A stretch of DNA of 64,000 bases from an uncultured Verrucomicrobiota bacterium (GTDB lineage: Bacteria; Verrucomicrobiota; Kiritimatiellia; SS1-B-03-39; UBA6053). The notes beneath the pieces were generated by a model, which searched no databases, had not been told where the DNA came from, and saw only the letters and a program-made list of their open reading frames with translations. The translations under genes were made by a program, and so were the position numbers. Location of the stretch: NCBI GenBank assembly GCA_964385155.1, contig CAYLNG010000003.1:74784-138783 (forward strand), given 5' to 3'. How positions within the stretch are numbered: the first letter of the stretch is position 1; the number at the start of each line of letters is the position of its first letter. This document shows, piece by piece, positions 1 through 64,000 of this stretch.

Positions 1-212
1 ACAGGAATGTGTTCGCGGGTGATCACCGACACCCTCCCCTTGATGTCGCCGTCCAACACGAAGCGACGACCCGTCTGGGCGCCCACAACCGTCACCAGAT
101 GGGGGATTTCCACCTGTTCGAAATTGAAATTCACGAAGCCGCCCGGTTCCTGAGCACGGACGGCGGCCACGAAGGAGAGCAAGAGGAAAATCAGGGAGGG
201 CACGGCCCTCAT
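1..212 (-). CDS. Partial CDS (N-terminus only, runs off window): secretin-like protein (GspD/PilQ-type N-terminal domain) with signal peptide
   Basis: Own translation of minus strand from ATG 212-210: MRAVPSLIFLLLSFVAAVRAQEPGGFVNFNFEQVEIPHLVTVVGAQTGRRFVLDGDIKGRVSVITREHIP. Signal-peptide-like start followed by a pattern resembling secretin N0 domains. ATGA overlap with the lpxA stop. Absent from the ORF track because it is truncated. Confidence 0.45.
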   Translation of the reverse strand, partial: MRAVPSLIFLLLSFVAAVRAQEPGGFVNFNFEQVEIPHLVTVVGAQTGRRFVLDGDIKGRVSVITREHIP

Positions 213-982
213 CGGGTGATCCCGCGTTCGGACGCGAGCAGGAACCGCTCCAGGTGGTCCAGTTCGGGAGCGGAGGGGAGAGTGGAGCGCATTTCGGCCA
301 CCATTTCCTTCACGGCCATTTTCCGGCGGTAGAGCAGGCGGTAGGCCTCTTTGAGGCCGCGGATCGTCTCTGCAGAGACGTTGTGACGTTCCAGACCGAT
401 TTTATTGATCCCCCGGATTTCCAGAGGATTCCCGTCGGCCGTCATGAAAGGCGGCACATCCATTACGACCTTGGAGCAACCGCCTGTGATGCTCAGGCGG
501 CCCACACGTACAAACTGATGAACACCGCAAAGGCCACCGATGATCGCCTGGTCCTCCACAATCACATGTCCGGCGAGCGTCGCCGCGTTCGCCATGATCA
601 CCTCATCACCGACGATGCAGTCGTGGGCAACATGGCTGTAGGCCATGATGTGGCAGCGGCGACCCACCACCGTCCATTCGCCATCGAAAGTGGCCGCGTT
701 CACCGTCACATACTCCCGCAGAGTGGTTCCTTCGCCAATACGAACACCCGGGGCGCCGCCCTTGAATTTGAGGTCTTGCGTCTGGGTTCCCACTGAAGCA
801 AAGGGCCAGAGGACGCAGCCAGGGCCGATCTCGGTGTTTCCGTCGACGTTCACGTGGGATTTCAGGACGGTGCCCGCGCCGATGCGGACCCGGGGGCCGA
901 CCACACAGAAGGGGCCCACCACGACGTCGTCCGCCAGTTCCGCCGCCGAATCCACCACCGATCTGGGGTCTATGTGTGCCAT
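209..982 (-). CDS. lpxA: Acyl-ACP--UDP-N-acetylglucosamine O-acyltransferase (LpxA)
   Basis: Left-handed beta-helix hexapeptide repeats along the N-terminal two thirds, then an LpxA-type helical C-terminus (RGINKIGLERHNVSAETIRGLKEAYRLLYR). Sits directly downstream of fabZ. The ORF-track start at 988 is GTG; ATG at 982 is preferred. Confidence 0.9.
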   Translation of the reverse strand: MAHIDPRSVVDSAAELADDVVVGPFCVVGPRVRIGAGTVLKSHVNVDGNTEIGPGCVLWPFASVGTQTQDLKFKGGAPGVRIGEGTTLREYVTVNAATFDGEWTVVGRRCHIMAYSHVAHDCIVGDEVIMANAATLAGHVIVEDQAIIGGLCGVHQFVRVGRLSITGGCSKVVMDVPPFMTADGNPLEIRGINKIGLERHNVSAETIRGLKEAYRLLYRRKMAVKEMVAEMRSTLPSAPELDHLERFLLASERGITR

Positions 983-989
983 CGCCACC

Positions 990-1424
990 TCAGGAACGTT
1001 CGATGTGGAACATCAGCTCGCCTTCGGAGGCGATCTCCCCGTTCACCCGCGCGGTCGCCTGCACCTTTGCCAGGTTCAGGCGGCACTTCAGCAGCACGAT
1101 CTCCATGATCAGCGCGTCCCCGGGCTTCACCACGCGCCGGAAACGCGCGTTGTCGATCGAGCTGAAATACGCGATTTGGCCGTCGCGCTGGTTGCGTTTG
1201 TTCAGCAGGATGCCGGCCACTTGGGCCATGGCCTCCATCTGGAGCACCCCCGGCATCACGGGATTGCCCGGGAAATGGCCTTGGAAATAGGGTTCGTTGG
1301 CGCAGACGTTCTTGAGGCCGACAATGCGCGTGTCCCAGTCGCTCTCCAAGATGCGGTCCACCAGCAGGAAGGGATAACGGTGCGGCAGGGTGCGCATGAT
1401 TTCATCGATGCCAAACGACTCCAT
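990..1424 (-). CDS. fabZ: 3-hydroxyacyl-ACP dehydratase FabZ
   Basis: Internal ATG of ORF 990..2489 gives 144 aa: MESFGIDEIMRTLPHRYPFLLVDRI...EPYFQGHFPGNPVMPGVLQMEAMAQV, a canonical FabZ hot-dog fold signature. The upstream part of the long ORF is antisense to the 1587..2549 gene and is not coding. Confidence 0.92.
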   Translation of the reverse strand: MESFGIDEIMRTLPHRYPFLLVDRILESDWDTRIVGLKNVCANEPYFQGHFPGNPVMPGVLQMEAMAQVAGILLNKRNQRDGQIAYFSSIDNARFRRVVKPGDALIMEIVLLKCRLNLAKVQATARVNGEIASEGELMFHIERS

Positions 1425-1586
1425 AAGAGAAACTCGGGGAAAGGGTTGGGACAGTGACGCCGTTGTCGCGATGTGCGCGGCGGAAGGGAGGTACTCACCA
1501 TATCGGCCGGGCTTCGTCAAACTTTCTTTCATGCCTAGTCCGCAAAAACGTTTGCTCCCGGGCGAGGAATCCAGTAAGCCATTGGT

Positions 1587-2549
1587 ATGGAGTTCGCACT
1601 GACTACCCGATGGAACGCCGCCCGGCACCGGGACGGGGAGAGCCTGATCGAGGAAATTCTCTCCCTGGGGATCACCCGCCTGGAACTTGGATACGACACG
1701 CGTGTCGACCTGCTTCCCGGCATCCAGGCCATGCAGGAGAACGGATCCGTCAGCATCCACAGCGTCCACAATTATTGCCCTGTTCCCCTTGGCGTGCCCC
1801 GCGGACACCCCGAGCTCTGGACCTTCTGCGACCTCGACCGCCGCGGCCACGAACTGGCGGTGCAACACACTCTCCGCACCATGGAGTTCGCCTCCGCGAT
1901 CGGCGCAGGCATCGTGGTCATCCACTGTGGGTATGTCTCCCTCCGCCGCGCATCGACCCGCGACCTTATCGAACTGGTCCAGTTCCACCAACGCAACTCC
2001 CCCCGCTACGAGCGAGCCTTTCTCAAACTCATGAAGGAACGCGACAAACGCGCCGCCCGTCATTTCGAACCGCTCTGCCGTGCCCTCGACGTCCTCCTGC
2101 CTGAGGCCGAACGCCTCCAAGTGGCCCTTGGCCTCGAAAACCTCCCCACCTACGAGGCGATGCCCAATGAGGGCGAGATGGATGTCCTCCTCCAGCGCTA
2201 CCCCTCCCCCTATCTCCGATACTGGCATGACCTTGGCCATGCACAGATCCGCGAGAACCTCGGCCTCATCCACCACGAACGCTGGCTCGACAAACTGGCC
2301 CCCGCTCTCGGCGGCATGCATATCCACGACGTGGCCCACTTCGTGCAGGACCATGTCATGCCGCCCGACGGCGACCTGGGCCTGGCACGTTTCCGGCGCT
2401 TCGCCTCGGAAGACATCCCCCTCGTCCTGGAACCCTCCAGTCAAGCCACTCCCCGCCAGGTCGCCGCCGGCCTCGCGTGGATGAAGCACTGGTGGGACGA
2501 TGCCCCCGAGCCCTCCCCCACCCCCTCCCCTCCCCCCCCCCTCCCATGA
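1587..2549 (+). CDS. Sugar phosphate isomerase/epimerase family protein (xylose-isomerase-like TIM barrel) with proline-rich tail
   Basis: 320 aa. The pattern LGITRLELGY ... IVVIHCGY ... LENLP ... HDLGHA resembles the AP-endonuclease-2/xylose isomerase-like TIM barrel family. ATG start at 1587. Confidence 0.6.
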   Translation: MEFALTTRWNAARHRDGESLIEEILSLGITRLELGYDTRVDLLPGIQAMQENGSVSIHSVHNYCPVPLGVPRGHPELWTFCDLDRRGHELAVQHTLRTMEFASAIGAGIVVIHCGYVSLRRASTRDLIELVQFHQRNSPRYERAFLKLMKERDKRAARHFEPLCRALDVLLPEAERLQVALGLENLPTYEAMPNEGEMDVLLQRYPSPYLRYWHDLGHAQIRENLGLIHHERWLDKLAPALGGMHIHDVAHFVQDHVMPPDGDLGLARFRRFASEDIPLVLEPSSQATPRQVAAGLAWMKHWWDDAPEPSPTPSPPPPLP

Positions 2550-3469
2550 AACGCATCCTGATCACCGGTGCCAACGGCTTCGTTGGCCGCCACGCCGTCC
2601 GCGAGTTCCAACAGCATGGCTACGAGGTCTTCGAGGGGCTAGGACCCAGCGGACATCCGCGCAACCCCCACCAGGTCCCCTTCAACCTCCTCCACTACGA
2701 GATCATCCGTTTCCTGGTCGACCAAATCCGGCCCGACCTCTGCCTCCACCTCGCCGGACAGGCCCACATCCCCTTTTGCCGCGAGGATCCCGTCACGGCC
2801 AACGACCTGAATGTCACCGGCACCGTCCGTCTCCTCGAGGCCTTCCGGCGCCACCGTCCCACCGCCCGCGTCCTGGTCGTCACCTCCGCCGAAGTCTACG
2901 GCCAAGTGCCCGCGGGACACCTTGTGCACGAAAACGATCCCCTCACACCGACCACCCTGTATGGCATCACGAAACAGGCCGCTGACGAGGCCTCCCTCGC
3001 CTTCGCCTCCCAGCTGGACCTTCCCGTGATGACCGCGCGTCCCTGGAACCACATTGGCCCCGGACAGCACCCCCGCTTCGTCGCCGCCGCCTTCGCCCGT
3101 CAGTTCGCCGACTTCGTCCGGGGCGCCCCCCCGCGCATGCGCACAGGCAACCTCGACTCCCGCCGCGATTTCACCGACGTTCGCGACATCGTCCGAGGCT
3201 ACCGGTTGCTTTTGGAATCCGGCACCCCTGGCAATGCCTACAACCTGGCCTCCTCCACCCTCCGACCTGTCCGCGACCTCCTCGAGGGCTTCCGCGACAT
3301 CACCGGAATCCAACCCACCCTCGAAACCGACCCCACCCTTTTCCGCCCCACCGACGCAAGCCCCCGCCTCGACACGCGCAAAATCCTCGAAGCCTGCGGC
3401 TGGCGTCCGGAAATCCCCTTCGAAACCTCCCTGCGCGACATCCTCGGCGAACAGCTCTCCCCCCCCTAG
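2546..3469 (+). CDS. NAD-dependent epimerase/dehydratase (SDR family, GDP-sugar reductase/dehydratase-like)
   Basis: MKRILITGANGFVGRH Rossmann GxxGxxG motif and a YGITK catalytic YxxxK motif. ATGA overlap with the preceding gene. Confidence 0.8.
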   Translation: MKRILITGANGFVGRHAVREFQQHGYEVFEGLGPSGHPRNPHQVPFNLLHYEIIRFLVDQIRPDLCLHLAGQAHIPFCREDPVTANDLNVTGTVRLLEAFRRHRPTARVLVVTSAEVYGQVPAGHLVHENDPLTPTTLYGITKQAADEASLAFASQLDLPVMTARPWNHIGPGQHPRFVAAAFARQFADFVRGAPPRMRTGNLDSRRDFTDVRDIVRGYRLLLESGTPGNAYNLASSTLRPVRDLLEGFRDITGIQPTLETDPTLFRPTDASPRLDTRKILEACGWRPEIPFETSLRDILGEQLSPP

Positions 3470-3472
3470 GAC

Positions 3473-4222
3473 ATGTCCGACGAAATCGTCACCCTTCCCC
3501 TCTCCCACACCCCCCGCTTGGACGACTGGCGACTCCGCCTCCACCGCCGCTTTGGGAGCCGGCTCAAGGTTGTCCTCACGCGCAACCGGCGCAGCATGAT
3601 CAGCATCCTCCGCCCGCCCGGCGGCCCCATCCACCTCCGCCTGCAGATCGGTTTTGAGGAAGCACCCGAGGAGATCCTCGCCGACATCGAGGAGGTGATT
3701 GCCCATAACAACCCTTCCGCCTGGAAACGCGTCTGCCTCCACGCACGCTCCATGTCGGTTGATTCCTACACGCCCTCCTCTCGCGGCCCGCCCCTCCGCA
3801 CTCTCGGCAAGCACTTCGACCTCCAACGCATCCTCGACGACGTCAACGCTCGCTTTTTTCAGGGTGCCATCGAGGCGCGTATTACCTGGGGCTCCCCCAA
3901 ACACGCCTCCCCACCCCGCCGCCCCCGGCGCTCCCGCACCCTCCAATTTGGCGTATGGGACGAATCACGGCGCATCATCCGCATCCATGCCGGCCTCGAC
4001 CGACCCGGCGTGCCCCTCGAATTTATGCGTTACCTCGTCCACCACGAACTCTGCCATGCCGCTTCCCCCCCCCGTCGAGGCCCCAACGGACAGCGCCTCA
4101 TCCACCACGAGGACTTCCGTACCCTCGAACGCCGCTTTCCCGGCCTACGGCGAATGAAACAGCTCGGAACCGAACTCTTCGAGCAAATCACCCGCGAACG
4201 CGAACGCCCGGCCCACAAATAA
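3473..4222 (+). CDS. Putative zinc metallopeptidase, SprT-like/DUF45-like (HExxH)
   Basis: 249 aa, C-terminal region with YLVHHELCHA (HExxH) in the context typical of SprT/YgjP-type proteins. The N-terminal part has no recognisable motif. Confidence 0.5.
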   Translation: MSDEIVTLPLSHTPRLDDWRLRLHRRFGSRLKVVLTRNRRSMISILRPPGGPIHLRLQIGFEEAPEEILADIEEVIAHNNPSAWKRVCLHARSMSVDSYTPSSRGPPLRTLGKHFDLQRILDDVNARFFQGAIEARITWGSPKHASPPRRPRRSRTLQFGVWDESRRIIRIHAGLDRPGVPLEFMRYLVHHELCHAASPPRRGPNGQRLIHHEDFRTLERRFPGLRRMKQLGTELFEQITRERERPAHK

Positions 4223-4469
4223 ACCACAAAACAGGAAGGAATCGGGCGCATCCGCGGTAATCATTTTAGCTGCAAGCCCTTTCTTTCAAAGATCTTGCCG
4301 CATCCGCGTCCCTTTCGTCCCCTCGGTTGGAATTTCCCGAAGAAAAGATAACACCCGGACTTTTCTTTTCAGTTGCGGGCGGAGCCCACGTTAGGTTTAG
4401 GGTTGTCGCTCCCCCGGGGACGTGCTAGGACGGCCGACCCACCCGTTACCCACCCCCCCGACGTCCCGG

Positions 4470-7400
4470 ATGTACCTCAAACGCGTAGAATTCATCGGCT
4501 TCAAAAGCTTCGCCGACAAGACGGTCATGAACTTTCTTCCCGGAATGACCGCGATTGTCGGGCCGAATGGCTGCGGCAAAAGCAACATCGCCGACGCCAT
4601 CCGCTGGGTTCTCGGGGAACAATCCGCCAAAGCCCTGCGTGGCGGCAAGATGATGGACGTCATCTTCAATGGCGCCGATGGCGTCAAACCCACCAACTAT
4701 GCTGAGGTTGGCCTCACCCTGGCCGACTGCGAGGGCACCCTGAAGACCGACTACCACGAAGTCACCATCACCCGCCGCCTCTTCCGCGACGGCGCCAGCG
4801 AGTACTACCTCAACAAACAGGGCTGCCGCCTCAAGGACATCCACCGCCTCTTCATGGACACCGGCATGGGGCGCAGCAGCTATTCCATCCTCGAACAGGG
4901 CAAGATCGACCAGATCCTCAGCTCCCATCCCGAGGACCGACGCATCGTTTTCGAGGAGGCCAGCGGCATCACCAAATACAAGTCCGACCGCGCGGAAGCC
5001 CTCCGCAAACTTGAATCCACCGAACAAAACCTGGTACGGCTCGACGACGTCATCCGCGAAGTCAAACGCCGCATGATCTCCCTTCAGCGCCAGGCCGCCA
5101 AGGCCCGCCGCTACCAGGAAATCCAAATCAAGCTCCGCGCCGAGGATCTTTGGCTGACCCGACACCGCCTCGACGAAATGCGCGAGGCCCTCGGCGAACT
5201 CGAAGTTCACCACGACCAGCTCCGCCGCGCCACGGAGGCCTCCCGCACCGACATCGAAACCCGCGAGGATGCCATCGCTTCCGCCCGCGCCGACCTCGAG
5301 GCCGCCGACAAGGCCATCGCCGACCAGATGGAGGCCGCCGTCTCCCTCCGCAACGACCTCAATCAGGCCCGCCAGTCCGTAAAGGTCAACCGCGAACGCA
5401 TCGAGGAGATGAAGACCTACGCCTCCCGCGACAGCCGCGACGCCGAGGAAGCACGTGCCCGCCTCGAGCAGCACCACCAAGCCATCACCGAAGGCGAAAC
5501 CTCCCTCTCCGAGGCCCGCGTACTGCGCGACGAAGCCGAGGCCGGCTGGCAACAGCGGCAATCGGAACTCCGCGACCTCGAGTCCGCCGGACAAGACCAG
5601 CGCCGCCTTCTCCAGGAAAAACGAGCCCGCATCTCGGCCGTAGAAAACACCCTCAACCGTGCCCAAGGGCTCCTCCGCGATTTCGATATCCGCGAACGCT
5701 CCCGCCTCGTCCACCAGGAACGCCTCCGCGAGGAAGCCTCCGAACTCGACAAGGCGTCCTCCGGACGCGAATCCCGCGTCGCAGAACTTGAATCGGCCTT
5801 CCAGGAACTCCAAATCCGCGAACAGGCCCTCAAGACCCGTGTTGAGCAAGGCGCCTCCCAGCAGAACCTCCACGGCGAGGCCCTGCGTCAAAAACGCCGC
5901 GAAGTCGGCGAGGCCGACCAGGCCGTGGCCGGCCTCAAGGCCCGCCTCGACGTCCTCCGCGCCCAGGAGGCCGAAAAACAGGATTTCCCATCCGGGGCAC
6001 GCGCCCTCCTCGGCAAATCCGAGATTGCCGGACTCGATCGGTCCCGAATCCTCGGGGCCCTCGCCAAACTCCTCCGCACCGATAAAAAGACCCAGCCCGC
6101 CCTCGAATCCGCCCTTCGCGGCTGGATCGATGCCGTGGTCGTTCGCGACGCCTCCGGCCTCTGCGACGTGCTCGATGCTCTGCAGGGCGCCAAGGCCGGT
6201 GCCGCCCGTGTGCTCGCCGCAGACGGCATCTCCTCCCCGGAACCCGCCCAGGGCCCTGGCGTCCCTCTCGCCTCCCGCGTCAAATGCGCCGATGATATCC
6301 GCCCCCTCGTCGACCGCCTCTTCCACGGCATCTTCCTGGTCGACGACCTCCGTTCCGCCGGGCTCCCCGCCGCCGGACAGGTTTTCGTGACACCCGCCGG
6401 ACATCTCCTGCGCGGCGAGGGCGCCCTCGAAGTCTACGCCACCGACCAGGACCTTGGCAATCCCCTCGCCCTCCAGGCGCGCATTACCGAAACCGAGACC
6501 CTGCTTGCCGAACAGGCCGAACGCGCCGCCCAGCTTCGCGCCGAACTCGAGGCCGCACAGGGGGAGGAGTCCCGCATGCAGGAACGCCTCCGCGCCGCCC
6601 GCGAGGAACTCCAGGCCGTCAACCGCGAGGCCGCCGGACGCGAGGCCGAACTCCGAACCGCCCGCCGCGACCTTGAACAGGGGAGCACCCGACTCTCCCA
6701 GCTCCGCAACCAGCTCAAGGACCTCGACGCCAAACACCAGGCGTCCGATGCAGAACGCCGCTCCTTCTCCGAACAGGCCGAAGCCGCCCGCGTCGAACTC
6801 GAAACCCTCCGGGCCACCATCGAATCCGACGCCAAGGCCTTCGACGCCGCAGAAGCTGTCCGCAACGAGGCCGTCCGCACCGCCACTGAATTCCGCATCC
6901 GCTTCGCCGAACACCGACAGAAGGTCGAACTGCTCGAACGGCAGCAACACTCCCTCCGCGAGCGCATCCGCGAACTGGAGACCACCATTCGCGAGCGCAG
7001 CGAGGGCGTCAGCACCTACGAGGAGCGCGTTCTCAAACTCGACGCCGACCTCCAGGCCGCACAGGCCCGAATTGCCCCCCTCGAGGAGAAACTCGCTGCA
7101 CGCAACTCCGACATCGAAAAAGCCAGGAACGAGCGTCAGGTTCGGCAGGACAGCCTCCAGACCCTCGAGCGCGAACTCCGCGCCCTGCGCGCCACGCTCG
7201 AACAGCGCACCACCGAACTTGGAGGCCTCGAGGTGGACATCGCCCAGCGCCGTGTCCGCTACGAGAATCTGATTCAGCGCGGCACCGAAACCTATCACAT
7301 CACCCTCCCCGAGATCCAGCAAAGCCCCGAACCCGCATGGGAGAACGGAGAGCCCCCCTCCTGGGAAGAACTCGACCGCTCCGTGGAGACCATGAAACAG

Positions 7401-8063
7401 AAACTGGAGGAGATGGGGCCCGTCAACATGGTCGCCATCGAGGAATACCAGGAACAGGAAGACCGCCACCAGTTCCTGCTCACCCAGCAGGAGGACCTCG
7501 TCAAGTCCAAGGAGCAGCTCCTCGACACCATCCGCGCCATCAACGCCACCACCACCGAGATGTTCAACGAGACCTTCCAGAAGGTCAACGCCAACTTCCA
7601 GGACATGTTCAAGCGGCTTTTCGGTGGCGGCGAGGCCCGCCTCGAACTTGTCGACGCCGGCAATATCCTGGAATCGGGCATCGACATCGTCGCACGCCCC
7701 CCCGGCAAAAAACCCCAGGTCATCAGCCTCCTCTCCGGCGGCGAGCGCACCATGACCGCGGTCGCCCTTCTCTTCGCCCTCTATCAGGTCAAGCCCAGCC
7801 CTTTCTGCGTCCTCGATGAACTTGACGCGGCCCTCGACGACGCCAACATCGGCCGCTTCGTCGGCGTCGTCCAGGATTTCCTCCGCGAGTCCCAGTTTAT
7901 CGTCATTACCCACAACCAGAAAACCATCGCCGCCGCCGACGTCCTCTACGGCGTCACCCAGGAACGCAAGGGCGTCTCCAAGGTTGTTTCCGTCAAGCTT
8001 ACGGACCACGATAAGGACCCCGAGGACGTCGCCCGCTCCAAACAAATCCCCGCCGAGGCCTAA
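4470..8063 (+). CDS. smc: Chromosome segregation protein SMC
   Basis: MYLKRVEFIGFKSFADKT...IVGPNGCGKSNI (Walker A), very long E/R/A/L-rich coiled coils, central hinge, LLSGGERTMTAVALLFAL signature and FCVLDELDAALD Walker B. Internal ATG at 4470 chosen over the ORF-track start at 4422. Confidence 0.95.
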   Translation: MYLKRVEFIGFKSFADKTVMNFLPGMTAIVGPNGCGKSNIADAIRWVLGEQSAKALRGGKMMDVIFNGADGVKPTNYAEVGLTLADCEGTLKTDYHEVTITRRLFRDGASEYYLNKQGCRLKDIHRLFMDTGMGRSSYSILEQGKIDQILSSHPEDRRIVFEEASGITKYKSDRAEALRKLESTEQNLVRLDDVIREVKRRMISLQRQAAKARRYQEIQIKLRAEDLWLTRHRLDEMREALGELEVHHDQLRRATEASRTDIETREDAIASARADLEAADKAIADQMEAAVSLRNDLNQARQSVKVNRERIEEMKTYASRDSRDAEEARARLEQHHQAITEGETSLSEARVLRDEAEAGWQQRQSELRDLESAGQDQRRLLQEKRARISAVENTLNRAQGLLRDFDIRERSRLVHQERLREEASELDKASSGRESRVAELESAFQELQIREQALKTRVEQGASQQNLHGEALRQKRREVGEADQAVAGLKARLDVLRAQEAEKQDFPSGARALLGKSEIAGLDRSRILGALAKLLRTDKKTQPALESALRGWIDAVVVRDASGLCDVLDALQGAKAGAARVLAADGISSPEPAQGPGVPLASRVKCADDIRPLVDRLFHGIFLVDDLRSAGLPAAGQVFVTPAGHLLRGEGALEVYATDQDLGNPLALQARITETETLLAEQAERAAQLRAELEAAQGEESRMQERLRAAREELQAVNREAAGREAELRTARRDLEQGSTRLSQLRNQLKDLDAKHQASDAERRSFSEQAEAARVELETLRATIESDAKAFDAAEAVRNEAVRTATEFRIRFAEHRQKVELLERQQHSLRERIRELETTIRERSEGVSTYEERVLKLDADLQAAQARIAPLEEKLAARNSDIEKARNERQVRQDSLQTLERELRALRATLEQRTTELGGLEVDIAQRRVRYENLIQRGTETYHITLPEIQQSPEPAWENGEPPSWEELDRSVETMKQKLEEMGPVNMVAIEEYQEQEDRHQFLLTQQEDLVKSKEQLLDTIRAINATTTEMFNETFQKVNANFQDMFKRLFGGGEARLELVDAGNILESGIDIVARPPGKKPQVISLLSGGERTMTAVALLFALYQVKPSPFCVLDELDAALDDANIGRFVGVVQDFLRESQFIVITHNQKTIAAADVLYGVTQERKGVSKVVSVKLTDHDKDPEDVARSKQIPAEA

Positions 8064-8069
8064 AATGGG

Positions 8070-8125
8070 GCGCGGACATTCCTGTCCGCGGAAACATCCC
8101 ACCCCCAAAAAAACGGCGGGCACCA
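8070..8125. repeat. Left copy of perfect 56-bp direct repeat bracketing the BREX island (attL-like)
   Basis: gcgcggacattcctgtccgcggaaacatcccacccccaaaaaaacggcgggcacca is identical base for base to 25098-25153. It starts 7 nt after the smc stop and contains a hairpin cgcggaca/tgtccgcg (8071-8090). Confidence 0.95.
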
Positions 8126-8148
8126 TGTGAAAAGTTTAGTCGAGTTTT

Positions 8149-8901
8149 CTATTGTTTCAATTTCAACAGCTCATCGTCCAGCCCATAGCGAACCACGTCG
8201 ATCCGGTCGCTGCGCTGGGAAACAAAATCTCCTGTCATCACAGGGAGCTGGAATGTGAAGAATGCCGGGTTGTTCAGGAGCAGCCCCAATGCGCCCTTGG
8301 CCTCCGGGGTGGCCAGGAGTGCGGACTCGAACATCAGGATGGCCAGGTTTGGCCCGGCAATGCTCACCGGAGCGGCTTTCTCATAGCAGCCTTTGGCCTC
8401 GGAATCTTTCAGGGCTCCCCAGGCGACAAAGGAGCGGATGACGAACCGGGCATAGCGGCTGACGGTTTGCCGGTCGCCGTACTGTTCCTTCAGGCGGTTG
8501 ATGATCTGGGTCTGGGTCACCTGATCCTGCAAGGCCAGCAAACGGCCGGTCTGGCGGGCCACATTGAACCAGAAGGGATAGACCGCCGAGATCATCCCCC
8601 AGTGGACCGCCAGGGCCATGGACGGGTTTTCCCTCAGAAACGCCAGCGAGGCATCCCGGAATGGAATCAACTCGGGGTCAGGAGAGACCCAGATCTTCAT
8701 CAGATTGTTGACGACAAAGGTCCGGGTCTGATCACTTCGTTCGCCTTCGGAGCCGTTGCCTTTTCGATCCGCGAGGAACTCATGCAGCTCCTGGCGGATG
8801 GTTTTGGCGTCGAGTCTCGCCAGCAGCAGATTGGCTGCTTTTTGCATCCACTCAAAACGAATCGCCTGCTTGATGCCAATGGCTTCGTGTCTTTTGCCCA
8901 T
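8149..8901 (-). CDS. brxA: BrxA-like protein (last gene of type 3 BREX operon)
   Basis: 250 aa, no catalytic motifs. Assignment is mainly positional (terminal gene after pglZ, TGATG overlap with the pglZ stop), plus a size and helical character compatible with DUF1819/BrxA. Confidence 0.55.
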   Translation of the reverse strand: MGKRHEAIGIKQAIRFEWMQKAANLLLARLDAKTIRQELHEFLADRKGNGSEGERSDQTRTFVVNNLMKIWVSPDPELIPFRDASLAFLRENPSMALAVHWGMISAVYPFWFNVARQTGRLLALQDQVTQTQIINRLKEQYGDRQTVSRYARFVIRSFVAWGALKDSEAKGCYEKAAPVSIAGPNLAILMFESALLATPEAKGALGLLLNNPAFFTFQLPVMTGDFVSQRSDRIDVVRYGLDDELLKLKQ

Positions 8902-10955
8902 CACCGTGTCCTCCTTTCAAACTTCACAAGGGGCACGATAACTTCTTCGATGGCTACACCGCCGTGACCTACGATGGCATCTCCCGGGTTCACGAATGCG
9001 TCGCGGCCACCGGCCACCAGGGGGAAATAATCTGCGGGCAACCCGACCGGCTGCCACTCGTGGGCAAACGGGAAGGCCCCAGCCACCTGAGCTCGGAGTT
9101 CCGGCGAGGGATAGACACGAACCCGCTCGCCGCGAGTTTCGGCAATAACACCTTCAGACGGGCGGCCTTTGCCTTCGCATTGGATGTTGCCGTGATCGGC
9201 CGTCAGCCAGACATCGTAGCCGTATTCCAGCAGTTGGCCGACCAGCGCAACCAGAAACCCACCCTCGCACCATTGCTTGATCTGGTTGTGCATCCCGGCC
9301 GAACCGAGTTGCATGCCGTGCATGATCTTGTCGACCTTGTCCACGACCAGCCCCACCACCTTGGTCTTCCCGGGGTGGATTGCGGAGTCGAGGACGCCCG
9401 CAGCATCGCCGTCGCCAAGACCTCGCTGGTAGGCGACATCCAGCCGGGACAGACCATGGCCTTCCCAGAACTGCTTCCAGAGTTTCTCTTCGCTGTTGGT
9501 CGAGTTAATGGATGACGGGAAATAGAGCGGCGGCTTACCGGAGAAGATCGACTGCCGCGATACCGAGGTCAGCGTCGGAATCCAGGCGAAGGTCGCGGAT
9601 TCGCGCATGACCAGATTGGCGTCCTGCTTTTGCAGAAGCTGGCGAATGGTTACCCACTGATCCAAGGCCAGGCCGTCAACCACAATCAACGCGGCACGGC
9701 TGCTACCGGAGTCCTCGATATCCCGAGCCAGGCGGCGCGGCACATGGTGGAGCATGGCAGGATTAGTCGGCGGCAAGTTGATCAGACTGGAGTAGTGGTC
9801 GGCCAGCCAAGCGGCAAAGGTCGCGTTCAGTGCATCGCCGATTTCCCTGAGCCGGGTCTGATACTCGGTGCTGTTGCCACAATGAACCAGCGAAGAAAGT
9901 TCGGCCCATTTCAACGCAAAGGCGGTCCAGTCCGAGTAACGCGCTTCCGCAGTGGGCAGTTCCTTCTCGACAAGGCCAAACAAGCGAGAGATCCGCAGCT
10001 CGTCATCGTCCACGCCGGAGGTGGCGATGCCGCTTCGGACCCAGGACCCGGCATCCACTTCAATGCCTTTGGCCTCGACAGGGGTGAGTTTCCCCTCCAG
10101 GAACAGGTTGTCGATGTAGACCTTGATGTCCTGATGGTCGAACGGCAGGCGATCAGGGCCGGGATAACGAAAGTGCGGGGTGCGAGGTCCGTAGTGCGTT
10201 TCGGGTTCGCGAACTGTGGGTTCCGCACAGCGCACTCCGCACTTCGCACTCAAGAAGAGCGGCCAGCGTTCCTGCAAAAAGGCGAAGAAGGCCTCATCGT
10301 CCGGAACGATCTCGGAAAGCGGCCAGGCTTTGAACCCATCATGCCCTTTGAGAACCTGGATAAGCCGCTCAGCCAGCATCAGCGGGATCTGTAGCTTCCC
10401 ATAGTGCAGGCGCAGCAATGCGCGAAGCAGCTCCACCTCGCCCCCAATTAGTTCCGCCGCAATGCCGAACACATGACGGAGAATGAAATCCTTGGTGGCG
10501 TTGTCGCCCATGCGATCCGGCGGCGACTTGCGCTGGGCCTCAAAAAGCGAATCCAGCAAGCTCCTGTCGAGCTTTTCAATGACCGGATAGCTCAGGTTGG
10601 GAAAGAGATCCCCCAAGTTGAATGAAAGCTTGCGGCCCGCCTGGAGTAGGTCGTAAGGCAAAGATTCCAGCTCCGCATCCTGCAAGCGGAGGACTACCAC
10701 CAGATCGGTGTGCTCACCCCGGTCCCAGATCGAACGGTACTTTGACTCATAGGCGTATCTGAATTCGACCGGATCACTGAACTCGATCAGGTCGAACCCG
10801 CGCCCGCGAAGCTCCAATGCCAGCTTCTCCTCGGTCAGCAGACAATCCGGGTCCGCGACCAGGGTCAGCTTGCTGACGTTGGGCACAAAGTCGTTCAGGA
10901 TGGCGTCTCGCCAGGAGGGAGAGTGCGAAGTGCGTTGTGCGGAGTGCGTTGTCAT
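8901..10955 (-). CDS. pglZ: BREX alkaline-phosphatase-superfamily protein PglZ
   Basis: 684 aa. C-terminal half has a PglZ-type pattern: AALIVVDGLALDQW, IPTLTSVSRQSIFSG, VDKIMHG, WLTADHGN. ATGA overlap with the upstream four-helix-bundle gene. Confidence 0.85.
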   Translation of the reverse strand: MTTHSAQRTSHSPSWRDAILNDFVPNVSKLTLVADPDCLLTEEKLALELRGRGFDLIEFSDPVEFRYAYESKYRSIWDRGEHTDLVVVLRLQDAELESLPYDLLQAGRKLSFNLGDLFPNLSYPVIEKLDRSLLDSLFEAQRKSPPDRMGDNATKDFILRHVFGIAAELIGGEVELLRALLRLHYGKLQIPLMLAERLIQVLKGHDGFKAWPLSEIVPDDEAFFAFLQERWPLFLSAKCGVRCAEPTVREPETHYGPRTPHFRYPGPDRLPFDHQDIKVYIDNLFLEGKLTPVEAKGIEVDAGSWVRSGIATSGVDDDELRISRLFGLVEKELPTAEARYSDWTAFALKWAELSSLVHCGNSTEYQTRLREIGDALNATFAAWLADHYSSLINLPPTNPAMLHHVPRRLARDIEDSGSSRAALIVVDGLALDQWVTIRQLLQKQDANLVMRESATFAWIPTLTSVSRQSIFSGKPPLYFPSSINSTNSEEKLWKQFWEGHGLSRLDVAYQRGLGDGDAAGVLDSAIHPGKTKVVGLVVDKVDKIMHGMQLGSAGMHNQIKQWCEGGFLVALVGQLLEYGYDVWLTADHGNIQCEGKGRPSEGVIAETRGERVRVYPSPELRAQVAGAFPFAHEWQPVGLPADYFPLVAGGRDAFVNPGDAIVGHGGVAIEEVIVPLVKFERRTR
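10223..10251 (-). repeat. CGCAC-rich motif, copy 1 (inside pglZ)
   Basis: ccgcacagcgcactccgcacttcgcactc. The 21-nt core cgcactccgcacttcgcactc (10231-10251) is identical to 11337-11357. The 29-nt version matches 11329-11357 with 2 mismatches. Confidence 0.9.
10921..10948 (+). repeat. CGCAC-rich motif, copy 2 (inverted orientation, first codons of pglZ)
   Basis: gagtgcgaagtgcgttgtgcggagtgcg contains the reverse complement of the core (gagtgcgaagtgcg + gcggagtgcg) with a 4-nt insertion. It lies 4 nt from the stop of the four-helix-bundle gene. Confidence 0.85.
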
Positions 10956-11326
10956 TCCCTTGTACTCCTATCCAATGACGAACGCAGGCCGCCTATTGCC
11001 CGGCTCAGGCCGATGCATTTCTCATAAATCTTTGAGCAATCGGAATCGGCAACATAGCCCAAGGACCTGGCCAATTGAATCTGGCTGCGGACTTCTGCGC
11101 ATGATCCTCGAGCAAAAGAAAGAAACTGCTTGAATTCTTGCCTGCTGTAGCGCTCGAAGCCTTCAGCAATGTTGGACATCACCGAAACGGATGCTCGCTG
11201 AATCTGATCCCGAAGCCCCCAATCTTTGGAAAACTCTCCATCCCTTGTCAGGTCATAAATTGCCACCGATAGGTCATGAGCCATTTGCCAGACCTGCAAG
11301 TCCTCGAATCGTTCGACCTTGCTCAT
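10952..11326 (-). CDS. Four-helix-bundle protein (23S rRNA intervening-sequence protein family)
   Basis: MSKVERFEDLQVWQMAHDLSVAIYDLT...DQIQRASVSVMSNIAEGFERYSRQEFKQFLSFARGSCAEVRSQIQLA is the characteristic signature of this family. ATGA overlaps at both ends (brxHII stop and pglZ start). Confidence 0.85.
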   Translation of the reverse strand: MSKVERFEDLQVWQMAHDLSVAIYDLTRDGEFSKDWGLRDQIQRASVSVMSNIAEGFERYSRQEFKQFLSFARGSCAEVRSQIQLARSLGYVADSDCSKIYEKCIGLSRAIGGLRSSLDRSTRE

Positions 11327-14232
11327 CACCGCACCTCGCACTCCGCACTTCGCACTCGCAACGCGAGCAGTGGACGGATTTCCGGTACGATCTGCCGCGC
11401 TGATTGCAGTTCATCCCTCCACTCCGCTTCCTCGGCATTACAGCGAGCCAGTCGGAATTGACGCACTTCGGGCAGCCCCACCCGTTCGATGGCCTTGCGC
11501 CGAGAGGCAAAGGCTGTTATGCCGCGTTCCTCTTCCCTGTTCACCGAAGAGAGGTGCGCGTGTTGCAATGTGTCGAACAGCTCCTGTCCGGCCTGTTCGG
11601 CAGCAATCTGCAACCGCTCATGGGCGATGATGGATTCGTCCTGGCCGAGGGTGGCCTGCACATGGGCTTCCGCTGTCTGCAGCGCATCCCAGATATGCCG
11701 GGCCGTGGGCAGAAACAGTTTGCCTTCCTCGCTCAGGAAAACACTGACATAGCCCCGCCGCACCATGGGAATGCGCAGGAGCTGTGTCTTCTGGTGCATC
11801 CCGGCCTGAAGGCGTATCTCAAAGAGCCCCCAGAGTCCGGAGATGCTGGCTGGCAATCCGCTCACGCTTACGCAAGGCAAAGGCTGGCCAGCCGCGATCT
11901 GCGGCAGGTTCAAGGCGAGCCCACGGACGCGGCTGTTTTCAAGATTGAGCAGGGTTGCGTCGGTTAGACGATCCGCTTCCCGAGCGCTGAATACGGCTTT
12001 GCGGTGTTCCTGGCCATCCGGCCAATTCAGATCCCACCAGGAGCGCTTGCGACTGGCCATACCGCCATGGGAGTTGAGGTAACCGACCGTCATCCGTTCC
12101 ACCCAGTGGGGCAGCGGATGCGAGCGCAGACGCTCAGCCGCCTGCACATCCGGCTCTTCGGAGATGCCATAGATGGCGGAGGCCTCGCGCACCTGCTGAA
12201 TTTCATCGCGAAGTCGAGCCACCGTGTGATCGACGGAGGTTTCGATACCGTCAGGATTGAGGATGGCGGAGGCGAACACATCCTCGAACAACTCACCGGC
12301 CTGGGCCGAGTCGAGCACGTCGCCGGTCTTGTCGATGCCGAACTCGTCGAAGATCACCGAGAGCTTCTGCTCCAGAACTTCGCGGACCCGGAACTCGACT
12401 GAATCCTCAAATACGAAATTGATCGCCTGTACGGTTTTGGGCTGCCCGATACGATCCACGCGGCCGATTCGCTGTTCCAGCCGCATCGGGTTCCAGGGGA
12501 TGTCGTAGTTGATGATGACATGGGCGAACTGCAGGTTCAGGCCCTCACCACCCGCGTCGGTGGAAACCAGCACACGGTGCGATTTGCGGAAGGCATCCTG
12601 GGCCTGCTTGCGTTCCTCCATATCCATGGAGCCGTTCAGGGTGACGACCGAGATGCCCCGGGCTTCCAGAAACTCCTTCAGCATCTGCTGGGTGGGTACG
12701 AACTCAGTGAAGATCAACACCTTCAGGTCCGGCTCGTTTTCCTCGGCCTGCAGCTCGTAGATCCACTCGATCAACGCCTCGGCCTTGGCGTCCGGTCCAG
12801 CTTGTTCGCAGCGAACCGCCGCATCGAGCAGAGCTTGAACCTCGGATTTTTCATTCTGGTGGGCGGCCCGCATCTCCGCCAAAGCCTCCAGCTGCTCCTG
12901 CCCATCCATGTCTTCCCATTCTTCAGAGGAGAACCACAGATTCACAGCGATAGACGCGGATTCAGAATCCCCCCCCCCCATCTGTGTTAATCTGTGTCCA
13001 TCTGTGGTTTCTTCCAAAACCGCGAGACGCCGTTCCAGCGTTGTGCGGATCGCCCGAGTGCTGGAGACCACCAGGCGCTGCATCAGGATCATCAGAAAAC
13101 CGATATGGCGCTTCTTCTCGCGCAGGGCCTGGTTGTAGCCCTCGCGCACATAGTCGGTCACCGCCTCGTAGAGAAGCTGCTGCAGGTGATGACGGTGGGT
13201 CCAGGCCACCGGGGCCATCTGCGTGCGCCGGGGTTTGAAGAGCGGCTTGCCGTCGGTATCGATGGCCTTGCGCTTTTCGGTGCGGATGACATACGGGGCC
13301 ACCCGCTCACGGGAGACGCTGTCCATATCCGGAAAGGCGTCATCATCCAGCAGGTTCATCAGGCGATGAAAGGCATCGGTCTTCCCCTGGTGGGGAGTCG
13401 CCGAAAGGAGCAGCACATAGGGCGCGGCTTCCGCCAGCCCCTTGCCGAGCTTGTAGCGGGCGACCTGATCGGTACTGCCACCCAGGCGGTGCGCTTCGTC
13501 CACCACTACCAGGTCCCAACCGGCAGTAATCAGATCCTCGAACCGGCTGCGGTTGTAGTCGGCAACGCGCTCGGCGGTCCAGCCGCGCCGCTTGTCCATG
13601 GGCTTGACCGAATCCAGGGAGACGATGACCTGATCGAACATCGACCAGGCTGAGTTCCGGTGGTCCGCCCCTGGTGCCAGGCGCTGCAAGGTGCCGATGT
13701 CGTCGCCCAGCACAAGCTGGAACTGCTCGTTGAAATGGGTCTGCATTTCCGCAACCCACTGAGTGGCGATGCCTTTGGGAGAGACGACCAGGATTCGCCG
13801 AACCAGCCCGCGCAGTTTGAGCTCACGCATGACCAGACCGGCCTCGATCGTCTTACCGAGACCCACCTCGTCGGCCAGCAGGTAGCGCACGCGGTCGCCG
13901 GAGATGGCCCGGGACAAGGCGTGGATCTGGTGCGGTAGCGGAATGACGTTGGACTCCATGGGAGCCAGCAGCACATGACCGTCGGTAGCGCTGGTGGAGC
14001 CTTCAAGCACCTCGGCCACCTTGGCTGCAGCGGCCACATAGGCAATGCGTCCGGCCTCGATCTCCGGCTGCAGGTCGGCACTCAGCGGCCGCAAAGCGGA
14101 GCGGGGCACGCGCACCACCGCGTCCTGGTTCGGCAACCAGACACGGCAAACCGTTTGCCCCCACAAGGTCTGTTCTTCGATGACCTTGCAGGCGCTGTTA
14201 TGAACGGTGCTGTATTGCCAAAGCGACTCCAT
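11326..14232 (-). CDS. brxHII: SNF2-family helicase, BrxHII-like
   Basis: 968 aa. Motifs: LLADEVGLGKT (motif I), VVVDEAHRLGG (DEAH box), LLLSATPHQG, STDAGGEGLNLQ and QRIGRVDRIGQ (motif VI). Its position between pglXI and pglZ matches type 3 BREX. Confidence 0.85.
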   Translation of the reverse strand: MESLWQYSTVHNSACKVIEEQTLWGQTVCRVWLPNQDAVVRVPRSALRPLSADLQPEIEAGRIAYVAAAAKVAEVLEGSTSATDGHVLLAPMESNVIPLPHQIHALSRAISGDRVRYLLADEVGLGKTIEAGLVMRELKLRGLVRRILVVSPKGIATQWVAEMQTHFNEQFQLVLGDDIGTLQRLAPGADHRNSAWSMFDQVIVSLDSVKPMDKRRGWTAERVADYNRSRFEDLITAGWDLVVVDEAHRLGGSTDQVARYKLGKGLAEAAPYVLLLSATPHQGKTDAFHRLMNLLDDDAFPDMDSVSRERVAPYVIRTEKRKAIDTDGKPLFKPRRTQMAPVAWTHRHHLQQLLYEAVTDYVREGYNQALREKKRHIGFLMILMQRLVVSSTRAIRTTLERRLAVLEETTDGHRLTQMGGGDSESASIAVNLWFSSEEWEDMDGQEQLEALAEMRAAHQNEKSEVQALLDAAVRCEQAGPDAKAEALIEWIYELQAEENEPDLKVLIFTEFVPTQQMLKEFLEARGISVVTLNGSMDMEERKQAQDAFRKSHRVLVSTDAGGEGLNLQFAHVIINYDIPWNPMRLEQRIGRVDRIGQPKTVQAINFVFEDSVEFRVREVLEQKLSVIFDEFGIDKTGDVLDSAQAGELFEDVFASAILNPDGIETSVDHTVARLRDEIQQVREASAIYGISEEPDVQAAERLRSHPLPHWVERMTVGYLNSHGGMASRKRSWWDLNWPDGQEHRKAVFSAREADRLTDATLLNLENSRVRGLALNLPQIAAGQPLPCVSVSGLPASISGLWGLFEIRLQAGMHQKTQLLRIPMVRRGYVSVFLSEEGKLFLPTARHIWDALQTAEAHVQATLGQDESIIAHERLQIAAEQAGQELFDTLQHAHLSSVNREEERGITAFASRRKAIERVGLPEVRQFRLARCNAEEAEWRDELQSARQIVPEIRPLLALRVRSAECEVR
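11329..11357 (-). repeat. CGCAC-rich motif, copy 3 (last codons of brxHII, just upstream of the four-helix-bundle start)
   Basis: ccgcacctcgcactccgcacttcgcactc encodes the helicase C-terminal SAECEVR. It is inverted relative to copy 2, so the pair brackets the four-helix-bundle ORF. Confidence 0.9.
12969..13009. repeat. Homopolymer C11 (G11 on the coding strand) followed by three 10-bp tandem repeats, inside brxHII
   Basis: C run at 12969-12979, then atctgtgtta / atctgtgtcc / atctgtggtt (12980-13009). A 10-bp inverted partner aaccacagat lies at 12932-12941. The region encodes ...TTDGHRLTQMGGGDSE... Confidence 0.9.
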
Positions 14233-14239
14233 CCGCTAA

Positions 14240-16864
14240 TTACCCTCTACCTTGATCTGTTGCCTGTTGAATCTGAATTGCAGGTGCAATTCGAGTTCGG
14301 ATTTCGTTGTAAACAGCGATGTCGACGCCCTCGGCTACCTCCAGCGACACGGCCAAACCATACGCGACAGGGCTCTGGAATATTCCAGCGTCCTCACGGC
14401 AGTTCACTTTGATTTCGATAACTTCCCCGTCGATGAACGGCACCGCCCTCTGGCCTTCGAAAACTTCGTGCTGGACTGTTCCGCGCCGCACTGCTCGCCA
14501 GCCGTCAGTCCCGCTGCAGCTTTCTTTTCTATCTTTGGCTGGCACAACTCCGCCTACCTCGAACCACAGGCTTGATGTTCTGTACTTTTGCGTTCCTGCA
14601 GAAATTGGTGAAAGCCATGCCATGGTTACGGTCAGGCGTCGCCATTCAGGCCGGGAGCCCAGAGAAGGCGGCAGCGGCAATCTGAAAACATGGGCTTCAC
14701 CATCCAAAAGTTGCCCAAAGCCCAACAAGGAGGCTCTCTGCTCCGTACAATCCAGAACGCGATCTACCTGTGGAACGCCATACCCCATCCATCTGCTAAC
14801 AAGTCCACTGATCTGTCGATTATTCTCTGGCGTGCGCAGAAGTTCGCCGATTTGAGTGCCAATATCTCCCCACGCGCATCCATGAACCAGCATGGCCTTC
14901 ACCAGGGGCGCTTCACATGCTCGCGCATCAACATCTGTAGCCTGCTCAGCGAATATTTGCTGAAGCGAGTCGTAACAAATACCAGCAGCACGACTCATCA
15001 ATGCAGCGGCATTGCTTGTTCCACAGGAATAGGCAATACCTTCGAGATTCCCAGATTGCCGGGCAGGAATAGCGGTTTTGTTTCCTGGCGGAGTATTACG
15101 AATTGATGGTTCGACCGGCTTTATGACGTAGTTATCCCGCCGTGAAGACCGGAGATCTTCCTGGTACAGGACCCTGCCTCCCGGGAAGACGATATCCGGC
15201 TTAATCGCCCTTCGATAACCACTACCGAACGCTGAAACCGGGCTCGGCAAGAACTGCAGAAACGGGTTGAATCTCTTATTGACCACCCCAAAGTGAGATG
15301 AATCGTATTGAACTGAACCAACCGTCAGCCCATTGATACTCTCGGCTGGAGAAAGAAGCTTGCGATTCCTGGCATCAGAAAATAGTGCTTTAACAACGGC
15401 TACTTCTTGTTCTTGTGGATCTGAGGATTCAAATTCGGTCCGCGAAATCCCGAGTTGTATAGCGTCTGACTGATTCCCGGCGCTTACAACAAAAAGCACA
15501 CCATAGGTGAGGCTGAGCCAATCCAGTAGCCTTGCTACAGGACTCATGGACTGCAGGAACTTTCTGTAGGGATCACCAATCGATAAATTGATCACCCTTA
15601 CAGAGGGGGCTACCGGACCTTCTGTACCATCACCTTCAAATAGCCTTTTCACAGATCGGTGAATCAGGTCCACTAGCAGGACGTCATCCGGAATGTGTTC
15701 ACGGCGAGGTGTCCGAAAATCATTTGGAATCGGCTGCATAATCGGGCGCACATACACTGGTCGCCCTAATGGCCGCAGCCCATCATTAAGGTCGCCGTGG
15801 ACGATCAGAGACGCCATTGATGTGCCATGCACGCGCTCATTGGCGTTATAGCTGTTTTCTACATCGTCTGGGTCGTCGACGATTAGTCTTCCATTCAGAA
15901 GTCGATGATTCGCCAATGGGAGCCCATCCAAGACCGCAATTACCGGCTCTCCATCCGGCAGCGAATGTTCTTCAAGGTCGGAATAGACTGCCTCGTCTTC
16001 GAGAAGGCCATCGCCAGCAAGCATCTGCCCGACAGGTCGAAAGAACATGACGCTGTCACATTTCACCAGCTCCGTATTCGGATTATCGACAACGGCCTGG
16101 ATGGCATTGGCTGGCAACTCGGCCAAAATGCCATGGTAGGCAATACCATCATGCAGTGACTCAGCCAAAACCTGCCCGCCAAGCTGCTGAATCAGGTTTG
16201 TAACGATTGCTGAGCCTTGCCGTCTCTTCTCTTCACTGTTTCGATACCATAGCTCGACTTCAAACCGGATAAGCCTGCCGCCGTCATGCTCCAGATCTTC
16301 TCGCCAGGCATCAATCACCCCGGTTTCCAGAAGCCTATCTTTGACGTCCCACCGGCGAATGTCCTTCAAGCACAGAAAGACATCACGAAACTTTGTGAGC
16401 CCGCCAGCGAATTTCTGTTTTGGGTCGTCCTGGTCCGTATAGCGACGCCACATGGAGAGCATCTCATCGAGAGCTCTCTGATTGGTCATAATCATATACA
16501 GGCGGCCACTCAGCGCTTTCTCCGGATGTTTTTCATCGAAGAATTCCTGATCAGGACCTATTTCATCAATCTCAAATTCGCCCATCCACTCAAAGCCATC
16601 GATACGCTTCACAGCATTGGCGAAATCTTCCACGCTCCCGATGGTTTCCATTACAAGTACCTGTTCAGGGTCTATGCCTGTCACAGCTTGCTGGAACTCG
16701 ATGTTTCGGGCGCGAACAGCTTCTTGTAGCTGAGTAAATTTTGGAGCCAGCCTTTCCCCTTGCCGAAAATGTGTTGGCAGATGCGGACGACCACCTCCGC
16801 CGCCAAGATTCGACTTGGAAGTAACTTCAGGCGTCGGGAAAAGGAGTAGTGGGCGTTCAGGCAT
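14240..16864 (-). CDS. S8 (subtilisin-like) serine peptidase with large N-terminal domain of unknown function; IetS-like
   Basis: 874 aa. Asp-His-Ser order typical of subtilases: PVIAVLDGLP (D), VHGTSMASLIVHGD (H), SAGNQSD, YSCGTSNAAALMSRAAG (S). About 300 aa at the N-terminus have no recognisable motif. 8-nt overlap with the upstream AAA+ gene. Confidence 0.85.
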   Translation of the reverse strand: MPERPLLLFPTPEVTSKSNLGGGGGRPHLPTHFRQGERLAPKFTQLQEAVRARNIEFQQAVTGIDPEQVLVMETIGSVEDFANAVKRIDGFEWMGEFEIDEIGPDQEFFDEKHPEKALSGRLYMIMTNQRALDEMLSMWRRYTDQDDPKQKFAGGLTKFRDVFLCLKDIRRWDVKDRLLETGVIDAWREDLEHDGGRLIRFEVELWYRNSEEKRRQGSAIVTNLIQQLGGQVLAESLHDGIAYHGILAELPANAIQAVVDNPNTELVKCDSVMFFRPVGQMLAGDGLLEDEAVYSDLEEHSLPDGEPVIAVLDGLPLANHRLLNGRLIVDDPDDVENSYNANERVHGTSMASLIVHGDLNDGLRPLGRPVYVRPIMQPIPNDFRTPRREHIPDDVLLVDLIHRSVKRLFEGDGTEGPVAPSVRVINLSIGDPYRKFLQSMSPVARLLDWLSLTYGVLFVVSAGNQSDAIQLGISRTEFESSDPQEQEVAVVKALFSDARNRKLLSPAESINGLTVGSVQYDSSHFGVVNKRFNPFLQFLPSPVSAFGSGYRRAIKPDIVFPGGRVLYQEDLRSSRRDNYVIKPVEPSIRNTPPGNKTAIPARQSGNLEGIAYSCGTSNAAALMSRAAGICYDSLQQIFAEQATDVDARACEAPLVKAMLVHGCAWGDIGTQIGELLRTPENNRQISGLVSRWMGYGVPQVDRVLDCTEQRASLLGFGQLLDGEAHVFRLPLPPSLGSRPEWRRLTVTMAWLSPISAGTQKYRTSSLWFEVGGVVPAKDRKESCSGTDGWRAVRRGTVQHEVFEGQRAVPFIDGEVIEIKVNCREDAGIFQSPVAYGLAVSLEVAEGVDIAVYNEIRTRIAPAIQIQQATDQGRG

Positions 16865-17864
16865 CCTTCACCTCCGGTTCGTCCTGTTGAGCCACGGTGA
16901 CTGATCGGGCGGACCAGCTCTGGAGGGTTTTGGACACGATATCCTTCATGTCTGCATTCGGTTGTTCGAGCACATACTGGCGGAACACAGTTGTGCCGAA
17001 CTCTTCGACTTCCGCGAAATTTGATCCCAGAAGGCGTTTTGCCAAAGTGCCAGGCGCGTATCCCAAAGAGATTTTGATCCGGCGTTCGAACTTTTCGAAC
17101 CACTCAGTCAGACGAGCCCGGGTCGGGCCAGGCAGCGTCATGCGCACCTGGAAGCGTCGCCATACCGCACGATCCAGCAGTTCGGCATGATTGGTTGCCC
17201 CGATGACCATGACATGGCTAGGCAGGTTGTCGATCTGCATCAACAGCGAACTCACCACGCGCTTGATCTCACCGGTCTCGTGCAGATCGCCGCGTTCCTT
17301 GCCGAGGGTTTCAAACTCGTCAAAAAAGAGGACACATTTCCGAGTAGACGCGTACTCGAACAGCTTTTTCAGTCGGACAGCGGTCTCGCCCAAGTAGGTG
17401 CCGACGACGCTCTCGTAGCGAACCACAAGCAGTGGGACCACCAGTGCTTCTGCAATGGCTTCGGCCAAGGATGTCTTGCCATTACCCGGCGGTCCGATGA
17501 GGAGCACGCGGTTGCGGGGCTCCAGGTTGTAAGACCTAAGCAGGTCGGTCCGATGTTGTTCCTGAATCAGACTCTGACAAATCTGCAGCACCTCATCCGG
17601 GAGGATGAGATCGGACAGCTTTCGCTGGGGCATAACCTCATGGAACAGGTTGCCCATGCGTTGATCCAGCATAGGACCACCGCCATTGGTAACTGGGCGT
17701 TCTACCGGCGCGGCGGTGAGTAACTCCTCGAGTTTCTCGGCCAGCACCTTGTGCTGCTTGGTTCGCTCCTCGGCGATGATCGCCTCGACGACCTTTCTAA
17801 AGCTGGCCTTGTCGCCCCGTATGCCGGATTGGACAAGGCGAATAAGTAAATCCGCTCTTGCCAT
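16857..17864 (-). CDS. AAA+ ATPase; IetA-like partner of the S8 peptidase
   Basis: 335 aa from ATG 17864. Motifs: LLIGPPGNGKTSLAEAIA (Walker A), CVLFFDEFETL (Walker B), VMVIGATNH (sensor 1), AVWRRF (Arg finger region). TAATG overlap with the pglXI stop. Confidence 0.85.
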   Translation of the reverse strand: MARADLLIRLVQSGIRGDKASFRKVVEAIIAEERTKQHKVLAEKLEELLTAAPVERPVTNGGGPMLDQRMGNLFHEVMPQRKLSDLILPDEVLQICQSLIQEQHRTDLLRSYNLEPRNRVLLIGPPGNGKTSLAEAIAEALVVPLLVVRYESVVGTYLGETAVRLKKLFEYASTRKCVLFFDEFETLGKERGDLHETGEIKRVVSSLLMQIDNLPSHVMVIGATNHAELLDRAVWRRFQVRMTLPGPTRARLTEWFEKFERRIKISLGYAPGTLAKRLLGSNFAEVEEFGTTVFRQYVLEQPNADMKDIVSKTLQSWSARSVTVAQQDEPEVKDA

Positions 17865-20563
17865 TATTCGCCTCCCATTCTTGTTACTGCCTGGTCGTAC
17901 CACATGAGCAGTTTGGGATCTTCTTCCAGGACGTTGTTGGGAATCTTTTCAGCCACTGCTACGATTACATTGTAATCTCTCTCTTGCCAGGCCTTCTTGA
18001 AACCGGCTCGAACAGCTTCTAGCCGGAAAACTTTGAGATTCTTCTTGGCACCTTTATATTCCTCGAACTCCTTCAGCAACGCCCTTTCGCGTAATTTTTC
18101 GAGATCACCAGCCTTATTTGGATCGGGCAAGTACCAGCGATCACGAGCTTTCGCAATGAGCCCTGGATCATCTTTGGGGCGGTTGCGTAACTCCGGCCAG
18201 TTAGTCGACAGATAACTGTGAATTTGGCTCGGAACTTCACCACGCCCTTCGAATCGCAAGAAGTTCTGCTCTAGCAACGTAGACAGTTCAAGAGCTTTCT
18301 CATTCTTGCTCCACCCACCAATTTCCCTCAAAAACTGTGGGTGGAGATCCCGGAAGGTCTGCGGTTTATCACGGAGAAGGCTTCTCAACCATTCAATTGC
18401 CGAAGATTCATCAGAAACAAACAGAGTACCTTGAATCAACCGTTCAACGGTTAAGCGTTTTTTGTCATACTCTGCAGCTTGTTCGGGAAGAAAAAACATC
18501 CCATCACGCTCAGCAAACCTCTGTCTAATACCGAGCTGGAATTCTTGATTAGAAATAGGTACGGGATATCCATTCCTAACATAGTAGGCCACCATTTGAT
18601 CGAACAATATTCTGGAGTCCCTTTCGGTGAGATACGCAACATCACTCCCTAACTTCTTGAAAGTGGGGAGATGAGAAAGATAGTTACGAACAAACTCCCA
18701 AACACCTCTCTCTTCTGAGGCAGATGCGTTGAATTTCTCAAGGAATTGAGTTGAAGGCTTGTAGGCAGAGATAATCAAATCCTGGACAACAGCCCCCGGC
18801 CTTATATCGGCAAGTATTGTTGTAGATCCTTTATCAAGCTTGCATACCTGAGCAACCACGAAACCTGCTTCGGATATCGCATTTTGTATTAGGTTCCAGA
18901 CCGAAGCTTGCGTGTTGTGAAACTCTACAGTCAGCCATTTTCCTGGCCTTAATACTCTGTAACACTCTTTAAACGCTCGAAGCATTAACCGACCGTAATC
19001 TTCAAACTCCTTATGCTTTGTTTCATCGATTACTGCTTCTGGTGAATTGTTAGATCTTACCTTTAACCATCCCTCGAGAATCAAGTTCATTTCGCTGTAT
19101 ATTATGTTTGCACCAAAAGGAGGATCGGTATAGATGTAATCAATGCTCTGGTCCACAATCTGATCAAGCTTCGTGGCTGACTGCGTTGTTACAAGATGGC
19201 CTTCATGGTTTCGTGGCTTTTCACTTTCGGCATCAATGAATTTTTTTATCTTTCTTCTGAGAGAGTCGTAGATATTTTTTTCCATTCGAACGATTGGCAT
19301 ATACAGGTTTCCTGACATGCCTCCACCGCCACCGAAATATCCTTGACGCTCAGATATGACAGTGAAAATTGACGTTAAGCACGATCTAATAGCATTACGT
19401 ATGGACGCGTCGTTGATTTCTGCCATACGTTGCCACAGGTCGGCAAAGACCAATCGGTTTCTTTCTGATAGAAACTTGCTAACGTCTGTAATTGCTTTGT
19501 CGCCTAACTGAGCGAGCTTTGCTGAGTATCCAGCTGGGTCTATTTCGTCAGATGGAATCCACAAAGGTGTATCTTGTAGGGCAGATATAACTTTGCGCAC
19601 AACATCTCGATCGAAATCGTTTGGCTCTCGGTTAATCCGATTTCTTCCAGACGCAGCATTTACCCAAGCAAGAGATTTTTTCTTTCCATCAGTTGTAAGT
19701 ACCCGTTCAACTTTCCTTACGTTTAGTTCAGCACCACATGATGGACACTTGAATTGCTTTTTAGTCTGGACCTTGTTGCCATGGTGAATAACGCCGTGCG
19801 GGAAAAACGGAAATTCATGAACACACTCAGGGCAATTAAACACATCCGTCCATACGTAATAGTTAACACTTGTACGTCTTCCGGCATCTTCTGTTTCATA
19901 CACCCAGCTAAATTTTTTCTCGGACTGCCTTAATAAATTCTCAATTTCTTTTTTGAATAAGTGTTTGTCGAAACTAGACGTATTAACGCTAGAGATAAAT
20001 GTCGCTATTGGTGAAAGATCGTTGACAATAACATTTCTTCCGCACTCTCTGGCGGCTACGCCCGTCATTCCGGTCCCACAGAAAATGTCCAGTACCAAAT
20101 CACCTGGGGAGGTGTAGTAGGTAATCAAATCCTTGATAATCTCTGGAGGCACTTTGGTATGATAAGGATGAAATGAATAAACAGGATGCCGACCTGTCGC
20201 GGCAAGATCGCCCGAATATGGTTCCGAAACTACTTCCGTTGAGGAAGGATCTCCATATATCGACAAAAATTCCCCAATCCACGGATTAGGACAAGCGGTG
20301 TAATACGGCGGATCGCTCAGGTTCAGGATGTCCTCGTCGCTGCCGATAGGAAAGCCTTCGATCTTGCGGAACTCCGGGTCCTGCAGCTTCTTGCGCAGCT
20401 CCTCGGTGAAATGGGCGCGGCGGGCCTCATCGTTCTCGAAGGTCATACCGAGACAAGTCACCGGGCCGGAGGGCTTCTGCGGCTCTTCAAGCAGCGAGTC
20501 GAACAAACTGGTTTCTTTCATCTTCATATTCCTTTTTGGCGTCTTGTTTCTCAGCTTGGTCAC
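17864..20563 (-). CDS. pglXI: BREX type 3 DNA methyltransferase PglXI-like (N6/N4 amino-methyltransferase)
   Basis: 899 aa. VLDIFCGTGMTGVAA (SAM-binding FxGxG) and IYTDPPFGANI (DPPF/DPPY catalytic motif), with a Cys-rich CPEC...CPSC insertion between them. The true start may be ATG 20527 or 20521 (MKMKETSLF). Confidence 0.8.
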   Translation of the reverse strand: MTKLRNKTPKRNMKMKETSLFDSLLEEPQKPSGPVTCLGMTFENDEARRAHFTEELRKKLQDPEFRKIEGFPIGSDEDILNLSDPPYYTACPNPWIGEFLSIYGDPSSTEVVSEPYSGDLAATGRHPVYSFHPYHTKVPPEIIKDLITYYTSPGDLVLDIFCGTGMTGVAARECGRNVIVNDLSPIATFISSVNTSSFDKHLFKKEIENLLRQSEKKFSWVYETEDAGRRTSVNYYVWTDVFNCPECVHEFPFFPHGVIHHGNKVQTKKQFKCPSCGAELNVRKVERVLTTDGKKKSLAWVNAASGRNRINREPNDFDRDVVRKVISALQDTPLWIPSDEIDPAGYSAKLAQLGDKAITDVSKFLSERNRLVFADLWQRMAEINDASIRNAIRSCLTSIFTVISERQGYFGGGGGMSGNLYMPIVRMEKNIYDSLRRKIKKFIDAESEKPRNHEGHLVTTQSATKLDQIVDQSIDYIYTDPPFGANIIYSEMNLILEGWLKVRSNNSPEAVIDETKHKEFEDYGRLMLRAFKECYRVLRPGKWLTVEFHNTQASVWNLIQNAISEAGFVVAQVCKLDKGSTTILADIRPGAVVQDLIISAYKPSTQFLEKFNASASEERGVWEFVRNYLSHLPTFKKLGSDVAYLTERDSRILFDQMVAYYVRNGYPVPISNQEFQLGIRQRFAERDGMFFLPEQAAEYDKKRLTVERLIQGTLFVSDESSAIEWLRSLLRDKPQTFRDLHPQFLREIGGWSKNEKALELSTLLEQNFLRFEGRGEVPSQIHSYLSTNWPELRNRPKDDPGLIAKARDRWYLPDPNKAGDLEKLRERALLKEFEEYKGAKKNLKVFRLEAVRAGFKKAWQERDYNVIVAVAEKIPNNVLEEDPKLLMWYDQAVTRMGGE

Positions 20564-20611
20564 TTTATGGGTGACTAAGCTCGGCGGAGTTGGTCACTCG
20601 CTTAGTCACTC

Positions 20612-24855
<4,244 letters not shown>

Positions 24856-25097
24856 TCTCCTGTAATACGGTAAGCCCTTCACAAATAAAGCCTAAAGGTA
24901 TGCCTCGATCTAAGGTAACCTGATCGGTCGAAATTCTTAGAACTCTTTTCCTGAAACTTAAGCAAAACCAAATAGCATAAACAATCACATCTATTTTTAC
25001 ATTAACCATTTATAAATTCAATATACCCAGACAGATCCTCACAATCATCCTCCAACTCTACATCCCCCCCCAAAAAAAATGAAGCACTCAAACCGGA

Positions 25098-25153
25098 GCG
25101 CGGACATTCCTGTCCGCGGAAACATCCCACCCCCAAAAAAACGGCGGGCACCA
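25098..25153. repeat. Right copy of perfect 56-bp direct repeat (attR-like)
   Basis: Identical to 8070-8125. Only here does the sequence continue (ggcccgccg) to complete the katG terminator hairpin. Confidence 0.95.
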
Positions 25154-25162
25154 GGCCCGCCG
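25134..25162 (-). terminator. Rho-independent terminator of katG (possibly bidirectional with smc before island insertion)
   Basis: Minus strand reads cggcgggc-ctggt-gcccgccg followed by T7-8 (A run 25134-25141 on plus). It begins about 30 nt after the katG stop (25193-25195). Confidence 0.75.
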
Positions 25163-25192
25163 TTCCCACTTTTCAGTTCTTTCCCCTCTCCC

Positions 25193-27822
<2,630 letters not shown>

Positions 27823-27945
27823 AATGATCAAAATATTCAAATTCCTGAATTAGTCCAGAATTTAAATGAAATCAAGAGAGGGTGGCGTGGAATTCCGGCC
27901 CGGACACATCTTGCCAAGTAGATGGAAACAGATAGGAAAGAGGAG

Positions 27946-29028
27946 ATGCGCCTACTCGACCGCTATCTCCTGCGGACATTTCTGATGCCCTGGCTGACCT
28001 GCCTGCTGGGATTCGCCTTCCTCCTGATCCTGGTGGATTTGGTGGACCAGCTCAATGACTTCCTGGATGGGGGTGCGGGTCCTGGGATGGTCCTGCTCTA
28101 CTATATCCGGTTCCTTCCAACGATCTGGATCTACGTGGGGCCGGTGACGTTGCTTCTGGGGACTTTGTACTGTTTCTACCAGCTGACACGCAACAACGAG
28201 GTCATCGCGATGAGGGCGAGCGGGATATCGCTGCACCGTATTCTGCGGCCTTTCCTCGCGCTGGGGGTGCTCTTCTCCCTGTTGTCGATCCACATGGCCG
28301 AAAATATCTCACCACGCAGCCTGGGATGGACCGAGCAGTTCCTGCAAAAGTTGAAAAATCCGGACAGCCGTGTGCTCAGTCGCCTGCGCTTCCGGGATCC
28401 CGAAAGCAACCGAACCTGGGACATCCACGCATTCGAGGTGGACACCGGAACGCTCCGCCAAGTCAACATCTGGCAACGCCGCCCCGGAACAGATTCTCTC
28501 GAATACCACCTCCGCGCGGAAAGCGCCGTGTGGATGGATACCTACTGGTTCTTTCGCGATGTCACCCTCCAGCCCCATTCCGAAGAGGGCCACCGCGTTG
28601 GCCCCCCTCAGACCTTCTCCGTGCTACCCCGCATCGAAATCACCGAATCCCCCGACCGCATCCTCCGCGAAACCCAGAACTTCGACTACATGACCTCCCG
28701 CGAAATGCGGCAGTACCTCGATACGCGTCCCTCGACGACCTCCCGCACCCGGGCTCGCCTGCTTACTCAGCTCTCGATCCGCCGCGCTCAGGGGTGGATG
28801 TGCCTTGTCAGCATGCTTCTTGCCGCCCCCTTCGCCACCCAAACCGCCCGCAAAGGCGTCTTCACCGGCGTCATGCTCTGCCTCGGCCTTTTCTTCGCCA
28901 TGTTCTTCGCCATGAACCTGTTCAAGGCTCTTGGCCTCGGCATGCGCGTCCCCCCACTCGTCGCCGGCTGGGCCCCCCCCCTCCTCTTCGGGGGCCTCGG
29001 ACTCCATCTTGTCCGCAAACTCCGTTGA
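27946..29028 (+). CDS. LptF/LptG-family LPS export permease
   Basis: MRLLDRYLLRTFLMPWL is the typical start of the YjgP/YjgQ family. Multiple TM segments at both ends surround a central periplasmic domain. An alternative ATG lies at 27922. Confidence 0.8.
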   Translation: MRLLDRYLLRTFLMPWLTCLLGFAFLLILVDLVDQLNDFLDGGAGPGMVLLYYIRFLPTIWIYVGPVTLLLGTLYCFYQLTRNNEVIAMRASGISLHRILRPFLALGVLFSLLSIHMAENISPRSLGWTEQFLQKLKNPDSRVLSRLRFRDPESNRTWDIHAFEVDTGTLRQVNIWQRRPGTDSLEYHLRAESAVWMDTYWFFRDVTLQPHSEEGHRVGPPQTFSVLPRIEITESPDRILRETQNFDYMTSREMRQYLDTRPSTTSRTRARLLTQLSIRRAQGWMCLVSMLLAAPFATQTARKGVFTGVMLCLGLFFAMFFAMNLFKALGLGMRVPPLVAGWAPPLLFGGLGLHLVRKLR

Positions 29029-29076
29029 CAAGCCCCGTCCGCCGGGTCTAGGCTTTTCACAACCCCGGAGACCCCC

Positions 29077-30165
29077 ATGGACCTTCTGCTTCACTTTTTC
29101 CTGCAAGCCGTCGAGGCGGAAGCCTCCGACATCCACCTCAAGGTCGGCCATGCCCCGGTGTACCGGCTCGATGGACAGCTCTTCAGCGCGGACGCCCCCC
29201 CGGTGACCCAGGCCCAGATGGAGGAGCTCATGGACGAGTTCCTGACACCGCCGCTGCGGGACATCTACACGAGAAAGTTTGAAGTGGACTTCGCGTGGAA
29301 CTTCAACGACAACGTGCGTTTCCGTGCGAATCTCTTCAACAGCGGAGGGTTGCCGACCCTGACGCTCCGCTATGTCAAAAGCGCGAAGCACAGCTTCGAG
29401 AGCCTGAATCTTCCGCAGCAATTGTCGCAGATTGCGATGTCGCGACAGGGTATCGTACTGCTGGCAGGAACGACGGGTAGCGGGAAGTCCACCACGCTTG
29501 GTGCGATGATCAACTACATCAACGACCGGGAGTTTCGTCGGATCATCACGGTCGAAGATCCCATCGAATATCTCTTCAAGGACAACAAGTCCGTGATCTC
29601 GCAGCGCGAAGTGGGACTGGACACCACAACGTTCCAAACCGGGTTGAGAGCGGCGATGCGCCAGGATCCGGACATCATCATGGTGGGGGAAATCCGGGAT
29701 CGCAGCAGCGTCGAGACCGCGATCACGGCCGCGGAGACCGGGCACTTGATCTTTTCAACGGTGCACGCGGACAACTCGGTGCAGGCGGTCTTGCGCCTGC
29801 TTGACCTGTTCGACTCGGAGGAGCGGCCGCAGATCCGGCTGGCGATTTCGCAGACCTTGCAGGCGATCGTCACGCAGCGCCTCGTACCGGGTCTGAATGG
29901 CCGGGTGAGGCCGGCGTGTGAAATCCTTCGGACAAACGCGTTGGTGCGCAAGCTGATCCAAGAGGAAAGCCCCGAGAAACTTTTCACGGCGATGGAGGGA
30001 GGAAAAGAGGAAGGGATGCAGACGTTCAACCAGGCGCTGTACAACATGATCAAGGCGGGGGTGATTGACCAGGAGACAGGCCTCCGTTTCGCCTCTAACC
30101 CAGAGGCCCTGCGTATGAACCTCCGGGGCATCTTCCTGGACTCCGGCAGTCGGATCGTGCGCTGA
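29077..30165 (+). CDS. pilT: Type IV pilus twitching-motility ATPase PilT
   Basis: SDIHLKVGHAPVYRLDG, LLAGTTGSGKSTT (Walker A), IMVGEIRD and HLIFSTVHA are classic PilT/GspE-family boxes. 362 aa. Confidence 0.9.
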   Translation: MDLLLHFFLQAVEAEASDIHLKVGHAPVYRLDGQLFSADAPPVTQAQMEELMDEFLTPPLRDIYTRKFEVDFAWNFNDNVRFRANLFNSGGLPTLTLRYVKSAKHSFESLNLPQQLSQIAMSRQGIVLLAGTTGSGKSTTLGAMINYINDREFRRIITVEDPIEYLFKDNKSVISQREVGLDTTTFQTGLRAAMRQDPDIIMVGEIRDRSSVETAITAAETGHLIFSTVHADNSVQAVLRLLDLFDSEERPQIRLAISQTLQAIVTQRLVPGLNGRVRPACEILRTNALVRKLIQEESPEKLFTAMEGGKEEGMQTFNQALYNMIKAGVIDQETGLRFASNPEALRMNLRGIFLDSGSRIVR

Positions 30166-30190
30166 TCCGGGGCCCAGAGCCCGAAGGCCC

Positions 30191-32833
30191 TCACTCCTCC
30201 ATGACCCATCCGTGGGAAAGAACGAGGGCACCCAGTCCGGTGGCCCGCAGCCTCGGGGATTTCAGAAGATTCTCCGGCGGCAATTCCGTCACGACCAGCT
30301 CCGCATCGCGAGCAAGCGAGGGCCCCTCGGGCAAGGCAATCGCCGGACCGTCTTCCACCACCACCTCCAGGCTCCCCGTGTAGACCGCCCGCAGGAAAAG
30401 GCGGTCAGGCTCGAACGGCCTGTCGACCGAGAGGTCGAGGCTCTCGCCAGGGGCGAGGAAGTGGAAGAGAGCGGGGCGGGGAAGGAAAGATTGGTTGCGT
30501 ACCCGGGAGGGGGCGTAGCCTTGGCGATGGAGGCGGATACGGAATGCAGCGCGGGGAGGGAGAGGGAACTGGAGTTCCCCGTTGCGGAGAGTCGGGTCCA
30601 GGCGGATCAACCTTGGTCTGGCGGGAGGCGCCTCTGAGAAGGCGTGCGGGAAAAGGACGAGCTCTGTTACGCGGAAACCAACCGGCATGGGGAAAGCAAT
30701 GCGGGAGGAGCCAACGCCGTGGTCCGCGCCTACCACGACGATCTCGCCGGGCGCGGGATGCGACGCGGCCACGGTCAGACGAGGCGTGTCGACATCGATG
30801 TCGAGCAGGGTTCCCCGCAAGGGCGCCAACAGGACCTCCTCCCCGGCATCCTGCACGCCCTCTTCCGCAGCGGGGGGGCAGGAGCCCCTCCGCGCCTGGC
30901 CCCGAACGAGGTCGGGATGGGTCCGCAGAAGATGGAGGATCTCGGACACGTTCCACAATGAGCCGCATGTGGGGGATTCAGCGGGATCCTCGGCCACCAT
31001 ATTTACGATGGGAATCACACGTCCAGCGTGCAACATGGAAGCGGCACGGGCGACATCATAGGCCGCCGCAGAGATGAAGGGGTTGCCTCGACGGTGATGG
31101 TGTACGGTGAGGAAATCCAGTTCCCCACCGAGGGCTTGGAGAACGCGCAGGGTATGGCCACGGAAATCCAGGTAGTCGTTTGTGGCGAAATCAGGGGCGG
31201 AAGGTCCGCCAAGGCGGAGATGGGGATTGATGTTTCGGGCTCCGCGTGCGGCGGACCGGAAGAGTTGGATCCAGGCTTCGGTGGCCAGGCGTCCAGGAAA
31301 AGGCCCGACTTGCGTGGGGTCTTGCCAGTCCTTCACGCCCTGGGGAAGGAGGAAGCCTCTGTTGATGTGCCGCGCCCAGAGATGGGGTTGGTCCCACACT
31401 TCGAGGTCGCGGAGAACCCGTTCCGGGTGCTCCGGGGACCATGCGGTGGCGGCCAGGCTGGCATAATAGGCCTCCACTTTGGGAAGGAAGGATTCCAGCC
31501 CCTCGTCCATCCAAGCCGGACGCGCCCAGGGGTCGGCCGTATGTGTCCACACCCCCCTGTCCCGAGCGTCCGCTGGGTCGATACATGGGCCCGGGAAGGT
31601 ACTTGCGGCCTTGCGGGTGTTGTCCTCCAGGGTGTCCCCGGAGTCCCGCGGCTTTTCCGGGAGCTCGCCATTCCCGAAGGCCGTAAGGGTGAGGAAACGA
31701 AGTAGTCCTGTGCGCGGTGCGCGCACGGGCTCCAGGGCATCCGGCCCACCTTCCTTGGATGTGGCTGGGGGAGAAAGGTCCGGGCCCTGGAAACCGAGAA
31801 GGCCTGGAGGCACCTCGGAGACCCCGTTCAGGGCATAGGCCGACTCGGGACGCAATACAACCCGAACCCTGGGAATGGATGGGGGGGCTTCCTCCGCTGC
31901 CCCGTTGTACAAAAGGGAAAGTCCAGCTATCTCGACCTCCACCCTTCCCACCCCCGATCCATCCACCACCCCTACGCGCACACGCTCCACCTTCTCCCCC
32001 GCGAAGGGGGTCCACCGATCCCCCAAACTGTCCAGCGGCCACCTGAATTCGCGGGGGGCCGGGCCCACCCGCTCTGCCTGGCGCGCGGAAAACCACCCCT
32101 GCTCCGTCTTCACCTGCAGGAAAACCCGGGTGGAGACGGGTGCGGAGGCCTTGAGGGACAGGATCGTCATTCCTTGGGGCAGGACTGGACCATCCATGAT
32201 GAATTCCGCCCAGGCTTCGATTCCATCGTGGCGTTCTGTTTCAGGGAGAAAAGCCACCAGGGAGACAGAGTGCGGTGAGGCTTCGACCCAGGCCGGACCA
32301 ACAGCCGACCAGCCATTGCGGGGGGGAGGACGCCAGGCGCCTGTCAGTTTCCCGGAAACCATCGTGTCACCGCGGCGGGCCTGGTAGGAGCCGGAGAGAG
32401 CCTTGCCTGCCACCGGCGGGGTGTCCTTGCATGTGGCGGGAAGGAAGAACTCCCGATCTGTGCGGATCGGGGCCCATTCCAGTGGGTTCAGTTCCGCGGA
32501 GAGGGATACCACGAAGACCTCCTCCTCCCCGGGAAAAGAGGGGTTTCCGGATCGAGGGGCGTCCGGGCCGATGCGCAGCTCGAGTTCCGCATCGAGGTGG
32601 TTTCCCACCAGCTCCCACTTCCGGGCCGTCACCTCATTCCGGCTCACCCCGTTGTAGTCGGCGGCCGCGGTAAAAACGGGACCTGTTTGAGACATCCGAA
32701 AGGTGACGAAAAGATTACCCTCGTGCCCATTGCCTAGCGGGCGGATGCTCTCCAGCACCAAGGTCATTTCGGGAATCTCAGCGGAAACCCGGCCCAGCGC
32801 CAGCAGAAGCCCGGCGAACAGGAGGGCTCTCAT
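30191..32833 (-). CDS. Large secreted hypothetical protein
   Basis: 880 aa with signal peptide MRALLFAGLLLALGRVSAE. I recognise no catalytic motif. Codon usage and composition match the neighbouring genes. Confidence 0.6.
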   Translation of the reverse strand: MRALLFAGLLLALGRVSAEIPEMTLVLESIRPLGNGHEGNLFVTFRMSQTGPVFTAAADYNGVSRNEVTARKWELVGNHLDAELELRIGPDAPRSGNPSFPGEEEVFVVSLSAELNPLEWAPIRTDREFFLPATCKDTPPVAGKALSGSYQARRGDTMVSGKLTGAWRPPPRNGWSAVGPAWVEASPHSVSLVAFLPETERHDGIEAWAEFIMDGPVLPQGMTILSLKASAPVSTRVFLQVKTEQGWFSARQAERVGPAPREFRWPLDSLGDRWTPFAGEKVERVRVGVVDGSGVGRVEVEIAGLSLLYNGAAEEAPPSIPRVRVVLRPESAYALNGVSEVPPGLLGFQGPDLSPPATSKEGGPDALEPVRAPRTGLLRFLTLTAFGNGELPEKPRDSGDTLEDNTRKAASTFPGPCIDPADARDRGVWTHTADPWARPAWMDEGLESFLPKVEAYYASLAATAWSPEHPERVLRDLEVWDQPHLWARHINRGFLLPQGVKDWQDPTQVGPFPGRLATEAWIQLFRSAARGARNINPHLRLGGPSAPDFATNDYLDFRGHTLRVLQALGGELDFLTVHHHRRGNPFISAAAYDVARAASMLHAGRVIPIVNMVAEDPAESPTCGSLWNVSEILHLLRTHPDLVRGQARRGSCPPAAEEGVQDAGEEVLLAPLRGTLLDIDVDTPRLTVAASHPAPGEIVVVGADHGVGSSRIAFPMPVGFRVTELVLFPHAFSEAPPARPRLIRLDPTLRNGELQFPLPPRAAFRIRLHRQGYAPSRVRNQSFLPRPALFHFLAPGESLDLSVDRPFEPDRLFLRAVYTGSLEVVVEDGPAIALPEGPSLARDAELVVTELPPENLLKSPRLRATGLGALVLSHGWVMEE

Positions 32834-32836
32834 GAC

Positions 32837-33835
32837 TCAGCCGGCGTCCTGCTCGGGCTTGGGATCCCGCGAAAGAAGGGCCTCCATCGACGTCCGCGGA
32901 GAACGGCCCTCGTAGAGGATTGCGTAGACCTCCGACATGATCGGAACCTCCACTCCCAGATGCTCCGCCAGGTGCTTTGCCGTCCGCGCGTTGAACACCC
33001 CTTCCGCCACCATCGCCATCGACGCCTCGATCTGCTCCATCGTCTCCCCACGCCCTAATCGTTCGCCGAAACCCCGGTTCCGGCTCAGGTGACTGCCACA
33101 GGTCACCATCAGGTCCCCTACCCCGCTTAGCCCCGAAAAGGTCTCCGGCCTCCCACCTGCCGCCGAACCCAGCCGGATGATCTCCGCCAATCCCCGCGTC
33201 ACCAGCGCTGCCTTGGTGTTGTCTCCAAAACCAAGCCCGTCACTGATCCCCGCTGCAATCGCAATAACGTTCTTTAATGCTCCACCCAGTTCGACACCAA
33301 CGATATCATCAGATGTGTACACCCGAAACCGCGGGGCGTTGAACCACTCCTGGAATCTGGACGCCAGCGCAGGATCGGAGGAGGCGACCGTAACGGCGGT
33401 GGGGGACTGGCGTGCCACCTCCTCGGCGTGGCTGGGACCCGAAAGTGCCGCCACCCCCCCCAGCCCCAGCAGCTCCGCCGTCACCGCGCTCAGTCGCCGG
33501 TCGTCAACCAGTCCTTTCGATACGCTCACCAGGGAAGCCTCCGCCGGCACCACGCCCCGGAACCCGGCCAAGGTACTGCGCAGGAACTTGGTGGGAACCG
33601 CCATGACAAAACCATCCCTGCCGCGGGCGGCCTCGGCGCGGTCGGCCGTCCAGACGATGTCTTTGGGCAGGGGGATGCCGGGAAGGAATCGGAAGTTCTC
33701 TCCTCGTTCGCGGAGTTCAGCAAGGTAGTTGGGGTCGTGGCCCCAGACGGTGACCTCGTGCCCATTGCGGTGAAGGACGAGGGCGAGGGCGGTGCCCCAG
33801 CCTCCGTCGCCAAGTACGGTGATGGATGCGGACAT
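32837..33835 (-). CDS. gpsA: NAD(P)H-dependent glycerol-3-phosphate dehydrogenase
   Basis: ITVLGDGGWGTALALVL Rossmann motif, plus LKNVIAIAAGISDGLGFGDNTKAALVTRGLAEI, a typical GpsA core. Confidence 0.92.
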   Translation of the reverse strand: MSASITVLGDGGWGTALALVLHRNGHEVTVWGHDPNYLAELRERGENFRFLPGIPLPKDIVWTADRAEAARGRDGFVMAVPTKFLRSTLAGFRGVVPAEASLVSVSKGLVDDRRLSAVTAELLGLGGVAALSGPSHAEEVARQSPTAVTVASSDPALASRFQEWFNAPRFRVYTSDDIVGVELGGALKNVIAIAAGISDGLGFGDNTKAALVTRGLAEIIRLGSAAGGRPETFSGLSGVGDLMVTCGSHLSRNRGFGERLGRGETMEQIEASMAMVAEGVFNARTAKHLAEHLGVEVPIMSEVYAILYEGRSPRTSMEALLSRDPKPEQDAG

Positions 33836-33849
33836 GAGGTTCTCCTGGG

Positions 33850-34905
33850 TTAGAACGCGCCGAAGAAAATACTGGTGAAGGTCGTGAGTGGCGCGGTCTC
33901 GCGGAAATCGTCGAGGGTCGCCCGCGCCTCGTCGACAAGCCCTTCGACCTTTACGTAGATGGAGTCCTCGTTGATGAGTCGGCCGAGGGTGCCCTGCTGG
34001 CGGGCAAGATCAGAGGAAAAGGCCTTGAGGGAGGCGAGGGTATCGGCGAGATCGCGGTAGAGGGTGTCATCGGAACTGAGGAGCTTGCCGAGGGAGCCCT
34101 CGCCCTTTTCGAGGCGGGCGATGATCCTGCGGGCATCGGCGGTGGCGGTGCCGAGTTCCCGGAGGGTGGTGGCGAGGTCATTGTAGAGGGAGTCGTCTTC
34201 GGAAAGGAGTTTGCCGATCATACCCTTGCCTTCCGACAAGCGGGTGGTGACCTCCCGCAGATGTCCCCCGGACACCTTGAGGTCCGTGACCAGCGCGCGT
34301 GCGTCCTCGTAGAGACCGTCCTCCCGGATCAGCCGTCCGATGGTCCCCCTGCCCTCCCTCACCTCTGCGGTGATGTCACGCAGGTTCGCCGAAACGTCCC
34401 GGATGTTGTCCAGAGTCCCCTCTTCTACGAGTGATTTGCGGATGCTCTCCAAGGTCCTGGTGGCCTCGCCCATGAGGTCTGGCGTGGGCTCTCCCCGAAG
34501 GTCCATGTACTCCGCCTCGGGGACGACCGGAAGGGAGGAGGACCCTTCCTCGATGAGGAGGCGCATCCCCCCCAGCATGGAGGAAGACTGGATCACCAGA
34601 GAGTAATCCTCGTAGAGGCGGATGTCGCGGGTCAGGCGCATGCGCACCCGGACGCCGGCCTCGTTTTCGTCCACCTCGATGCGGTTGATATTGCCAATCT
34701 TGACGCCGCGCAGGAAGACGCCCTCGCCCTCCTTGAGTCCCCCGACATCCGGGAAGAGGGCCTCGAGGAAGACCTTCTTTTCCCAGAATTTGTTCTGGGA
34801 GATGACGACCGTGAGGGTCAGCAGGACGACGAGGATGGTGAACATGAAGGCGCCCACCACGATCTCGGTGGTCACGTCGTTGCGTCGCTTCTGGGTTTGG
34901 CTCAT
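33850..34905 (-). CDS. mlaD: MlaD/MCE-family protein with extended helical C-terminus
   Basis: N-terminal TM (VVGAFMFTILVVLLTLTVV) followed by an MCE domain (GLKEGEGVFLRGVKIGNINRIEVDE). Repetitive helical segments (GxIGRLI/GKLL) follow. ATGA overlap with mlaF. Confidence 0.8.
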   Translation of the reverse strand: MSQTQKRRNDVTTEIVVGAFMFTILVVLLTLTVVISQNKFWEKKVFLEALFPDVGGLKEGEGVFLRGVKIGNINRIEVDENEAGVRVRMRLTRDIRLYEDYSLVIQSSSMLGGMRLLIEEGSSSLPVVPEAEYMDLRGEPTPDLMGEATRTLESIRKSLVEEGTLDNIRDVSANLRDITAEVREGRGTIGRLIREDGLYEDARALVTDLKVSGGHLREVTTRLSEGKGMIGKLLSEDDSLYNDLATTLRELGTATADARRIIARLEKGEGSLGKLLSSDDTLYRDLADTLASLKAFSSDLARQQGTLGRLINEDSIYVKVEGLVDEARATLDDFRETAPLTTFTSIFFGAF

Positions 34906-35672
34906 GACAGGATTCTCCCTGGAAACTCTTCGAAGAAGTTGGGGCTGATGCACTGGGAATCGAGGAAACCGCGGACGATGGGGTTCGCGGAGTGGAGGAA
35001 ATCTCGGGGGGGACTGACCTCCAGAACCGTCCCCTGGTGGAGCATGGCGATGCGGTCGGAGATCGTCAGAGCACTGATCATGTCGTGGGTGACCACCACG
35101 CTGGTCACGCCGAGGTCTTGTTGGAGCTTGAAGATCAGCTCGTCGATCGTGCGCGAGGTCACCGGATCCAGCCCCGAGGTCGGCTCGTCATACAGGAGAA
35201 TGTCCGGCTCCGTCACCACGGCCCGGGCCAAGCCCGCGCGTTTCTGCATGCCGCCCGAAATGTCAGCTGGCCGCTTGCCCGCGGCTTCCAAGAGATTTAC
35301 TTTCTCCAGGACCGACAGCACTTTCGCTTCGATCTCGTCGTCCCCCAACCGCGTGTTCTCGCGCAGGGGAAGCGCCACATTGTCGTATACCGTCATCCAT
35401 TGCAGCAGCGCCGAACTCTGGAAGAGGTAGCCAAAACGCGAACGCAGCCGCGACAAGTCCCGGGGCCCCATCCCGCCCATCGACTGGCCGTCGATCTGGA
35501 TTTCCCCGGAACTGGGACGGAGCAGACCCACCATGTGTTTGAGGGTGACGCTTTTGCCGGCGCCGGAGGTGCCCACGAGGGAAAGGGTTTCGCCTTTGAG
35601 CACATCGAGGTCGAACCCGCGCAGGACGGGTTTTCCCAAAAATTCCTTCCTGACATTGATGAAGCGGATCAT
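34902..35672 (-). CDS. mlaF: ABC transporter ATP-binding protein MlaF
   Basis: LVGTSGAGKSV (Walker A), ISGGMQKRAGLARA (signature) and ILLYDEPTSGLD (Walker B). Located between mlaE and mlaD. Confidence 0.88.
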   Translation of the reverse strand: MIRFINVRKEFLGKPVLRGFDLDVLKGETLSLVGTSGAGKSVTLKHMVGLLRPSSGEIQIDGQSMGGMGPRDLSRLRSRFGYLFQSSALLQWMTVYDNVALPLRENTRLGDDEIEAKVLSVLEKVNLLEAAGKRPADISGGMQKRAGLARAVVTEPDILLYDEPTSGLDPVTSRTIDELIFKLQQDLGVTSVVVTHDMISALTISDRIAMLHQGTVLEVSPPRDFLHSANPIVRGFLDSQCISPNFFEEFPGRILS

Positions 35673-36481
35673 CCGTAGAACAGTTTGGTGAGAATGAAGC
35701 CTGTGATGAGGATCGTAAGGAAGGAGATGACCACGGTGGCCCGCGTGGCGCGGCCGACGCCCACTGCGCCTCCCGTGGTGGTCAGCCCCTCGTGGCAGGC
35801 CACCAGATTGATGATGAACCCGAAACAGGCGGCCTTGAGCAGGCCTGTGTACAAATCCTTGTTCTCGGCGTAGAGTACGGCGTTGTCGACATAGGCCTGG
35901 AGTTCGATGCCAAGCTGGGTCAGGCCGATGAGGGCGCCGCCGGCAACGGCGAGGAGATTGGTGTAGAGGGTGAGCATCGGAAGCATGACCAGCATGGCCA
36001 CAAGGCGTGGCATGACCAGGAAACGCACGGGGTCGATCGACATGATCTCGAGGGCGGCGATCTCCTCACTGACCGTCATGGTGCCGAGCTGGGCCGCGAT
36101 GCTGGAACCCACCGAGGCCGCGATGATCAGCGCCGTCATGAAGGGCCCCATCTCACGGAGCATAACGACGGTGACGGCCCCGCCCACCTGGACCTCCTGG
36201 CCGAAGCGTTGCAGCTCAATGCCGGTCTGCACGGCAAAGATCATGCCGATGAAGAAGGCGACAACGGAGAGGACGGGGAGGCTGCGGATGCCGGTGAGGA
36301 ACAACTGGTGGGCGACTTCCGAGCGCATGCGGCGGTCGAACATCCGGGGAATGAGCATCGTCGCCCGGAGGTTCATGAGCAGGGCCTGGCCCAGTTGCTG
36401 CCAGAAAGAGATCATGTTGTAGCCCCACCTGGCAAAGAGGCTGTCGCATTCAGGGCATTGGTAGGGCTCGCGCGTGATCAT
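35669..36481 (-). CDS. mlaE: ABC transporter permease MlaE
   Basis: 270 aa polytopic membrane protein with MlaE-like segments (LREMGPFMTALIIAASVGSSIAAQLGTMTVSEEIAALE). ATGA overlaps on both sides. Confidence 0.85.
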   Translation of the reverse strand: MITREPYQCPECDSLFARWGYNMISFWQQLGQALLMNLRATMLIPRMFDRRMRSEVAHQLFLTGIRSLPVLSVVAFFIGMIFAVQTGIELQRFGQEVQVGGAVTVVMLREMGPFMTALIIAASVGSSIAAQLGTMTVSEEIAALEIMSIDPVRFLVMPRLVAMLVMLPMLTLYTNLLAVAGGALIGLTQLGIELQAYVDNAVLYAENKDLYTGLLKAACFGFIINLVACHEGLTTTGGAVGVGRATRATVVISFLTILITGFILTKLFYG

Positions 36482-37911
36482 GGCGTGGGGTTCTCCTCCT
36501 GTTTACCCCCGAAACGGAAAAGGTACAGCAGACGCCACGAGGTTTTGTGGCCCTCGCGTGTCCGGGACAACAGCCCCTTGAGCAGCGAGAAATGCCCGCG
36601 ATCCGGCTCACGACTCCAGCTGAAAAGAGGAAAGAGGCTGCGGTGGCGGCTGTCGTCCCCTCGTTTCCCCGATCGCCAAAGCCCCCACAGGATCTCCGTG
36701 TCCACCGCTTCCCCCACTTTTTCGCGAGAATACAAACGCCAGAACGGCTCGAGGTTGCGCTCAATCGGTCCGCCGCGCATCGGGTTGAGGTCTGGGAACA
36801 CTGTGCGGCTGCTTTCCCCTCCGTTGCGCGACTGATGCGAGAACAGGGGCCAGACCTTGGTGTAGCACATCGAGTCGGCGTGGGTGCCGGCCTCCGGTTC
36901 TTCCCGGAAGTGCTGAAAGATGGGAAGGAAAAATAGGCGCCGCATCTCGGTGTTGCCCCGGCGGATGCGTTCGTGGGAACCGAGCGGCCAAAGGAAAAAG
37001 CCGCTGGAGACGCCGCCGATGCGTTTGCGGCCGTAGAGGGGCCAAAGGTAGAATTTGTCCAGGTCCTCGTCCCTCTCGTGCTGGAGAAAGGGCCAGGGGC
37101 CATAGAGACGCCCCCGTTCCTCGCCTCGGGTGTAGCGAAAGAAAGGGGGAAACAGCCACCACGTCTCTTGGTCGCCCAAACGGGCGTGGCCGGCCAGCGG
37201 GAAGAGTACCCATCCCGACCCTTCCGTCCGCGGATCGCTGCTGCGGATGGATGTCCAGAAGGGCCACATCACGAAGCTGACACGCCCCTTGCCTTCCTGT
37301 TCTGTGTAGCCAAAGAAGGGAAAAACCCGGAATCGGCGCAGACCGGGGCCTTCCGTGCGGGAATAGACCGGCCAGAACCAGCTTGAAGCGCGGGTCTGCC
37401 GGACCACGCTACGGATTCGCAGCGGGAACAGGGTGAACTCCACGCGGTCCCAGAAGAGGAACTCTCGGATTGTGCCGTGGAGGGGGAATAAGGCTCGATA
37501 CGCATTGCCATCCTTGTCGCGTCCCGAGAACCAGAAAGGAAGGATCCAAAGCCGGCGGCGGGAGGCGGGATCGTCCACGTCCCAATCGACGCCGAAGGCG
37601 AGGAGTACGCGCCAGTAGCGATGGTCTCCCCGGCGAGCGGCGCTGGCGAGAGGCCAGAGGATTTCCCGGCGGGTCACGGCCGACTCGGCTTCGGTCCAGC
37701 GCACGGTGAAGGGGCGAAAGGCCTGGAAATTGTCGCCCTGGGGCGTTTGGATCGATTCGACGATCGGACCGAAGCTCTTGCGGCGTGTGTTTCCGTGGGG
37801 ATCCGTTCCCTCGTACAGGATGGGGCCCCAATCCCGACGCACCCACGAGGGCTGCGCATTCAGTGCGCCCCCCAGCAGAAACATCAAGACAACAAAGCCC
37901 CGGCGGACCAT
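36478..37911 (-). CDS. Secreted repeat protein of unknown function (recurrent aromatic-W-P-[LF] motif)
   Basis: 477 aa from ATG 37911 with signal peptide MVRRGFVVLMFLLGGALNAQP. At least 10 irregular repeats such as ILWPLAS, FWFSGRD, WFWPVYS, VMWPFWT, YLWPLYG, FLWPLGS, KVWPLFS. TGATG overlap with glmM and ATGA overlap with mlaE. Confidence 0.65.
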   Translation of the reverse strand: MVRRGFVVLMFLLGGALNAQPSWVRRDWGPILYEGTDPHGNTRRKSFGPIVESIQTPQGDNFQAFRPFTVRWTEAESAVTRREILWPLASAARRGDHRYWRVLLAFGVDWDVDDPASRRRLWILPFWFSGRDKDGNAYRALFPLHGTIREFLFWDRVEFTLFPLRIRSVVRQTRASSWFWPVYSRTEGPGLRRFRVFPFFGYTEQEGKGRVSFVMWPFWTSIRSSDPRTEGSGWVLFPLAGHARLGDQETWWLFPPFFRYTRGEERGRLYGPWPFLQHERDEDLDKFYLWPLYGRKRIGGVSSGFFLWPLGSHERIRRGNTEMRRLFFLPIFQHFREEPEAGTHADSMCYTKVWPLFSHQSRNGGESSRTVFPDLNPMRGGPIERNLEPFWRLYSREKVGEAVDTEILWGLWRSGKRGDDSRHRSLFPLFSWSREPDRGHFSLLKGLLSRTREGHKTSWRLLYLFRFGGKQEENPTP

Positions 37912-39281
37912 CACCCCCCCCCCAGGGCGAGGCTCACCTCCCGCGCAATGTCCGCCGCCAACGAATCGGTCACCGCCGCCGTGGGCCCTTCCACCATCAC
38001 ACGGCACATCGACTGGGTTCCGCTGTAGCGCACCAAGACCCGACCGTCTCCTGCCAAGCGCTTTTCCGCCGCGGCCACCGCCTGCTGGATCGACTTCACC
38101 TCCTCCAGCGGCGGCTTGTCGACCACGTTGACATTGATGAGTTTCTGCGGGAAAAGTGACATCACCTGCGACAATTCCGAGAGCCTTTTTTTCTCCGTGC
38201 GCATCACGCTGAGGAGTTGGAGCGCAGCCAGAATGCCGTCACCGGTCGTGTGGAACTCACGGCAGATGAGGTGGCCACTCTGCTCGCCGCCGATGACCGC
38301 CCCGGTCTCGAGCATTTTCTGAAGGACATACCGGTCGCCCACGTTGGCCAACTCCAAGTCGACCTCCATGTCCCGCATCGCTTTCACGAAGCCAAAATTG
38401 CTCATGACGGTTGTGACAACGCTGTTATTGGCCAGGCGGCCCTCGGCCTTCATGCGGCGGGCCAGGATGGCGACGATGTGGTCACCGGTGAGTTCGCTGC
38501 CCCGCTCGTCCACGGCAATGAGCCGGTCCCCGTCACCATCAAAGGCCAAACCGATGTCCGCACGGGTCTCGCGAACCTTGCGGATGAGATCCTCGGGGTG
38601 CTGGGAACCGCAGTTGTCGTTGATATTTGTGCCATCCGGCTGGTTATGGATCGCGAACACTTCCGCGCCCATCTCCTCAAAAATGATCGGCGCCGCCTTG
38701 TACGTTGCACCGTTCGCGCAGTCCAGCACGATTCGGAGACCCTCCAGCGACAGCGCCGCAGGAAACGTATTTTTGCAGAAGACGATGTAGCGGCCCGTGG
38801 CATCGTCGATCCGCTTGGCGCGACCCACCTCGTTGGAGACAGGCCGCAGGTCGCGGATCTTGCCGGTGAGGATGATGTCCTCGATCTCATCCTCCAGCGC
38901 ATCGGGGAACTTGAAGCCGTCGGGCCCGAAAATCTTGATTCCATTGTCCTCAAAGGGATTGTGGGAAGCCGAGAGCACAAGTCCGGCATCCGCCCGCATG
39001 CTCATGGTGGTAAACGCGATGCCGGGCGTCGGCATCGGCCCCAGCAGCAGAACGTCAGCGCCCATTGAACAGATCCCCGCTGAAAGGGCGTTCTCAAGCA
39101 TATAGCCGCTCGCACGGGTGTCCTTGCCAATCACGATCCGGCGGCGGGGGCCCTTCGATCGACGGCGGTTCCGGTTGCACACGTGCGCCGTGGCCCGCCC
39201 GATCTCCAGCACGTTTTCCGGGGTCATTTGCCCAACATTCGCAATGCCGCGCACACCGTCCGTTCCAAACATTCTTGCCAT
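37911..39281 (-). CDS. glmM: Phosphoglucosamine mutase GlmM
   Basis: MFGTDGVRG start, active-site SASHNPFEDNGIK, GDGDRLI metal site and GEQSGH sugar-binding loop. Confidence 0.95.
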   Translation of the reverse strand: MARMFGTDGVRGIANVGQMTPENVLEIGRATAHVCNRNRRRSKGPRRRIVIGKDTRASGYMLENALSAGICSMGADVLLLGPMPTPGIAFTTMSMRADAGLVLSASHNPFEDNGIKIFGPDGFKFPDALEDEIEDIILTGKIRDLRPVSNEVGRAKRIDDATGRYIVFCKNTFPAALSLEGLRIVLDCANGATYKAAPIIFEEMGAEVFAIHNQPDGTNINDNCGSQHPEDLIRKVRETRADIGLAFDGDGDRLIAVDERGSELTGDHIVAILARRMKAEGRLANNSVVTTVMSNFGFVKAMRDMEVDLELANVGDRYVLQKMLETGAVIGGEQSGHLICREFHTTGDGILAALQLLSVMRTEKKRLSELSQVMSLFPQKLINVNVVDKPPLEEVKSIQQAVAAAEKRLAGDGRVLVRYSGTQSMCRVMVEGPTAAVTDSLAADIAREVSLALGGG

Positions 39282-39294
39282 GGGAGTCTCCAGG

Positions 39295-40455
39295 TTAAGG
39301 GGGGGGAATGGATCCCGCGAGGGCCGTAAGGCCGTCGACGATTTCCACGAGGGAAAGGGTGATCCGCTGTTTTTGTTCCGGGCCCAGGGAGGCTACGGCG
39401 GCGGGATGTGCCGCCCCTCCCCCGGGATGGAGGTCGGCCAAGGCCTGCTCGCAGGGCTCGCGGCTTCCGGCCCTCGCAAGCACCTCTTCCCTTATTTCTG
39501 TCCATCGGCGGGCGGCGGGCCCTCCCACGAGATCCGACAGCTTGTCCACCTGACGGCAACGCTCCTCCACGGATTCGGCCAGCAGACGCGTGGCCCCCTC
39601 CACGCAGGCCTTCCGCCATGGATCCCCCGCGGCACCACGCGCGCGGAAGCCCTGATACCAAGCCCGTAGGGCGAGCAGGTTTCCGATGTAGCGGAGGTTG
39701 GCCTCCACCCTGCGCGGGAAATCCCGGATTCTGCCGGGGGCATACGCCAGCAGGCGTTCTTTGGCGCCTCCAGACTGGTACAGGTGCCCAGGTTCATGCA
39801 GGTCGCGCCGCAATACCGTACCGGCTGCCTGCACCACGCCATAGGCGACCGATACCGGCCCCACCATCCCCCCTTGCCCCCCCAAGAAAATCGGCTCTTC
39901 CCCGAGCAGGACCCCGCGGGGAACATCGCCGACCAACGAGGGCGTCGCCTTGTCCCCGTGGGGCGTGAAATTAAAATGGATGAAGGACGAGCCGACCTCA
40001 CTGTGGTCACGCCGCCCCCTGCCCCCCGCCATTAACACATCGCAGAAATTGACCAAGCTCCCTAGCGTCACAAACGAGAGAAGGACGGTCTGTTTCAAGC
40101 CTACGGCATGCGCTCCCGAGGCCTCCTCCTCCAGGAGGCAACCCGGGCGAACATGCGCGGAGGATCCCATCGAGCTCTTGTCCAGGAAGACAGACCCTTG
40201 AAAGAAACCACCCTTGAGCGATACCCCGTGTCCCACTTGGCAATCCAAGACCGTTGCCGGCGTCTCCCCCCCGATTTGGCACCCGGGCCCCAGACTCAAC
40301 GAAGCCCCGCCCAGCCGCGTGCCCGGATACAAAACAACACCCTCCGCGATCCGGGATGGATCAACGGAGGGATCCACGTACACGGAGGAGGGGTGGGGAA
40401 CGAGCACGCCCCTTTCAAGAAGAGCGACGAGTTCTGGCGGCAGGCTGGACTTCAT
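39295..40455 (-). CDS. Left-handed beta-helix (hexapeptide-repeat) protein, GlmU C-terminal-domain-like, with C-terminal helical extension
   Basis: 386 aa from ATG 40455 (the ORF-track start at 40524 is TTG). The N-terminal two thirds show an imperfect hexapeptide-repeat periodicity. Directly upstream of glmM on the same strand. Confidence 0.55.
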   Translation of the reverse strand: MKSSLPPELVALLERGVLVPHPSSVYVDPSVDPSRIAEGVVLYPGTRLGGASLSLGPGCQIGGETPATVLDCQVGHGVSLKGGFFQGSVFLDKSSMGSSAHVRPGCLLEEEASGAHAVGLKQTVLLSFVTLGSLVNFCDVLMAGGRGRRDHSEVGSSFIHFNFTPHGDKATPSLVGDVPRGVLLGEEPIFLGGQGGMVGPVSVAYGVVQAAGTVLRRDLHEPGHLYQSGGAKERLLAYAPGRIRDFPRRVEANLRYIGNLLALRAWYQGFRARGAAGDPWRKACVEGATRLLAESVEERCRQVDKLSDLVGGPAARRWTEIREEVLARAGSREPCEQALADLHPGGGAAHPAAVASLGPEQKQRITLSLVEIVDGLTALAGSIPPP

Positions 40456-40528
40456 GCGAAGCCATGATTTGCACGAAGAAAGGCCCTCGGTCAATGCAGA
40501 AGCATGATCCACAGGCGGGGGCAACGTC

Positions 40529-41197
40529 CTACAGGCCCGCCTCCCCGCTTTCCCCCGCCGAAATTCGGGCCATGGCGAAGGAGGCCACCACGCTTTTCCA
40601 AATGGGCACCATCTCGCGCATTCGGGGGAGGAGGGCTTGCAGATGGGCCTCCAGCAGGCGCAGGCGCTCGTTTTCGTCGGTCATCGAAAGAAAACGGCGC
40701 TGCGTTTCGGCATCGAGGCCGGAGCAGGCCCCCACGGCAAAAGCGAGGCCCTCCCGCCGGTTGTAGAAACTGTCGGGGGGTTCGTCCCCCGTGGCGAGCA
40801 CAAGAAGCTGGCGGTGGAGGCCATACACATGGGTGGCCAGATCATCGTCCCAGTCCTCCGTTTGGTCCCGGAAATCATGAATTCGCGCGGATTCATAGCT
40901 GTGAAGAAGCAGGCGGTCGTCCACCCGGACACGTCGGCGCCCCTCCACCAGGATGTTGGCCGTGCCATCGGGCTGTTGATCCAGGATTTTGGTGACGGCC
41001 ACGGCTGTTCCAACCGGGTCGATGTCGGAACCATCCCAATGCGCAATTACAAAGTCTCCAGCAGGGCGTGGGTGGAGGAGGCAATGGGCCAGCATCTCGC
41101 GGTATCGGGGTTCGAAAAGGTGCAAGGCTATCGTCTCTCCCGGAAACACCACAAGGGGGAGGGGAAAAAGGGGTAAGGTTGTGGCAGAGGCATCCAT
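40529..41197 (-). CDS. LON substrate-binding (LonN) domain protein
   Basis: LPLFPLPLVVFPGETIALHLFEPRYREML is the hallmark start of the Lon N-terminal domain. 222 aa, with no ATPase or protease domain. Confidence 0.75.
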   Translation of the reverse strand: MDASATTLPLFPLPLVVFPGETIALHLFEPRYREMLAHCLLHPRPAGDFVIAHWDGSDIDPVGTAVAVTKILDQQPDGTANILVEGRRRVRVDDRLLLHSYESARIHDFRDQTEDWDDDLATHVYGLHRQLLVLATGDEPPDSFYNRREGLAFAVGACSGLDAETQRRFLSMTDENERLRLLEAHLQALLPRMREMVPIWKSVVASFAMARISAGESGEAGL

Positions 41198-41718
41198 ACA
41201 AAAAAATCTCTGGAGAAACCGTATCCTTACAAAATCCAAAAGCCCACTTGAGGCCCCTGCATGGGTTTGAGGGCATGTGGGCGGGAACGGATGGCGCCCC
41301 CCCCCTCCCTTTTTTTGCCGTGAAACGACACACCCAAGAGTCGCTGTTGGATTTCAACCTTGTGTGAAACATGCGGCATGCTGGTTTCACACGAAGTTCA
41401 CACCCCTCGGGCCACAGTGAGGCTCCTGATTGGACAGCTATGGCTGCGGGAGGCTGTGGGGTTCGGGGGCCTTACGACAATCCGTATGTGACATGGGAAC
41501 GGCCCTGCACAGGCTTACCCCTAAAAACATAAGCCTGGCAACCCGTTGTGGGCGGTGTGCGTCAAGCTGATTCGGGCGCGTTCCGGAAGGGATGCGGCCA
41601 TGGGGGTGGTCATGTGGATCCTGGGTGGGGGCGACGAGACGAAAGCCCGCATTTCGCACCCCTCTCCCCCCCCCCCCCAGCGCCCTGCCACAGGGTGGCA
41701 GGGCTGGGGAAGGCGTGA

Positions 41719-42651
41719 TCAGCCAAGATACTGCTGGAACAGCCAGGTGGAGAGGTAGCGCTCCCCGGTGTCACAACCGATCGTCACAATCTTCTTTCCT
41801 GCATTCTCGGGGCGTTTTGCGAACTCCACAGCTGCATGGACATTGCCACCCGCGGAGATCCCCAGCAGGATACCTTCCTCCCGCGCACAACGGCGCGCCA
41901 TCTCACCCGCCTCGTCCTCCGTGATCTGGATCACTTCATCCACCACGTCCGCATGGTAGTTGTTCGGCTGGAATCCCGCTCCAATGCCTTGGATCTTGTG
42001 TTTGCCCGGCTTGCCGCCACTGAGCACCGGCGAACTCTTGGGCTCCACCGCGACCGCCCGGAACGAGGGATTCTTTTCTTTGAGGTATCGCCCGGCGCCA
42101 CTCACCGTTCCTCCAGTCCCAACCCCGGCAACCAGCGCGTCCACCTTGCCCTCCAGGTCTTCCCAGATCTCCGGTCCCGTCGTAGTGTAGTGGATCGCAG
42201 GGTTCGCGGGATTGTTGAACTGCTGCGGCATAAACGAACCCTCCGTCGCCTTGTGCAACTCTTCCGCTTTCGCGATCGCTCCCGGCATTCCGTTCTCCGC
42301 AGGCGTCAACACCAGCTCCGCCCCCAGGATTTTCAACAGATGCCTGCGCTCCAGGCTCATGCTCTCCGGCATGCACAGAATGCAGCGATACCCCTTCGCC
42401 GCCGCCACAAACGCCAACGCGATCCCCGTGTTCCCCGAGGTCGGCTCGATGATCACCCCGCCCGGCTTCAGCACACCTTCTTTCTCCGCCGCTTCGATCA
42501 TCGCCTTCCCAATGCGATCCTTTACGCTGTACAGTGGATTGCGCGATTCCAGCTTCACGTACACCTCCGCCACGCACCCTTCCGTCACGCGGTTCAACTT
42601 CACGAGCGGCGTGTGGCCAACGGTTTCCACAATGTTTGCATAGGCGGGCAT
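41719..42651 (-). CDS. cysK: Cysteine synthase A (O-acetylserine sulfhydrylase)
   Basis: TPLVKLNRV...[16 protein letters not shown] (PLP lysine), [12 protein letters not shown] and GTGGTVSG loops. Confidence 0.93.
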
Positions 42652-42998
42652 GACTTTTCTCCAGGGGGTTCCCCGCTGTTTACAACGGGTTCAGGGGTGT
42701 TAGGACGATATGTCGATAAGGTTTGTAGAGATTTGATTACCCCGCCTCTCTCCATCTTCAAGCCCAAAACGCAAAAAATCATGTTCCCACAGCCGGATTT
42801 TTCACTTGTCATCGAGCCGTGCGGGCATAGTAAGGAGCCATGCAATCCCGAAACCTCTGGCATCCCCACGCGCAGGGCCCCGGCCGACGGTGACCGCACC
42901 GGTCGGATGACGGAAGGCCCCGGCTTGCCACACAGGTCCGGGGTTTTTTGTTTTCGGAAATCCCCCATGTTTGCAACCCCCTCCCCTCCCCCACGCCC

Positions 42999-43415
42999 AT
43001 GTCAAAAGAACTCGAAGAAGGCAGCTCGTTCACCCTCGACTGGAGCAAACTGAAGAAAGTCGCGGACCGGAACCCGGATGTGGTGCCCGTCGCGGTGCAG
43101 AATGCCGACACGGGCGAGGTCATTTTGGTCGCCTATGCCAATGAACAGGCCCTGGAACATTCGATCCACACGGGAAACGCCACCTTCTGGTCGACCTCGC
43201 GCCGTGAACTCTGGGAAAAGGGAGCCTCATCCGGGGAGACCTTCGAGCTGCTCGAAGTCCGGGTGAACTGCGAGCAAAATTCGCTGCTCTACATTGTCCG
43301 CCCCCGTCGCGGGGGCATCTGCCATACGAAAGACGGCGAAGGCCGCCCCCGCTCCGGCTGTTATTACCGAAAACTTGATTTCAACACCCGCACCCTCGTC
43401 CAGCTCCATCCATGA
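42999..43415 (+). CDS. hisI: Phosphoribosyl-AMP cyclohydrolase HisI (monofunctional)
   Basis: VPVAVQNADTGEVILVAYANEQAL...FWSTSRRELWEKGASSGETFELLEVRVNCEQNSLLYIV...CHT is a HisI signature. 138 aa from internal ATG 42999. Overlaps the trpE start. Confidence 0.88.
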   Translation: MSKELEEGSSFTLDWSKLKKVADRNPDVVPVAVQNADTGEVILVAYANEQALEHSIHTGNATFWSTSRRELWEKGASSGETFELLEVRVNCEQNSLLYIVRPRRGGICHTKDGEGRPRSGCYYRKLDFNTRTLVQLHP

Positions 43416-44920
43416 TCACCCCTGACCTGCCCACCTTCCGCGAGCGCGCTCGGCACGGCAACCTCATTCCCGTCGTCCGCGAGCTCCTCGCCGACCAGGA
43501 TACCCCCGTCTCCGCCTACGAAAAACTGCGCACTGCCCTCCGGACCCTGGATCCCCAAGCCCCCACCTTCCTGCTGGAATCCGTCGAAGGCGGCGAGAAC
43601 ATCGGCCGTTATTCCATGCTCGGAGGCATGCCACGCGCCATCCTCCGCGCCCGGGGCCGCCGCGCGGAACTCGAGGATGCCTCCGGGAAACACATTTTCG
43701 AGGATGTGGATCCCCTCCGCGTCCTCCAGGACCTCATGGCCGCCTACAAACCCGTGCACGACCCCTCGCTTCCCCGTTTCAGCGGTGGGGCGGTCGGCTT
43801 CCTCGGCTATGATTGTGTCGCCCAGTTCGACCGTGTCCCCCTCTGTCCGCGCCCGGGCCTTGACTTTCCCGACATGGTCTTCCTCATCGCCGACACGGTC
43901 ATCCTTTTCGACCAGGTGCGCCACACCATGAAACTCGTGGCAAACGCCCATGTGGAGGGAGACCCCGACGCGGCCTACGCCGACGCCGTGGAACGCATCG
44001 GCCGACTCGCCGCGATGTTGCAGACTCCTCTGCCCCGCCGCATGCTGGACGCGAATGCCCCCCCCACCGATCTTCCCTTCCACTCCAACACCCTGCGCGA
44101 GGATTTTCTCCGCTCCGTCGAGCGCTCCCGGGAGTACATCCGCGCCGGTGACATCATCCAGGTTGTCCTCTCCCAACGTTTCGAGGTCGAAGGAAGAGAC
44201 GACCCCCTACAGGTTTACCGGGCCCTCCGATCCATCAACCCCTCCCCCTACATGTTCTGTCTGGAACTCGGAGACGTCGCCCTCGCCGGATCCTCCCCCG
44301 AGGTCCATGTCCGCAACGAAGAGCGACAGGTCGACATCCGCCCGATCGCCGGAACCCGTAAACGGGGAGCGACCCCTGAAGAGGACCTCTCCCTCGAAGA
44401 GGACCTCCTCGCCGATCCCAAGGAACGCGCCGAGCACGTGATGTTGGTCGACCTTGCCCGCAACGACATCGGCCGTGTCTGCTCCTGGGGCTCTGTTCGG
44501 GTAACCGAATTCATGGTCATCGAACGCTATTCCCACGTCATGCACATCGTCTCCAACGTCCGGGGAACCCTCCGCCCGGACCGGGACTCCTATGACCTCA
44601 TGCGCGCGACCTTCCCCGCCGGCACCCTCAGCGGCGCCCCCAAGATCCGCGCCATGGAAATCATCGCGGAACTTGAACCCGACCGCCGCGGCCCCTACGG
44701 CGGCGCCGTTGGGTACTTCGGTTTCGACGGCAACCTCGACTGCTGCATCACCATCCGCACCTGTTTTTTCGCGGGCGACCGCACCTACGTGCAGGCGGGC
44801 GCCGGGCTCGTGGCCGACTCCCAGGCCGAATCCGAGTTCGAAGAAACCGTCAACAAGGCCCGTGGCATGATGCGCGCCCTCGCCTTGGCCCGTGGACACG
44901 GTAAAGGAGAAACGCCATGA
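43412..44920 (+). CDS. trpE: Anthranilate synthase component I
   Basis: [28 protein letters not shown] and [10 protein letters not shown] are chorismate-binding enzyme motifs. The following gene is trpG. Confidence 0.9.
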
Positions 44921-45486
44921 TCGTGGTCATCGACAACTATGACAGTTTCACCTACAACCTCGTCCAGTACCTCGGCGAGCTGGGGGCGGAAACTCGGGTC
45001 ATCCGCAATGATGAGCTGGACCTCGCCGGAATCGAAGCGCTCCACCCGTCCAAGATCCTCGTCAGCCCCGGCCCCTGCAGCCCTGCCGAGGCGGGCATCA
45101 GCGTGTCGGCCATCCTCCACTTTGCCCCCCGCATGCCTGTCTTCGGCGTATGCCTCGGTCATCAATCTATCGGTCACGCCTATGGTGGGCGTGTCGTGAG
45201 GGCCGCCCGCCTGATGCACGGAAAGACCAGCCCGATCCACCACGACAACACCAGCGTGTTCGCCGGAATGCCGAACCCTTTCAACGCCACCCGTTACCAT
45301 TCCCTCCTCGTGGAGCGGGAAACCCTGCCGGACTGCCTGCGGGTGACCGCGTGGACGGCCGAGGGCGAGATCATGGGGCTGGCGCACAAGACCCTGCCGG
45401 TCTTCGGTTGCCAGTTCCACCCGGAATCCGTCCTGACCGAACAAGGCATGCGTATGGTGCGCACCTTCGTGGAAATGCCTGTCTGA
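44917..45486 (+). CDS. trpG: Anthranilate synthase component II (glutamine amidotransferase TrpG/PabA)
   Basis: [29 protein letters not shown] (catalytic Cys) and FQFHPES. ATGA overlap with trpE. Confidence 0.9.
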
Positions 45487-45589
45487 CAGCGGCTCTCCTC
45501 GAGATTTTGCGAATCCAAGGTTGCCAAACGCCCCGCGGAATGCCACGAACCAGCGCGAATTTTCCTCCCGAACCCCCAGGCCCTCTCCT

Positions 45590-47191
<1,602 letters not shown>

Positions 47192-47428
47192 GCTCCTTCT
47201 TCTCCGCGCCCCCCCCCATCCAGATCCATTTTCTCTGGTGCGGGTCCCGCCAGCAGCACCGGGAGGTACGACCGGTCCGAAGGATCCTGCCGCCCGCGGA
47301 GCGGCTGGAGACGGCCGTGCTGAACACCGACTCCCCTTTCCTTAACCCAACGCGGGCTGAGCGGAAGAATCCCCGCGATTCATCTCTCGCATACACACGG
47401 TTAAGTATCCTCTTCCTTTGGGAGATTT

Positions 47429-47589
47429 GAAAAACCAGGGATGGGAGGGATGCAGATGGTACAAGATCTTTGAGCGAAGGGCCATGCGCGAACCCGAGAA
47501 ATACTCTTTCGCTCTTTCAACTATTTCGCGCAAGAATTGGCAGCCCAAGAGATTTCCGCAGATGCGCACTGTCCATTCCCGTTTTTAGG
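47429..47589. repeat. Structured 161-nt element, copy 1 (candidate ncRNA or REP/MITE-like element)
   Basis: Shares with 60022-60182 the blocks gggagggatgcagatg, atctttgagcgaa, gcagccaa, ccgcagatgcgc and ccgtttttagg. Closing stem pairs 47430-47441 with 47577-47586 (2-nt bulge). Inner stem pairs 47483-47490 with 47527-47534. Lies in the convergent intergenic region. Confidence 0.7.
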
Positions 47590-47640
47590 TTTAGACGTAC
47601 CTGTCCCCGCCTTTTCCGTTCCGCTGCGGCAAAACACGCC

Positions 47641-48378
47641 TTAGGTGGGTCGAGCCGTGCGAGGCGTGCCCCTTGTTTGCCTGCGCGCCTCCAGGACAAC
47701 CGGACTTCCGAAAAGAGCTGTCAGCCCCGTCCAACGGAAGGGCGCCTCCAACAGCCGACTCAACAGCGGACATTTCAGCATGCGATGCACGACCATCGGC
47801 CAGAAAAACTGCGCGCGGCGTCGTTCAACACGGAAACCATTGGCCTCGAACGCCGAGCGGATTTGGGCGTGGTTGAACAAAGTGAAGGGCCGTGTGTTTT
47901 TTTCGAAGCCCTTTTTCAGGCGGAAAAGGGCGTCGGCTGCCACATTGAGGCTTTGTCCCGTGGGGTAGTCCACCACGACCCTTTCTCGGGCGACGCGGCA
48001 GAGCTCTGCGATGAGCTCGGGCCAACGGGTGCAATGGGTCACCAGGCGGAAGGAGATAACGGCATCCATCGACTGATCGGTGAAGGGCAGTGCAAGGTTG
48101 TCGGCCACCACAAATGGTAAATCCTCGGGAAGCCTGAGGGCGCAGACGTTATCGCTTCCGGTGACAGTGACCTTGTAGCCAGCGGTGCGGAGCACGGGGG
48201 CGGTTTGGGCATGGCCCCCTCCCACGTCGAGAACGCTGGCTCCGTCGGGCAGTCCTGCAAGGGCTTGGCGAAGGTGCCAAGCCTGTTCCCGAAGCATCCA
48301 CGCGCCCGCCGCACCCCGGAAGCGGGTCGTGTAATCCTCAGACGCGGTCTCAATGTCGGCGGTTTCCAGAAAGGACAT
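47641..48378 (-). CDS. Class I SAM-dependent methyltransferase
   Basis: SVLDVGGGHAQTAPVL (motif I) and a DAVISFRLVTH post-motif. 245 aa. Confidence 0.75.
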   Translation of the reverse strand: MSFLETADIETASEDYTTRFRGAAGAWMLREQAWHLRQALAGLPDGASVLDVGGGHAQTAPVLRTAGYKVTVTGSDNVCALRLPEDLPFVVADNLALPFTDQSMDAVISFRLVTHCTRWPELIAELCRVARERVVVDYPTGQSLNVAADALFRLKKGFEKNTRPFTLFNHAQIRSAFEANGFRVERRRAQFFWPMVVHRMLKCPLLSRLLEAPFRWTGLTALFGSPVVLEARRQTRGTPRTARPT

Positions 48379-49154
48379 CAGAAGGTGTATTTGAGGCCGA
48401 AGCCAGTGACGGTTTGGTCCGCGTTGATCGTAACGGGAAGGGGGGGGCGGCCATCACGGTTGTTGTATTCGCCACTGAGGCCGTAACTCATCCATCGATA
48501 GAGGGCGTGGACCGAGAGGCTGCGGGTGATGTGGTATTCAAGGCCGACCGAATAGAAGGTGGCGTCTTCCACGGTCAAGTCGAGGCTGTTGCCGCGTGCC
48601 GCCCAACTTTCAAGGGGCTGGAAAGTGACGTCGTTGAGGGAACGGCCCAGTTCGAAGAAGGGGACGAAACCGTGGGGCAACGGATAGCGGAGAAGCAGGT
48701 GGATTTGGACACTGTCGACCTCTGCCGTCCCGTCCGTGTTCACCGCCAGGGGACCATCTCTCGTGATGATCTCGTAGTGGTCGAATCCCAGACCGAGCGC
48801 GACATATGGCTGAATAAAACGGTACTGAAGAAAAAGCTTGTTGGGCGCGCTGTCGTCCTCGATGACGATCTGGTTGATCGTCCCGAAATAGGTTCCCACG
48901 CGGGTTTCCCGATCCCCCTTGCGGGTCTCATCAAAGTTCCGGCTCGTTGTGCGCACTCCCACTTCCAGTCGGTCGACCACGAAGCGATCCAACACCCCAC
49001 GGGCTACAGGAACTTCAACAGCTTCCGGGGCTGGGACGGAGGCCTCCGTAGTCTCGGCGGACTCGATGGCCGCGGGCGGGGGCGCGGAAGACTCGGCGGA
49101 ATTCCGGGTGGCAGCGAGGATCAGGAGGCAGGACAACAGAAACGTTTTTTTCAT
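48378..49154 (-). CDS. Outer-membrane beta-barrel protein (OmpW/porin-like small barrel)
   Basis: Signal peptide MKKTFLLSCLLILAATRNSAES, alternating beta-strand pattern, and a C-terminal GFGLKYTF ending in Phe, as in OMP sorting signals. Confidence 0.65.
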   Translation of the reverse strand: MKKTFLLSCLLILAATRNSAESSAPPPAAIESAETTEASVPAPEAVEVPVARGVLDRFVVDRLEVGVRTTSRNFDETRKGDRETRVGTYFGTINQIVIEDDSAPNKLFLQYRFIQPYVALGLGFDHYEIITRDGPLAVNTDGTAEVDSVQIHLLLRYPLPHGFVPFFELGRSLNDVTFQPLESWAARGNSLDLTVEDATFYSVGLEYHITRSLSVHALYRWMSYGLSGEYNNRDGRPPLPVTINADQTVTGFGLKYTF

Positions 49155-49221
49155 GGAATGTGGAATCTCCTATAGCAGAAACCTTGCCGCTGGCAACTGG
49201 ATTTCCTCGCGACGCCGGCTC

Positions 49222-50586
49222 TCAAGGGATCTGCGGGGTGTCCAGCTCCGCAAGGGAGGTGTCGATCTGAGTCTGGGTCAGTTCATGGTCCACAAGGCGA
49301 CCGGACAAGTAGGACTCATAACTCGCGAGGTCGAAGTGCCCATGCCCACAGAGGTTGAACAGGATGATCCTCTTTTCACCCGAGACCTTGGCGACGTGCG
49401 CTTCGCGAATGGCGGCGGCGATGCCATGTGTGGCTTCGGGCGCAGGAAGAATGCCCTCCGTCCGTGCGAAAAGCAGACCCGCCTCGAAACAGCCGGTTTG
49501 GGGCAGGGCAACCGCCTCGATCAGGCCGTCCTTCAGGAGTTGGCTGACAATGACCCCGGCGCCGTGGTAGCGCAGCCCTCCCGCGTGGATAGGTTCGGGC
49601 ACGAAGTTATGGCCCAGGGTGTACATCGGCAATAGCGGGGTCATCCCCGCCGTGTCGCCAAAGTCATAGCGGAAAACCCCGCGGGTCAACTTCGGGCAGC
49701 TTGCGGGCTCGACCGCAAGGCAGCGTACCGGGGAACCGCCGCGCAGACCGTCGCGCAGGAAAGGGAAACATAGGCCCGCAAAGTTCGATCCCCCTCCGAA
49801 GGGGGCAATGACGACATCCGGATATTCCCCCGCGATTTCCATCTGGCGGCGGGCCTCCTGGCCGATGATCGTCTGGTGGAGGAGGACATGGTTGAGGACG
49901 GAACCGAGGGCATAATGGGTGTCTTCCGCGGCAGCGGCGACCTCGATCGCCTCGGAAATGGCAATGCCGAGGCTCCCGGGACAATCCGGATCGCGGCTGA
50001 GGATGGCGCGGCCAGCGGCCGTGCGTGACGAGGGGGATGCATGGACTTCCGCCCCCCACGTGTTCATGAGCAGCTTGCGGTAGGGTTTGCTGTCGTAGCT
50101 GGTGCGGACCATGTAGACCTCACACGTGAGGCCGAACAGGTTGCAGGCATGACTCAACGCAGACCCCCATTGCCCCGCGCCGGTTTCCGTGGTGATGCGG
50201 CGAATCCCCTCCTCCCGGTTGTACCAAGCCTGTGGAATCGCCGTGTTGGGCTTGTGGGAACCCGCAGGGCTCACTCCCTCATATTTGTAGTAGATGTGCG
50301 CCGGAGTGTCCAGGGCCTTCTCCAGCCCAACAGCTCGGAACAGCGGAGTCGGGCGCCATTGCGCGTAGAGGTCCCGCACCTCGTCTGGTATCTCGATCTC
50401 CGGATCCGTGCTCACCTCCTGGGCGATCAGGGCCTGTGGAAACAAAGGGGCCAGTGCCTCCGGCCCGATCGGCTCCCGTGTCGCGGGATGCAGAGGCGGA
50501 AGGGGCTTGTTCGGCATGTCGGCGACGATATTGACCCAATGGGTAGGGATCTCACTCTCGGGCAGGAGGATTTTACGCGTGTTCAT
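49222..50586 (-). CDS. trpB: Tryptophan synthase beta chain, TrpB2-type
   Basis: [16 protein letters not shown]...[19 protein letters not shown] (PLP lysine), ETGAGQWG and GGGSNFAG. The N-terminal extension is typical of TrpB2. Internal ATG 50586. Confidence 0.85.
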
Positions 50587-50855
50587 GAGGGCCCGTTGTA
50601 CAGACGAGGAACGCGGGGATCCAGCCTGAAGTCTTGGCGTTTCGTCTTTGTTTCCGGCAGTCTTCCCTCGCAATCACAGGCTCCATCCTCCGTGCAATCG
50701 CTGCCACCACCCACATCCTTTAAGTACAATCTTTCTAGGGAGGCCACGAAAGAGCGTGGTGCCTTGCGGGAAGAGGTGTAGGGGGGGAGACAGAGAGAGG
50801 GGGAGGGCCCTGCGCCAGAGCCCTCCCCCTTCCTTATCTTTCCACTCCCGGTGAC

Positions 50856-53141
50856 TTAGGAGCCCTTCTCGTGGAAGGTGCGGTTGATGACGTCGAGCTG
50901 CTGTTCGCGGGTCAATTTGATGAAGTTCACGGCGTAACCGGAAACACGCACCGTGAGTTGCGGATACTTTTCCGGGTGCTCCATCGCGTCCAGGAGGGTC
51001 TCACGCTCGAAGACATTGACGTTGATGTGATGACCCCCATCGCCGAAATAGCCGTCAAGCAAGTGGCAAAGGTTGTCCTTGCGGTCCTCTTCGCTGCGGC
51101 CCAGCGCCTTGGGCACGATCGAGAACGTGTAGCTGATGCCGTCGAGCGAATGCTCGTAGGGCAGTTTGGAGACCGACTTCATCGAGGCGACCGCGCCCTT
51201 GCTGTCGCGGCCGTGCATGGGGTTCGCGCCGGGGGCGAAGGGTTCTCCGGCCTTGCGGCCGTCGGGAGTGTTCCCGGTCTTCTTGCCGTACACCACGTTG
51301 GAGGTGATGGTCAGCACCGACTGCGTGGGCAGGGCATTGCGGTAGGTGCGGCATCCCCGGATCTTATCCATAAAGCGACGGACCATCTCCACCGCGATGC
51401 GGTCGGCACGGTCGTCATTGTTGCCATAAGCCGGATAGTCTCCCTCGATCTCGTAGTCCACCGCCATGCCGGTTTCCGGGTCGCGGATCACACGCACCTT
51501 GGCGTGCTTGATCGCGCTAAGCGAATCCGTGACGACGGAAAGCCCGGCGATACCGCAGGCCATTGTGCGGAGAATATCCTTGTCGTGCAGCGCCATCTCC
51601 ACGCGCTCGTAGGCGTACTTGTCGTGCATGTAATGGATGATGTTGAGGGCCTTGACATAGGTCCGGGCCAGCCAGGTCATCATCATGTCGAAGCGCTCCA
51701 GCGTCTCCCCGTAGTCAAGCACGTCCGCGGTGATCGGCGCGAAGTGGGGGGCGACCTGTTTGCCCGTTTTCTCGTCGCGCCCGCCGTTGATCGCGTAGAG
51801 GAGGGTTTTGGCGAGGTTGACACGGGCCCCGAAGAACTGCATCTGTTTTCCGATGCGCATGGCCGAAACGCAGCATGCAATCCCGTAGTCGTCCCCCCAC
51901 TTGGCACGCATCAGGGCGTCGCTCTCGTACTGGATCGAGCTGGTGTCGATGGAGACCTGGGCGCAGAACCGTTTGAAGTTGGAGGGCAGGTGTTCGTCCC
52001 AGAGCACCGTGAGGTTCGGTTCCGGGGCGGGACCCAGGTTGTAGAGGGTGTGGAGGAAGCGGAAACTGGTCCGCGTCACCAGCGGGCGGCCGTCGAGGCC
52101 CATTCCGCCGATGCACTCCGTGACCCAGGTGGGGTCTCCGGAGAAGAGTTCGTTGTAGTCGGGGGTCCGCGCGAAGCGGACCATGCGCAGTTTCATGACG
52201 AGGTGGTCGATCATCTCCTGCGCCTCGGCCTCGGTGATCAGCCCGGCTTCGATGTCGCGCTGGAGGTAGATGTCCAGAAACGTCGAAACCCTTCCGAGGC
52301 TCATCGCCGCGCCATTCTGCTCTTTCACAGCGGCGAGGTAGCCGAAGTAGGTCCACTGGACCGCCTCGCGGGCGTTTTCAGCGGGACGGGAAATGTCAAA
52401 GCCATAGGAGGCGGCCATCTGTTTGAGTTCCTGGAGGGAACGCAGCTGCTCGGCCAACTCCTCGCGGTTGCGGATCATCTCCTCGTCATACACCCCGGAT
52501 CCGGCCTCGTCGTGTTCCTTCTCTTTGACAGAGATCAGGTGGTCCACGCCATAGAGGGCGACACGGCGGTAGTCCCCGATAATACGACCACGGCCGTAGG
52601 CGTCCGGGAGTCCGGTGATGATGCCCGAATTTCTCGCCCCGCGGATCTCGGCGTCGTACACATCGAAAACGCCCTCGTTGTGGGTCTTCCGGTACTCGAA
52701 GACCTTCTCGGTCGCAGGATCCATCTTGAACCCGTACGATTCCAGAGCGGACTTCGCCATCCGCAACCCGCCGAAGGGCATCAGGGCACGCTTCAGCGGC
52801 TTGTCCGTCTGCAGACCCACAATGACCTCCAGATCTTCCTCCGACATGTATCCCGCCGCATGCGAGGTGATCGTCGAGATCACCCGGTCGTCCGCGTCCA
52901 GCACTCCCCCCTTCTCGATCTCCTCTTTCTGGAGCCCGGCCAGCAGGATCCACAGCTTCTCTGTCCGCTCCGTTGGTCCTTTCAGGAATGCGCCATCCCC
53001 TTCGTACGGCGTGTAGTTGCGCTGGATGAAGTCCCGTACATCGATGTCATACACCCAATTCCCGCGCGCAAACGCCTTGGGCGCCGCGGAGGGGTTAGTT
53101 TTCGGCTCGGTTCCGGCATGCGTCGGATTCATCAGGTCCAT
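50856..53141 (-). CDS. pflB: Pyruvate formate-lyase (formate C-acetyltransferase)
   Basis: 761 aa from internal ATG 53141. [12 protein letters not shown] (active-site Cys-Cys) and C-terminal [11 protein letters not shown] glycyl-radical motif. The 163-codon N-terminal extension in the ORF track is not PFL-like. Confidence 0.93.
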
Positions 53142-53656
53142 GGGTTTTTCCGGGGTGGGGGTGGAAGGTTTAGTTTGCGTTGAAAGCGGAGGCCTTTTAT
53201 CCGATTTGTCCCGGATGAGGCAAGAGAAATCGATCGGAAAGCCCATGCGAAATTTGGATAGGAACCATTGGAAACCTATATGCAGCATGGGTGGCAAGGT
53301 GGGAAAAAGGGTGAAAAACCGGTCCGGGAGTTTTGATACGCGAGAAGTGAATATGGCCTGAGAAACGGAAAACAACAGAACCAAAAGGCCTGTGGCCGTC
53401 TGTTCCCGGTGCTGAACGTTCCGAAGAAGACCTTCTCCCGCGTCTCCGTTGGTGAGTGGAGCGGAGCCCATGCCCAGGTCCCCGTCACCGGCCGATTCGG
53501 GATTTGGGACGTGTATGAATCGTGGGTGGGTTGGATGTGTCACACGCAGGGGTTGCCCCTCCTTTTTCGGCGCTTCCATACATTTTACGATTGTCATGCA
53601 GGACCAGCCGACATAACTACAGTGATTCATTTTTCCCGAACGCAGGAGTCCCCCGC

Positions 53657-54751
53657 ATGAAATTGAGCCTGAACCGCGACGCCCTTCTCGACGCCCTCAC
53701 ACGCGTGCAATCCGTGGTCACCGCACGCAGCACCATCCCCGTCCTCTCCAACGTCCTGTTGCAGGCGGGTGACAACGGCCTGCGCCTCACCACCACCGAC
53801 ATGGAGCTCACCGTCAACACCGATGTCGTCGCCGAGGTCACCAAACGCGGCGAGACCACCCTCCCTGCCAAACGCCTCCACTCCGTTGTGCGCGAACTTC
53901 CCTCGCAGGTCGTCGACATCGAGGTCGACGCCAAGAACACAGCCAGCCTCCGCTGCGGAACCGCTTTCTTCAAGATTCTTGGACTGCCCGCCGAGGACTT
54001 CCCCGACATCCCGCAGCCCGACGGGCAGCAGTCCTACACCCTTGAAAAAGGGGTTCTCAAGCACATGCTCCGCTGCGTCCAGTACGCCGCCTCGGTCGAT
54101 GAAACCCGCTACGTGCTCAATGGCACGCTCTTCAGTTTCCGGGACCAACGGTTGACCACCGTTTCGACCGACGGGCGCCGCTTGGCCCTGTGCGAGCAGG
54201 AAGTGGAATTCCCCGCTGGCAACGAACTGGACATGGTCGTGCCTGCGAAAACGATTAATGAACTTCTGAGGAACCTGGGGGACGAGGGGCCCCTGCGGAT
54301 CACTGCCGCCGGCAACCAAGTCATTTTCGAGGCGGAGGGCATGCGGATCCTCTCGAAACTCATTGAGGGCAACTTCCCCAACTACCGCCAAGTCATCCCC
54401 GCCCAGTGCGAGGAACGAATCACCTTCGAGCGCGAGGCCCTGCTGCACGCCGTCCGCCGTGTTGCACTCGTCACCAACGAGCAGTCGAACAACATCAAGC
54501 TCACCTTCGGCGAAAACCAGGTCGAGGTCCTTAGCGCCACCCCGGAAATCGGGGAGGCCAACGAACGGATCCCTGCCAAGTACAACGGCCCCCCCATGAC
54601 GATCGCCTACAATCCGGAGTTCCTTATGGCCCCCCTCCGCGTGCTGGATTCCGACGAGGTCTACCTCGAGCTGACCGATGCCCTCAGCCCCGGCGTCCTC
54701 AAGGCGGACATCGATTTCCTGTACGTCATCATGCCGATGCGCGTCCAGTGA
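53657..54751 (+). CDS. dnaN: DNA polymerase III beta sliding clamp
   Basis: [37 protein letters not shown]... and [14 protein letters not shown], a typical DnaN. 364 aa from internal ATG 53657. Confidence 0.93.
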
Positions 54752-54759
54752 GCCCTCCC

Positions 54760-55203
54760 ATGCGACAACTTCTCCCCGCCTTCCTTGCTCTCGCCCTCTT
54801 CGGTGGATGCACCTCCGCTCGTTACCAGCTCACGGTTGGCAACGACCACCCCTCCCTCCCCGTTCGCGACGTGCGCGTCCTCCTCGATGGTCGCCCCCTG
54901 CCCTCCTTCCCCCTGATCGCCCCGCAGAAAATTGCCGCGGCAAAACCCAGGTCGGGCGACATCCCCCGGGAGATTCTATTGAGGTGGATGGATGCGGAAG
55001 GCCAAGGACGTGAAGTGCGGCTGGAAGGGGACGGATTGGGCCTTCCGCCCGATTTCCGGGGTCAGATTTCCCTCGCCATCACTCCCGCGGGGCAGGTCAC
55101 CCTCACCCCCCTCCCCTCCCAGGGCCCCGCCCTTTCCGCCATTCCCTGGGCCGTACCCGAGCAGTGGGAGGGAAGTGTGTTCCTCCCCGGCATGAACGAA
55201 TAG
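54760..55203 (+). CDS. Putative lipoprotein
   Basis: MRQLLPAFLALALFGGCTS is a lipobox-like signal. 147 aa with no other motif. Confidence 0.5.
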   Translation: MRQLLPAFLALALFGGCTSARYQLTVGNDHPSLPVRDVRVLLDGRPLPSFPLIAPQKIAAAKPRSGDIPREILLRWMDAEGQGREVRLEGDGLGLPPDFRGQISLAITPAGQVTLTPLPSQGPALSAIPWAVPEQWEGSVFLPGMNE

Positions 55204-55233
55204 CCTCCCCCTCGCCCTTCCGGAGTCACGAGC

Positions 55234-56367
55234 ATGGTCAGCGAAGTCATACACACACCCTGGGGGGCCCGACTCGCTTCTTCCCTCAAGGGCATCCTGG
55301 TCGGCCTCGTCCTCTTCTTCGCCAGCTTTTGGCTCTTGGCGTGGAACGAAGGCCGCGCCGTCGCCCGCTACCAGGACATCCATGAGATGCGCGACTCCGC
55401 CGTATCCACCCCTTCTTCCGTCCTGGATGCGACGGCTGAGGGCCGACTTGTCCACACCAGCGGCCTCGCCGAGACCAACGAAACCCTTCGTGACCCTGAA
55501 TTCGCGGTCGAAGCCAACGCCCTCAAGCTCCGGCGTTCCGTCGAAATGTTCCAATGGGCCGAGCAGAAGTCCTCCCGTACCCGGAAAAAAATCGGGGGAG
55601 GCACCGAGACGGTGACGGAGTTCACCTATGTGACCGGCTGGGAGGATCGGGTGATCGACAGCTCCCGCTTCCACGACACTGCGGGTCACCTGAACCCCGA
55701 CAGCATCCCCTACGAAGGATGGAGCGCCCAAGCGTCGGCCCCCACCTTGGGCGCCTTTTCTCTCGCCCCCCCCCTCGTCCGCGTTCTCAACCATTTCGAA
55801 CCCGTTCCCCTGCGTGATCCGAAACTCCCCGAGGGGGGCAGAATACACGGAGACCGGATCTATGTGGGCGGGCGCCCGGATTCCCCCGCCGTCGGCGACG
55901 TTCGTATTTCCTTCGAGTCCGTTCCCCCCGGCATGCTCAGCGTGGTGGCCCGCCAGTCCAATGGCGTCCTCGTTCCTTGGATCAACTCCCGCGGGCGCGA
56001 GGATTTCCGCGTCCAACAGGGCGAACATTCCCTGCAATCGATGATGGACCAGGCCAAGCGCGAGAACCAGGTCGTCACCCTCCTCCTTCGTCTCGCGGGG
56101 TGGTTCCTCATGACCATCGGCCTGGCCTCCGTCTTTAAACCTCTCTCCGTCCTCGGCGACGTGGTCCCCCTCGTCGGCAGTCTCATCGGCGGAGGCATCG
56201 GCATCGCCGCTGGCCTCCTCTCCGCCGCCCTCTCGCTCGCCACTATCGCCATTGCCTGGATCGTGGTCCGCCCGCTCGTCGGCGTTCCCCTCCTGCTCCT
56301 CGCCGCAGGCCTTCTCGGTTTCCGTTTCCTCCATAAACCCGCGGCACACGCCGCTGTCCAAGGATAA
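55234..56367 (+). CDS. TMEM43/DUF1625-like membrane protein
   Basis: N-terminal TM followed by WNEGRAV, a long soluble middle part and three or more C-terminal TM helices, as in the TMEM43 family. Confidence 0.55.
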   Translation: MVSEVIHTPWGARLASSLKGILVGLVLFFASFWLLAWNEGRAVARYQDIHEMRDSAVSTPSSVLDATAEGRLVHTSGLAETNETLRDPEFAVEANALKLRRSVEMFQWAEQKSSRTRKKIGGGTETVTEFTYVTGWEDRVIDSSRFHDTAGHLNPDSIPYEGWSAQASAPTLGAFSLAPPLVRVLNHFEPVPLRDPKLPEGGRIHGDRIYVGGRPDSPAVGDVRISFESVPPGMLSVVARQSNGVLVPWINSRGREDFRVQQGEHSLQSMMDQAKRENQVVTLLLRLAGWFLMTIGLASVFKPLSVLGDVVPLVGSLIGGGIGIAAGLLSAALSLATIAIAWIVVRPLVGVPLLLLAAGLLGFRFLHKPAAHAAVQG

Positions 56368-56373
56368 TCCCCC

Positions 56374-57624
56374 ATGCTGGTCCATCCCTTCCCCGCCCTT
56401 CGCCCCCCCACCGAACTCGCCGCGCGTCTCGCGGCCCCCCCCTATGACGTGATCGACTCCGACGAGGCCCGAGTCATGGCCAAGGGAAACGAAGTCTCCT
56501 TCCTCCACATCAACAAGCCTGAGATCGACCTCCCGGTGGATATCGACCTCTATGATGACCGCGTCTATGCCCGTGGAGCTGAAAACTTCCGGAAGTTCCA
56601 GGAACAGGGCTGGCTCCTCCGCGATGCCACCCCTGGCCTCTACCTCTATCGCCAGTCCTACGGTGGGCACAGTCAGACGGGTGTCGTCGGCGTCTGTCAC
56701 ACCGCCGAATATGACCAGGACCTTATCAAGAAACATGAGCGAACCCTCCAGCGCAAGGAGGATGACCGTACCCGCCACGTCGCCACATTGCGCGCCAATG
56801 CCGGCCCCGTCTTCCTCATGGTCAGGGCCCCTCAGCCCCTGAAGGACCTTCTCGCCCGCATCCAGCGGGACCCCCCGGAGGTCGATTTCACCAGCCCCGA
56901 CGGTGTCCGCCACTCCACCTGGCCCGTACCCGATCCTGCCGCCCTCTCCCGTCTTTTCGCCTCCATCCCCTGCGCCTACATCGCCGATGGCCACCATCGC
57001 GCCGCCAGTGCCGCCCGCTGCTCCCGCGAATTCGCCGCCGCCAACCCCACCAACACAGGCCGCGAGAACTACAACTGGTTCCTTTCTGTCCTTTTCCCCG
57101 CCGATCACCTCCAGGTCCTCCCCTATAACCGTCTCGTCTCCGGCCTCAATGGGCACAGCCCCGACAGCCTCCTCCAGCACATCGTCGACGCTGGTTTCCG
57201 CCTCTCTTCCGCCAACGGGGGAACGCCCACCGCCCGCGGGGACATCCGCATGTTCCTCGATGGCCGCTGGTACGCCTTGGAGCGTCCCCCTGAACCCGCC
57301 GCGGATCCCGTTTCCGCCCTCGATGTGTCTCTCCTCCAGAAACACCTCCTGGCACCCCTGCTGGGGATCGACGATCCGCGCACCAACGACCGTATCCGTT
57401 TCAAGGGCGGCTTCAATTGTGTCGAGGCTCTCGAGGCCTCCGTCCGCTCCGGCCGCGCCGATGTCGCCTTTTCCCTCTTCCCCACCAGCACCGAAGAAAT
57501 CATGGCCGTGGCCGACGCGGGCATGATCATGCCCCCCAAAAGCACCTGGTTCGAGCCCAAGCTCCGCTCCGGCCTTTTCGTCCACACCCTTGACGCCTCC
57601 ACCAGCGTCGCCGACGCGGTCTGA
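56374..57624 (+). CDS. DUF1015 family protein
   Basis: MLVHPFPALRPP...APPYDVI...HERT...ADGHHR resembles conserved DUF1015 blocks. 416 aa. Confidence 0.65.
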   Translation: MLVHPFPALRPPTELAARLAAPPYDVIDSDEARVMAKGNEVSFLHINKPEIDLPVDIDLYDDRVYARGAENFRKFQEQGWLLRDATPGLYLYRQSYGGHSQTGVVGVCHTAEYDQDLIKKHERTLQRKEDDRTRHVATLRANAGPVFLMVRAPQPLKDLLARIQRDPPEVDFTSPDGVRHSTWPVPDPAALSRLFASIPCAYIADGHHRAASAARCSREFAAANPTNTGRENYNWFLSVLFPADHLQVLPYNRLVSGLNGHSPDSLLQHIVDAGFRLSSANGGTPTARGDIRMFLDGRWYALERPPEPAADPVSALDVSLLQKHLLAPLLGIDDPRTNDRIRFKGGFNCVEALEASVRSGRADVAFSLFPTSTEEIMAVADAGMIMPPKSTWFEPKLRSGLFVHTLDASTSVADAV

Positions 57625-57706
57625 TCCTCTTTTTCGCTTGCAGGAATCCCTCCCCTCCTCTAGCGCATACTCTTTCCTCAACCCTCGCAACGGGAACCTT
57701 TCCTTC

Positions 57707-58846
57707 ATGAACATACACGAGTACCAAGCCAAAACCCTCTTCCGGGAGGCAGGAATCCCTGTCCCGGAGGGCCGCCTCGCCCTCAGCGTCGATGAAGCCC
57801 TCGACGCCTATGCCTCTCTTGGGGGCGGCGTCGTCGCCGTCAAGGCCCAAGTACACACCGGAGGCCGCGGCAAGGCCGGCGGGGTCAAGCTTGCGCGGAA
57901 TGCCGAGGAAGTCCGCGCCCACGCCTCCTCCATCCTTGGCCTCGACATCAAGGGGCATGTCGTTCGCCGCCTCTGGATCGAAAAAGGCAGCCGCATCCAA
58001 CGCGAGGCCTACCTCAGCGTCATCCTCGACCGCGCCGACAAGTCGATCGGCTTCATCGCCTCCGCCGCCGGGGGCATGGACATCGAAGAAGTTGCGGCCA
58101 CCACGCCCGAGGAAATCCTTCGCTTCGGTTCGACCGATGGATCGTTTCCGGAGGCCGCCGCACGCGAAGCCGCCGCGCGGCTGTTCGACGGTTCCGGCAC
58201 CGATGCCGTCCTCGATATCATGCGTAAGCTTTTCCAGCTCTTCATCGAAAAGGATCTCCAGCTCGCCGAAATCAATCCCTTGATCCTCGGCGAGGACGGA
58301 TCCGTCACCGCCCTCGACGGCAAGATCACGATCGACGACAATGCGCTCATGCGTCAGGAGGCCCTGGAAGAGCTCCGGGACTTGGCCGAGGAGAACCCCG
58401 CCGAAATCGAGGCGCGGGCCAAGGGGCTGGCCTTCATCCAGCTCGATGGCGACATCGGGTGCATGGTCAACGGCGCGGGTCTTGCCATGGCGACCTTGGA
58501 CATGATCAAGCTCCACGGAGGCGACCCCGCCAACTTCCTGGATGTTGGAGGCTCTTCCAACCCCGAGAAAGTCGTGCATGCCTTCCGTCTCATCCTCGCC
58601 GGAGGAAAGGTCAAGTCCGTCCTTATCAACATCTTCGGAGGTATCACCCGCTGCGATGACATCGCCCGCGGTATCCTCAAGGCCTTCGAGACCATGGACA
58701 TCACGGTCCCAGTTGTCGTCCGCCTCACCGGCACGAACGCCGCGGAAGGCAAGGCCCTTCTCGAAGGTTCCCGCCTCATTCCCGCGACTTCCTTCTCCGA
58801 GGCCGTCCGTAAAACCATCGAACTCGGCAAAGGAGCCGCCGCATGA
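57707..58846 (+). CDS. sucC: Succinyl-CoA ligase (ADP-forming) beta subunit
   Basis: [20 protein letters not shown]...[17 protein letters not shown]...[19 protein letters not shown] overlap with sucD. Confidence 0.95.
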
Positions 58847-59718
58847 GCATCCTCATCGACTCGTCTACCAAGGTCATCGTCCAGGGCATCACAGGCCGAG
58901 ACGGATCCTTCCATGCCCGCCAAATGCGCGATTACGGCACAAAAATCGTGGCGGGTGTCACCCCCGGAAAGGGCGGACAGGAATTCGATGGAATTCCGGT
59001 GTTCAACAGTGTGCGCGAGGCGGTCGACGCCACAGGTGCCAACGCGACCGTGATCTATGTCCCGGCCAAATTTGCCAAGGGGGCGATGCAGGAGGCGATC
59101 GATGCCAGCCTCCCGTTGATCATCTGTATCACCGAAGGGGTGCCCGTGAATGACATGGTCAGCCTGTACCATCAGGTAAGGGCCAAGGGCCTGACCCTGA
59201 TCGGACCCAACTGCCCTGGACTCATCAGCCCTGGAAAATCGAAGATCGGGATCATGCCCGGGAGCATTTGCATCCCAGGGAAAGTGGGAGTCATCAGCCG
59301 CTCGGGTACCCTCACCTACGAGATCGTCCACGCCCTCAGCCAGCTTGGAATAGGCCAGTCCACCTGCGTCGGGATCGGGGGCGACCCCATCGTGGGCTCG
59401 AACTTCAGGGACATTCTCGCCCATTTCGAACAGGATCCCGAAACCGAGGCCGTTGTGATCATCGGGGAAATCGGAGGCGACGAAGAGGAGAAAACCGCCG
59501 CGTACATCCGCGGGAACATCTCGAAGCCCTGCTTCGCCTACATCGTGGGAGCCAGCGCTCCCGAGGGCCGCCGCATGGGCCATGCCGGAGCGATTGTGTC
59601 TGGAAACGCCGGCACGGCCGCCTCCAAGCAGGAAGCCTTCGCCAATGCGGGGGTGCCCGTCGCCAAAACCCTCGATGAAATGGCCTCCCTTGTCGCGAAA
59701 AAACTGGGGCTGGCCTAA
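58843..59718 (+). CDS. sucD: Succinyl-CoA ligase alpha subunit
   Basis: [23 protein letters not shown] and MGHAGAIV (phosphohistidine loop). Confidence 0.95.
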
Positions 59719-59813
59719 GATTCCGGATTGCGGCACCTGCCTCCTCCCCTCTAAAATAAGACTCGCCAACGCATCGACCAGCCTCTAGCGTTGCAGGAAA
59801 CAAGGAGTATCCC

Positions 59814-60020
59814 ATGGCCGAAGATTCCCTCCAACTTGATTCCACGGAAAAACCCAAGCCCCAAGCCCCCCTCTGGATGCTCATCGTGGCACTCCTTGGC
59901 TTTGCCTGCTTCACCGCAAGCCTGGTCCTCCAGATTTTGGAAAGGAATTACATGCGGGGCAAGGCCACAAGCGAAACAGACACCTTCGCGGCGCAGACGC
60001 TCATTCCCCTTTCTGAATAA
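59814..60020 (+). CDS. Small hypothetical membrane protein (68 aa)
   Basis: ATG preceded by aaggag at a spacing of about 7 nt. One predicted TM (LWMLIVALLGFACFTASLVLQIL). No homology recognised. Confidence 0.4.
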   Translation: MAEDSLQLDSTEKPKPQAPLWMLIVALLGFACFTASLVLQILERNYMRGKATSETDTFAAQTLIPLSE

Positions 60021-60021
60021 A

Positions 60022-60182
60022 CCTAAAAACGGTGAGGGGAGGGATGCAGATGTGGCAACATCTTTGAGCGAAAGGGCTTGTGCGGAACCGAGGCATACCC
60101 GAAGGTATGGTAAGTGTTTCGCACAAGCGCTTGCAGCCAAAGAAATGGCCGCAGATGCGCCCGAACCATTACCGTTTTTAGG
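60022..60182. repeat. Structured 161-nt element, copy 2
   Basis: Perfect 12-bp closing stem cctaaaaacggt / accgtttttagg (60022-60033 with 60171-60182). Perfect 8-bp inner stem cttgtgcg / cgcacaag (60077-60084 with 60120-60127). Apical hairpin catacc-cgaa-ggtatg. Shares sequence blocks with 47429-47589. Confidence 0.75.
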
Positions 60183-60220
60183 ATAAACGCCACCCCATTC
60201 TTCCAAGGAGGAGGGGGGAC

Positions 60221-60775
60221 TCAGAAAACCGCCCAGATCGCCATCAGGACCAACCCACCCGTGGCCAGGAGGGCGATACCTATGCGTCGTCGCCTGCTCA
60301 AGGGAATCCAGAGGATGAGTCCGCTCAACGAGAGGATCAAAAACAATCCGGCGCACAAGTCCGCAATCCACCGGCCGACGCGTGAGTCAAGGGAGTTTCG
60401 GTGCAGATCGAGGATCCTGCCGATGACCCCACTGGACTCTTTTGTGATCTCCATCCGGCGGCTGGCAAGATCGAACTCGGCGTAGACGGATTCCCCGGCG
60501 CGACGGAACTGGACCATGCGGTCCCCCATCTCCAGCACTTGCCCCGCGGCCAGCCTTTCCCCGCGCATCCACTCCACCAGCGAGGACTCCGTAATTCCCA
60601 AAGGGATATCGAGGGACTGACGACTCGTGTTTACCCTGTCGAGTCCGAAAGACTCGGCATGGACGAGCAACCAGCCAGTGACCGTGAAGAAAAACAGGAG
60701 GCAAAAGGAAAGAAGGCTGGCATAGATATGCAGGGATCTTGTCCAGGAGAGAAGGGTGCGGAAGCGGGCGTTCAT
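60221..60775 (-). CDS. PepSY-associated TM helix domain protein
   Basis: RTLLSWTRSLHIYASLLSFCLLFFFTVTGWLL start and a C-terminal TM pair with LHR..LD, similar to PepSY_TM family members. Confidence 0.6.
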   Translation of the reverse strand: MNARFRTLLSWTRSLHIYASLLSFCLLFFFTVTGWLLVHAESFGLDRVNTSRQSLDIPLGITESSLVEWMRGERLAAGQVLEMGDRMVQFRRAGESVYAEFDLASRRMEITKESSGVIGRILDLHRNSLDSRVGRWIADLCAGLFLILSLSGLILWIPLSRRRRIGIALLATGGLVLMAIWAVF

Positions 60776-61257
60776 GGGCGTGTGGTGTGCGGAGGAACAA
60801 GGGTGGCGTGGAAGGAGTGGATGTCACGGTCTTTGGGCCCTTCTTCCCGGAGTCCCGGGGGAGCCGAGGTGTCGATGGTTAAGCCGCTCGTACTGCGTGC
60901 TCCTTCCTCGCGTACGCATTCCGCCCGGAGGCGGTACACCCCGGGCGTCAGCTCCTTCCCCTCTGCGTCAAGACCATCCCAGATGACACGATACTCCCCA
61001 TTCGGGCGTGTCGCCCCGCTCATCCCCTCCACCTTTCCGCCACCTCGTCGCCATTCCCGCAGCGCACTCTGGTATTTCGGTCTTCCCCCCCACATACGAA
61101 GGGTCCGCACATATTCCCCGGTCTCTTTCTCGACCCACACCACCACATACGGACGCGCCCCTTCTCCTGCGATGCACAACACCACCTCCACAGCCGCCAA
61201 CAACCGAACCTCGAACAGCAACAAGAACCACACCACCGATGGTATCCAACACCTCAT
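60772..61257 (-). CDS. DUF2271-like protein
   Basis: 161 aa. VVVWVEKETGEYVRTLRMWG...W and WDGLDAEGKELTPGVYRLRAE resemble DUF2271, which is commonly adjacent to PepSY_TM genes. ATGA-type overlap with the downstream gene. Confidence 0.5.
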   Translation of the reverse strand: MRCWIPSVVWFLLLFEVRLLAAVEVVLCIAGEGARPYVVVWVEKETGEYVRTLRMWGGRPKYQSALREWRRGGGKVEGMSGATRPNGEYRVIWDGLDAEGKELTPGVYRLRAECVREEGARSTSGLTIDTSAPPGLREEGPKDRDIHSFHATLVPPHTTRP

Positions 61258-61332
61258 CCCGATACAAACGAATGACCTCTGGGTCTTATTGCATAAAACT
61301 ACCGAAAAACGGTGCGCAAGTGGGATAGGTGG

Positions 61333-62550
61333 TCAAACCCTCAATTCCCCACGCCGGATTTTGCACAGTCTGCTCATATAGCTTCCCATGACCCGGACAT
61401 AGTCGACATCTCGTCCCATGGCGGTCAACTGCTTGTGCACGATGCGCAAACCCTCCTGCTCCGTTTCTGCCGCCACGACGTTTGCATAGCGTCGCGTGGG
61501 ATCCGGATCGATGAAACGCGCCAATACCTGGACGAACTCGGGGTTTTCTCGGACATAGGGGGGGAGCAGTTCCGGCAAACGGTCCACCAGGTCCATCTTG
61601 AAATGGTAGAGATCCTCCTCCGTCATGCTGGAAGCCTCCACCAACGGCTTTCCCCGTAGGATCTCCAGCCCCACCATGCCCACACCGTAAATGTCAGACT
61701 GCTCTGTGGCCGGCTCCCGTCGGTGGTTTTCAGGCGCCATGTAAAGGGGGCTTCCCAGCAGGATCGACACCTTCTCCTTCGGTTTTACCGCACGGCCATA
61801 GTCGATGATCTTCACGTAGCCGAACTGGTCGATCATGACGTTCGAGGGCTTGATGTCGCTGTGGATGAACCCGGCCTCATGCAAAGCCTCCAACCCTTTG
61901 AGCATCATCCGCATGACGTAGATGGCTACCCCAGGCTGGATGCACAGGCGGCCATCCTCCCATCGGAAAATGCAGTCCCTCATGATCTCCCATTCCAGGG
62001 GCGGCACGGTACGCTCCACCAGATCCATCCGCTTGCCCGTGAGGAGATACCTCAAATCCACCCCATTGATCAATTCCATCTGGAGGTACCCGATCCCGTT
62101 GATCTCGTCGTAGGTCTCCATCGACACCAGGTTCGGGCTTCTCAACTGTTGCATGACGGATATTTGCCCGGCTACACGCCCCATGTCCGTCCAATACAGC
62201 GCCGGGGTCGAGTAGATCCCAGGATCAAACACCTTGATCGCGTGCTTCGTCAGGCATCCCCGGCCCCCCTGCCGGTGCGCCAGGTACACCACCCCCTGCC
62301 TCCCCCGCCCGATCTCCTCCGCAAAACGGTAACATACCGGGAAATAGATAACCTGCTCCCCAAGCAACTGCTCGAAGTTTTCAATGAGGCGCTCCCGGTC
62401 CCGCTGGACCCCATAGGGTAGCACCCGCGTCGCGGCGGTGGGGTTCGACTGGCTGGCCGTCTCCTCGGACGACACACCAGTTATCGTCGCGGCGGCATCA
62501 ACCAGCGTTCGGGTTTGATCGGGATGGTGGAGAGGGCGGGTTCGGTCCAT
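61333..62550 (-). CDS. Serine/threonine protein kinase (Hanks type)
   Basis: GRGRQGVVYLA (G-loop-like), AIKV (VAIK Lys), HSDIKPSNVMI (catalytic loop), DYG (DFG variant) and APE. ATG 62550 preferred; GTG 62559 is possible. Confidence 0.85.
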   Translation of the reverse strand: MDRTRPLHHPDQTRTLVDAAATITGVSSEETASQSNPTAATRVLPYGVQRDRERLIENFEQLLGEQVIYFPVCYRFAEEIGRGRQGVVYLAHRQGGRGCLTKHAIKVFDPGIYSTPALYWTDMGRVAGQISVMQQLRSPNLVSMETYDEINGIGYLQMELINGVDLRYLLTGKRMDLVERTVPPLEWEIMRDCIFRWEDGRLCIQPGVAIYVMRMMLKGLEALHEAGFIHSDIKPSNVMIDQFGYVKIIDYGRAVKPKEKVSILLGSPLYMAPENHRREPATEQSDIYGVGMVGLEILRGKPLVEASSMTEEDLYHFKMDLVDRLPELLPPYVRENPEFVQVLARFIDPDPTRRYANVVAAETEQEGLRIVHKQLTAMGRDVDYVRVMGSYMSRLCKIRRGELRV

Positions 62551-62555
62551 TCGTT

Positions 62556-63290
62556 TCACATCTTAGGGGAAAAATGGAAAAGCGCAATGGCGGCTGCCAC
62601 GGAAGCGTTGAGACTGGTGACATGTCCCTGTTGGGGAATGCGCAGGACCTGGTCGGCCTCGTTGAGGATGAATTGCCCGATACGTTTGTCCTCCCCGCCG
62701 ATCACCAGGAGCAAGGGGCGGCCATCCTGGACAGGGGCCTCGCCGATGGGGGTTTGCCCTTTCATGTCCAGCGCGATGATGCGGTATCCGGCCTCCCGGG
62801 CCCTTAGGACGTAGCGGTTGCTGTTGGCTGCCCGGACGATGCGCAGGTGCTCGGAGGCGCCCGCGCTGGTTTTGACGACGGAAGGATACACTTGGGACCC
62901 TCCCCGCAACGGGAACAAGACCGTGTCAAAACCGAAAATGTCCGCACTTCGGAGGATCGCCCCGGCATTCCGGGGATCCTCGATGTTGTCCAAGAGCAAC
63001 AAACGGGGACGGCGGAACACCTCGTCGTCGAGCTCCGCATACGGATAGGCGGAGGCATGAAGAACGACCCCCTGGTGCTGCCGGGTCTGACAGCGGTTGA
63101 ACAGTTCCTGTTTGCTCACGCGCCTGACGGGAACTCCCCGCCGCTCCGCCTCCCGCCGCACTCCCTGCAGGCGGTCCCCCCCCGCTCCCTCGTCCATCAG
63201 CAGCTCCATCATTCCCCTGCGCCCAGCGCGGAGGACCTCCTCCACGGGATGGAGTCCATACAGATATTCGGATTCAGTTGTGTTTTGCAT
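62556..63290 (-). CDS. rlmB: SpoU/TrmH-family 23S rRNA 2'-O-methyltransferase (RlmB-like)
   Basis: YGLHPVEEVL (substrate-binding N-domain), LLLDNIEDPRNAGAILRSA, LVIGGEDKRI and IPQQGHVTSLNASVAAAIALF are SPOUT motifs. Confidence 0.85.
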   Translation of the reverse strand: MQNTTESEYLYGLHPVEEVLRAGRRGMMELLMDEGAGGDRLQGVRREAERRGVPVRRVSKQELFNRCQTRQHQGVVLHASAYPYAELDDEVFRRPRLLLLDNIEDPRNAGAILRSADIFGFDTVLFPLRGGSQVYPSVVKTSAGASEHLRIVRAANSNRYVLRAREAGYRIIALDMKGQTPIGEAPVQDGRPLLLVIGGEDKRIGQFILNEADQVLRIPQQGHVTSLNASVAAAIALFHFSPKM

Positions 63291-63367
63291 GGGGGAATCG
63301 ATTGACTTTGGGAACCTCCCTTTTAGTCTTCCTCTTCCCCACTTCAATTCTTTTCCAAGGAAAGCGG

Positions 63368-64000
63368 ATGCACTACGACGCAATATGGGTGGTCTCCTTC
63401 GGCGGACCGGAAGGCATGCAGGATGTCATGCCCTTTCTGGACAACGTCCTGCGAGGCAAAGGAGTCCCCGAAGAACGGAAACGCGAAGTCGCGCACCATT
63501 ATGAGCTTTTCGGTGGGGTTAGCCCCATCAACGCCCAGAACCGGGAACTGGTCGGCAAACTCCAGGCCTCCCTGGCCTGCCACGGCGTGACCACGCCCGT
63601 ATACCTGGCCAACCGCAACACGGCCCCCTTCATCCCCGATGTCCTCCGCGACTGCCGCGACAAGGGGGCCCGCCGCATCCTTGCCTATGTCACAAGCGGT
63701 TTCAGCTGCTACTCCGGCTGCCGGCAATACCGGGAAAATCTCATCGCCGCCCAGGAGAACCTCGGCCCGGATGCACCGGAAATCCATAAAATCCGGGTAT
63801 TTTTCAACCACCCGCTCTTCATCGAGACGGTCGCCGACAACGTCGCACGCGCTCTCGAGCTCCTGCCCGCAGCAACCCGGTCCCGCGCAAGGGTCGTGTT
63901 CACCGCCCATAGCATCCCGCAGTCGATGGCTGACACGTCGGACTACACCCGACAGCTCGGCGAAGCCGCGCGCCTCGTGGCCCATCGGCTCTCCCTCCCC
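63368..64000 (+). CDS. hemH: Ferrochelatase (partial, runs off window end)
   Basis: Own translation from ATG 63368: MHYDAIWVVSFGGPEGMQDVMPFLDNVLRGKGVPEERKREVAHHYELFGGVSPINAQNRELV...VVFTAHSIPQSM. Ferrochelatase motifs are present. Open through base 64000 (211 codons), so it is absent from the ORF track. Confidence 0.85.
   Translation, partial: MHYDAIWVVSFGGPEGMQDVMPFLDNVLRGKGVPEERKREVAHHYELFGGVSPINAQNRELVGKLQASLACHGVTTPVYLANRNTAPFIPDVLRDCRDKGARRILAYVTSGFSCYSGCRQYRENLIAAQENLGPDAPEIHKIRVFFNHPLFIETVADNVARALELLPAATRSRARVVFTAHSIPQSMADTSDYTRQLGEAARLVAHRLSLP

What the first reader, a model, noticed from the sequence alone, without database searches (positions are those of the whole stretch)
10921..11357. 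Four-helix-bundle (rRNA-IVS-type) gene bracketed by inverted CGCAC-rich repeats, with a third copy inside pglZ
The 21-nt string cgcactccgcacttcgcactc occurs identically at 10231-10251 and 11337-11357 (29 nt with 2 mismatches when extended). Its reverse complement occurs, with a 4-nt insertion, at 10921-10948. Copies 2 and 3 are inverted relative to each other and lie within 4 and 11 nt of the stop and start of the four-helix-bundle ORF (10952-11326). On the operon mRNA they could therefore pair into a stem with the whole ORF in the loop. That is the geometry of 23S rRNA intervening sequences, the context after which this protein family was named; IVS stems are RNase III substrates. The repeats also supply coding sequence: the last residues of BrxHII (SAECEVR), the first residues of PglZ (MTTHSAQRTSHS), and an internal PglZ segment (SAKCGVRCAE). 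This suggests a small cassette inserted in frame, or an RNA-processing site separating the upstream and downstream halves of the BREX transcript.
Basis: partly seen in the sequence, partly recalled or inferred. Interest (0 to 1): 0.6.

Follow-up and report, generated by a model that had tools for sequence, protein, structure and literature searches.

The report
Hairpin-armed four-helix-bundle cassette inside BREX
A small gene enclosed by mirror-image runs of a 7-base repeat, built like the "intervening sequences" of ribosomal RNA, has been inserted in frame between two genes of a phage-defence (BREX type 3) operon. Near-identical operons without it, and with a different cassette at the same spot, show that gene plus repeats behave as one insertable unit.

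Summary
The repeats are three 4-unit heptamer arrays at window 11330-11357, 10921-10948 and 10224-10251. The inverted copy differs by one whole 7-nt unit, not by 4 nt.

The two arrays around the PF05635/TIGR02436 gene form a 25-bp stem (-50.8 kcal/mol) that encloses the ORF.

Comparison with 121 BREX-3 PglZ proteins (92-97% identical) and more than 30 loci shows that the array-encoded peptides occur only where the four-helix-bundle (4HB) gene is present. About 444 nt replace 29 nt of the canonical brxHII/pglZ overlap.

The third copy belongs to a separate gene-less hairpin that replaces a PglZ linker in frame, and it is present or absent independently of the cassette.

The 4HB protein is under strong purifying selection (dN/dS 0.03-0.09). 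The repeat cores change far less often than the spacer positions.

Deeply diverged BREX-3 loci carry cassettes at the same junction. Two close backbones carry unrelated cassettes with breakpoints exactly at the outer arm ends.

RNase III cleavage is inferred by analogy only; the tool for finding sequencing runs was closed.

This scan has flagged the same cassette design on other DNA many times. The closest published case is the Coxiella 23S IVS.

The parts
11330..11357 (-). Left (5') arm of the cassette. On the mRNA it reads GAGTGCG AAGTGCG GAGTGCG AGGTGCG. It encodes the last residues of BrxHII (..RSAECEVR*) and carries the SD-like GAGG upstream of the 4HB ATG.
   Evidence: Absent from the canonical junction. 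Conserved across the filled loci listed (seven distinct arm haplotypes compared).
10952..11326 (-). Four-helix-bundle protein gene, 124 aa (PF05635 / TIGR02436). Its ATG overlaps the brxHII stop (TGATG) and its stop overlaps the pglZ start (ATGA).
   Evidence: 2e-36; TIGR02436, 7.6e-34; PDB 2GSC, 2.7e-16. dN/dS 0.03-0.09.
10921..10948 (-). Right (3') arm. On the mRNA it reads CGCACTC CGCACAA CGCACTT CGCACTC. It encodes PglZ residues 3-12 of an 11-residue N-terminal extension.
   Evidence: It pairs with the left arm: 24 WC + 1 GU of 28 in ungapped register, 25 bp in the fold, -50.8 kcal/mol.
10914..11357 (-). The whole cassette-specific segment, about 444 nt. It replaces 29 nt (ATCATCAAGGGAGGCGCTCAATGAGTAGT) of the canonical brxHII/pglZ overlap.
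   Evidence: DNA alignment of filled and empty loci.
10224..10251 (-). Left arm of a gene-less hairpin inside pglZ (GAGTGCG AAGTGCG GAGTGCG CTGTGCG). It shares 21 identical nt with the cassette's left arm.
10171..10198 (-). Degenerate right arm of the internal hairpin (CGCACTA CGGACCT CGCACCC CGCACTT).
   Evidence: intL:intR duplex -36.1 kcal/mol.
10164..10253 (-). The internal element as a whole. About 90 nt replace about 63 nt of the canonical PglZ linker in frame (+9 aa: AKCGVRCAEPTVREPETHYGPRTPHFR in place of RLGSAHQVREDSPEYGLK).
   Evidence: It is present or absent independently of the cassette. It is triplicated in frame in L210.
8149..24343 (-). Host operon, BREX type 3: BrxC, PglXI, embedded IetA/IetS pair, BrxHII, [4HB], PglZ-3, BrxA.

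Best explanation
This is an IVS-type cassette. A PF05635 four-helix-bundle gene is enclosed by two inverted arrays of four heptamers (GAGTGCG / CGCACTC). It is inserted at the 4-nt overlap between brxHII and pglZ of a BREX type 3 island.

Shown:
- The gene and its arms are one unit. They are present, absent, or replaced by a different gene-plus-arms unit at exactly this junction in otherwise similar islands.
- The arms are read in frame. They give BrxHII a new tail and PglZ an 11-residue leader. Overlapping stop/start codons keep translational coupling through the insert.
- The protein is kept by strong purifying selection. The GTGCG cores vary little between haplotypes (4.0% pairwise, against 17.9% in the spacers).
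- Among near-identical islands the cassette is now shuffled by homologous recombination of its flanks.

Inferred:
- On untranslated mRNA the arms close a 25-bp stem that RNase III can cut, as it cuts the Coxiella and Leptospira 23S IVS stem.
- In translated mRNA, ribosomes finishing brxHII keep the stem open.
- The cassette is a facultative passenger of the operon, not a core BREX part.
- The gene-less hairpin in the PglZ linker derives from the same repeat system, seeded from or converted by the cassette arms in cis.

How cassettes first enter a junction is unknown.
For: Filled versus empty sites:
- PglZ comes in four forms: 664, 675, 673 and 684 aa.
- The N-terminal extension occurs only where the 4HB gene is present.
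- All filled junctions have the same architecture.
- The flanks are identical to the canonical sequence right up to the cassette.

Stem:
- It is present in the MFE and the centroid fold.
- The arm duplex is -50.8 kcal/mol.
- The right arm has 23.4 expected bp with the cassette's left arm and 1.4 with the internal left arm.
- 22-25 WC pairs of 28 are kept in 7 haplotypes.

Selection:
- 4HB dN/dS is 0.03-0.09 at dS of about 1.
- Pairwise difference is 4.0% in the arm cores and 17.9% in the spacers.

The cassette behaves as a unit:
- All 5 PF05635 genes of this genome sit between inverted tandem arrays, each with its own unit.
- The repeat unit clusters on the 4HB tree: 27 changes against a shuffled mean of 52.9. 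All 13 GTGCG-armed genes fall in one clade with 97% support.
- L022 (Lentisphaerota) has an 82% identical 4HB with the same unit in a non-BREX context.

Recurrent occupation of the junction:
- Cassettes sit at the same junction in BREX-3 loci whose PglZ is only 48-68% identical. Others sit just upstream of brxHII.
- L118 and L139 have flanks 80-93% identical in nt but cassettes only 48-65% identical. Their 4HB proteins are 50% identical and the units differ. The breakpoints lie at the outer ends of the arms.

RNase III is encoded in the genome. RNase III excision of a stem of the same design is published (PMC4990558).
Against:
- A cut in the stem would damage both neighbouring messages, so selection may act against cleavage here.
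- Changes in the arms among BREX-3 haplotypes are mostly not compensatory. Conservation of the GTGCG core fits sequence recognition as well as it fits pairing.
- No transposase, no target-site duplication and no direct trace of movement were found.
- The one breakpoint that could be resolved in the window lies 60-100 nt outside the arm, which points to ordinary homologous recombination.
- Long residence at one junction together with strong purifying selection is also what a useful BREX accessory gene would show.
- Related CGCACTC arrays without any 4HB gene are native to the host's family, and this is unexplained.
Confidence: 0.6

Rival explanations
1. The cassette is a true accessory or regulatory module of BREX-3. 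The 4HB protein works with BrxHII or PglZ. The stem sets the ratio of upstream to downstream gene expression, for example by occluding the pglZ start or by controlled cleavage.
For: - 4HB cassettes occupy the brxHII/pglZ junction in BREX-3 lineages whose PglZ is only 48-68% identical.
- 4HB dN/dS is 0.03-0.09 over dS of about 1.
- Translational coupling is preserved on both sides.
- 4HB and PglZ distances correlate (r = 0.73, Mantel 0 of 2000).
Against: - 106 of the 121 closest PglZ proteins come from the form without the extension, so the system works without the cassette.
- The same design occurs around all other 4HB genes of this genome, in unrelated contexts, and in L022.
- Close backbones carry unrelated cassettes.
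- The 4HB protein has no PADLOC hit.
Confidence: 0.2
2. The arms act at the DNA level. They are ends recognised, as hairpins or as repeated binding sites, by a recombinase or by the 4HB protein itself. That activity moves or copies the cassette and seeds gene-less hairpins. The RNA stem is a by-product.
For: - The 5-nt core is conserved while the spacers drift without compensation.
- The repeat unit tracks the protein clade.
- A gene-less hairpin with the cassette's own unit lies about 700 nt downstream in two deep lineages, the window group and L118. It is absent from the L139/L194 loci that carry a GTGAT cassette.
- L206/207/209 share the derived unit GAGTGCT in both the cassette arm and the internal arm.
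- One cassette has replaced another with breakpoints at the arm ends.
Against: - No recombinase lies in or next to the cassette.
- The 7 Y1 transposase genes of the genome are not near any array.
- There is no target-site duplication.
- The internal hairpin also exists in islands without the cassette (L018, L019).
- Homologous recombination of flanks explains the shuffling that was resolved.
Confidence: 0.15
3. The arrays are only the host's common intergenic heptamer repeats and flank the gene by chance. They have no tie to the 4HB gene.
For: About 18 further (CNCAYTC)n arrays lie at other sites of this genome without a 4HB gene. Several sit in a Mu-like prophage piece. The unit is frequent in the host's family.
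Against: - The BREX-3 island is foreign to the host's relatives: 0 of 40 related genomes hold this PglZ.
- The arms are present in every filled BREX-3 locus from other samples and absent from every empty one.
- The 82-85% identical 4HB genes elsewhere have the same unit.
- Four of the five 4HB genes here rank within the top 0.4% of 1500 control ORFs for flank complementarity.
Confidence: 0.03

Closest known systems
ORF-bearing intervening sequences (IVS) of 23S rRNA (Coxiella burnetii helix 45, Leptospira, Brucella, Xanthomonas type); Warrier et al. 2016, PMC4990558
   Same: - The protein family is the same (S23p / PF05635; nearest solved structure 2GSC of X. campestris).
- The element is about 430-440 nt.
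- Terminal inverted repeats form a stem of about 25-28 bp with the ORF in the loop.
- Tandem heptamers lie in the arm just before the start codon.
   Different: - This element sits in an mRNA operon, not in rRNA.
- Both arms are translated as parts of the neighbouring proteins.
- The ORF is intact and under strong purifying selection with a usable SD, whereas the Coxiella ORF is decaying and probably not expressed.
- RNase III cleavage is shown for Coxiella and not tested here.
Dispersed heptamer arrays of Xanthomonas and Nostoc (GGGNATC type); Rehm et al. 2015, PMC4692102
   Same: - The period is 7 and four units are preferred.
- The arrays lie between co-oriented ORFs.
- The G-rich strand follows a stop codon and the C-rich strand precedes the next start. 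The two cassette arms and this genome's gene-less arrays have this same orientation.
   Different: - The published arrays were described without any link to a gene family and were read as G-quadruplex formers.
- GAGTGCG has no G-runs.
- Here the arrays come as a complementary pair around a gene.
Rickettsia palindromic elements (RPE) inserted in frame in protein genes (Ogata et al. 2000; from my own knowledge)
   Same: The internal pglZ element is a palindromic repeat unit carried in frame inside an otherwise conserved protein, in a tolerant linker.
   Different: - It is built from heptamer arrays that share the unit of a neighbouring gene cassette.
- It replaces about 63 nt rather than simply adding sequence.
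- It is not known to be a high-copy family.
bAvd, the accessory protein of diversity-generating retroelements (PF05635 relatives; PMC10053308 lists the family)
   Same: Same fold family of small four-helix-bundle proteins that form pentamers.
   Different: No reverse transcriptase, template repeat or variable repeat is nearby. All neighbours are BREX or Iet proteins.

Membership tests
PF05635 / TIGR02436 four-helix-bundle protein (23S rRNA IVS protein, S23p) | The profile HMM score exceeds the curated cut-off over the full domain. | tested here: met
   PF05635 scores 124.8 bits against a cut-off of 33.8. TIGR02436 scores 116.2 bits against 24.
PF05635 / TIGR02436 four-helix-bundle protein (23S rRNA IVS protein, S23p) | Four-helix-bundle fold and homopentameric ring. 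| not tested
   Only sequence similarity to 2GSC was checked (E = 2.7e-16). No model was built.
23S rRNA intervening sequence (IVS) | Located in helix 25 or helix 45 of a 23S rRNA gene. | tested here: not met
   The element lies between brxHII and pglZ. There is no rRNA match or other Rfam match in 9800-11800.
23S rRNA intervening sequence (IVS) | Terminal inverted repeats form a long stem with the whole insert in the loop. | tested here: met
   The stem is 25 bp (14+5+6) in both the MFE and the centroid fold. The arm duplex is -50.8 kcal/mol.
23S rRNA intervening sequence (IVS) | Excised from the transcript by RNase III. | not testable with these tools
   The host has an rnc gene.
Heptamer-armed 4HB cassette (class noted repeatedly by this scan, not in print) | A PF05635 gene lies between inverted arrays of period 7, within a few nt of its start and stop. 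| tested here: met
   Four of the five 4HB genes of the genome are in the top 0.4% of 1500 control ORFs for flank complementarity.
Heptamer-armed 4HB cassette (class noted repeatedly by this scan, not in print) | Gene plus arms are present or absent as a block at an otherwise conserved site. | tested here: met
   Searches show filled versus empty sites. One search shows one cassette replaced by another at the same boundaries.
Heptamer-armed 4HB cassette (class noted repeatedly by this scan, not in print) | The repeat unit goes with the protein subfamily. | tested here: met
   The unit label needs 27 changes on the 4HB tree against a shuffled mean of 52.9 (minimum 46). The GTGCG unit is confined to one clade with 97% support. 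Common descent alone can give this result.
Transposon / MITE | Target-site duplication and a transposase, either in the element or in trans with matching ends. | tested here: not met
   There is no duplication at the junction; 29 nt are replaced. No transposase lies in the element. The Y1 transposase genes of the genome have no heptamer arrays nearby.
BREX type 3 | Gene set BrxC/PglY, PglXI, BrxHII, PglZ (type 3 model) and BrxA in one operon. | tested here: met
   PADLOC hits: BrxC 2174 bits, PglXI 1127, BrxHI|BrxHII model (PDLC02500) 1621, PglZ 1110, BrxA 400. NF033449 BREX_PglZ_3 scores 919 bits. BrxF was not checked.
Diversity-generating retroelement (Avd context) | An adjacent reverse transcriptase and a template/variable repeat pair. 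| tested here: not met
   All neighbours within the operon are BREX or Iet proteins. The repeats are heptamer arrays, not a TR/VR pair.

The most novel reading that the evidence does not exclude
The four-helix-bundle pentamer recognises its own heptamer unit, roughly one unit per subunit. Together with host functions it maintains or copies the arrays. On this reading the gene-plus-arms cassettes, the 23S rRNA IVS, and the many gene-less heptamer hairpins between and inside genes form one family of protein-specified mobile repeats. The family would include the in-frame hairpin in PglZ and the arrays before prophage start codons in this genome. BREX-3 junctions would be a recurrent landing site for it.
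Probability: 0.2. Interest if true: 0.85.

Novelty: new variant of a known kind. Interest (0 to 1): 0.62.

Why it matters
The purpose and origin of rRNA intervening sequences and of their S23p gene have been open for more than 30 years. So has the excess of 7-nt tandem repeats in bacterial genomes.

This locus offers a clean natural experiment. One highly conserved defence island is spread over many phyla and occurs in several states:
- with an empty junction;
- with a filled junction;
- with a junction filled by a different cassette;
- with or without a gene-less hairpin inside pglZ.

It shows three things:
- The gene and its arms are inherited and exchanged as one unit.
- The protein is functional (dN/dS about 0.05).
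- Within the arms the GTGCG cores vary much less than the spacer positions (4.0% against 17.9% pairwise).

It also gives directly testable constructs in laboratory hosts: the filled junction versus the canonical 29-nt junction of a working BREX-3 system. On the practical side, annotators should expect PglZ and BrxHII length variants caused by these inserts.

Tried and rejected
- Donor search in the host's own family: no 4HB gene more than 51% identical was found in 18 related genomes. The cassette therefore did not come from the host lineage, even though CGCACTC arrays are common there.
- Compensatory changes within the BREX-3 clade: there are few changes and most are not compensatory. No covariation claim is made from this clade alone.
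- Precise transposition into the window's island: the resolved breakpoint lies 60-100 nt outside the right arm, so homologous recombination suffices for recent spread.
- Single versus repeated origin on the PglZ tree: the tree is too poorly resolved for more than 'at least 2-3 changes forced' (5 of 115 branches are well supported).
- REP/RAYT-like system: there are 7 Y1 transposase genes, none next to arrays.
- G-quadruplex reading of the arrays: rejected, because the unit has no G-runs.
- DGR/Avd reading: rejected, because no RT and no TR/VR pair are present.
- Host taxonomy: cluster look-ups gave no names. It remains undetermined.
Full report
OBSERVATION

The 21-mer CGCACTCCGCACTTCGCACTC is present exactly at 10231-10251 and 11337-11357, and inverted at 10921-10948. 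Shuffles expect none. Read in register, all three copies are arrays of four heptamers, (CGCACNN)x4, at 10224-10251, 10921-10948 and 11330-11357. The inverted copy differs from the 21-mer by one whole extra unit of 7 nt, not by 4 nt.

All genes here are on the minus strand:
- an SNF2 helicase, 14232..11326;
- a 124-aa PF05635 protein, 11326..10952;
- PglZ, 10955..8901.

The stop and start codons overlap on both sides of the small gene (TGATG and ATGA). Each arm lies 3 nt from the ORF.

THE HOST OPERON

PADLOC and NCBIfam name a BREX type 3 locus. It holds BrxC, PglXI, an embedded IetA/IetS pair, BrxHII, the four-helix-bundle (4HB) gene (TIGR02436, no PADLOC model), PglZ of the type 3 model, and BrxA. 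The nearest solved structure to the small protein is 2GSC, the Xanthomonas S23p.

None of 40 genomes related to the host holds this PglZ. In contrast, PglZ proteins 92-97% identical occur in records named Desulfococcus, Pseudomonas aeruginosa, Myxococcota, Clostridiales, Nitrospira and others. The island is therefore horizontally spread and extremely conserved.

FILLED AND EMPTY SITES

The close PglZ proteins come in four lengths:
- 664 aa is canonical, with start MSSWRD and linker LSRLGSAHQVREDSPEYGLKYPGPD.
- 675 aa has only the leader MTxHSAxRTSHSPS.
- 673 aa has only a linker that is 9 aa longer (AKCGxRxAExxVREPETHYxPRTxHFR).
- 684 aa has both, as in the window.

Of the 121 best hits, 106 are canonical, 6 have both features, 5 have the leader only and 3 have the linker only. 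The remaining hit, P0060, has a cut N-terminus and a canonical linker. These figures correct the regex tally by inspection of P0008 and P0019.

Contigs show that the leader goes with the 4HB gene:
- 664-aa and 673-aa loci have brxHII overlapping pglZ directly (L015/L016, L018/L019).
- 675-aa and 684-aa loci have the 4HB gene in between (L017, L020/L021).
- So do 16 more loci found through the 4HB protein cluster.

At the DNA level, about 444 nt (10914-11357) replace 29 nt of the canonical junction (ATCATCAAGGGAGGCGCTCAATGAGTAGT). The flanks match the canonical sequence right up to the arms. There is no target duplication.

THE STEM

Folding 10900-11380 as RNA gives the arm-arm helix (14+5+6 bp) in both the MFE and the centroid structure (z = -2.73). 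The arm duplex alone is -50.8 kcal/mol. In a 1.3-kb transcript, the right arm is expected to form 23.4 bp with the cassette's left arm and only 1.4 bp with the look-alike arm inside pglZ.

The genome encodes RNase III. No Rfam family matches the region.

One point follows directly from the sequence. Both strands of the stem are coding sequence. A cut would therefore leave brxHII without its stop codon and pglZ without its start codon. Ribosomes finishing brxHII must melt the left arm. If the stem is processed at all, it competes with translation. It is not a harmless separator of two halves of the transcript.

SELECTION

Between cassette copies, the 4HB gene has dN/dS of 0.03-0.09 at dS of 0.4-1.9. 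For the window against the same loci, pglZ has dS 0.11-0.36 and brxHII 0.34-0.53. The cassette is thus much more diverged than its flanks, yet its protein is tightly conserved.

The arms behave differently:
- Mean pairwise difference is 4.0% in the GTGCG cores and 17.9% in the two spacer positions.
- 22-25 Watson-Crick pairs of 28 are retained in all seven haplotypes.

The few changes are mostly not compensatory. This clade therefore shows that the cores change much less than the spacers, not covariation.

THE CASSETTE IS A UNIT

All five PF05635 genes of this genome lie between inverted tandem arrays, each with its own unit:
- GAGTGCG;
- AGTTGGT;
- GCGGGGA;
- GCAGGG-type;
- an 8-nt unit on contig C40.

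Four of the five fall in the top 0.4% of 1500 control ORFs for complementarity of their flanks.

Among 112 relatives of the window's protein (48-85% identity), the repeat unit clusters on the protein tree. It needs 27 changes against a shuffled mean of 52.9. All 13 GTGCG-armed genes lie in one well-supported clade. An 82% identical gene in a Lentisphaerota MAG (L022) has the same unit in a non-BREX setting. The arms therefore belong to the gene, not to the host.

DEEP AND REPEATED ASSOCIATION WITH BREX-3

Cassettes of this subfamily sit at the same brxHII/pglZ junction in BREX-3 loci whose PglZ is only 48-68% identical to the window's. These are L023, L024, L033, L118/9, L120, L129, L139, L169 and L194. 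In L122, L125 and L133/5 one sits just upstream of brxHII.

The units differ among these loci (GTGCG, GTGCA, GTGAT/GGACT), but the arms stay complementary. In L139 this includes an odd unit mirrored on both sides.

4HB and PglZ distances correlate overall (r = 0.73, Mantel 0 of 2000), with a sharp exception:
- L118 and L139 have flanks 80-93% identical in nt.
- Their 4HB proteins are only 50% identical, and the units differ.
- The breakpoints lie exactly at the outer ends of the arms (..GCTCGGRGTG | .. | GCAGAATCGTGGCG..).

That is cassette replacement at one site. It is the strongest sign here that gene plus arms enter junctions as a block.

Recent spread among the near-identical islands is explained by ordinary recombination:
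- The islands are mosaics.
- The window's cassette is closest to that of L196, while its pglZ is 99% identical to canonical L016.
- The switch lies 60-100 nt beyond the right arm.

The PglZ tree is too flat to count events precisely. At least 2-3 changes of state are forced.

THE THIRD COPY

10224-10251 is the left arm of a gene-less hairpin. Its degenerate right arm is at 10171-10198. The element replaces about 63 nt of a PglZ linker with about 90 nt, in frame. On its own it folds only modestly (-45 kcal/mol, z = -1.47; intL:intR duplex -36.1).

It occurs with or without the cassette. In one metagenome contig (L210) it is triplicated in tandem, with an 87-nt period, still in frame.

Three observations tie it to the cassette in cis:
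- In the window, the two left arms share 21 identical nt.
- L206/207/209 share the derived unit GAGTGCT in both arms.
- The deep lineage L118, which has a GTGCG cassette, has a GTGCG hairpin in the same linker. Its close relatives L139/L194, which have a GTGAT cassette, have none.

Gene conversion or copying from the cassette arm is the simplest reading. It is an inference.

THE GENOME-WIDE REPEAT

The exact 21-mer is confined to this locus. Related (CNCAYTC)n arrays occur at about 18 other places in the genome. They are often 0-11 nt before a start codon, or form antisense+sense hairpin pairs between co-oriented genes. Several lie in a piece of a Mu-like prophage.

The same unit is frequent in genomes of the host's family and was not found in 22 other families of the class. 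Those genomes have no close relative of this 4HB protein. Why a foreign cassette and the host's own arrays share a unit is unexplained. The orientation rule matches that described for Xanthomonas and Nostoc arrays: the G-rich strand follows a stop, and the C-rich strand precedes the next start.

COMPARISON WITH WHAT IS KNOWN

The closest published element is the ORF-bearing 23S rRNA IVS. In Coxiella this is a 428-nt insert with an S23p ORF, a 28-bp stem and tandem heptamers before the start codon, and it is cut out by RNase III (PMC4990558).

The present element shares the protein family, the size, the stem and the heptamers. It fails the defining location, because it is not in rRNA. It differs further in being translated through by its neighbours and in having a well-kept ORF. 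It is not a transposon or MITE by the usual criteria, and it is not a DGR.

Full-text searches found no description of this design in operons. Earlier notes of this scan describe the same design on other DNA many times, including cargo-less in-frame copies in BREX genes. I used them as leads to papers and tested the unit-protein link and the filled/empty criterion myself.

VERDICT

The cassette reading is supported. The RNase III reading is plausible but untested and has a cost at this site. The third copy is a separate, related element.

Noticed in passing
window 14240-17903 (minus strand): An IetA/IetS (AAA ATPase + S8 peptidase) defence pair is embedded between pglXI and brxHII of the BREX-3 operon. 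In sister islands the same slot holds other cargo: an AAA_15/AAA_21-DUF3696 ATPase, or an RNA ligase. The slot after brxA holds HamA plus a helicase, or SIR2. This suggests that BREX-3 has fixed cargo slots.
   Followed up: partly
window 4446-8126 (minus strand): A 1226-aa ORF directly downstream of brxA has no hit in Pfam, NCBIfam or PADLOC. It occupies the position where sister islands carry other defence genes.
   Followed up: no
G000 contig C30:2500-12100 (locus L217): A piece of a Mu-like prophage (Gp36 hit) has CGCACTC-type heptamer arrays 0-11 nt upstream of at least six start codons. It also has antisense+sense array hairpins in the gaps between genes. No 4HB gene is involved.
   Followed up: partly
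L210:2758-3018 (JGI contig Ga0131077_10084352): The gene-less hairpin element inside pglZ is present as three tandem copies (87-nt period, 96% matches). All are in frame and add 58 residues to the PglZ linker.
   Followed up: yes
window 12800-13100 and 11900-12050 (brxHII): Short blocks of brxHII are only 60-70% identical to sister islands, although the rest of the gene is 90-97% identical. These are sharply bounded hypervariable or exchanged segments inside the helicase.
   Followed up: no
G000 contig C40:5520-6090: The fifth 4HB gene of the genome has arms built from an 8-nt unit (TGATGGGG / CCCAACAC), with one mismatch per unit. The downstream arm lies inside an extended open frame of the gene.
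   Followed up: partly
L122, L125, L133, L135 (metagenome contigs): In other BREX-3 loci a 4HB cassette with GAGGACT-type arms sits immediately upstream of brxHII instead of between brxHII and pglZ.
   Followed up: partly
G000 contigs C52, C62, C72, C36, C90: Seven IS200/Y1-transposase matches lie near contig ends. None has heptamer arrays nearby.
   Followed up: yes

What the first reader, a model, noticed from the sequence alone, without database searches (positions are those of the whole stretch)
14240..17864. AAA+ ATPase / S8 subtilase pair (IetAS-like) nested between pglXI and brxHII
A 335-aa AAA+ ATPase (Walker A GPPGNGKT, Walker B FFDEFE) overlaps by 8 nt an 874-aa protein. That protein has a complete subtilase triad (VLDGLP / HGTSMA / GTSNAAA) and an N-terminal domain of about 300 aa of unknown function. 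An ATPase-plus-S8-protease pair is the architecture of the ietAS anti-phage system (Gao et al. 2020). Here it is translationally coupled inside a BREX operon. Two inferences follow: (a) a second defence system is stacked within BREX and co-regulated with it; or (b) the pair is a split functional analogue of BrxL (the AAA+/Lon-like protease of type 1 BREX, absent from type 3), acting as an integral BREX component. The substrate and trigger of the protease are unknown.
Basis: partly seen in the sequence, partly recalled or inferred. Interest (0 to 1): 0.8.

Follow-up and report, generated by a model that had tools for sequence, protein, structure and literature searches.

The report
IetAS-type cassette inside BREX operon
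The ATPase/protease gene pair is a real, intact member of the known IetAS toxin–antitoxin-like anti-phage family, sitting as a swappable two-gene cassette in a cargo slot of a type 3 BREX operon; this is a known kind of "defence inside defence" arrangement, not a missing BREX component.

Summary
A 335-aa AAA ATPase (17864-16857, minus strand) overlaps by 8 nt an 874-aa S8 peptidase (16864-14240). The pair lies between PglXI and BrxHII of a complete type 3 BREX operon and is translationally coupled on both sides. PADLOC matches both proteins over their full length to IetA and IetS. All ATPase motifs and the Asp/His/Asn/Ser catalytic residues are invariant or nearly so across homologues.

Reading (a), a second system stacked inside BREX, is supported. 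Reading (b), a split BrxL analogue, is not.
- In BREX backbones 90-94% identical to this one, exactly this segment is replaced by other defence cargo.
- About half of the sampled type 3 BREX loci have nothing at this junction, and only about 10% have IetAS.
- The same cassette, 89-94% identical from start codon to near the stop codon, also sits inside type I R-M operons, Hma systems and unrelated contexts.

The pair is a divergent IetAS subfamily that falls below NCBIfam equivalog cut-offs. Embedding of defence systems in BREX, R-M and Hma operons is already published, so this is a new member of a known kind. Whether the cassette talks to the neighbouring SNF2 helicase, as in the published ietHAS system, remains open.

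The parts
16857..17864 (-). ietA: 335-aa single-module classical AAA ATPase, the presumed antitoxin/regulator. Walker A K130 is encoded at about 17477-17475.
   Evidence: PADLOC IetA PDLC04232, E 2.1e-152, residues 1-326 of a 330-position profile. Pfam AAA, E 9.5e-31. Closest solved relatives are p97/CDC48/NVL D2 domains, E about 1e-38. Walker A/B, Y-L-G pore loop, sensor-1 and RR fingers are conserved in 67-74 of 74 homologues.
14240..16864 (-). ietS: 874-aa cytoplasmic S8 subtilase, the presumed toxin/effector. Layout: N-terminal alpha/beta region (aa 1-~300), subtilase core (aa ~303-700), C-terminal beta-sandwich (aa ~706-845). Catalytic codons: D313 15928-15926, H346 15829-15827, N464 15475-15473, S617 15016-15014.
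   Evidence: PADLOC IetS PDLC04233, E=0, 1097 bits, residues 1-867. Pfam Peptidase_S8, residues 306-661. Triad and oxyanion Asn are invariant or nearly so. AlphaFold2 model with pLDDT 92.6 and pTM 0.94. Best fold matches are pro-Tk-SP, PCSK9, KP-43 and Kex2, E down to 1.9e-17.
17862..17876 (-). Upstream cassette edge: Shine-Dalgarno GGGAGG (17876-17871) inside the PglXI 3' end. The PglXI stop TAA (17866-17864) overlaps the ietA ATG (17864-17862) by 1 nt.
   Evidence: Sequence read. The same stop/start arrangement (distance 0) occurs in 10 related loci. Other cargos start 0-6 nt after the PglXI stop. Backbone homology to L081, L082 and L104 ends at 17865/17866.
16857..16864 (-). 8-nt ietA/ietS overlap (ATGCCTGA), which gives translational coupling.
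14230..14242 (-). Downstream cassette edge: ietS stop TAA (14242-14240), 7-nt spacer, brxHII ATG (14232-14230).
   Evidence: Backbone homology to L081, L082 and L104 resumes at 14222/14220.
17864..20563 (-). Host gene pglXI (type 3 BREX methyltransferase). Its central part (about 20275-18610) is a low-GC (0.41-0.45) swapped segment, probably the target-recognition domain.
   Evidence: PADLOC PglXI, E=0. GC profile. Nucleotide homology to otherwise 94-95% identical operons is lost between 20275 and about 18610.
11326..14232 (-). Host gene brxHII (SNF2-family helicase), immediately downstream of the cassette.
   Evidence: PADLOC BrxHI|BrxHII, E=0. Pfam SNF2-rel_dom and Helicase_C.
8149..24882 (-). 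Whole type 3 BREX operon that hosts the cassette: brxF 24882-24340, brxC 24343-20612, pglXI, ietA, ietS, brxHII, a four-helix-bundle gene 11341-10952, pglZ 10955-8901, brxA 8904-8149.

Best explanation
The segment is an autonomous two-gene cassette of the IetAS family. It occupies a cargo slot, the PglXI-BrxHII junction, of a type 3 BREX operon, and it is transcribed and translated with that operon.

Proposed mechanism (inferred from family knowledge, not shown here):
- IetS is a cytoplasmic subtilase held inactive, probably in a zymogen-like state by its own N-terminal pro-domain-like region.
- IetA is a hexameric classical AAA unfoldase with an intact substrate-threading pore loop. It continuously restrains IetS, acting as the antitoxin.
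- A phage-encoded protein or process disturbs that restraint. IetS then cleaves cellular or phage proteins, and the infected cell is arrested or killed (abortive infection).

Sitting inside BREX gives co-expression and a second, mechanistically unrelated layer of defence. That layer would act on phages that escape BREX by carrying the methylation mark or by inhibiting BREX.

Shown here: gene integrity, the motifs, the fold, the coupling to BREX genes, and the cassette behaviour. Inferred: the toxin/antitoxin roles, the trigger and the substrates.
For: Identity.
- Full-length PADLOC IetA and IetS hits.
- Intact and conserved catalytic and ATPase motifs.
- A confident subtilase model with pro-domain-bearing subtilases as best fold matches.
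- IetA belongs to the classical AAA clade.

Cassette behaviour.
1. Three BREX operons (L081, L082, L104) share 90-94% nucleotide identity with this backbone. Homology stops at 17865/6 and resumes at 14220/2. Between those points they carry an NsnB-like ABC ATPase or HEC-03 plus an RNA ligase instead.
2. Among 29 BrxHII-anchored type 3 BREX loci, 14 have no insert at this junction, 3 have IetAS and 12 have other inserts. Those annotated include PDC-S68, Ppl-like, SLFN-AlbA2 and a CBASS cyclase.
3. IetAS in BREX (L005, L017), in type I R-M (L012, L041) and elsewhere (L011) share 89-94% nucleotide identity. The shared stretch runs only from about 7 nt before the ietA ATG to about 30 nt before the ietS stop.
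4. Genomic contexts are interleaved on the IetS tree.
5. In 23 of 48 well-flanked loci the cassette lies outside these three systems. Across all 44 loci classed as 'other' (short contigs included), many of the neighbours are housekeeping genes.
6. The cassette GC differs from both flanks.

Co-expression. Overlapping or 7-nt junctions and no strand-matched promoter-like or terminator-like sites.

Family biology from papers.
- IetS is a toxin and IetA an antitoxin, an ietA mutant could not be cloned, and protease activity is required for defence (PMC13069673).
- ietAS acts by abortive infection and is triggered by phage SPbeta yosG (bioRxiv 10.1101/2022.08.27.505566).
- Defence systems are often embedded in BREX, type I R-M and Hma operons in the same orientation (bioRxiv 10.1101/2024.01.29.577857).
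Against: - No member of this subfamily has been tested. It fails the NCBIfam equivalog thresholds of the validated IetAS, and only the protease core of IetS aligns to those models. The phenotype is therefore transferred across a sizeable distance.
- At least 27 of 48 IetS-anchored loci (56%) lie outside BREX-3 and type I R-M, so the embedding bias is partial. Even so, the bias towards the methylase|helicase junction of DNA-modification systems is strong: 25 of 48 well-flanked loci, and 17 of 23 in the window's own subclade. That could reflect functional dependence on the host system rather than mere hitch-hiking.
- A published E. coli variant (ietHAS) needs an adjacent SNF2 helicase (PMC13069673). 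The cassette here abuts an SNF2 helicase.
- How a cassette with no flanking repeats or mobility genes moves is unexplained.
Confidence: 0.75

Rival explanations
1. Guard or coupled effector. The cassette does not sense phage on its own. It is restrained by, or signals through, the host DNA-modification system, most plausibly the adjacent SNF2/SF2 helicase (BrxHII here, HsdR in type I R-M, HmaA in Hma). It fires when that system is blocked by a phage anti-restriction protein. This would parallel PrrC inside EcoprrI, or the helicase-dependent ietHAS system.
For: - 25 of 48 well-flanked loci sit in BREX-3, type I R-M or Hma, nearly always at the junction between the methylase/specificity gene and the helicase/translocase gene.
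- The window's own subclade (IetS at least 60% identical) is embedded in 17 of 23 cases.
- ietS ends 7 nt before brxHII.
- In E. coli ietHAS, a DrmD-like SNF2 helicase is essential for defence, and its mutation makes the system toxic (PMC13069673).
- E. coli ietAS co-localises non-randomly with type III R-M (bioRxiv 10.1101/2022.08.21.504612).
- PrrC is the precedent for an embedded guard (discussed in bioRxiv 10.1101/2024.01.29.577857).
Against: - The junction is a general cargo slot that also holds unrelated systems. The position therefore reflects the host operon, not IetAS.
- Near-identical cassettes move between BREX, type I R-M and contexts without any helicase.
- BrxHII is 90-92% identical whether the neighbouring cargo is this IetS allele, a 68%-identical allele or no IetAS at all. 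There is no sign of co-adaptation.
- L009 keeps IetAS although BrxHII is deleted.
Confidence: 0.13
2. Addiction module. The pair acts mainly as a toxin-antitoxin stabiliser that keeps the BREX island, or itself, from being lost. Phage defence would be secondary or absent.
For: - IetAS was first described as a plasmid-stabilising toxin-antitoxin pair of pTiC58 (as cited in PMC13069673).
- IetA homologues occur on 610 plasmid records, 394 of them conjugative, and IetS homologues on 79.
- The cassette behaves as a selfish, ORF-exact mobile unit.
Against: - Related systems protect against phage when cloned alone, according to the papers cited above.
- The slot it occupies is otherwise filled with defence cargo.
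- The two roles are not mutually exclusive.
Confidence: 0.08
3. Integral BREX component. The pair is a split analogue of BrxL that supplies the ATPase/protease function missing from type 3 BREX.
For: - Type 3 BREX lacks BrxL (PMC12839542).
- The pair combines an ATPase and a protease and is translationally coupled to BREX genes.
Against: - No similarity to BrxL models was found.
- The ATPase clade and the protease fold both differ from BrxL (PMC12839542).
- 26 of 29 sampled type 3 BREX loci lack the pair, including operons 90-94% identical to this one.
- The same cassette works in non-BREX contexts.
- The literature assigns the BrxL-like DNA-unwinding role in type 3 to BrxHII (PMC12839542).
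Confidence: 0.02

Closest known systems
IetAS (IetA AAA ATPase + IetS S8 peptidase; pTiC58 toxin-antitoxin pair; anti-phage system of Gao et al. 2020; named IteA/IteS in NCBIfam)
   Same: The two-gene order is A then S on one strand with overlapping ORFs. IetA is homologous over its full length: PADLOC PDLC02196, E 8e-78, and NCBIfam IteA, E 9e-64, covering residues 36-317. The S8 protease has an intact triad. PADLOC files both proteins as IetA and IetS through subfamily models PDLC04232 and PDLC04233.
   Different: Scores are far below NCBIfam equivalog cut-offs (216 against 510 bits; 78 against 900 bits). Only the protease core (aa 419-664) aligns to validated-type IetS models, so the N- and C-terminal domains differ. 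This subfamily is untested. More than half of its well-flanked occurrences are embedded in DNA-modification operons.
ietHAS (Liu-DS4; IetAS plus a DrmD-like SNF2 helicase, PMC13069673)
   Same: An IetAS pair sits directly next to an SNF2-family helicase gene. BrxHII's next-best PADLOC hits are DrmD and HmaA. The helicase-IetA-IetS order itself is seen in L022, L027 and L070.
   Different: Here the helicase is downstream, not upstream, and it is a core BREX gene present whether or not IetAS is there. Orthology of BrxHII to IetH could not be tested because no sequence was available.
Defence systems embedded in BREX / type I R-M / Hma operons ('guilt-by-embedding', bioRxiv 10.1101/2024.01.29.577857; BrxU in pEFER BREX; auxiliary effectors in PMC12839542)
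   Same: The cargo has the same orientation as its host operon, lies between core genes of a DNA-modification system, and is interchangeable with HEC/PDC candidates.
   Different: Those papers do not name IetAS in their main text. The specific PglXI-BrxHII slot, its exact edges and its roughly 50% occupancy in type 3 BREX are worked out here.
PrrC anticodon nuclease inside the EcoprrI type I R-M locus
   Same: An abortive-infection effector is encoded between the modification/specificity genes and the hsdR-type gene. In 12-15 loci this cassette occupies that very position in type I R-M operons.
   Different: PrrC is a nuclease that is physically masked by its host enzyme and is almost always embedded. 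IetAS carries its own regulator (IetA) and is often free-standing.
BrxL (type 1 BREX)
   Same: Only the broad description 'ATPase plus protease-like domain in a BREX operon' is shared.
   Different: BrxL is one polypeptide with an MCM-family ATPase and a Lon (S16) domain that is mostly inactive (PMC12839542). No sequence similarity was found. IetAS is facultative in type 3 BREX.

Membership tests
IetAS (broad family as modelled in PADLOC-DB 2.0) | AAA ATPase matching an IetA profile over its full length | tested here: met
   PDLC04232, E 2.1e-152, residues 1-326 against profile positions 1-325 of 330. Older models PDLC02196 and PDLC02195 also hit, at 8e-78 and 2e-65.
IetAS (broad family as modelled in PADLOC-DB 2.0) | S8 peptidase matching an IetS profile over its full length | tested here: met
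   PDLC04233, E=0, 1097 bits, residues 1-867 against profile positions 1-852 of 855. Older IetS models (PDLC02197-02202) match only the protease core.
IetAS (broad family as modelled in PADLOC-DB 2.0) | The two genes are adjacent and co-oriented, with the ATPase first | tested here: met
   8-nt overlap on the minus strand. The same order occurs in all 74 loci where both genes are visible.
IetAS (broad family as modelled in PADLOC-DB 2.0) | Catalytically competent ATPase and protease (Walker A/B; Asp-His-Ser triad) | tested here: met
   Motif residues are conserved in 66-74 of 74 IetA homologues, and in 68/68 and 133-134/134 IetS homologues. The subtilase fold is modelled at pLDDT 92.6 and matches solved subtilases.
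Validated IetAS (NCBIfam equivalogs IteA_antiphage NF042959 and IteS_antiphage NF042956) | Score at or above the curated equivalog cut-off | tested here: not met
   IteA 215.8 bits against a cut-off of 510. IteS 77.9 bits against a cut-off of 900, with only residues 419-664 aligned.
IetAS | IetS toxic without IetA; the pair protects against phage | not testable with these tools
   Known only for other members (PMC13069673; bioRxiv 10.1101/2022.08.27.505566).
Type 3 BREX (host operon) | BrxF, BrxC/PglY, PglXI, BrxHII, PglZ and BrxA in one operon | tested here: met
   All six have top PADLOC hits at E from 5e-67 down to 0. The genes are contiguous on the minus strand, 24882-8149.
BrxL-like integral BREX component | Homology to BrxL (MCM-type AAA+ plus Lon domain) | tested here: not met
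   No BrxL model appears among the PADLOC hits at E<=0.001. The only Lon hit is a 19-bit Walker-A match. IetA is closest to the p97/NVL classical clade.
BrxL-like integral BREX component | Conserved presence across the BREX subtype | tested here: not met
   3 of 29 BrxHII-anchored type 3 BREX loci carry it, 14 have an empty junction and 12 carry other inserts.
ietHAS | SNF2 (DrmD-like) helicase gene adjacent to ietAS and required for function | tested here: inconclusive
   An SNF2 helicase (BrxHII) starts 7 nt after ietS. However, it is a core BREX gene, lies downstream, and shows no co-variation with the IetS allele. No IetH sequence was obtainable, and the functional requirement cannot be tested here.
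PrrC-type embedded guard | Effector encoded between core genes of a restriction/modification-type system | tested here: met
   The position is at the methylase|helicase junction in BREX-3 (17 loci), type I R-M (15 loci) and Hma (2 loci).
PrrC-type embedded guard | Effector kept latent by the host enzyme and released by a phage anti-restriction factor | not testable with these tools
   There is indirect evidence against obligate dependence: near-identical cassettes occur without any host system.

The most novel reading that the evidence does not exclude
This IetAS subfamily may be specialised to live at the methylase|helicase junction of DNA-modification defence systems (type 3 BREX, type I R-M, Hma). 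In that reading it uses the neighbouring SNF2/SF2 translocase as its sensor or safety catch. The protease would then fire when a phage anti-restriction protein disables the host system. That would be a portable, protease-based 'guard' module, generalising both PrrC/EcoprrI and the helicase dependence reported for ietHAS.
Probability: 0.12. Interest if true: 0.7.

Novelty: new member of a known kind. Interest (0 to 1): 0.35.

Why it matters
IetAS is a validated anti-phage and toxin-antitoxin family whose mechanism, trigger and substrates are still unknown. Type 3 BREX is the least studied BREX type.

This locus offers three things:
- a clean natural example of layered immunity, with a methylation-based system carrying an abortive-infection cassette in one transcript;
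- a precisely defined cargo slot, with edges known to the nucleotide, that could be used to swap or discover defence cargo;
- a high-confidence model of an untested IetS subfamily that suggests zymogen-like control by an AAA unfoldase.

None of this overturns current ideas, because embedding of defences in BREX, R-M and Hma operons is already described. The value is as a well-characterised instance and as a test bed for asking whether embedded cassettes talk to their host system.

Tried and rejected
- First AlphaFold2 run. It used a shallow, closely related alignment (A1, 25 sequences) and gave pLDDT 43. I discarded it. A 134-sequence alignment of 50%-identity representatives gave pLDDT 92.6.
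- Sequence and profile searches of IetS against PDB chains. These found nothing meaningful even at E<=10. Only the fold search recovered subtilases.
- Triad geometry and the position of the pro-domain-like region over the active site. Neither could be measured because model coordinates are not exposed.
- Retrieving the ietHAS (Liu-DS4) sequences. No supplement is held for that paper, so IetH could not be compared with BrxHII.
- A Klebsiella plasmid homologue. It proved to be a fragmented copy in a conjugative-transfer region and was uninformative.
- Identifying the source organism. An exact look-up of KatG returned no record. The exact IetS exists only on a 17-kb metagenome contig that is the BREX island itself. 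There are no tRNA genes in the window.
- Promoter and terminator scan. The counts were no higher than in shuffled sequence, and no strand-matched site lies in or beside the cassette.
- A localised hypervariable, specificity-determining patch in IetS. I rejected this because divergence between alleles is spread over nearly the whole protein, apart from the last ~75 residues.
- The BrxL-analogue reading. Rejected for the reasons given under rivals.

Full report
**1. What is in the sequence**

On the minus strand the window carries one tight operon:

| Gene | Coordinates |
|---|---|
| brxF | 24882-24340 |
| brxC/pglY | 24343-20612 |
| pglXI | 20563-17864 |
| AAA ATPase gene | 17864-16857 (335 aa) |
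| S8 peptidase gene | 16864-14240 (874 aa) |
| brxHII | 14232-11326 |
| 129-aa four-helix-bundle gene | 11341-10952 |
| pglZ | 10955-8901 |
| brxA | 8904-8149 |

PADLOC profiles match all six type 3 BREX proteins at E from 5e-67 down to 0. They match the inserted pair as IetA (PDLC04232, 2.1e-152) and IetS (PDLC04233, E=0, 1097 bits), both over their full length. Pfam sees AAA and Peptidase_S8.

The junctions were read directly.
- The pglXI stop TAA shares one base with the ietA ATG, and a GGGAGG ribosome-binding site lies 6 nt upstream.
- ietA and ietS overlap by 8 nt.
- brxHII starts 7 nt after the ietS stop.

No promoter-like or terminator-like site on that strand lies in or beside the pair. 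An independent gene call on an identical public contig gives the same 335-aa and 874-aa products.

**2. The proteins are intact and under constraint**

I aligned 74 IetA homologues recovered from related loci. The following residues are present in 67-74 sequences: Walker A Lys130, Walker B Asp182/Glu183, pore-loop-1 Tyr-Leu-Gly (157-159), sensor-1 Asn225 and the Arg236/Arg237 pair.

IetA's closest solved relatives are D2-type modules of p97/CDC48, NVL and AFG2, at E about 1e-38. That places it among classical-clade protein unfoldases. This is an inference by homology.

In IetS, Asp313, His346, the oxyanion Asn464 and Ser617 are invariant in 68 locus-derived homologues. They are present in 133-134 of 134 representatives of 50%-identity clusters.

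dN/dS against relatives is 0.03-0.06 for ietA, and 0.06-0.10 for ietS where synonymous sites are not saturated.

**3. Structure of IetS**

A first model from a shallow alignment was useless, with pLDDT 43. With 134 diverse sequences the model reaches pLDDT 92.6 and pTM 0.94.

Foldseek against the PDB returns subtilases that carry a pro-domain and a C-terminal beta-domain as the best matches:
- pro-Tk-SP from Thermococcus (E 1.9e-17)
- PCSK9
- KP-43
- Kex2

Weaker matches to ACT-type alpha/beta domains and to jelly-roll capsid proteins fit the N-terminal subdomains and the C-terminal beta-sandwich. I treat these as tentative.

The secondary-structure map has four parts:
- alpha/beta units up to about residue 280
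- a lower-confidence linker (281-300, pLDDT 62-74)
- the subtilase core (about 303-700)
- a beta-sandwich (about 706-845)

I infer, but could not verify, a zymogen-like arrangement in which the N-terminal region gates the active site. Model coordinates are not exposed. The N-terminus shows no signal-peptide-like hydrophobic stretch, so the enzyme is probably cytoplasmic. This comes from direct reading of the sequence.

**4. Which IetAS is this?**

IetA is clearly homologous over its length to the validated type (NCBIfam IteA, E 9e-64, residues 36-317). However, its score of 216 bits is below the equivalog cut-off of 510. IetS aligns to the validated-type model only over the protease core (419-664), at 78 bits against a cut-off of 900. 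The older PADLOC IetS models behave the same way.

The pair is thus a divergent subfamily. PADLOC already files it under IetAS, but I found no experiment on it.

The subfamily is large. There are 1052 clusters at 50% identity with E<=1e-30, and more than 4000 clusters at 90% identity with E<=1e-10. Full-length relatives at 30-39% identity sit next to an 'ATP-binding protein' gene on rhizobial, actinobacterial and other plasmids.

**5. Is it part of BREX or a passenger?**

Three independent lines say passenger.

(i) *Replacement.* I anchored a metagenome scan on BrxHII, which is unbiased with respect to IetAS. It gave 29 type 3 BREX loci in which the PglXI-BrxHII junction is visible.
- 14 loci have no insert. 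Thirteen have 33-87 nt between the tblastn matches (16-36 nt between stop and start in the eight read through), and one has 262 nt.
- 3 loci (two distinct) have IetAS.
- 12 loci carry other inserts. Those annotated are an NsnB-like AAA_15/DUF3696 ATPase, HEC-03A/B plus an RNA ligase, PDC-S68 (RecD-like), a Ppl-like ABC ATPase, an SLFN-AlbA2 protein, a CBASS-type cyclase with a small partner, and PDC-M36A.

L081, L082 and L104 have backbones 90-94% identical in nucleotides to the window. Their homology stops at 17865/17866 and resumes at 14222/14220, which are exactly the cassette edges. Every cargo starts 0-6 nt after the pglXI stop, re-using the ribosome-binding site inside the pglXI 3' end.

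(ii) *Mobility.* An IetS-anchored scan of one genome per species gave 80 loci.
- 17 are in type 3 BREX, always at this same junction.
- 15 are in type I R-M operons, typically in the order hsdM-hsdS-ietA-ietS-(x)-hsdR.
- 2 are in Hma systems (hmaA-ietAS-hmaB).
- 44 are elsewhere, many of them next to housekeeping genes.

Of the 48 loci with at least 3 kb on both sides, 25 (52%) are embedded in one of these DNA-modification systems.

BREX-embedded cassettes (L005, L017), type I R-M-embedded cassettes (L012, L041) and a cassette in another context (L011) share 89-94% nucleotide identity. The shared stretch runs from about 7 nt before the ietA start to about 30 nt before the ietS stop, and there is no homology outside it. 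On an IetS tree the contexts are interleaved.

(iii) *Composition.* The cassette has GC of about 0.53. The BREX backbone has about 0.61 and the pglXI core about 0.43.

**6. The BrxL-analogue idea**

Neither protein hits a BrxL model, and only a 19-bit Walker-A match to Lon appears. According to PMC12839542, BrxL has an MCM-family ATPase and a Lon domain that is inactive in most variants. The same paper states that BrxL is absent from type 3, where BrxHII presumably supplies the DNA-unwinding role. Combined with the facultative presence shown above, reading (b) is not supported.

**7. How it most likely works**

*From the literature on other family members.*
- IetS is the toxin and IetA the antitoxin, protease activity is needed for defence, and an ietA mutant could not be constructed (PMC13069673, which cites the pTiC58 work and Gao et al. 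2020).
- A Bacillus ietAS acts by abortive infection and is triggered by the SPbeta yosG product (bioRxiv 10.1101/2022.08.27.505566).

*From this analysis.* IetA has everything needed to thread a polypeptide. IetS looks like a pro-subtilase.

*My best model.* IetA hexamers keep IetS harmless in an ATP-dependent way. A phage factor breaks that control. IetS then degrades cellular or phage proteins and aborts the infection. Co-transcription with BREX supplies a second layer against phages that evade BREX. The steps after 'intact ATPase and protease, co-expressed with BREX' are inferred.

**8. What remains open**

The strong bias of this subclade towards the methylase|helicase junction is notable: 17 of 23 loci with IetS at least 60% identical are embedded. 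So is the report that an E. coli variant, ietHAS, needs an adjacent DrmD-like SNF2 helicase for defence and for keeping toxicity in check (PMC13069673). E. coli ietAS also co-localises non-randomly with type III R-M (bioRxiv 10.1101/2022.08.21.504612). Together these leave room for functional coupling to BrxHII or to the host system, in the manner of PrrC/EcoprrI.

Four points argue against obligate coupling.
- The slot is generic.
- The cassette also occurs without any helicase.
- BrxHII is equally conserved next to different IetS alleles or next to no IetAS.
- L009 retains IetAS after losing BrxHII.

I put the coupled or guard reading at about 0.13.

**9. Novelty**

Embedding of known and new defence systems in Hma, BREX, DISARM and type I R-M operons, in the same orientation, is the subject of bioRxiv 10.1101/2024.01.29.577857. 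Auxiliary effectors inside BREX loci are catalogued in PMC12839542. Neither paper names IetAS in its main text, and I found no paper describing IetAS inside BREX. The arrangement is nonetheless an instance of a described phenomenon that involves a described family. I rate it a new member of a known kind, of moderate-to-low interest.

**10. Caveats**

- Genes in related loci were called with a simple longest-ORF procedure, and contexts were assigned by clustering plus annotation of representatives.
- Only the best 80 loci per scan were returned, and many come from metagenome bins.
- The occupancy percentages are therefore rough.
- The source organism of the window was not identified.

Noticed in passing
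window 8062-8125 and 25090-25153: A 64-nt direct repeat (61/64 identical) occurs only twice in the window, where none is expected by chance. The two copies are spaced 17,028 nt apart. They bracket exactly the whole BREX operon plus its AT-rich 207-nt leader. The repeat contains a hairpin (GCGCGGACA-TTCC-TGTCCGCG) followed by an A-run, and it lies between convergent smc and katG. It looks like a duplicated target or att-like site of a 17-kb BREX island, yet the island has no integrase or transposase. The matching public contig (L161, 17,032 nt) is the island plus one repeat copy.
   Followed up: partly
window ~18610-20275 (central pglXI): The middle of pglXI has GC of 0.41-0.45 against 0.61 for the backbone. 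It has no nucleotide homology to operons that are otherwise 94-95% identical, and PglXI is only about 50% identical at protein level while BrxC is 95-98% identical. This looks like a swapped target-recognition module, implying frequent changes of BREX specificity.
   Followed up: partly
window 10952-11341 (minus strand): A second embedded gene encodes a 129-aa four-helix-bundle protein (Pfam 23S_rRNA_IVP, E 2e-36; TIGR02436). It lies between brxHII and pglZ and overlaps both. In relatives a homologue (44-48% identical) sits instead between brxC and pglXI (L017, L029, L081), or is absent, so it is another mobile passenger of unknown role.
   Followed up: partly
L015, L028, L029, L049, L059, L093, L096, L097 (brxC-pglXI gap): Related type 3 BREX operons have a second variable slot between brxC and pglXI, with gaps of 1-5.5 kb. 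In L028, L029 and L059 it holds an SLFN-AlbA2/HATPase_c_4/Fic-like_C protein of about 595 aa. The slot is empty in the window (48 nt).
   Followed up: no
ietA versus ietS across L005, L007, L009, L017, L059 and the window: In operons whose BrxC is 95-98% identical to the window's, IetA is 96-99% identical (dS 0.28-0.45). IetS is only 68-70% identical, with saturated synonymous sites. The divergence covers nearly the whole protein except the last ~75 residues. One near-invariant IetA therefore partners very different IetS alleles, which is unusual for a toxin-antitoxin pair and suggests allele swapping of ietS alone.
   Followed up: partly
L005, L009, L017, L059, L081, L082 versus window 8156-24855: The BREX backbone is 90-95% identical in nucleotides in bins assigned to Sterolibacteriaceae, Pseudomonadales, Porticoccaceae and Desulfobulbus. 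This indicates recent horizontal spread of the whole operon across classes and phyla, if the bin assignments are right.
   Followed up: no
L004:8831-8998 and L010:5833-5901: Short remnants of the PglXI C-terminus (58-65% identical) lie just upstream of ietA in loci with no BREX genes. This suggests that these free-standing cassettes descend from BREX-embedded ones.
   Followed up: no
L009:12574-12800: In this BREX operon brxHII is almost entirely deleted (6% left), while ietAS, pglZ and brxA remain.
   Followed up: no

What the first reader, a model, noticed from the sequence alone, without database searches (positions are those of the whole stretch)
47429..47589. Two 161-nt copies of a structured element with compensatory stem substitutions (candidate novel ncRNA or REP-like family)
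47429-47589 and 60022-60182 share the same length and, in the same order, the blocks gggagggatgcagatg, atctttgagcgaa, gcagccaa, ccgcagatgcgc and ccgtttttagg. The central 30 nt or so are unrelated. Both fold on paper into a closing stem (perfect 12 bp in copy 2; 10 bp with a 2-nt bulge in copy 1) and an inner 8-bp stem. In the inner stem, copy 1 has catgcgcg/cgcgcaag and copy 2 has cttgtgcg/cgcacaag. A C-G pair in copy 1 is therefore U-A in copy 2, and an A.A mismatch in copy 1 is a U-A pair in copy 2. Covariation of this kind argues for selection on RNA or DNA structure rather than a recent duplication. Both copies lie in the same orientation in intergenic regions between convergent genes and end in a stem followed by TTTTTA. 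They could act as terminators or insulators, be small RNAs, or be non-autonomous mobile elements. I do not recognise the sequence as any named RNA family.
Basis: seen in the sequence. Interest (0 to 1): 0.6.

Follow-up and report, generated by a model that had tools for sequence, protein, structure and literature searches.

The report
Hairpin mini-transposon of IS1380 type
The two 161-nt look-alikes are copies of a small hairpin-shaped hitch-hiker transposon (a MITE) that is moved by IS1380-type transposases. This is a familiar kind of element, but its fold is unusually well conserved and favours one strand across two bacterial classes.

Summary
In detail: 47428-47589 and 60022-60182 are two copies of one ~162-nt element. 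It is not a two-copy oddity. The 3.2-Mb genome holds about 65 loci of the family (34 near full length), and the window has a third, deleted copy at 4224-4331.

The element has 11-14-bp terminal inverted repeats (CCTAAAAACGG...CCGTTTTTAGG) and 5-bp AT-rich target-site duplications (ATAAA around copy 2). Nearly all copies are intergenic, and no Rfam family matches. Related genomes carry IS1380-family insertion sequences with the same ends and the same 5-bp duplication. The window's own genome has no such transposase, so its copies are orphans. Copy 2 still folds strongly (-92 kcal/mol); copy 1 has decayed (z = -0.6).

It separates propagating lineages and is not maintained at resident loci.

Three things go beyond an ordinary MITE:
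- A core unrelated to the IS is conserved in Kiritimatiellia and Chthoniobacterales.
- The + strand folds about 20 kcal/mol better in every lineage.
- Copies lie 27:5 antisense to co-directional neighbouring genes.

Earlier (unchecked) notes of this scan report IS1380-type palindromic MITEs in other phyla. Verdict: new member of a known kind.

The parts
60022..60182 (+). Copy 2: intact 161-nt palindromic MITE of the young subfamily A
   Evidence: Scores 171 bits against model R1. Folds as one long hairpin at -92.4 kcal/mol, z = -12. It is 91-97% identical to 11 other copies in the genome.
60022..60035 (+). Left terminal inverted repeat of copy 2 (CCTAAAAACGGTGA)
   Evidence: Pairs with 60169-60182. 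The same ends occur on all intact copies.
60169..60182 (+). Right terminal inverted repeat of copy 2 (TTACCGTTTTTAGG)
60017..60021 (.). Left copy of the 5-bp target-site duplication ATAAA. It overlaps the TAA stop (60018-60020) of the 68-aa ORF.
   Evidence: Read directly; 5/5 match.
60183..60187 (.). Right copy of the 5-bp target-site duplication ATAAA
47428..47589 (+). Copy 1: old, decayed 162-nt copy of subfamily B. The left end is degenerate and no duplication is recognisable.
   Evidence: Scores 112.6 bits against R1. MFE is -45.4 kcal/mol, z = -0.58. Only 37 of 61 reference pairs remain Watson-Crick.
4224..4331 (-). Third family member: a ~108-nt deletion derivative that lacks the inner stem and the apical module. 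The deletion falls between the two CTTG repeats.
   Evidence: nhmmer hits at C3:79005-79105. Scores 45 bits against R1 with model ends 1-162 and the centre missing. Sequence shown.
60086..60117 (+). Apical module of copy 2 (CCGAGGCATACC-CGAA-GGTATGGTAAGTG), the part conserved across classes
   Evidence: Alignments. The module has no similarity to the IS interior.

Best explanation

Proposed mechanism: an IS1380-family DDE transposase supplied in trans recognises the ~14-20-bp terminal inverted repeats. It inserts the unit into AT-rich sites and duplicates 5 bp of the target.

Shown here:
- The terminal repeats, the duplications and the copy number.
- Partner insertion sequences with identical ends and the same duplication length in two related lineages.
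- The window's own genome has no such transposase, so its copies are stranded fossils. Copy 2 is still intact, copy 1 is decayed, and the copy at 4224-4331 has an internal deletion.

Inferred:
- The hairpin is kept by compensatory change only along lineages that go on to propagate, so the fold matters for spreading and not for the host.
- G.U(T) wobbles and a direct CGAG...CGAG pair, which can form tandem G.A pairs, make the + strand fold about 20 kcal/mol better in every lineage. The selected fold therefore probably forms on one strand as single-stranded nucleic acid (DNA or RNA).
For: Family size:
- About 65 loci, 34 near full length, each matching on both strands, which shows the element is a palindrome.

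MITE signatures:
- Terminal inverted repeats are visible in the alignment.
- Of 16 elements with both ends intact, 10 have a perfect 5/5 duplication and 3 have 4/5.
- Perfect duplications are 82% A+T in a 63% G+C genome.
- 61 of 65 loci are intergenic.
- No Rfam family matches.

Partner IS in genus g4 (G008):
- A 1,676-bp IS has perfect 18-bp inverted repeats, CCTGAATCCGTGAGATAA, identical to that genus's MITE ends, and a TCAAT duplication.
- Its transposase scores 294.7 bits on NF033539 (cut-off 180) and 1e-28 on PF13701.

Replication in another family (G034):
- 107 IS1380 transposase matches.
- IS ends CCTG[GA]ATCCGTCAG.
- 163-nt MITEs with the same ends and the conserved core, flanked by TAATA and TCTAA duplications.

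No transposase in the window's genome.

Structure:
- 47 consensus pairs, 28 with changes on both sides.
- 90.8% of cells paired, against 75% in shuffles and ~40% when slid.
- Young copies fold at z -9 to -15; old copies fold at z ~0.

Strand asymmetry:
- -92 vs -70 and -93 vs -75 kcal/mol in the two main families.
- All 6 distant copies favour the + strand.
- 27 of 27 Chthoniobacterales copies favour it, mean -23 kcal/mol.
Against: - No partner IS with the exact G000-type ends (CCTAAAAACGG...) was found. The partner assignment for this subfamily rests on homology of design with the g4 and G034 lineages.
- No empty site could be shown. The only congeneric genome is 72-81% identical and synteny breaks at every tested insertion.
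- The MITE shares only ~17 bp with the IS. The origin and role of its conserved core are unexplained.
- A dsDNA cut-and-paste or copy-paste DDE mechanism has no obvious need for a strand-specific hairpin.
Confidence: 0.85

Rival explanations
1. The element is primarily a host non-coding or cis-regulatory RNA gene family, and its fold is selected at each locus.
For: - Strong covariation.
- G.U pairs occur only on the + strand.
- A conserved apical stem-loop carries an invariant wobble across two classes.
- Orientation relative to neighbouring genes is non-random.
Against: - Terminal repeats plus 5-bp duplications mark each copy as an insertion.
- Resident copies decay to z ~0, copy 1 among them.
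- The element was not found in the sister species.
- Copy number swings from 0 to about 90-100 between relatives.
- There is no Rfam match.
- The better-folding strand is mostly antisense to local transcription (27:5).
Confidence: 0.06
2. Some copies have been co-opted as bidirectional transcription terminators or insulators at gene ends, copy 2 included, which starts 1 nt after a stop codon.
For: - Convergent gene gaps are enriched: 11 of 22 close contexts in G000.
- G000-type ends read 'stem then T5' on both strands.
- Copy 2 abuts the TAA of the 68-aa ORF.
Against: - The T5 run is itself paired with A5 inside the stem.
- The terminator scan finds nothing.
- The sister families' ends (CACGGATTCAGG) have no T run.
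- An AT-rich target preference alone would place insertions at gene ends in a 63% G+C genome.
Confidence: 0.12
3. The hairpin is kept by templated 'quasipalindrome' correction, in which one arm is copied onto the other during replication, and not by selection. On this view the compensatory changes carry no functional meaning.
For: - Copy-specific double changes occur even in the outer arms, in L063, L061 and L066.
- Long palindromes are known hot spots for such templated mutation (established knowledge; not tested here).
Against: - Conserved asymmetric internal loops and G.U wobbles persist across classes when correction should erase them.
- Old resident copies are not corrected; they decay.
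- The asymmetry always favours the same strand.
Confidence: 0.1
4. The element is a REP/REPIN-type repeat spread by a RAYT (IS200/IS605-like Y1) transposase.
For: The copies are palindromic, intergenic and numerous.
Against: - REPs are 20-40 nt and make no target duplication.
- Here the unit is 162 nt, with 5-bp duplications and ends identical to IS1380 elements.
Confidence: 0.02

Closest known systems
IS1380-family insertion sequences (ISEcp1, ISPme1, IS1247; NCBIfam NF033539, Pfam PF13701)
   Same: - Ends beginning with CC.
- 5-bp (sometimes 4-bp) AT-rich target duplications.
- Terminal repeats identical over 17-18 nt to IS copies in G008 and G034.
   Different: - The element has no transposase gene.
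- Its 128-bp interior has no similarity to the IS.
- The window's genome lacks any IS1380 transposase.
bcr1 of the Bacillus cereus group (Okstad 2004, Klevan 2007, Kristoffersen 2011, as summarised in PMC3184786)
   Same: - About 155-160 bp.
- 5-bp direct repeats.
- Dispersed and non-conserved positions.
- Compensatory changes that keep a fold.
- Structural stability lost repeatedly in resident copies (one search compared).
   Different: - bcr1 folds as a cruciform-like pair of stem-loops; this element is one long hairpin.
- bcr1 is shown to be transcribed; that was not testable here.
- No sequence similarity is expected, and the phylum and the partner differ.
Correia/nemis elements of Neisseria and ERIC/IRU of enterobacteria (classic palindromic MITEs; PMC3184786)
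   Same: - Short terminal-repeat elements of ~100-160 bp.
- They fold into long hairpins.
- They sit in intergenic regions, often at gene ends.
   Different: - Those duplicate TA; this one duplicates 5 bp.
- Their partners are other IS families or unknown.
- The strand-asymmetric fold and the cross-class conserved apical module seen here are not features I know to be reported for them (own knowledge).
Tn3-derived TIMEs / IMU (PMC4133298; PMC3184786)
   Same: Non-autonomous elements with a 5-bp duplication, with ends borrowed from an autonomous transposon and an unrelated core.
   Different: - Tn3-type 38-bp ends starting with GGGG.
- About 250-290 bp long.
- A different transposase family.

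Membership tests
Bacterial MITE | Short (<~400 bp) with no transposase ORF | tested here: met
   161-163 nt; the whole length is one hairpin.
Bacterial MITE | Terminal inverted repeats | tested here: met
   CCTAAAAACGG...CCGTTTTTAGG on all intact copies.
Bacterial MITE | Target-site duplication of fixed length | tested here: met
   5 bp. Of 16 intact-ended copies, 10 are perfect and 3 are 4/5. Also seen in g4, G034 and Chthoniobacterales copies.
Bacterial MITE | Many dispersed copies, patchy between relatives | tested here: met
   About 65 loci in G000, 0 found in the sister species, about 90-100 in G004.
Bacterial MITE | Ends shared with an autonomous element that encodes the transposase | tested here: inconclusive
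   Met for the sister subfamilies in G008 and G034. No IS with the exact G000-type ends was found, and G000 has no IS1380 transposase.
Bacterial MITE | Demonstrated mobility (empty versus filled sites, or an assay) | tested here: inconclusive
   Four loci were compared with the only congeneric genome. Synteny breaks at each one.
IS1380-family association | Partner transposase passes the curated IS1380 model | tested here: met
   NF033539 at 294.7 bits against a cut-off of 180; PF13701 at 1e-28; 107 matches in G034.
IS1380-family association | 4-5-bp duplication and CC termini (family traits from my own knowledge of ISfinder) | tested here: met
   IS copies are flanked by TCAAT and ATAGA. All ends start with CC.
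Any Rfam RNA family | Covariance-model match | tested here: not met
   No hits at gathering score on the window. Nothing on the elements at E <= 10.
REP/REPIN | 20-40-nt palindrome with no target duplication, associated with a RAYT transposase | tested here: not met
   The unit is 162 nt with 5-bp duplications. RAYT genes were not searched for.
Intrinsic terminator | GC-rich stem followed by an unpaired T run | tested here: not met
   The scan finds 0 sites. The T5 run is paired with A5 within the stem.
Structured, transcribed MITE (bcr1 / ERIC type) | Transcription of the repeat | not testable with these tools

The most novel reading that the evidence does not exclude
The conserved ~90-nt core, above all the apical stem-loop (A-GGC-RY-ACC / loop / GGT-RY-GTC-GAG), may be a functional single-stranded module that the element needs in order to propagate. 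It is not derived from the IS, its stems covary, its G.U wobble is invariant, and its better-folding strand is always the same one.

It could be a folded-strand DNA substrate for an IS1380-type transposase, or an RNA made from the element. Either would be a step so far unknown in transposition by DDE-transposase MITEs. It would also explain the fixed ~162-nt length across two classes and the 27:5 antisense orientation bias.
Probability: 0.25. Interest if true: 0.65.

Novelty: new member of a known kind. Interest (0 to 1): 0.4.

Why it matters
For annotation, this accounts for about 65 unannotated repeats in this genome and hundreds in relatives. It also warns against reading covariation in them as evidence of RNA genes.

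For mobile-DNA biology, it provides a well-defined family in which three puzzles can be tested by experiment:
- Why a MITE keeps a core unrelated to its driver IS over class-level divergence.
- Why one strand always folds better.
- Why copies lie antisense to their neighbours.

The identical 20-nt ends in Kiritimatiellia and Chthoniobacterales also point to exchange of IS1380-type elements between classes.

Tried and rejected
- Rfam: the gathering scan of the window and a permissive scan of four element loci found nothing on the element.
- Solo terminal repeats in G000 were checked as possible IS ends. They turned out to be ~60-nt arm-to-arm deletion derivatives.
- Empty-site test against the only congeneric genome: copy 2 and three other young copies were tried. 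The flanks map to different contigs, or only one flank is found, so the test says nothing.
- A concatenated joined-flank query was prepared but not used because it was unwieldy.
- Searches for an IS with G000-type ends: tblastn of the G008 transposase against G000 and against 80 Chthoniobacterales/Verrucomicrobiota loci found nothing. The search for related loci with the single transposase reached only close relatives.
- IMU/ISSod9 was considered as an IS1380 precedent, but ISSod9 appears in the Tn3/TIME literature, so IMU is only an analogue.
- Two cyanobacterial genome papers that mention both IS1380 and MITEs do not link the two.
- The model search over a 150-genome phylum sample found nothing outside the class. 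The pattern scan later showed that sample had simply missed the Chthoniobacterales carriers.
- The attC, hammerhead and IHF-site resemblances considered while reading the sequence do not fit the consensus motifs.

Full report
OBSERVATION

The two stretches are real and alike. The inner-stem difference is as described: catgcgcg/cgcgcaag against cttgtgcg/cgcacaag. Both copies lie on the + strand between convergent genes. Copy 1 sits between an ABC-F ATPase gene and a methyltransferase gene. Copy 2 sits between sucD plus a 68-aa ORF and a PepSY_TM-like gene.

A FAMILY, NOT A PAIR

BLAST against the window's own genome (3.2 Mb, 93 contigs) found 32 matches. Iterated nhmmer found about 65 loci, 34 of them near full length. 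Every locus matches on both strands with nearly the same score, so the element is a long imperfect palindrome.

The alignment shows terminal inverted repeats, CCTAAAAACGG...CCGTTTTTAGG. Of 16 elements with both ends intact, 10 are flanked by a perfect 5-bp direct repeat and 3 more by a 4/5 match. Copy 2 is flanked by ATAAA (60017-60021 and 60183-60187), and the left copy overlaps the TAA stop of the small ORF. Perfect duplications are 82% A+T in a 63% G+C genome.

By my rough gene calls, 61 of 65 loci are intergenic, and convergent gaps are over-represented at 11 of 22 close contexts.

There are two subfamilies:
- Subfamily A is young: 12 copies at 90-98% pairwise identity, copy 2 among them.
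- Subfamily B is older and includes copy 1.

Deletion derivatives also exist:
- A form of ~108-110 nt lacks the apical part. One lies in the window at 4224-4331 on the - strand.
- Arm-to-arm forms of ~60-78 nt.

No Rfam family matches, either at gathering score on the window or at E <= 10 on the elements.

THE DRIVER

A sister family of the same length occurs in another genus of the same family (G004, G008, G011, G014) and in G013. Its ends are CCTGAATCCGTGAGATA... and it also has 5-bp duplications. G004 alone has 185 end matches, or roughly 90-100 copies.

In G008, a 1,676-bp element (L071:1202-2877) is bounded by perfect 18-bp inverted repeats, CCTGAATCCGTGAGATAA, and flanked by TCAAT on both sides. 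It encodes a 451-aa protein that passes the curated IS1380 model (NF033539, 294.7 bits against a cut-off of 180) and Pfam PF13701.

The link replicates in a different family of the class. G034, a two-contig genome, has:
- 107 IS1380 transposase matches.
- IS copies of ~1,650 bp ending in CCTG[GA]ATCCGTCAG, one of them flanked by ATAGA.
- 163-nt elements with those same ends that match the covariance model over its full length. They are flanked by TAATA and TCTAA.

The MITE shares only the ~17-nt ends with the IS, and its interior is unrelated.

The window's genome has no IS1380 transposase, neither by the family model nor by tblastn. No two of its copies are identical, so its copies look orphaned and immobile.

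STRUCTURE

Copy 2 folds as one hairpin: -92.4 kcal/mol as RNA (z = -12) and -48.3 kcal/mol as DNA (z = -8.4). Copy 1 folds no better than shuffled sequence: -45.4 kcal/mol, z = -0.58.

Across the 34 full-length G000 copies, those at least 93% identical to copy 2 fold at z -9 to -15. The fold then fades with divergence to z near 0. The host therefore does not maintain the fold at resident loci.

Between lineages the fold is maintained. On 26 sequences from three genera, the consensus hairpin has 47 pairs, and 28 of them show changes on both sides. 90.8% of cells are paired, against 75.3% in shuffles and 28-42% when partners are slid. The covariation score is 0.41, against 0.05-0.11 for the slid controls. 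Many of these changes represent a single split between two lineages, so they count pairs and not independent events.

SPREAD

Covariance model R1 found full-length matches in 10 of 151 genomes of the class, in five families. It found none in the sister species. The distant copies keep four features:
- A length of ~163 nt.
- CC[CT]...[AG]GG ends.
- AT-rich 4-5-bp duplications.
- An apical module, A-GGC-RY-ACC / loop / GGT-RY-GTC-GAG, whose stem covaries (GGCATACC/GGTCTGTC against GGCGCACC/GGTGCGTC).

A 150-genome phylum sample gave nothing more. However, a pattern scan for the G000-type end found it, identical over 20 nt, in dozens of contigs of Chthoniobacterales and Verrucomicrobiota MAGs and in another Kiritimatiellia MAG. 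Those copies are 162-163 nt, have the same right end, carry 5-bp duplications, fall into the same deletion classes, and have a homologous apical module. The family therefore spans at least two classes, and identical ends in both suggest exchange of the driver between them.

STRAND ASYMMETRY AND ORIENTATION

In every lineage the strand that carries the conserved apical motif folds better than its complement:
- -92 against -70 kcal/mol for copy 2, and -93 against -75 kcal/mol for the g4 consensus.
- 18 to 29 kcal/mol better in all six distant copies.
- Better in 27 of 27 Chthoniobacterales copies, by 23 kcal/mol on average.

The cause is G.U(T) pairs that occur only on that strand, five in each master sequence and mostly at different positions. 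A direct CGAG...CGAG pair that can form tandem G.A pairs adds to it.

Using rough home-made gene calls, the better-folding strand lies antisense to co-directional flanking genes in three datasets:
- 11:1 in g4.
- 7:2 in G000.
- 9:2 in Chthoniobacterales.

Together that is 27:5. I cannot tell whether this reflects selection against the strong hairpin in mRNAs, a replication-linked bias, or a transcript made by the element itself.

COMPARISON WITH KNOWN ELEMENTS

The Delihas review (PMC3184786) lists long RNA-level stem-loops as a classic MITE feature. It describes bcr1 as ~155 bp with 5-bp direct repeats, transcribed, with compensatory changes, and with stability lost repeatedly in resident copies. 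That is the closest precedent in behaviour.

The IS1380 family is known for recognising end sequences loosely and for mobilising adjacent DNA (PMC9330008). I found no paper describing IS1380-linked MITEs in this phylum.

Earlier notes of this scan, which are unchecked AI notes, report IS1380-type palindromic MITEs in chlamydia-like, Cloacimonadota, Acidobacteria, Verrucomicrobia, Omnitrophota and Nitrospirota genomes. Some of them mention orientation bias. I reached the IS1380 assignment before reading those notes.

VERDICT

The 'non-autonomous mobile element' reading is right, and the 'RNA gene' reading is not supported for these loci. The element is a new member of a known kind. The unexplained remainder is the conserved core that does not come from the IS, the strand-specific fold, and the orientation bias.

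Noticed in passing
window 47330-47427: Just left of copy 1 lies a member of a second small repeat family: ...CCCCGCGATTCATCTCTCGCATACACAC... followed by the hairpin ATCCTCTTCC-TTTG-GGAGATT. Other copies are at G000 C39:18128, C11:28787 and C1:198485. The hairpin part directly abuts several other old MITE copies (C8:45260, C25:28860, C6:62413), as if it were a preferred landing site or a nested repeat.
   Followed up: partly
G000 C2:~251,000-251,390 (outside the window; L005/L106): Immediately right of a MITE copy, at a contig end, there is a tandem array of a ~57-bp unit: GGGCTACAGGTGACCCTCACCCGTGCCGCCAGGGCGGGGGGCTCGTTTTGGTGGGAG.
   Followed up: no
G000, several loci near MITE copies (e.g. flanks of C8:45262, C39:17810, C7:87213): A GC-rich REP-like palindrome, CGCAGCGGCTGAAGCCGCCGCGCGG, recurs in intergenic regions. 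It appears to be a separate repeat family.
   Followed up: no
G034 (L119, L121-L128): This two-contig Kiritimatiellia genome carries 107 IS1380-transposase matches. Most show 1-2 in-frame TAG codons inside the match. I did not examine whether this is decay, a split ORF or recoding.
   Followed up: no
window 60017-60021 / ORF 59814-60020: The target duplication of copy 2 (ATAAA) overlaps the TAA stop of the conserved 68-aa membrane ORF, so the insertion landed on the stop codon and the duplication preserved it. In the sister species the orthologous ORF is followed 18 nt later by a different convergent gene (L081).
   Followed up: partly
L069:2104-2472 (G004): One g4 copy has its central ~25 nt replaced by ~230 bp of unrelated sequence between intact arms. 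This could be a nested insertion or captured filler.
   Followed up: no
L129-L208 (Chthoniobacterales / Verrucomicrobiota MAGs): The 20-nt end CCTAAAAACGGTGATGGGAG is identical in Kiritimatiellia and Chthoniobacterales although the element interiors differ strongly. This suggests recent sharing of one transposase specificity between classes.
   Followed up: partly
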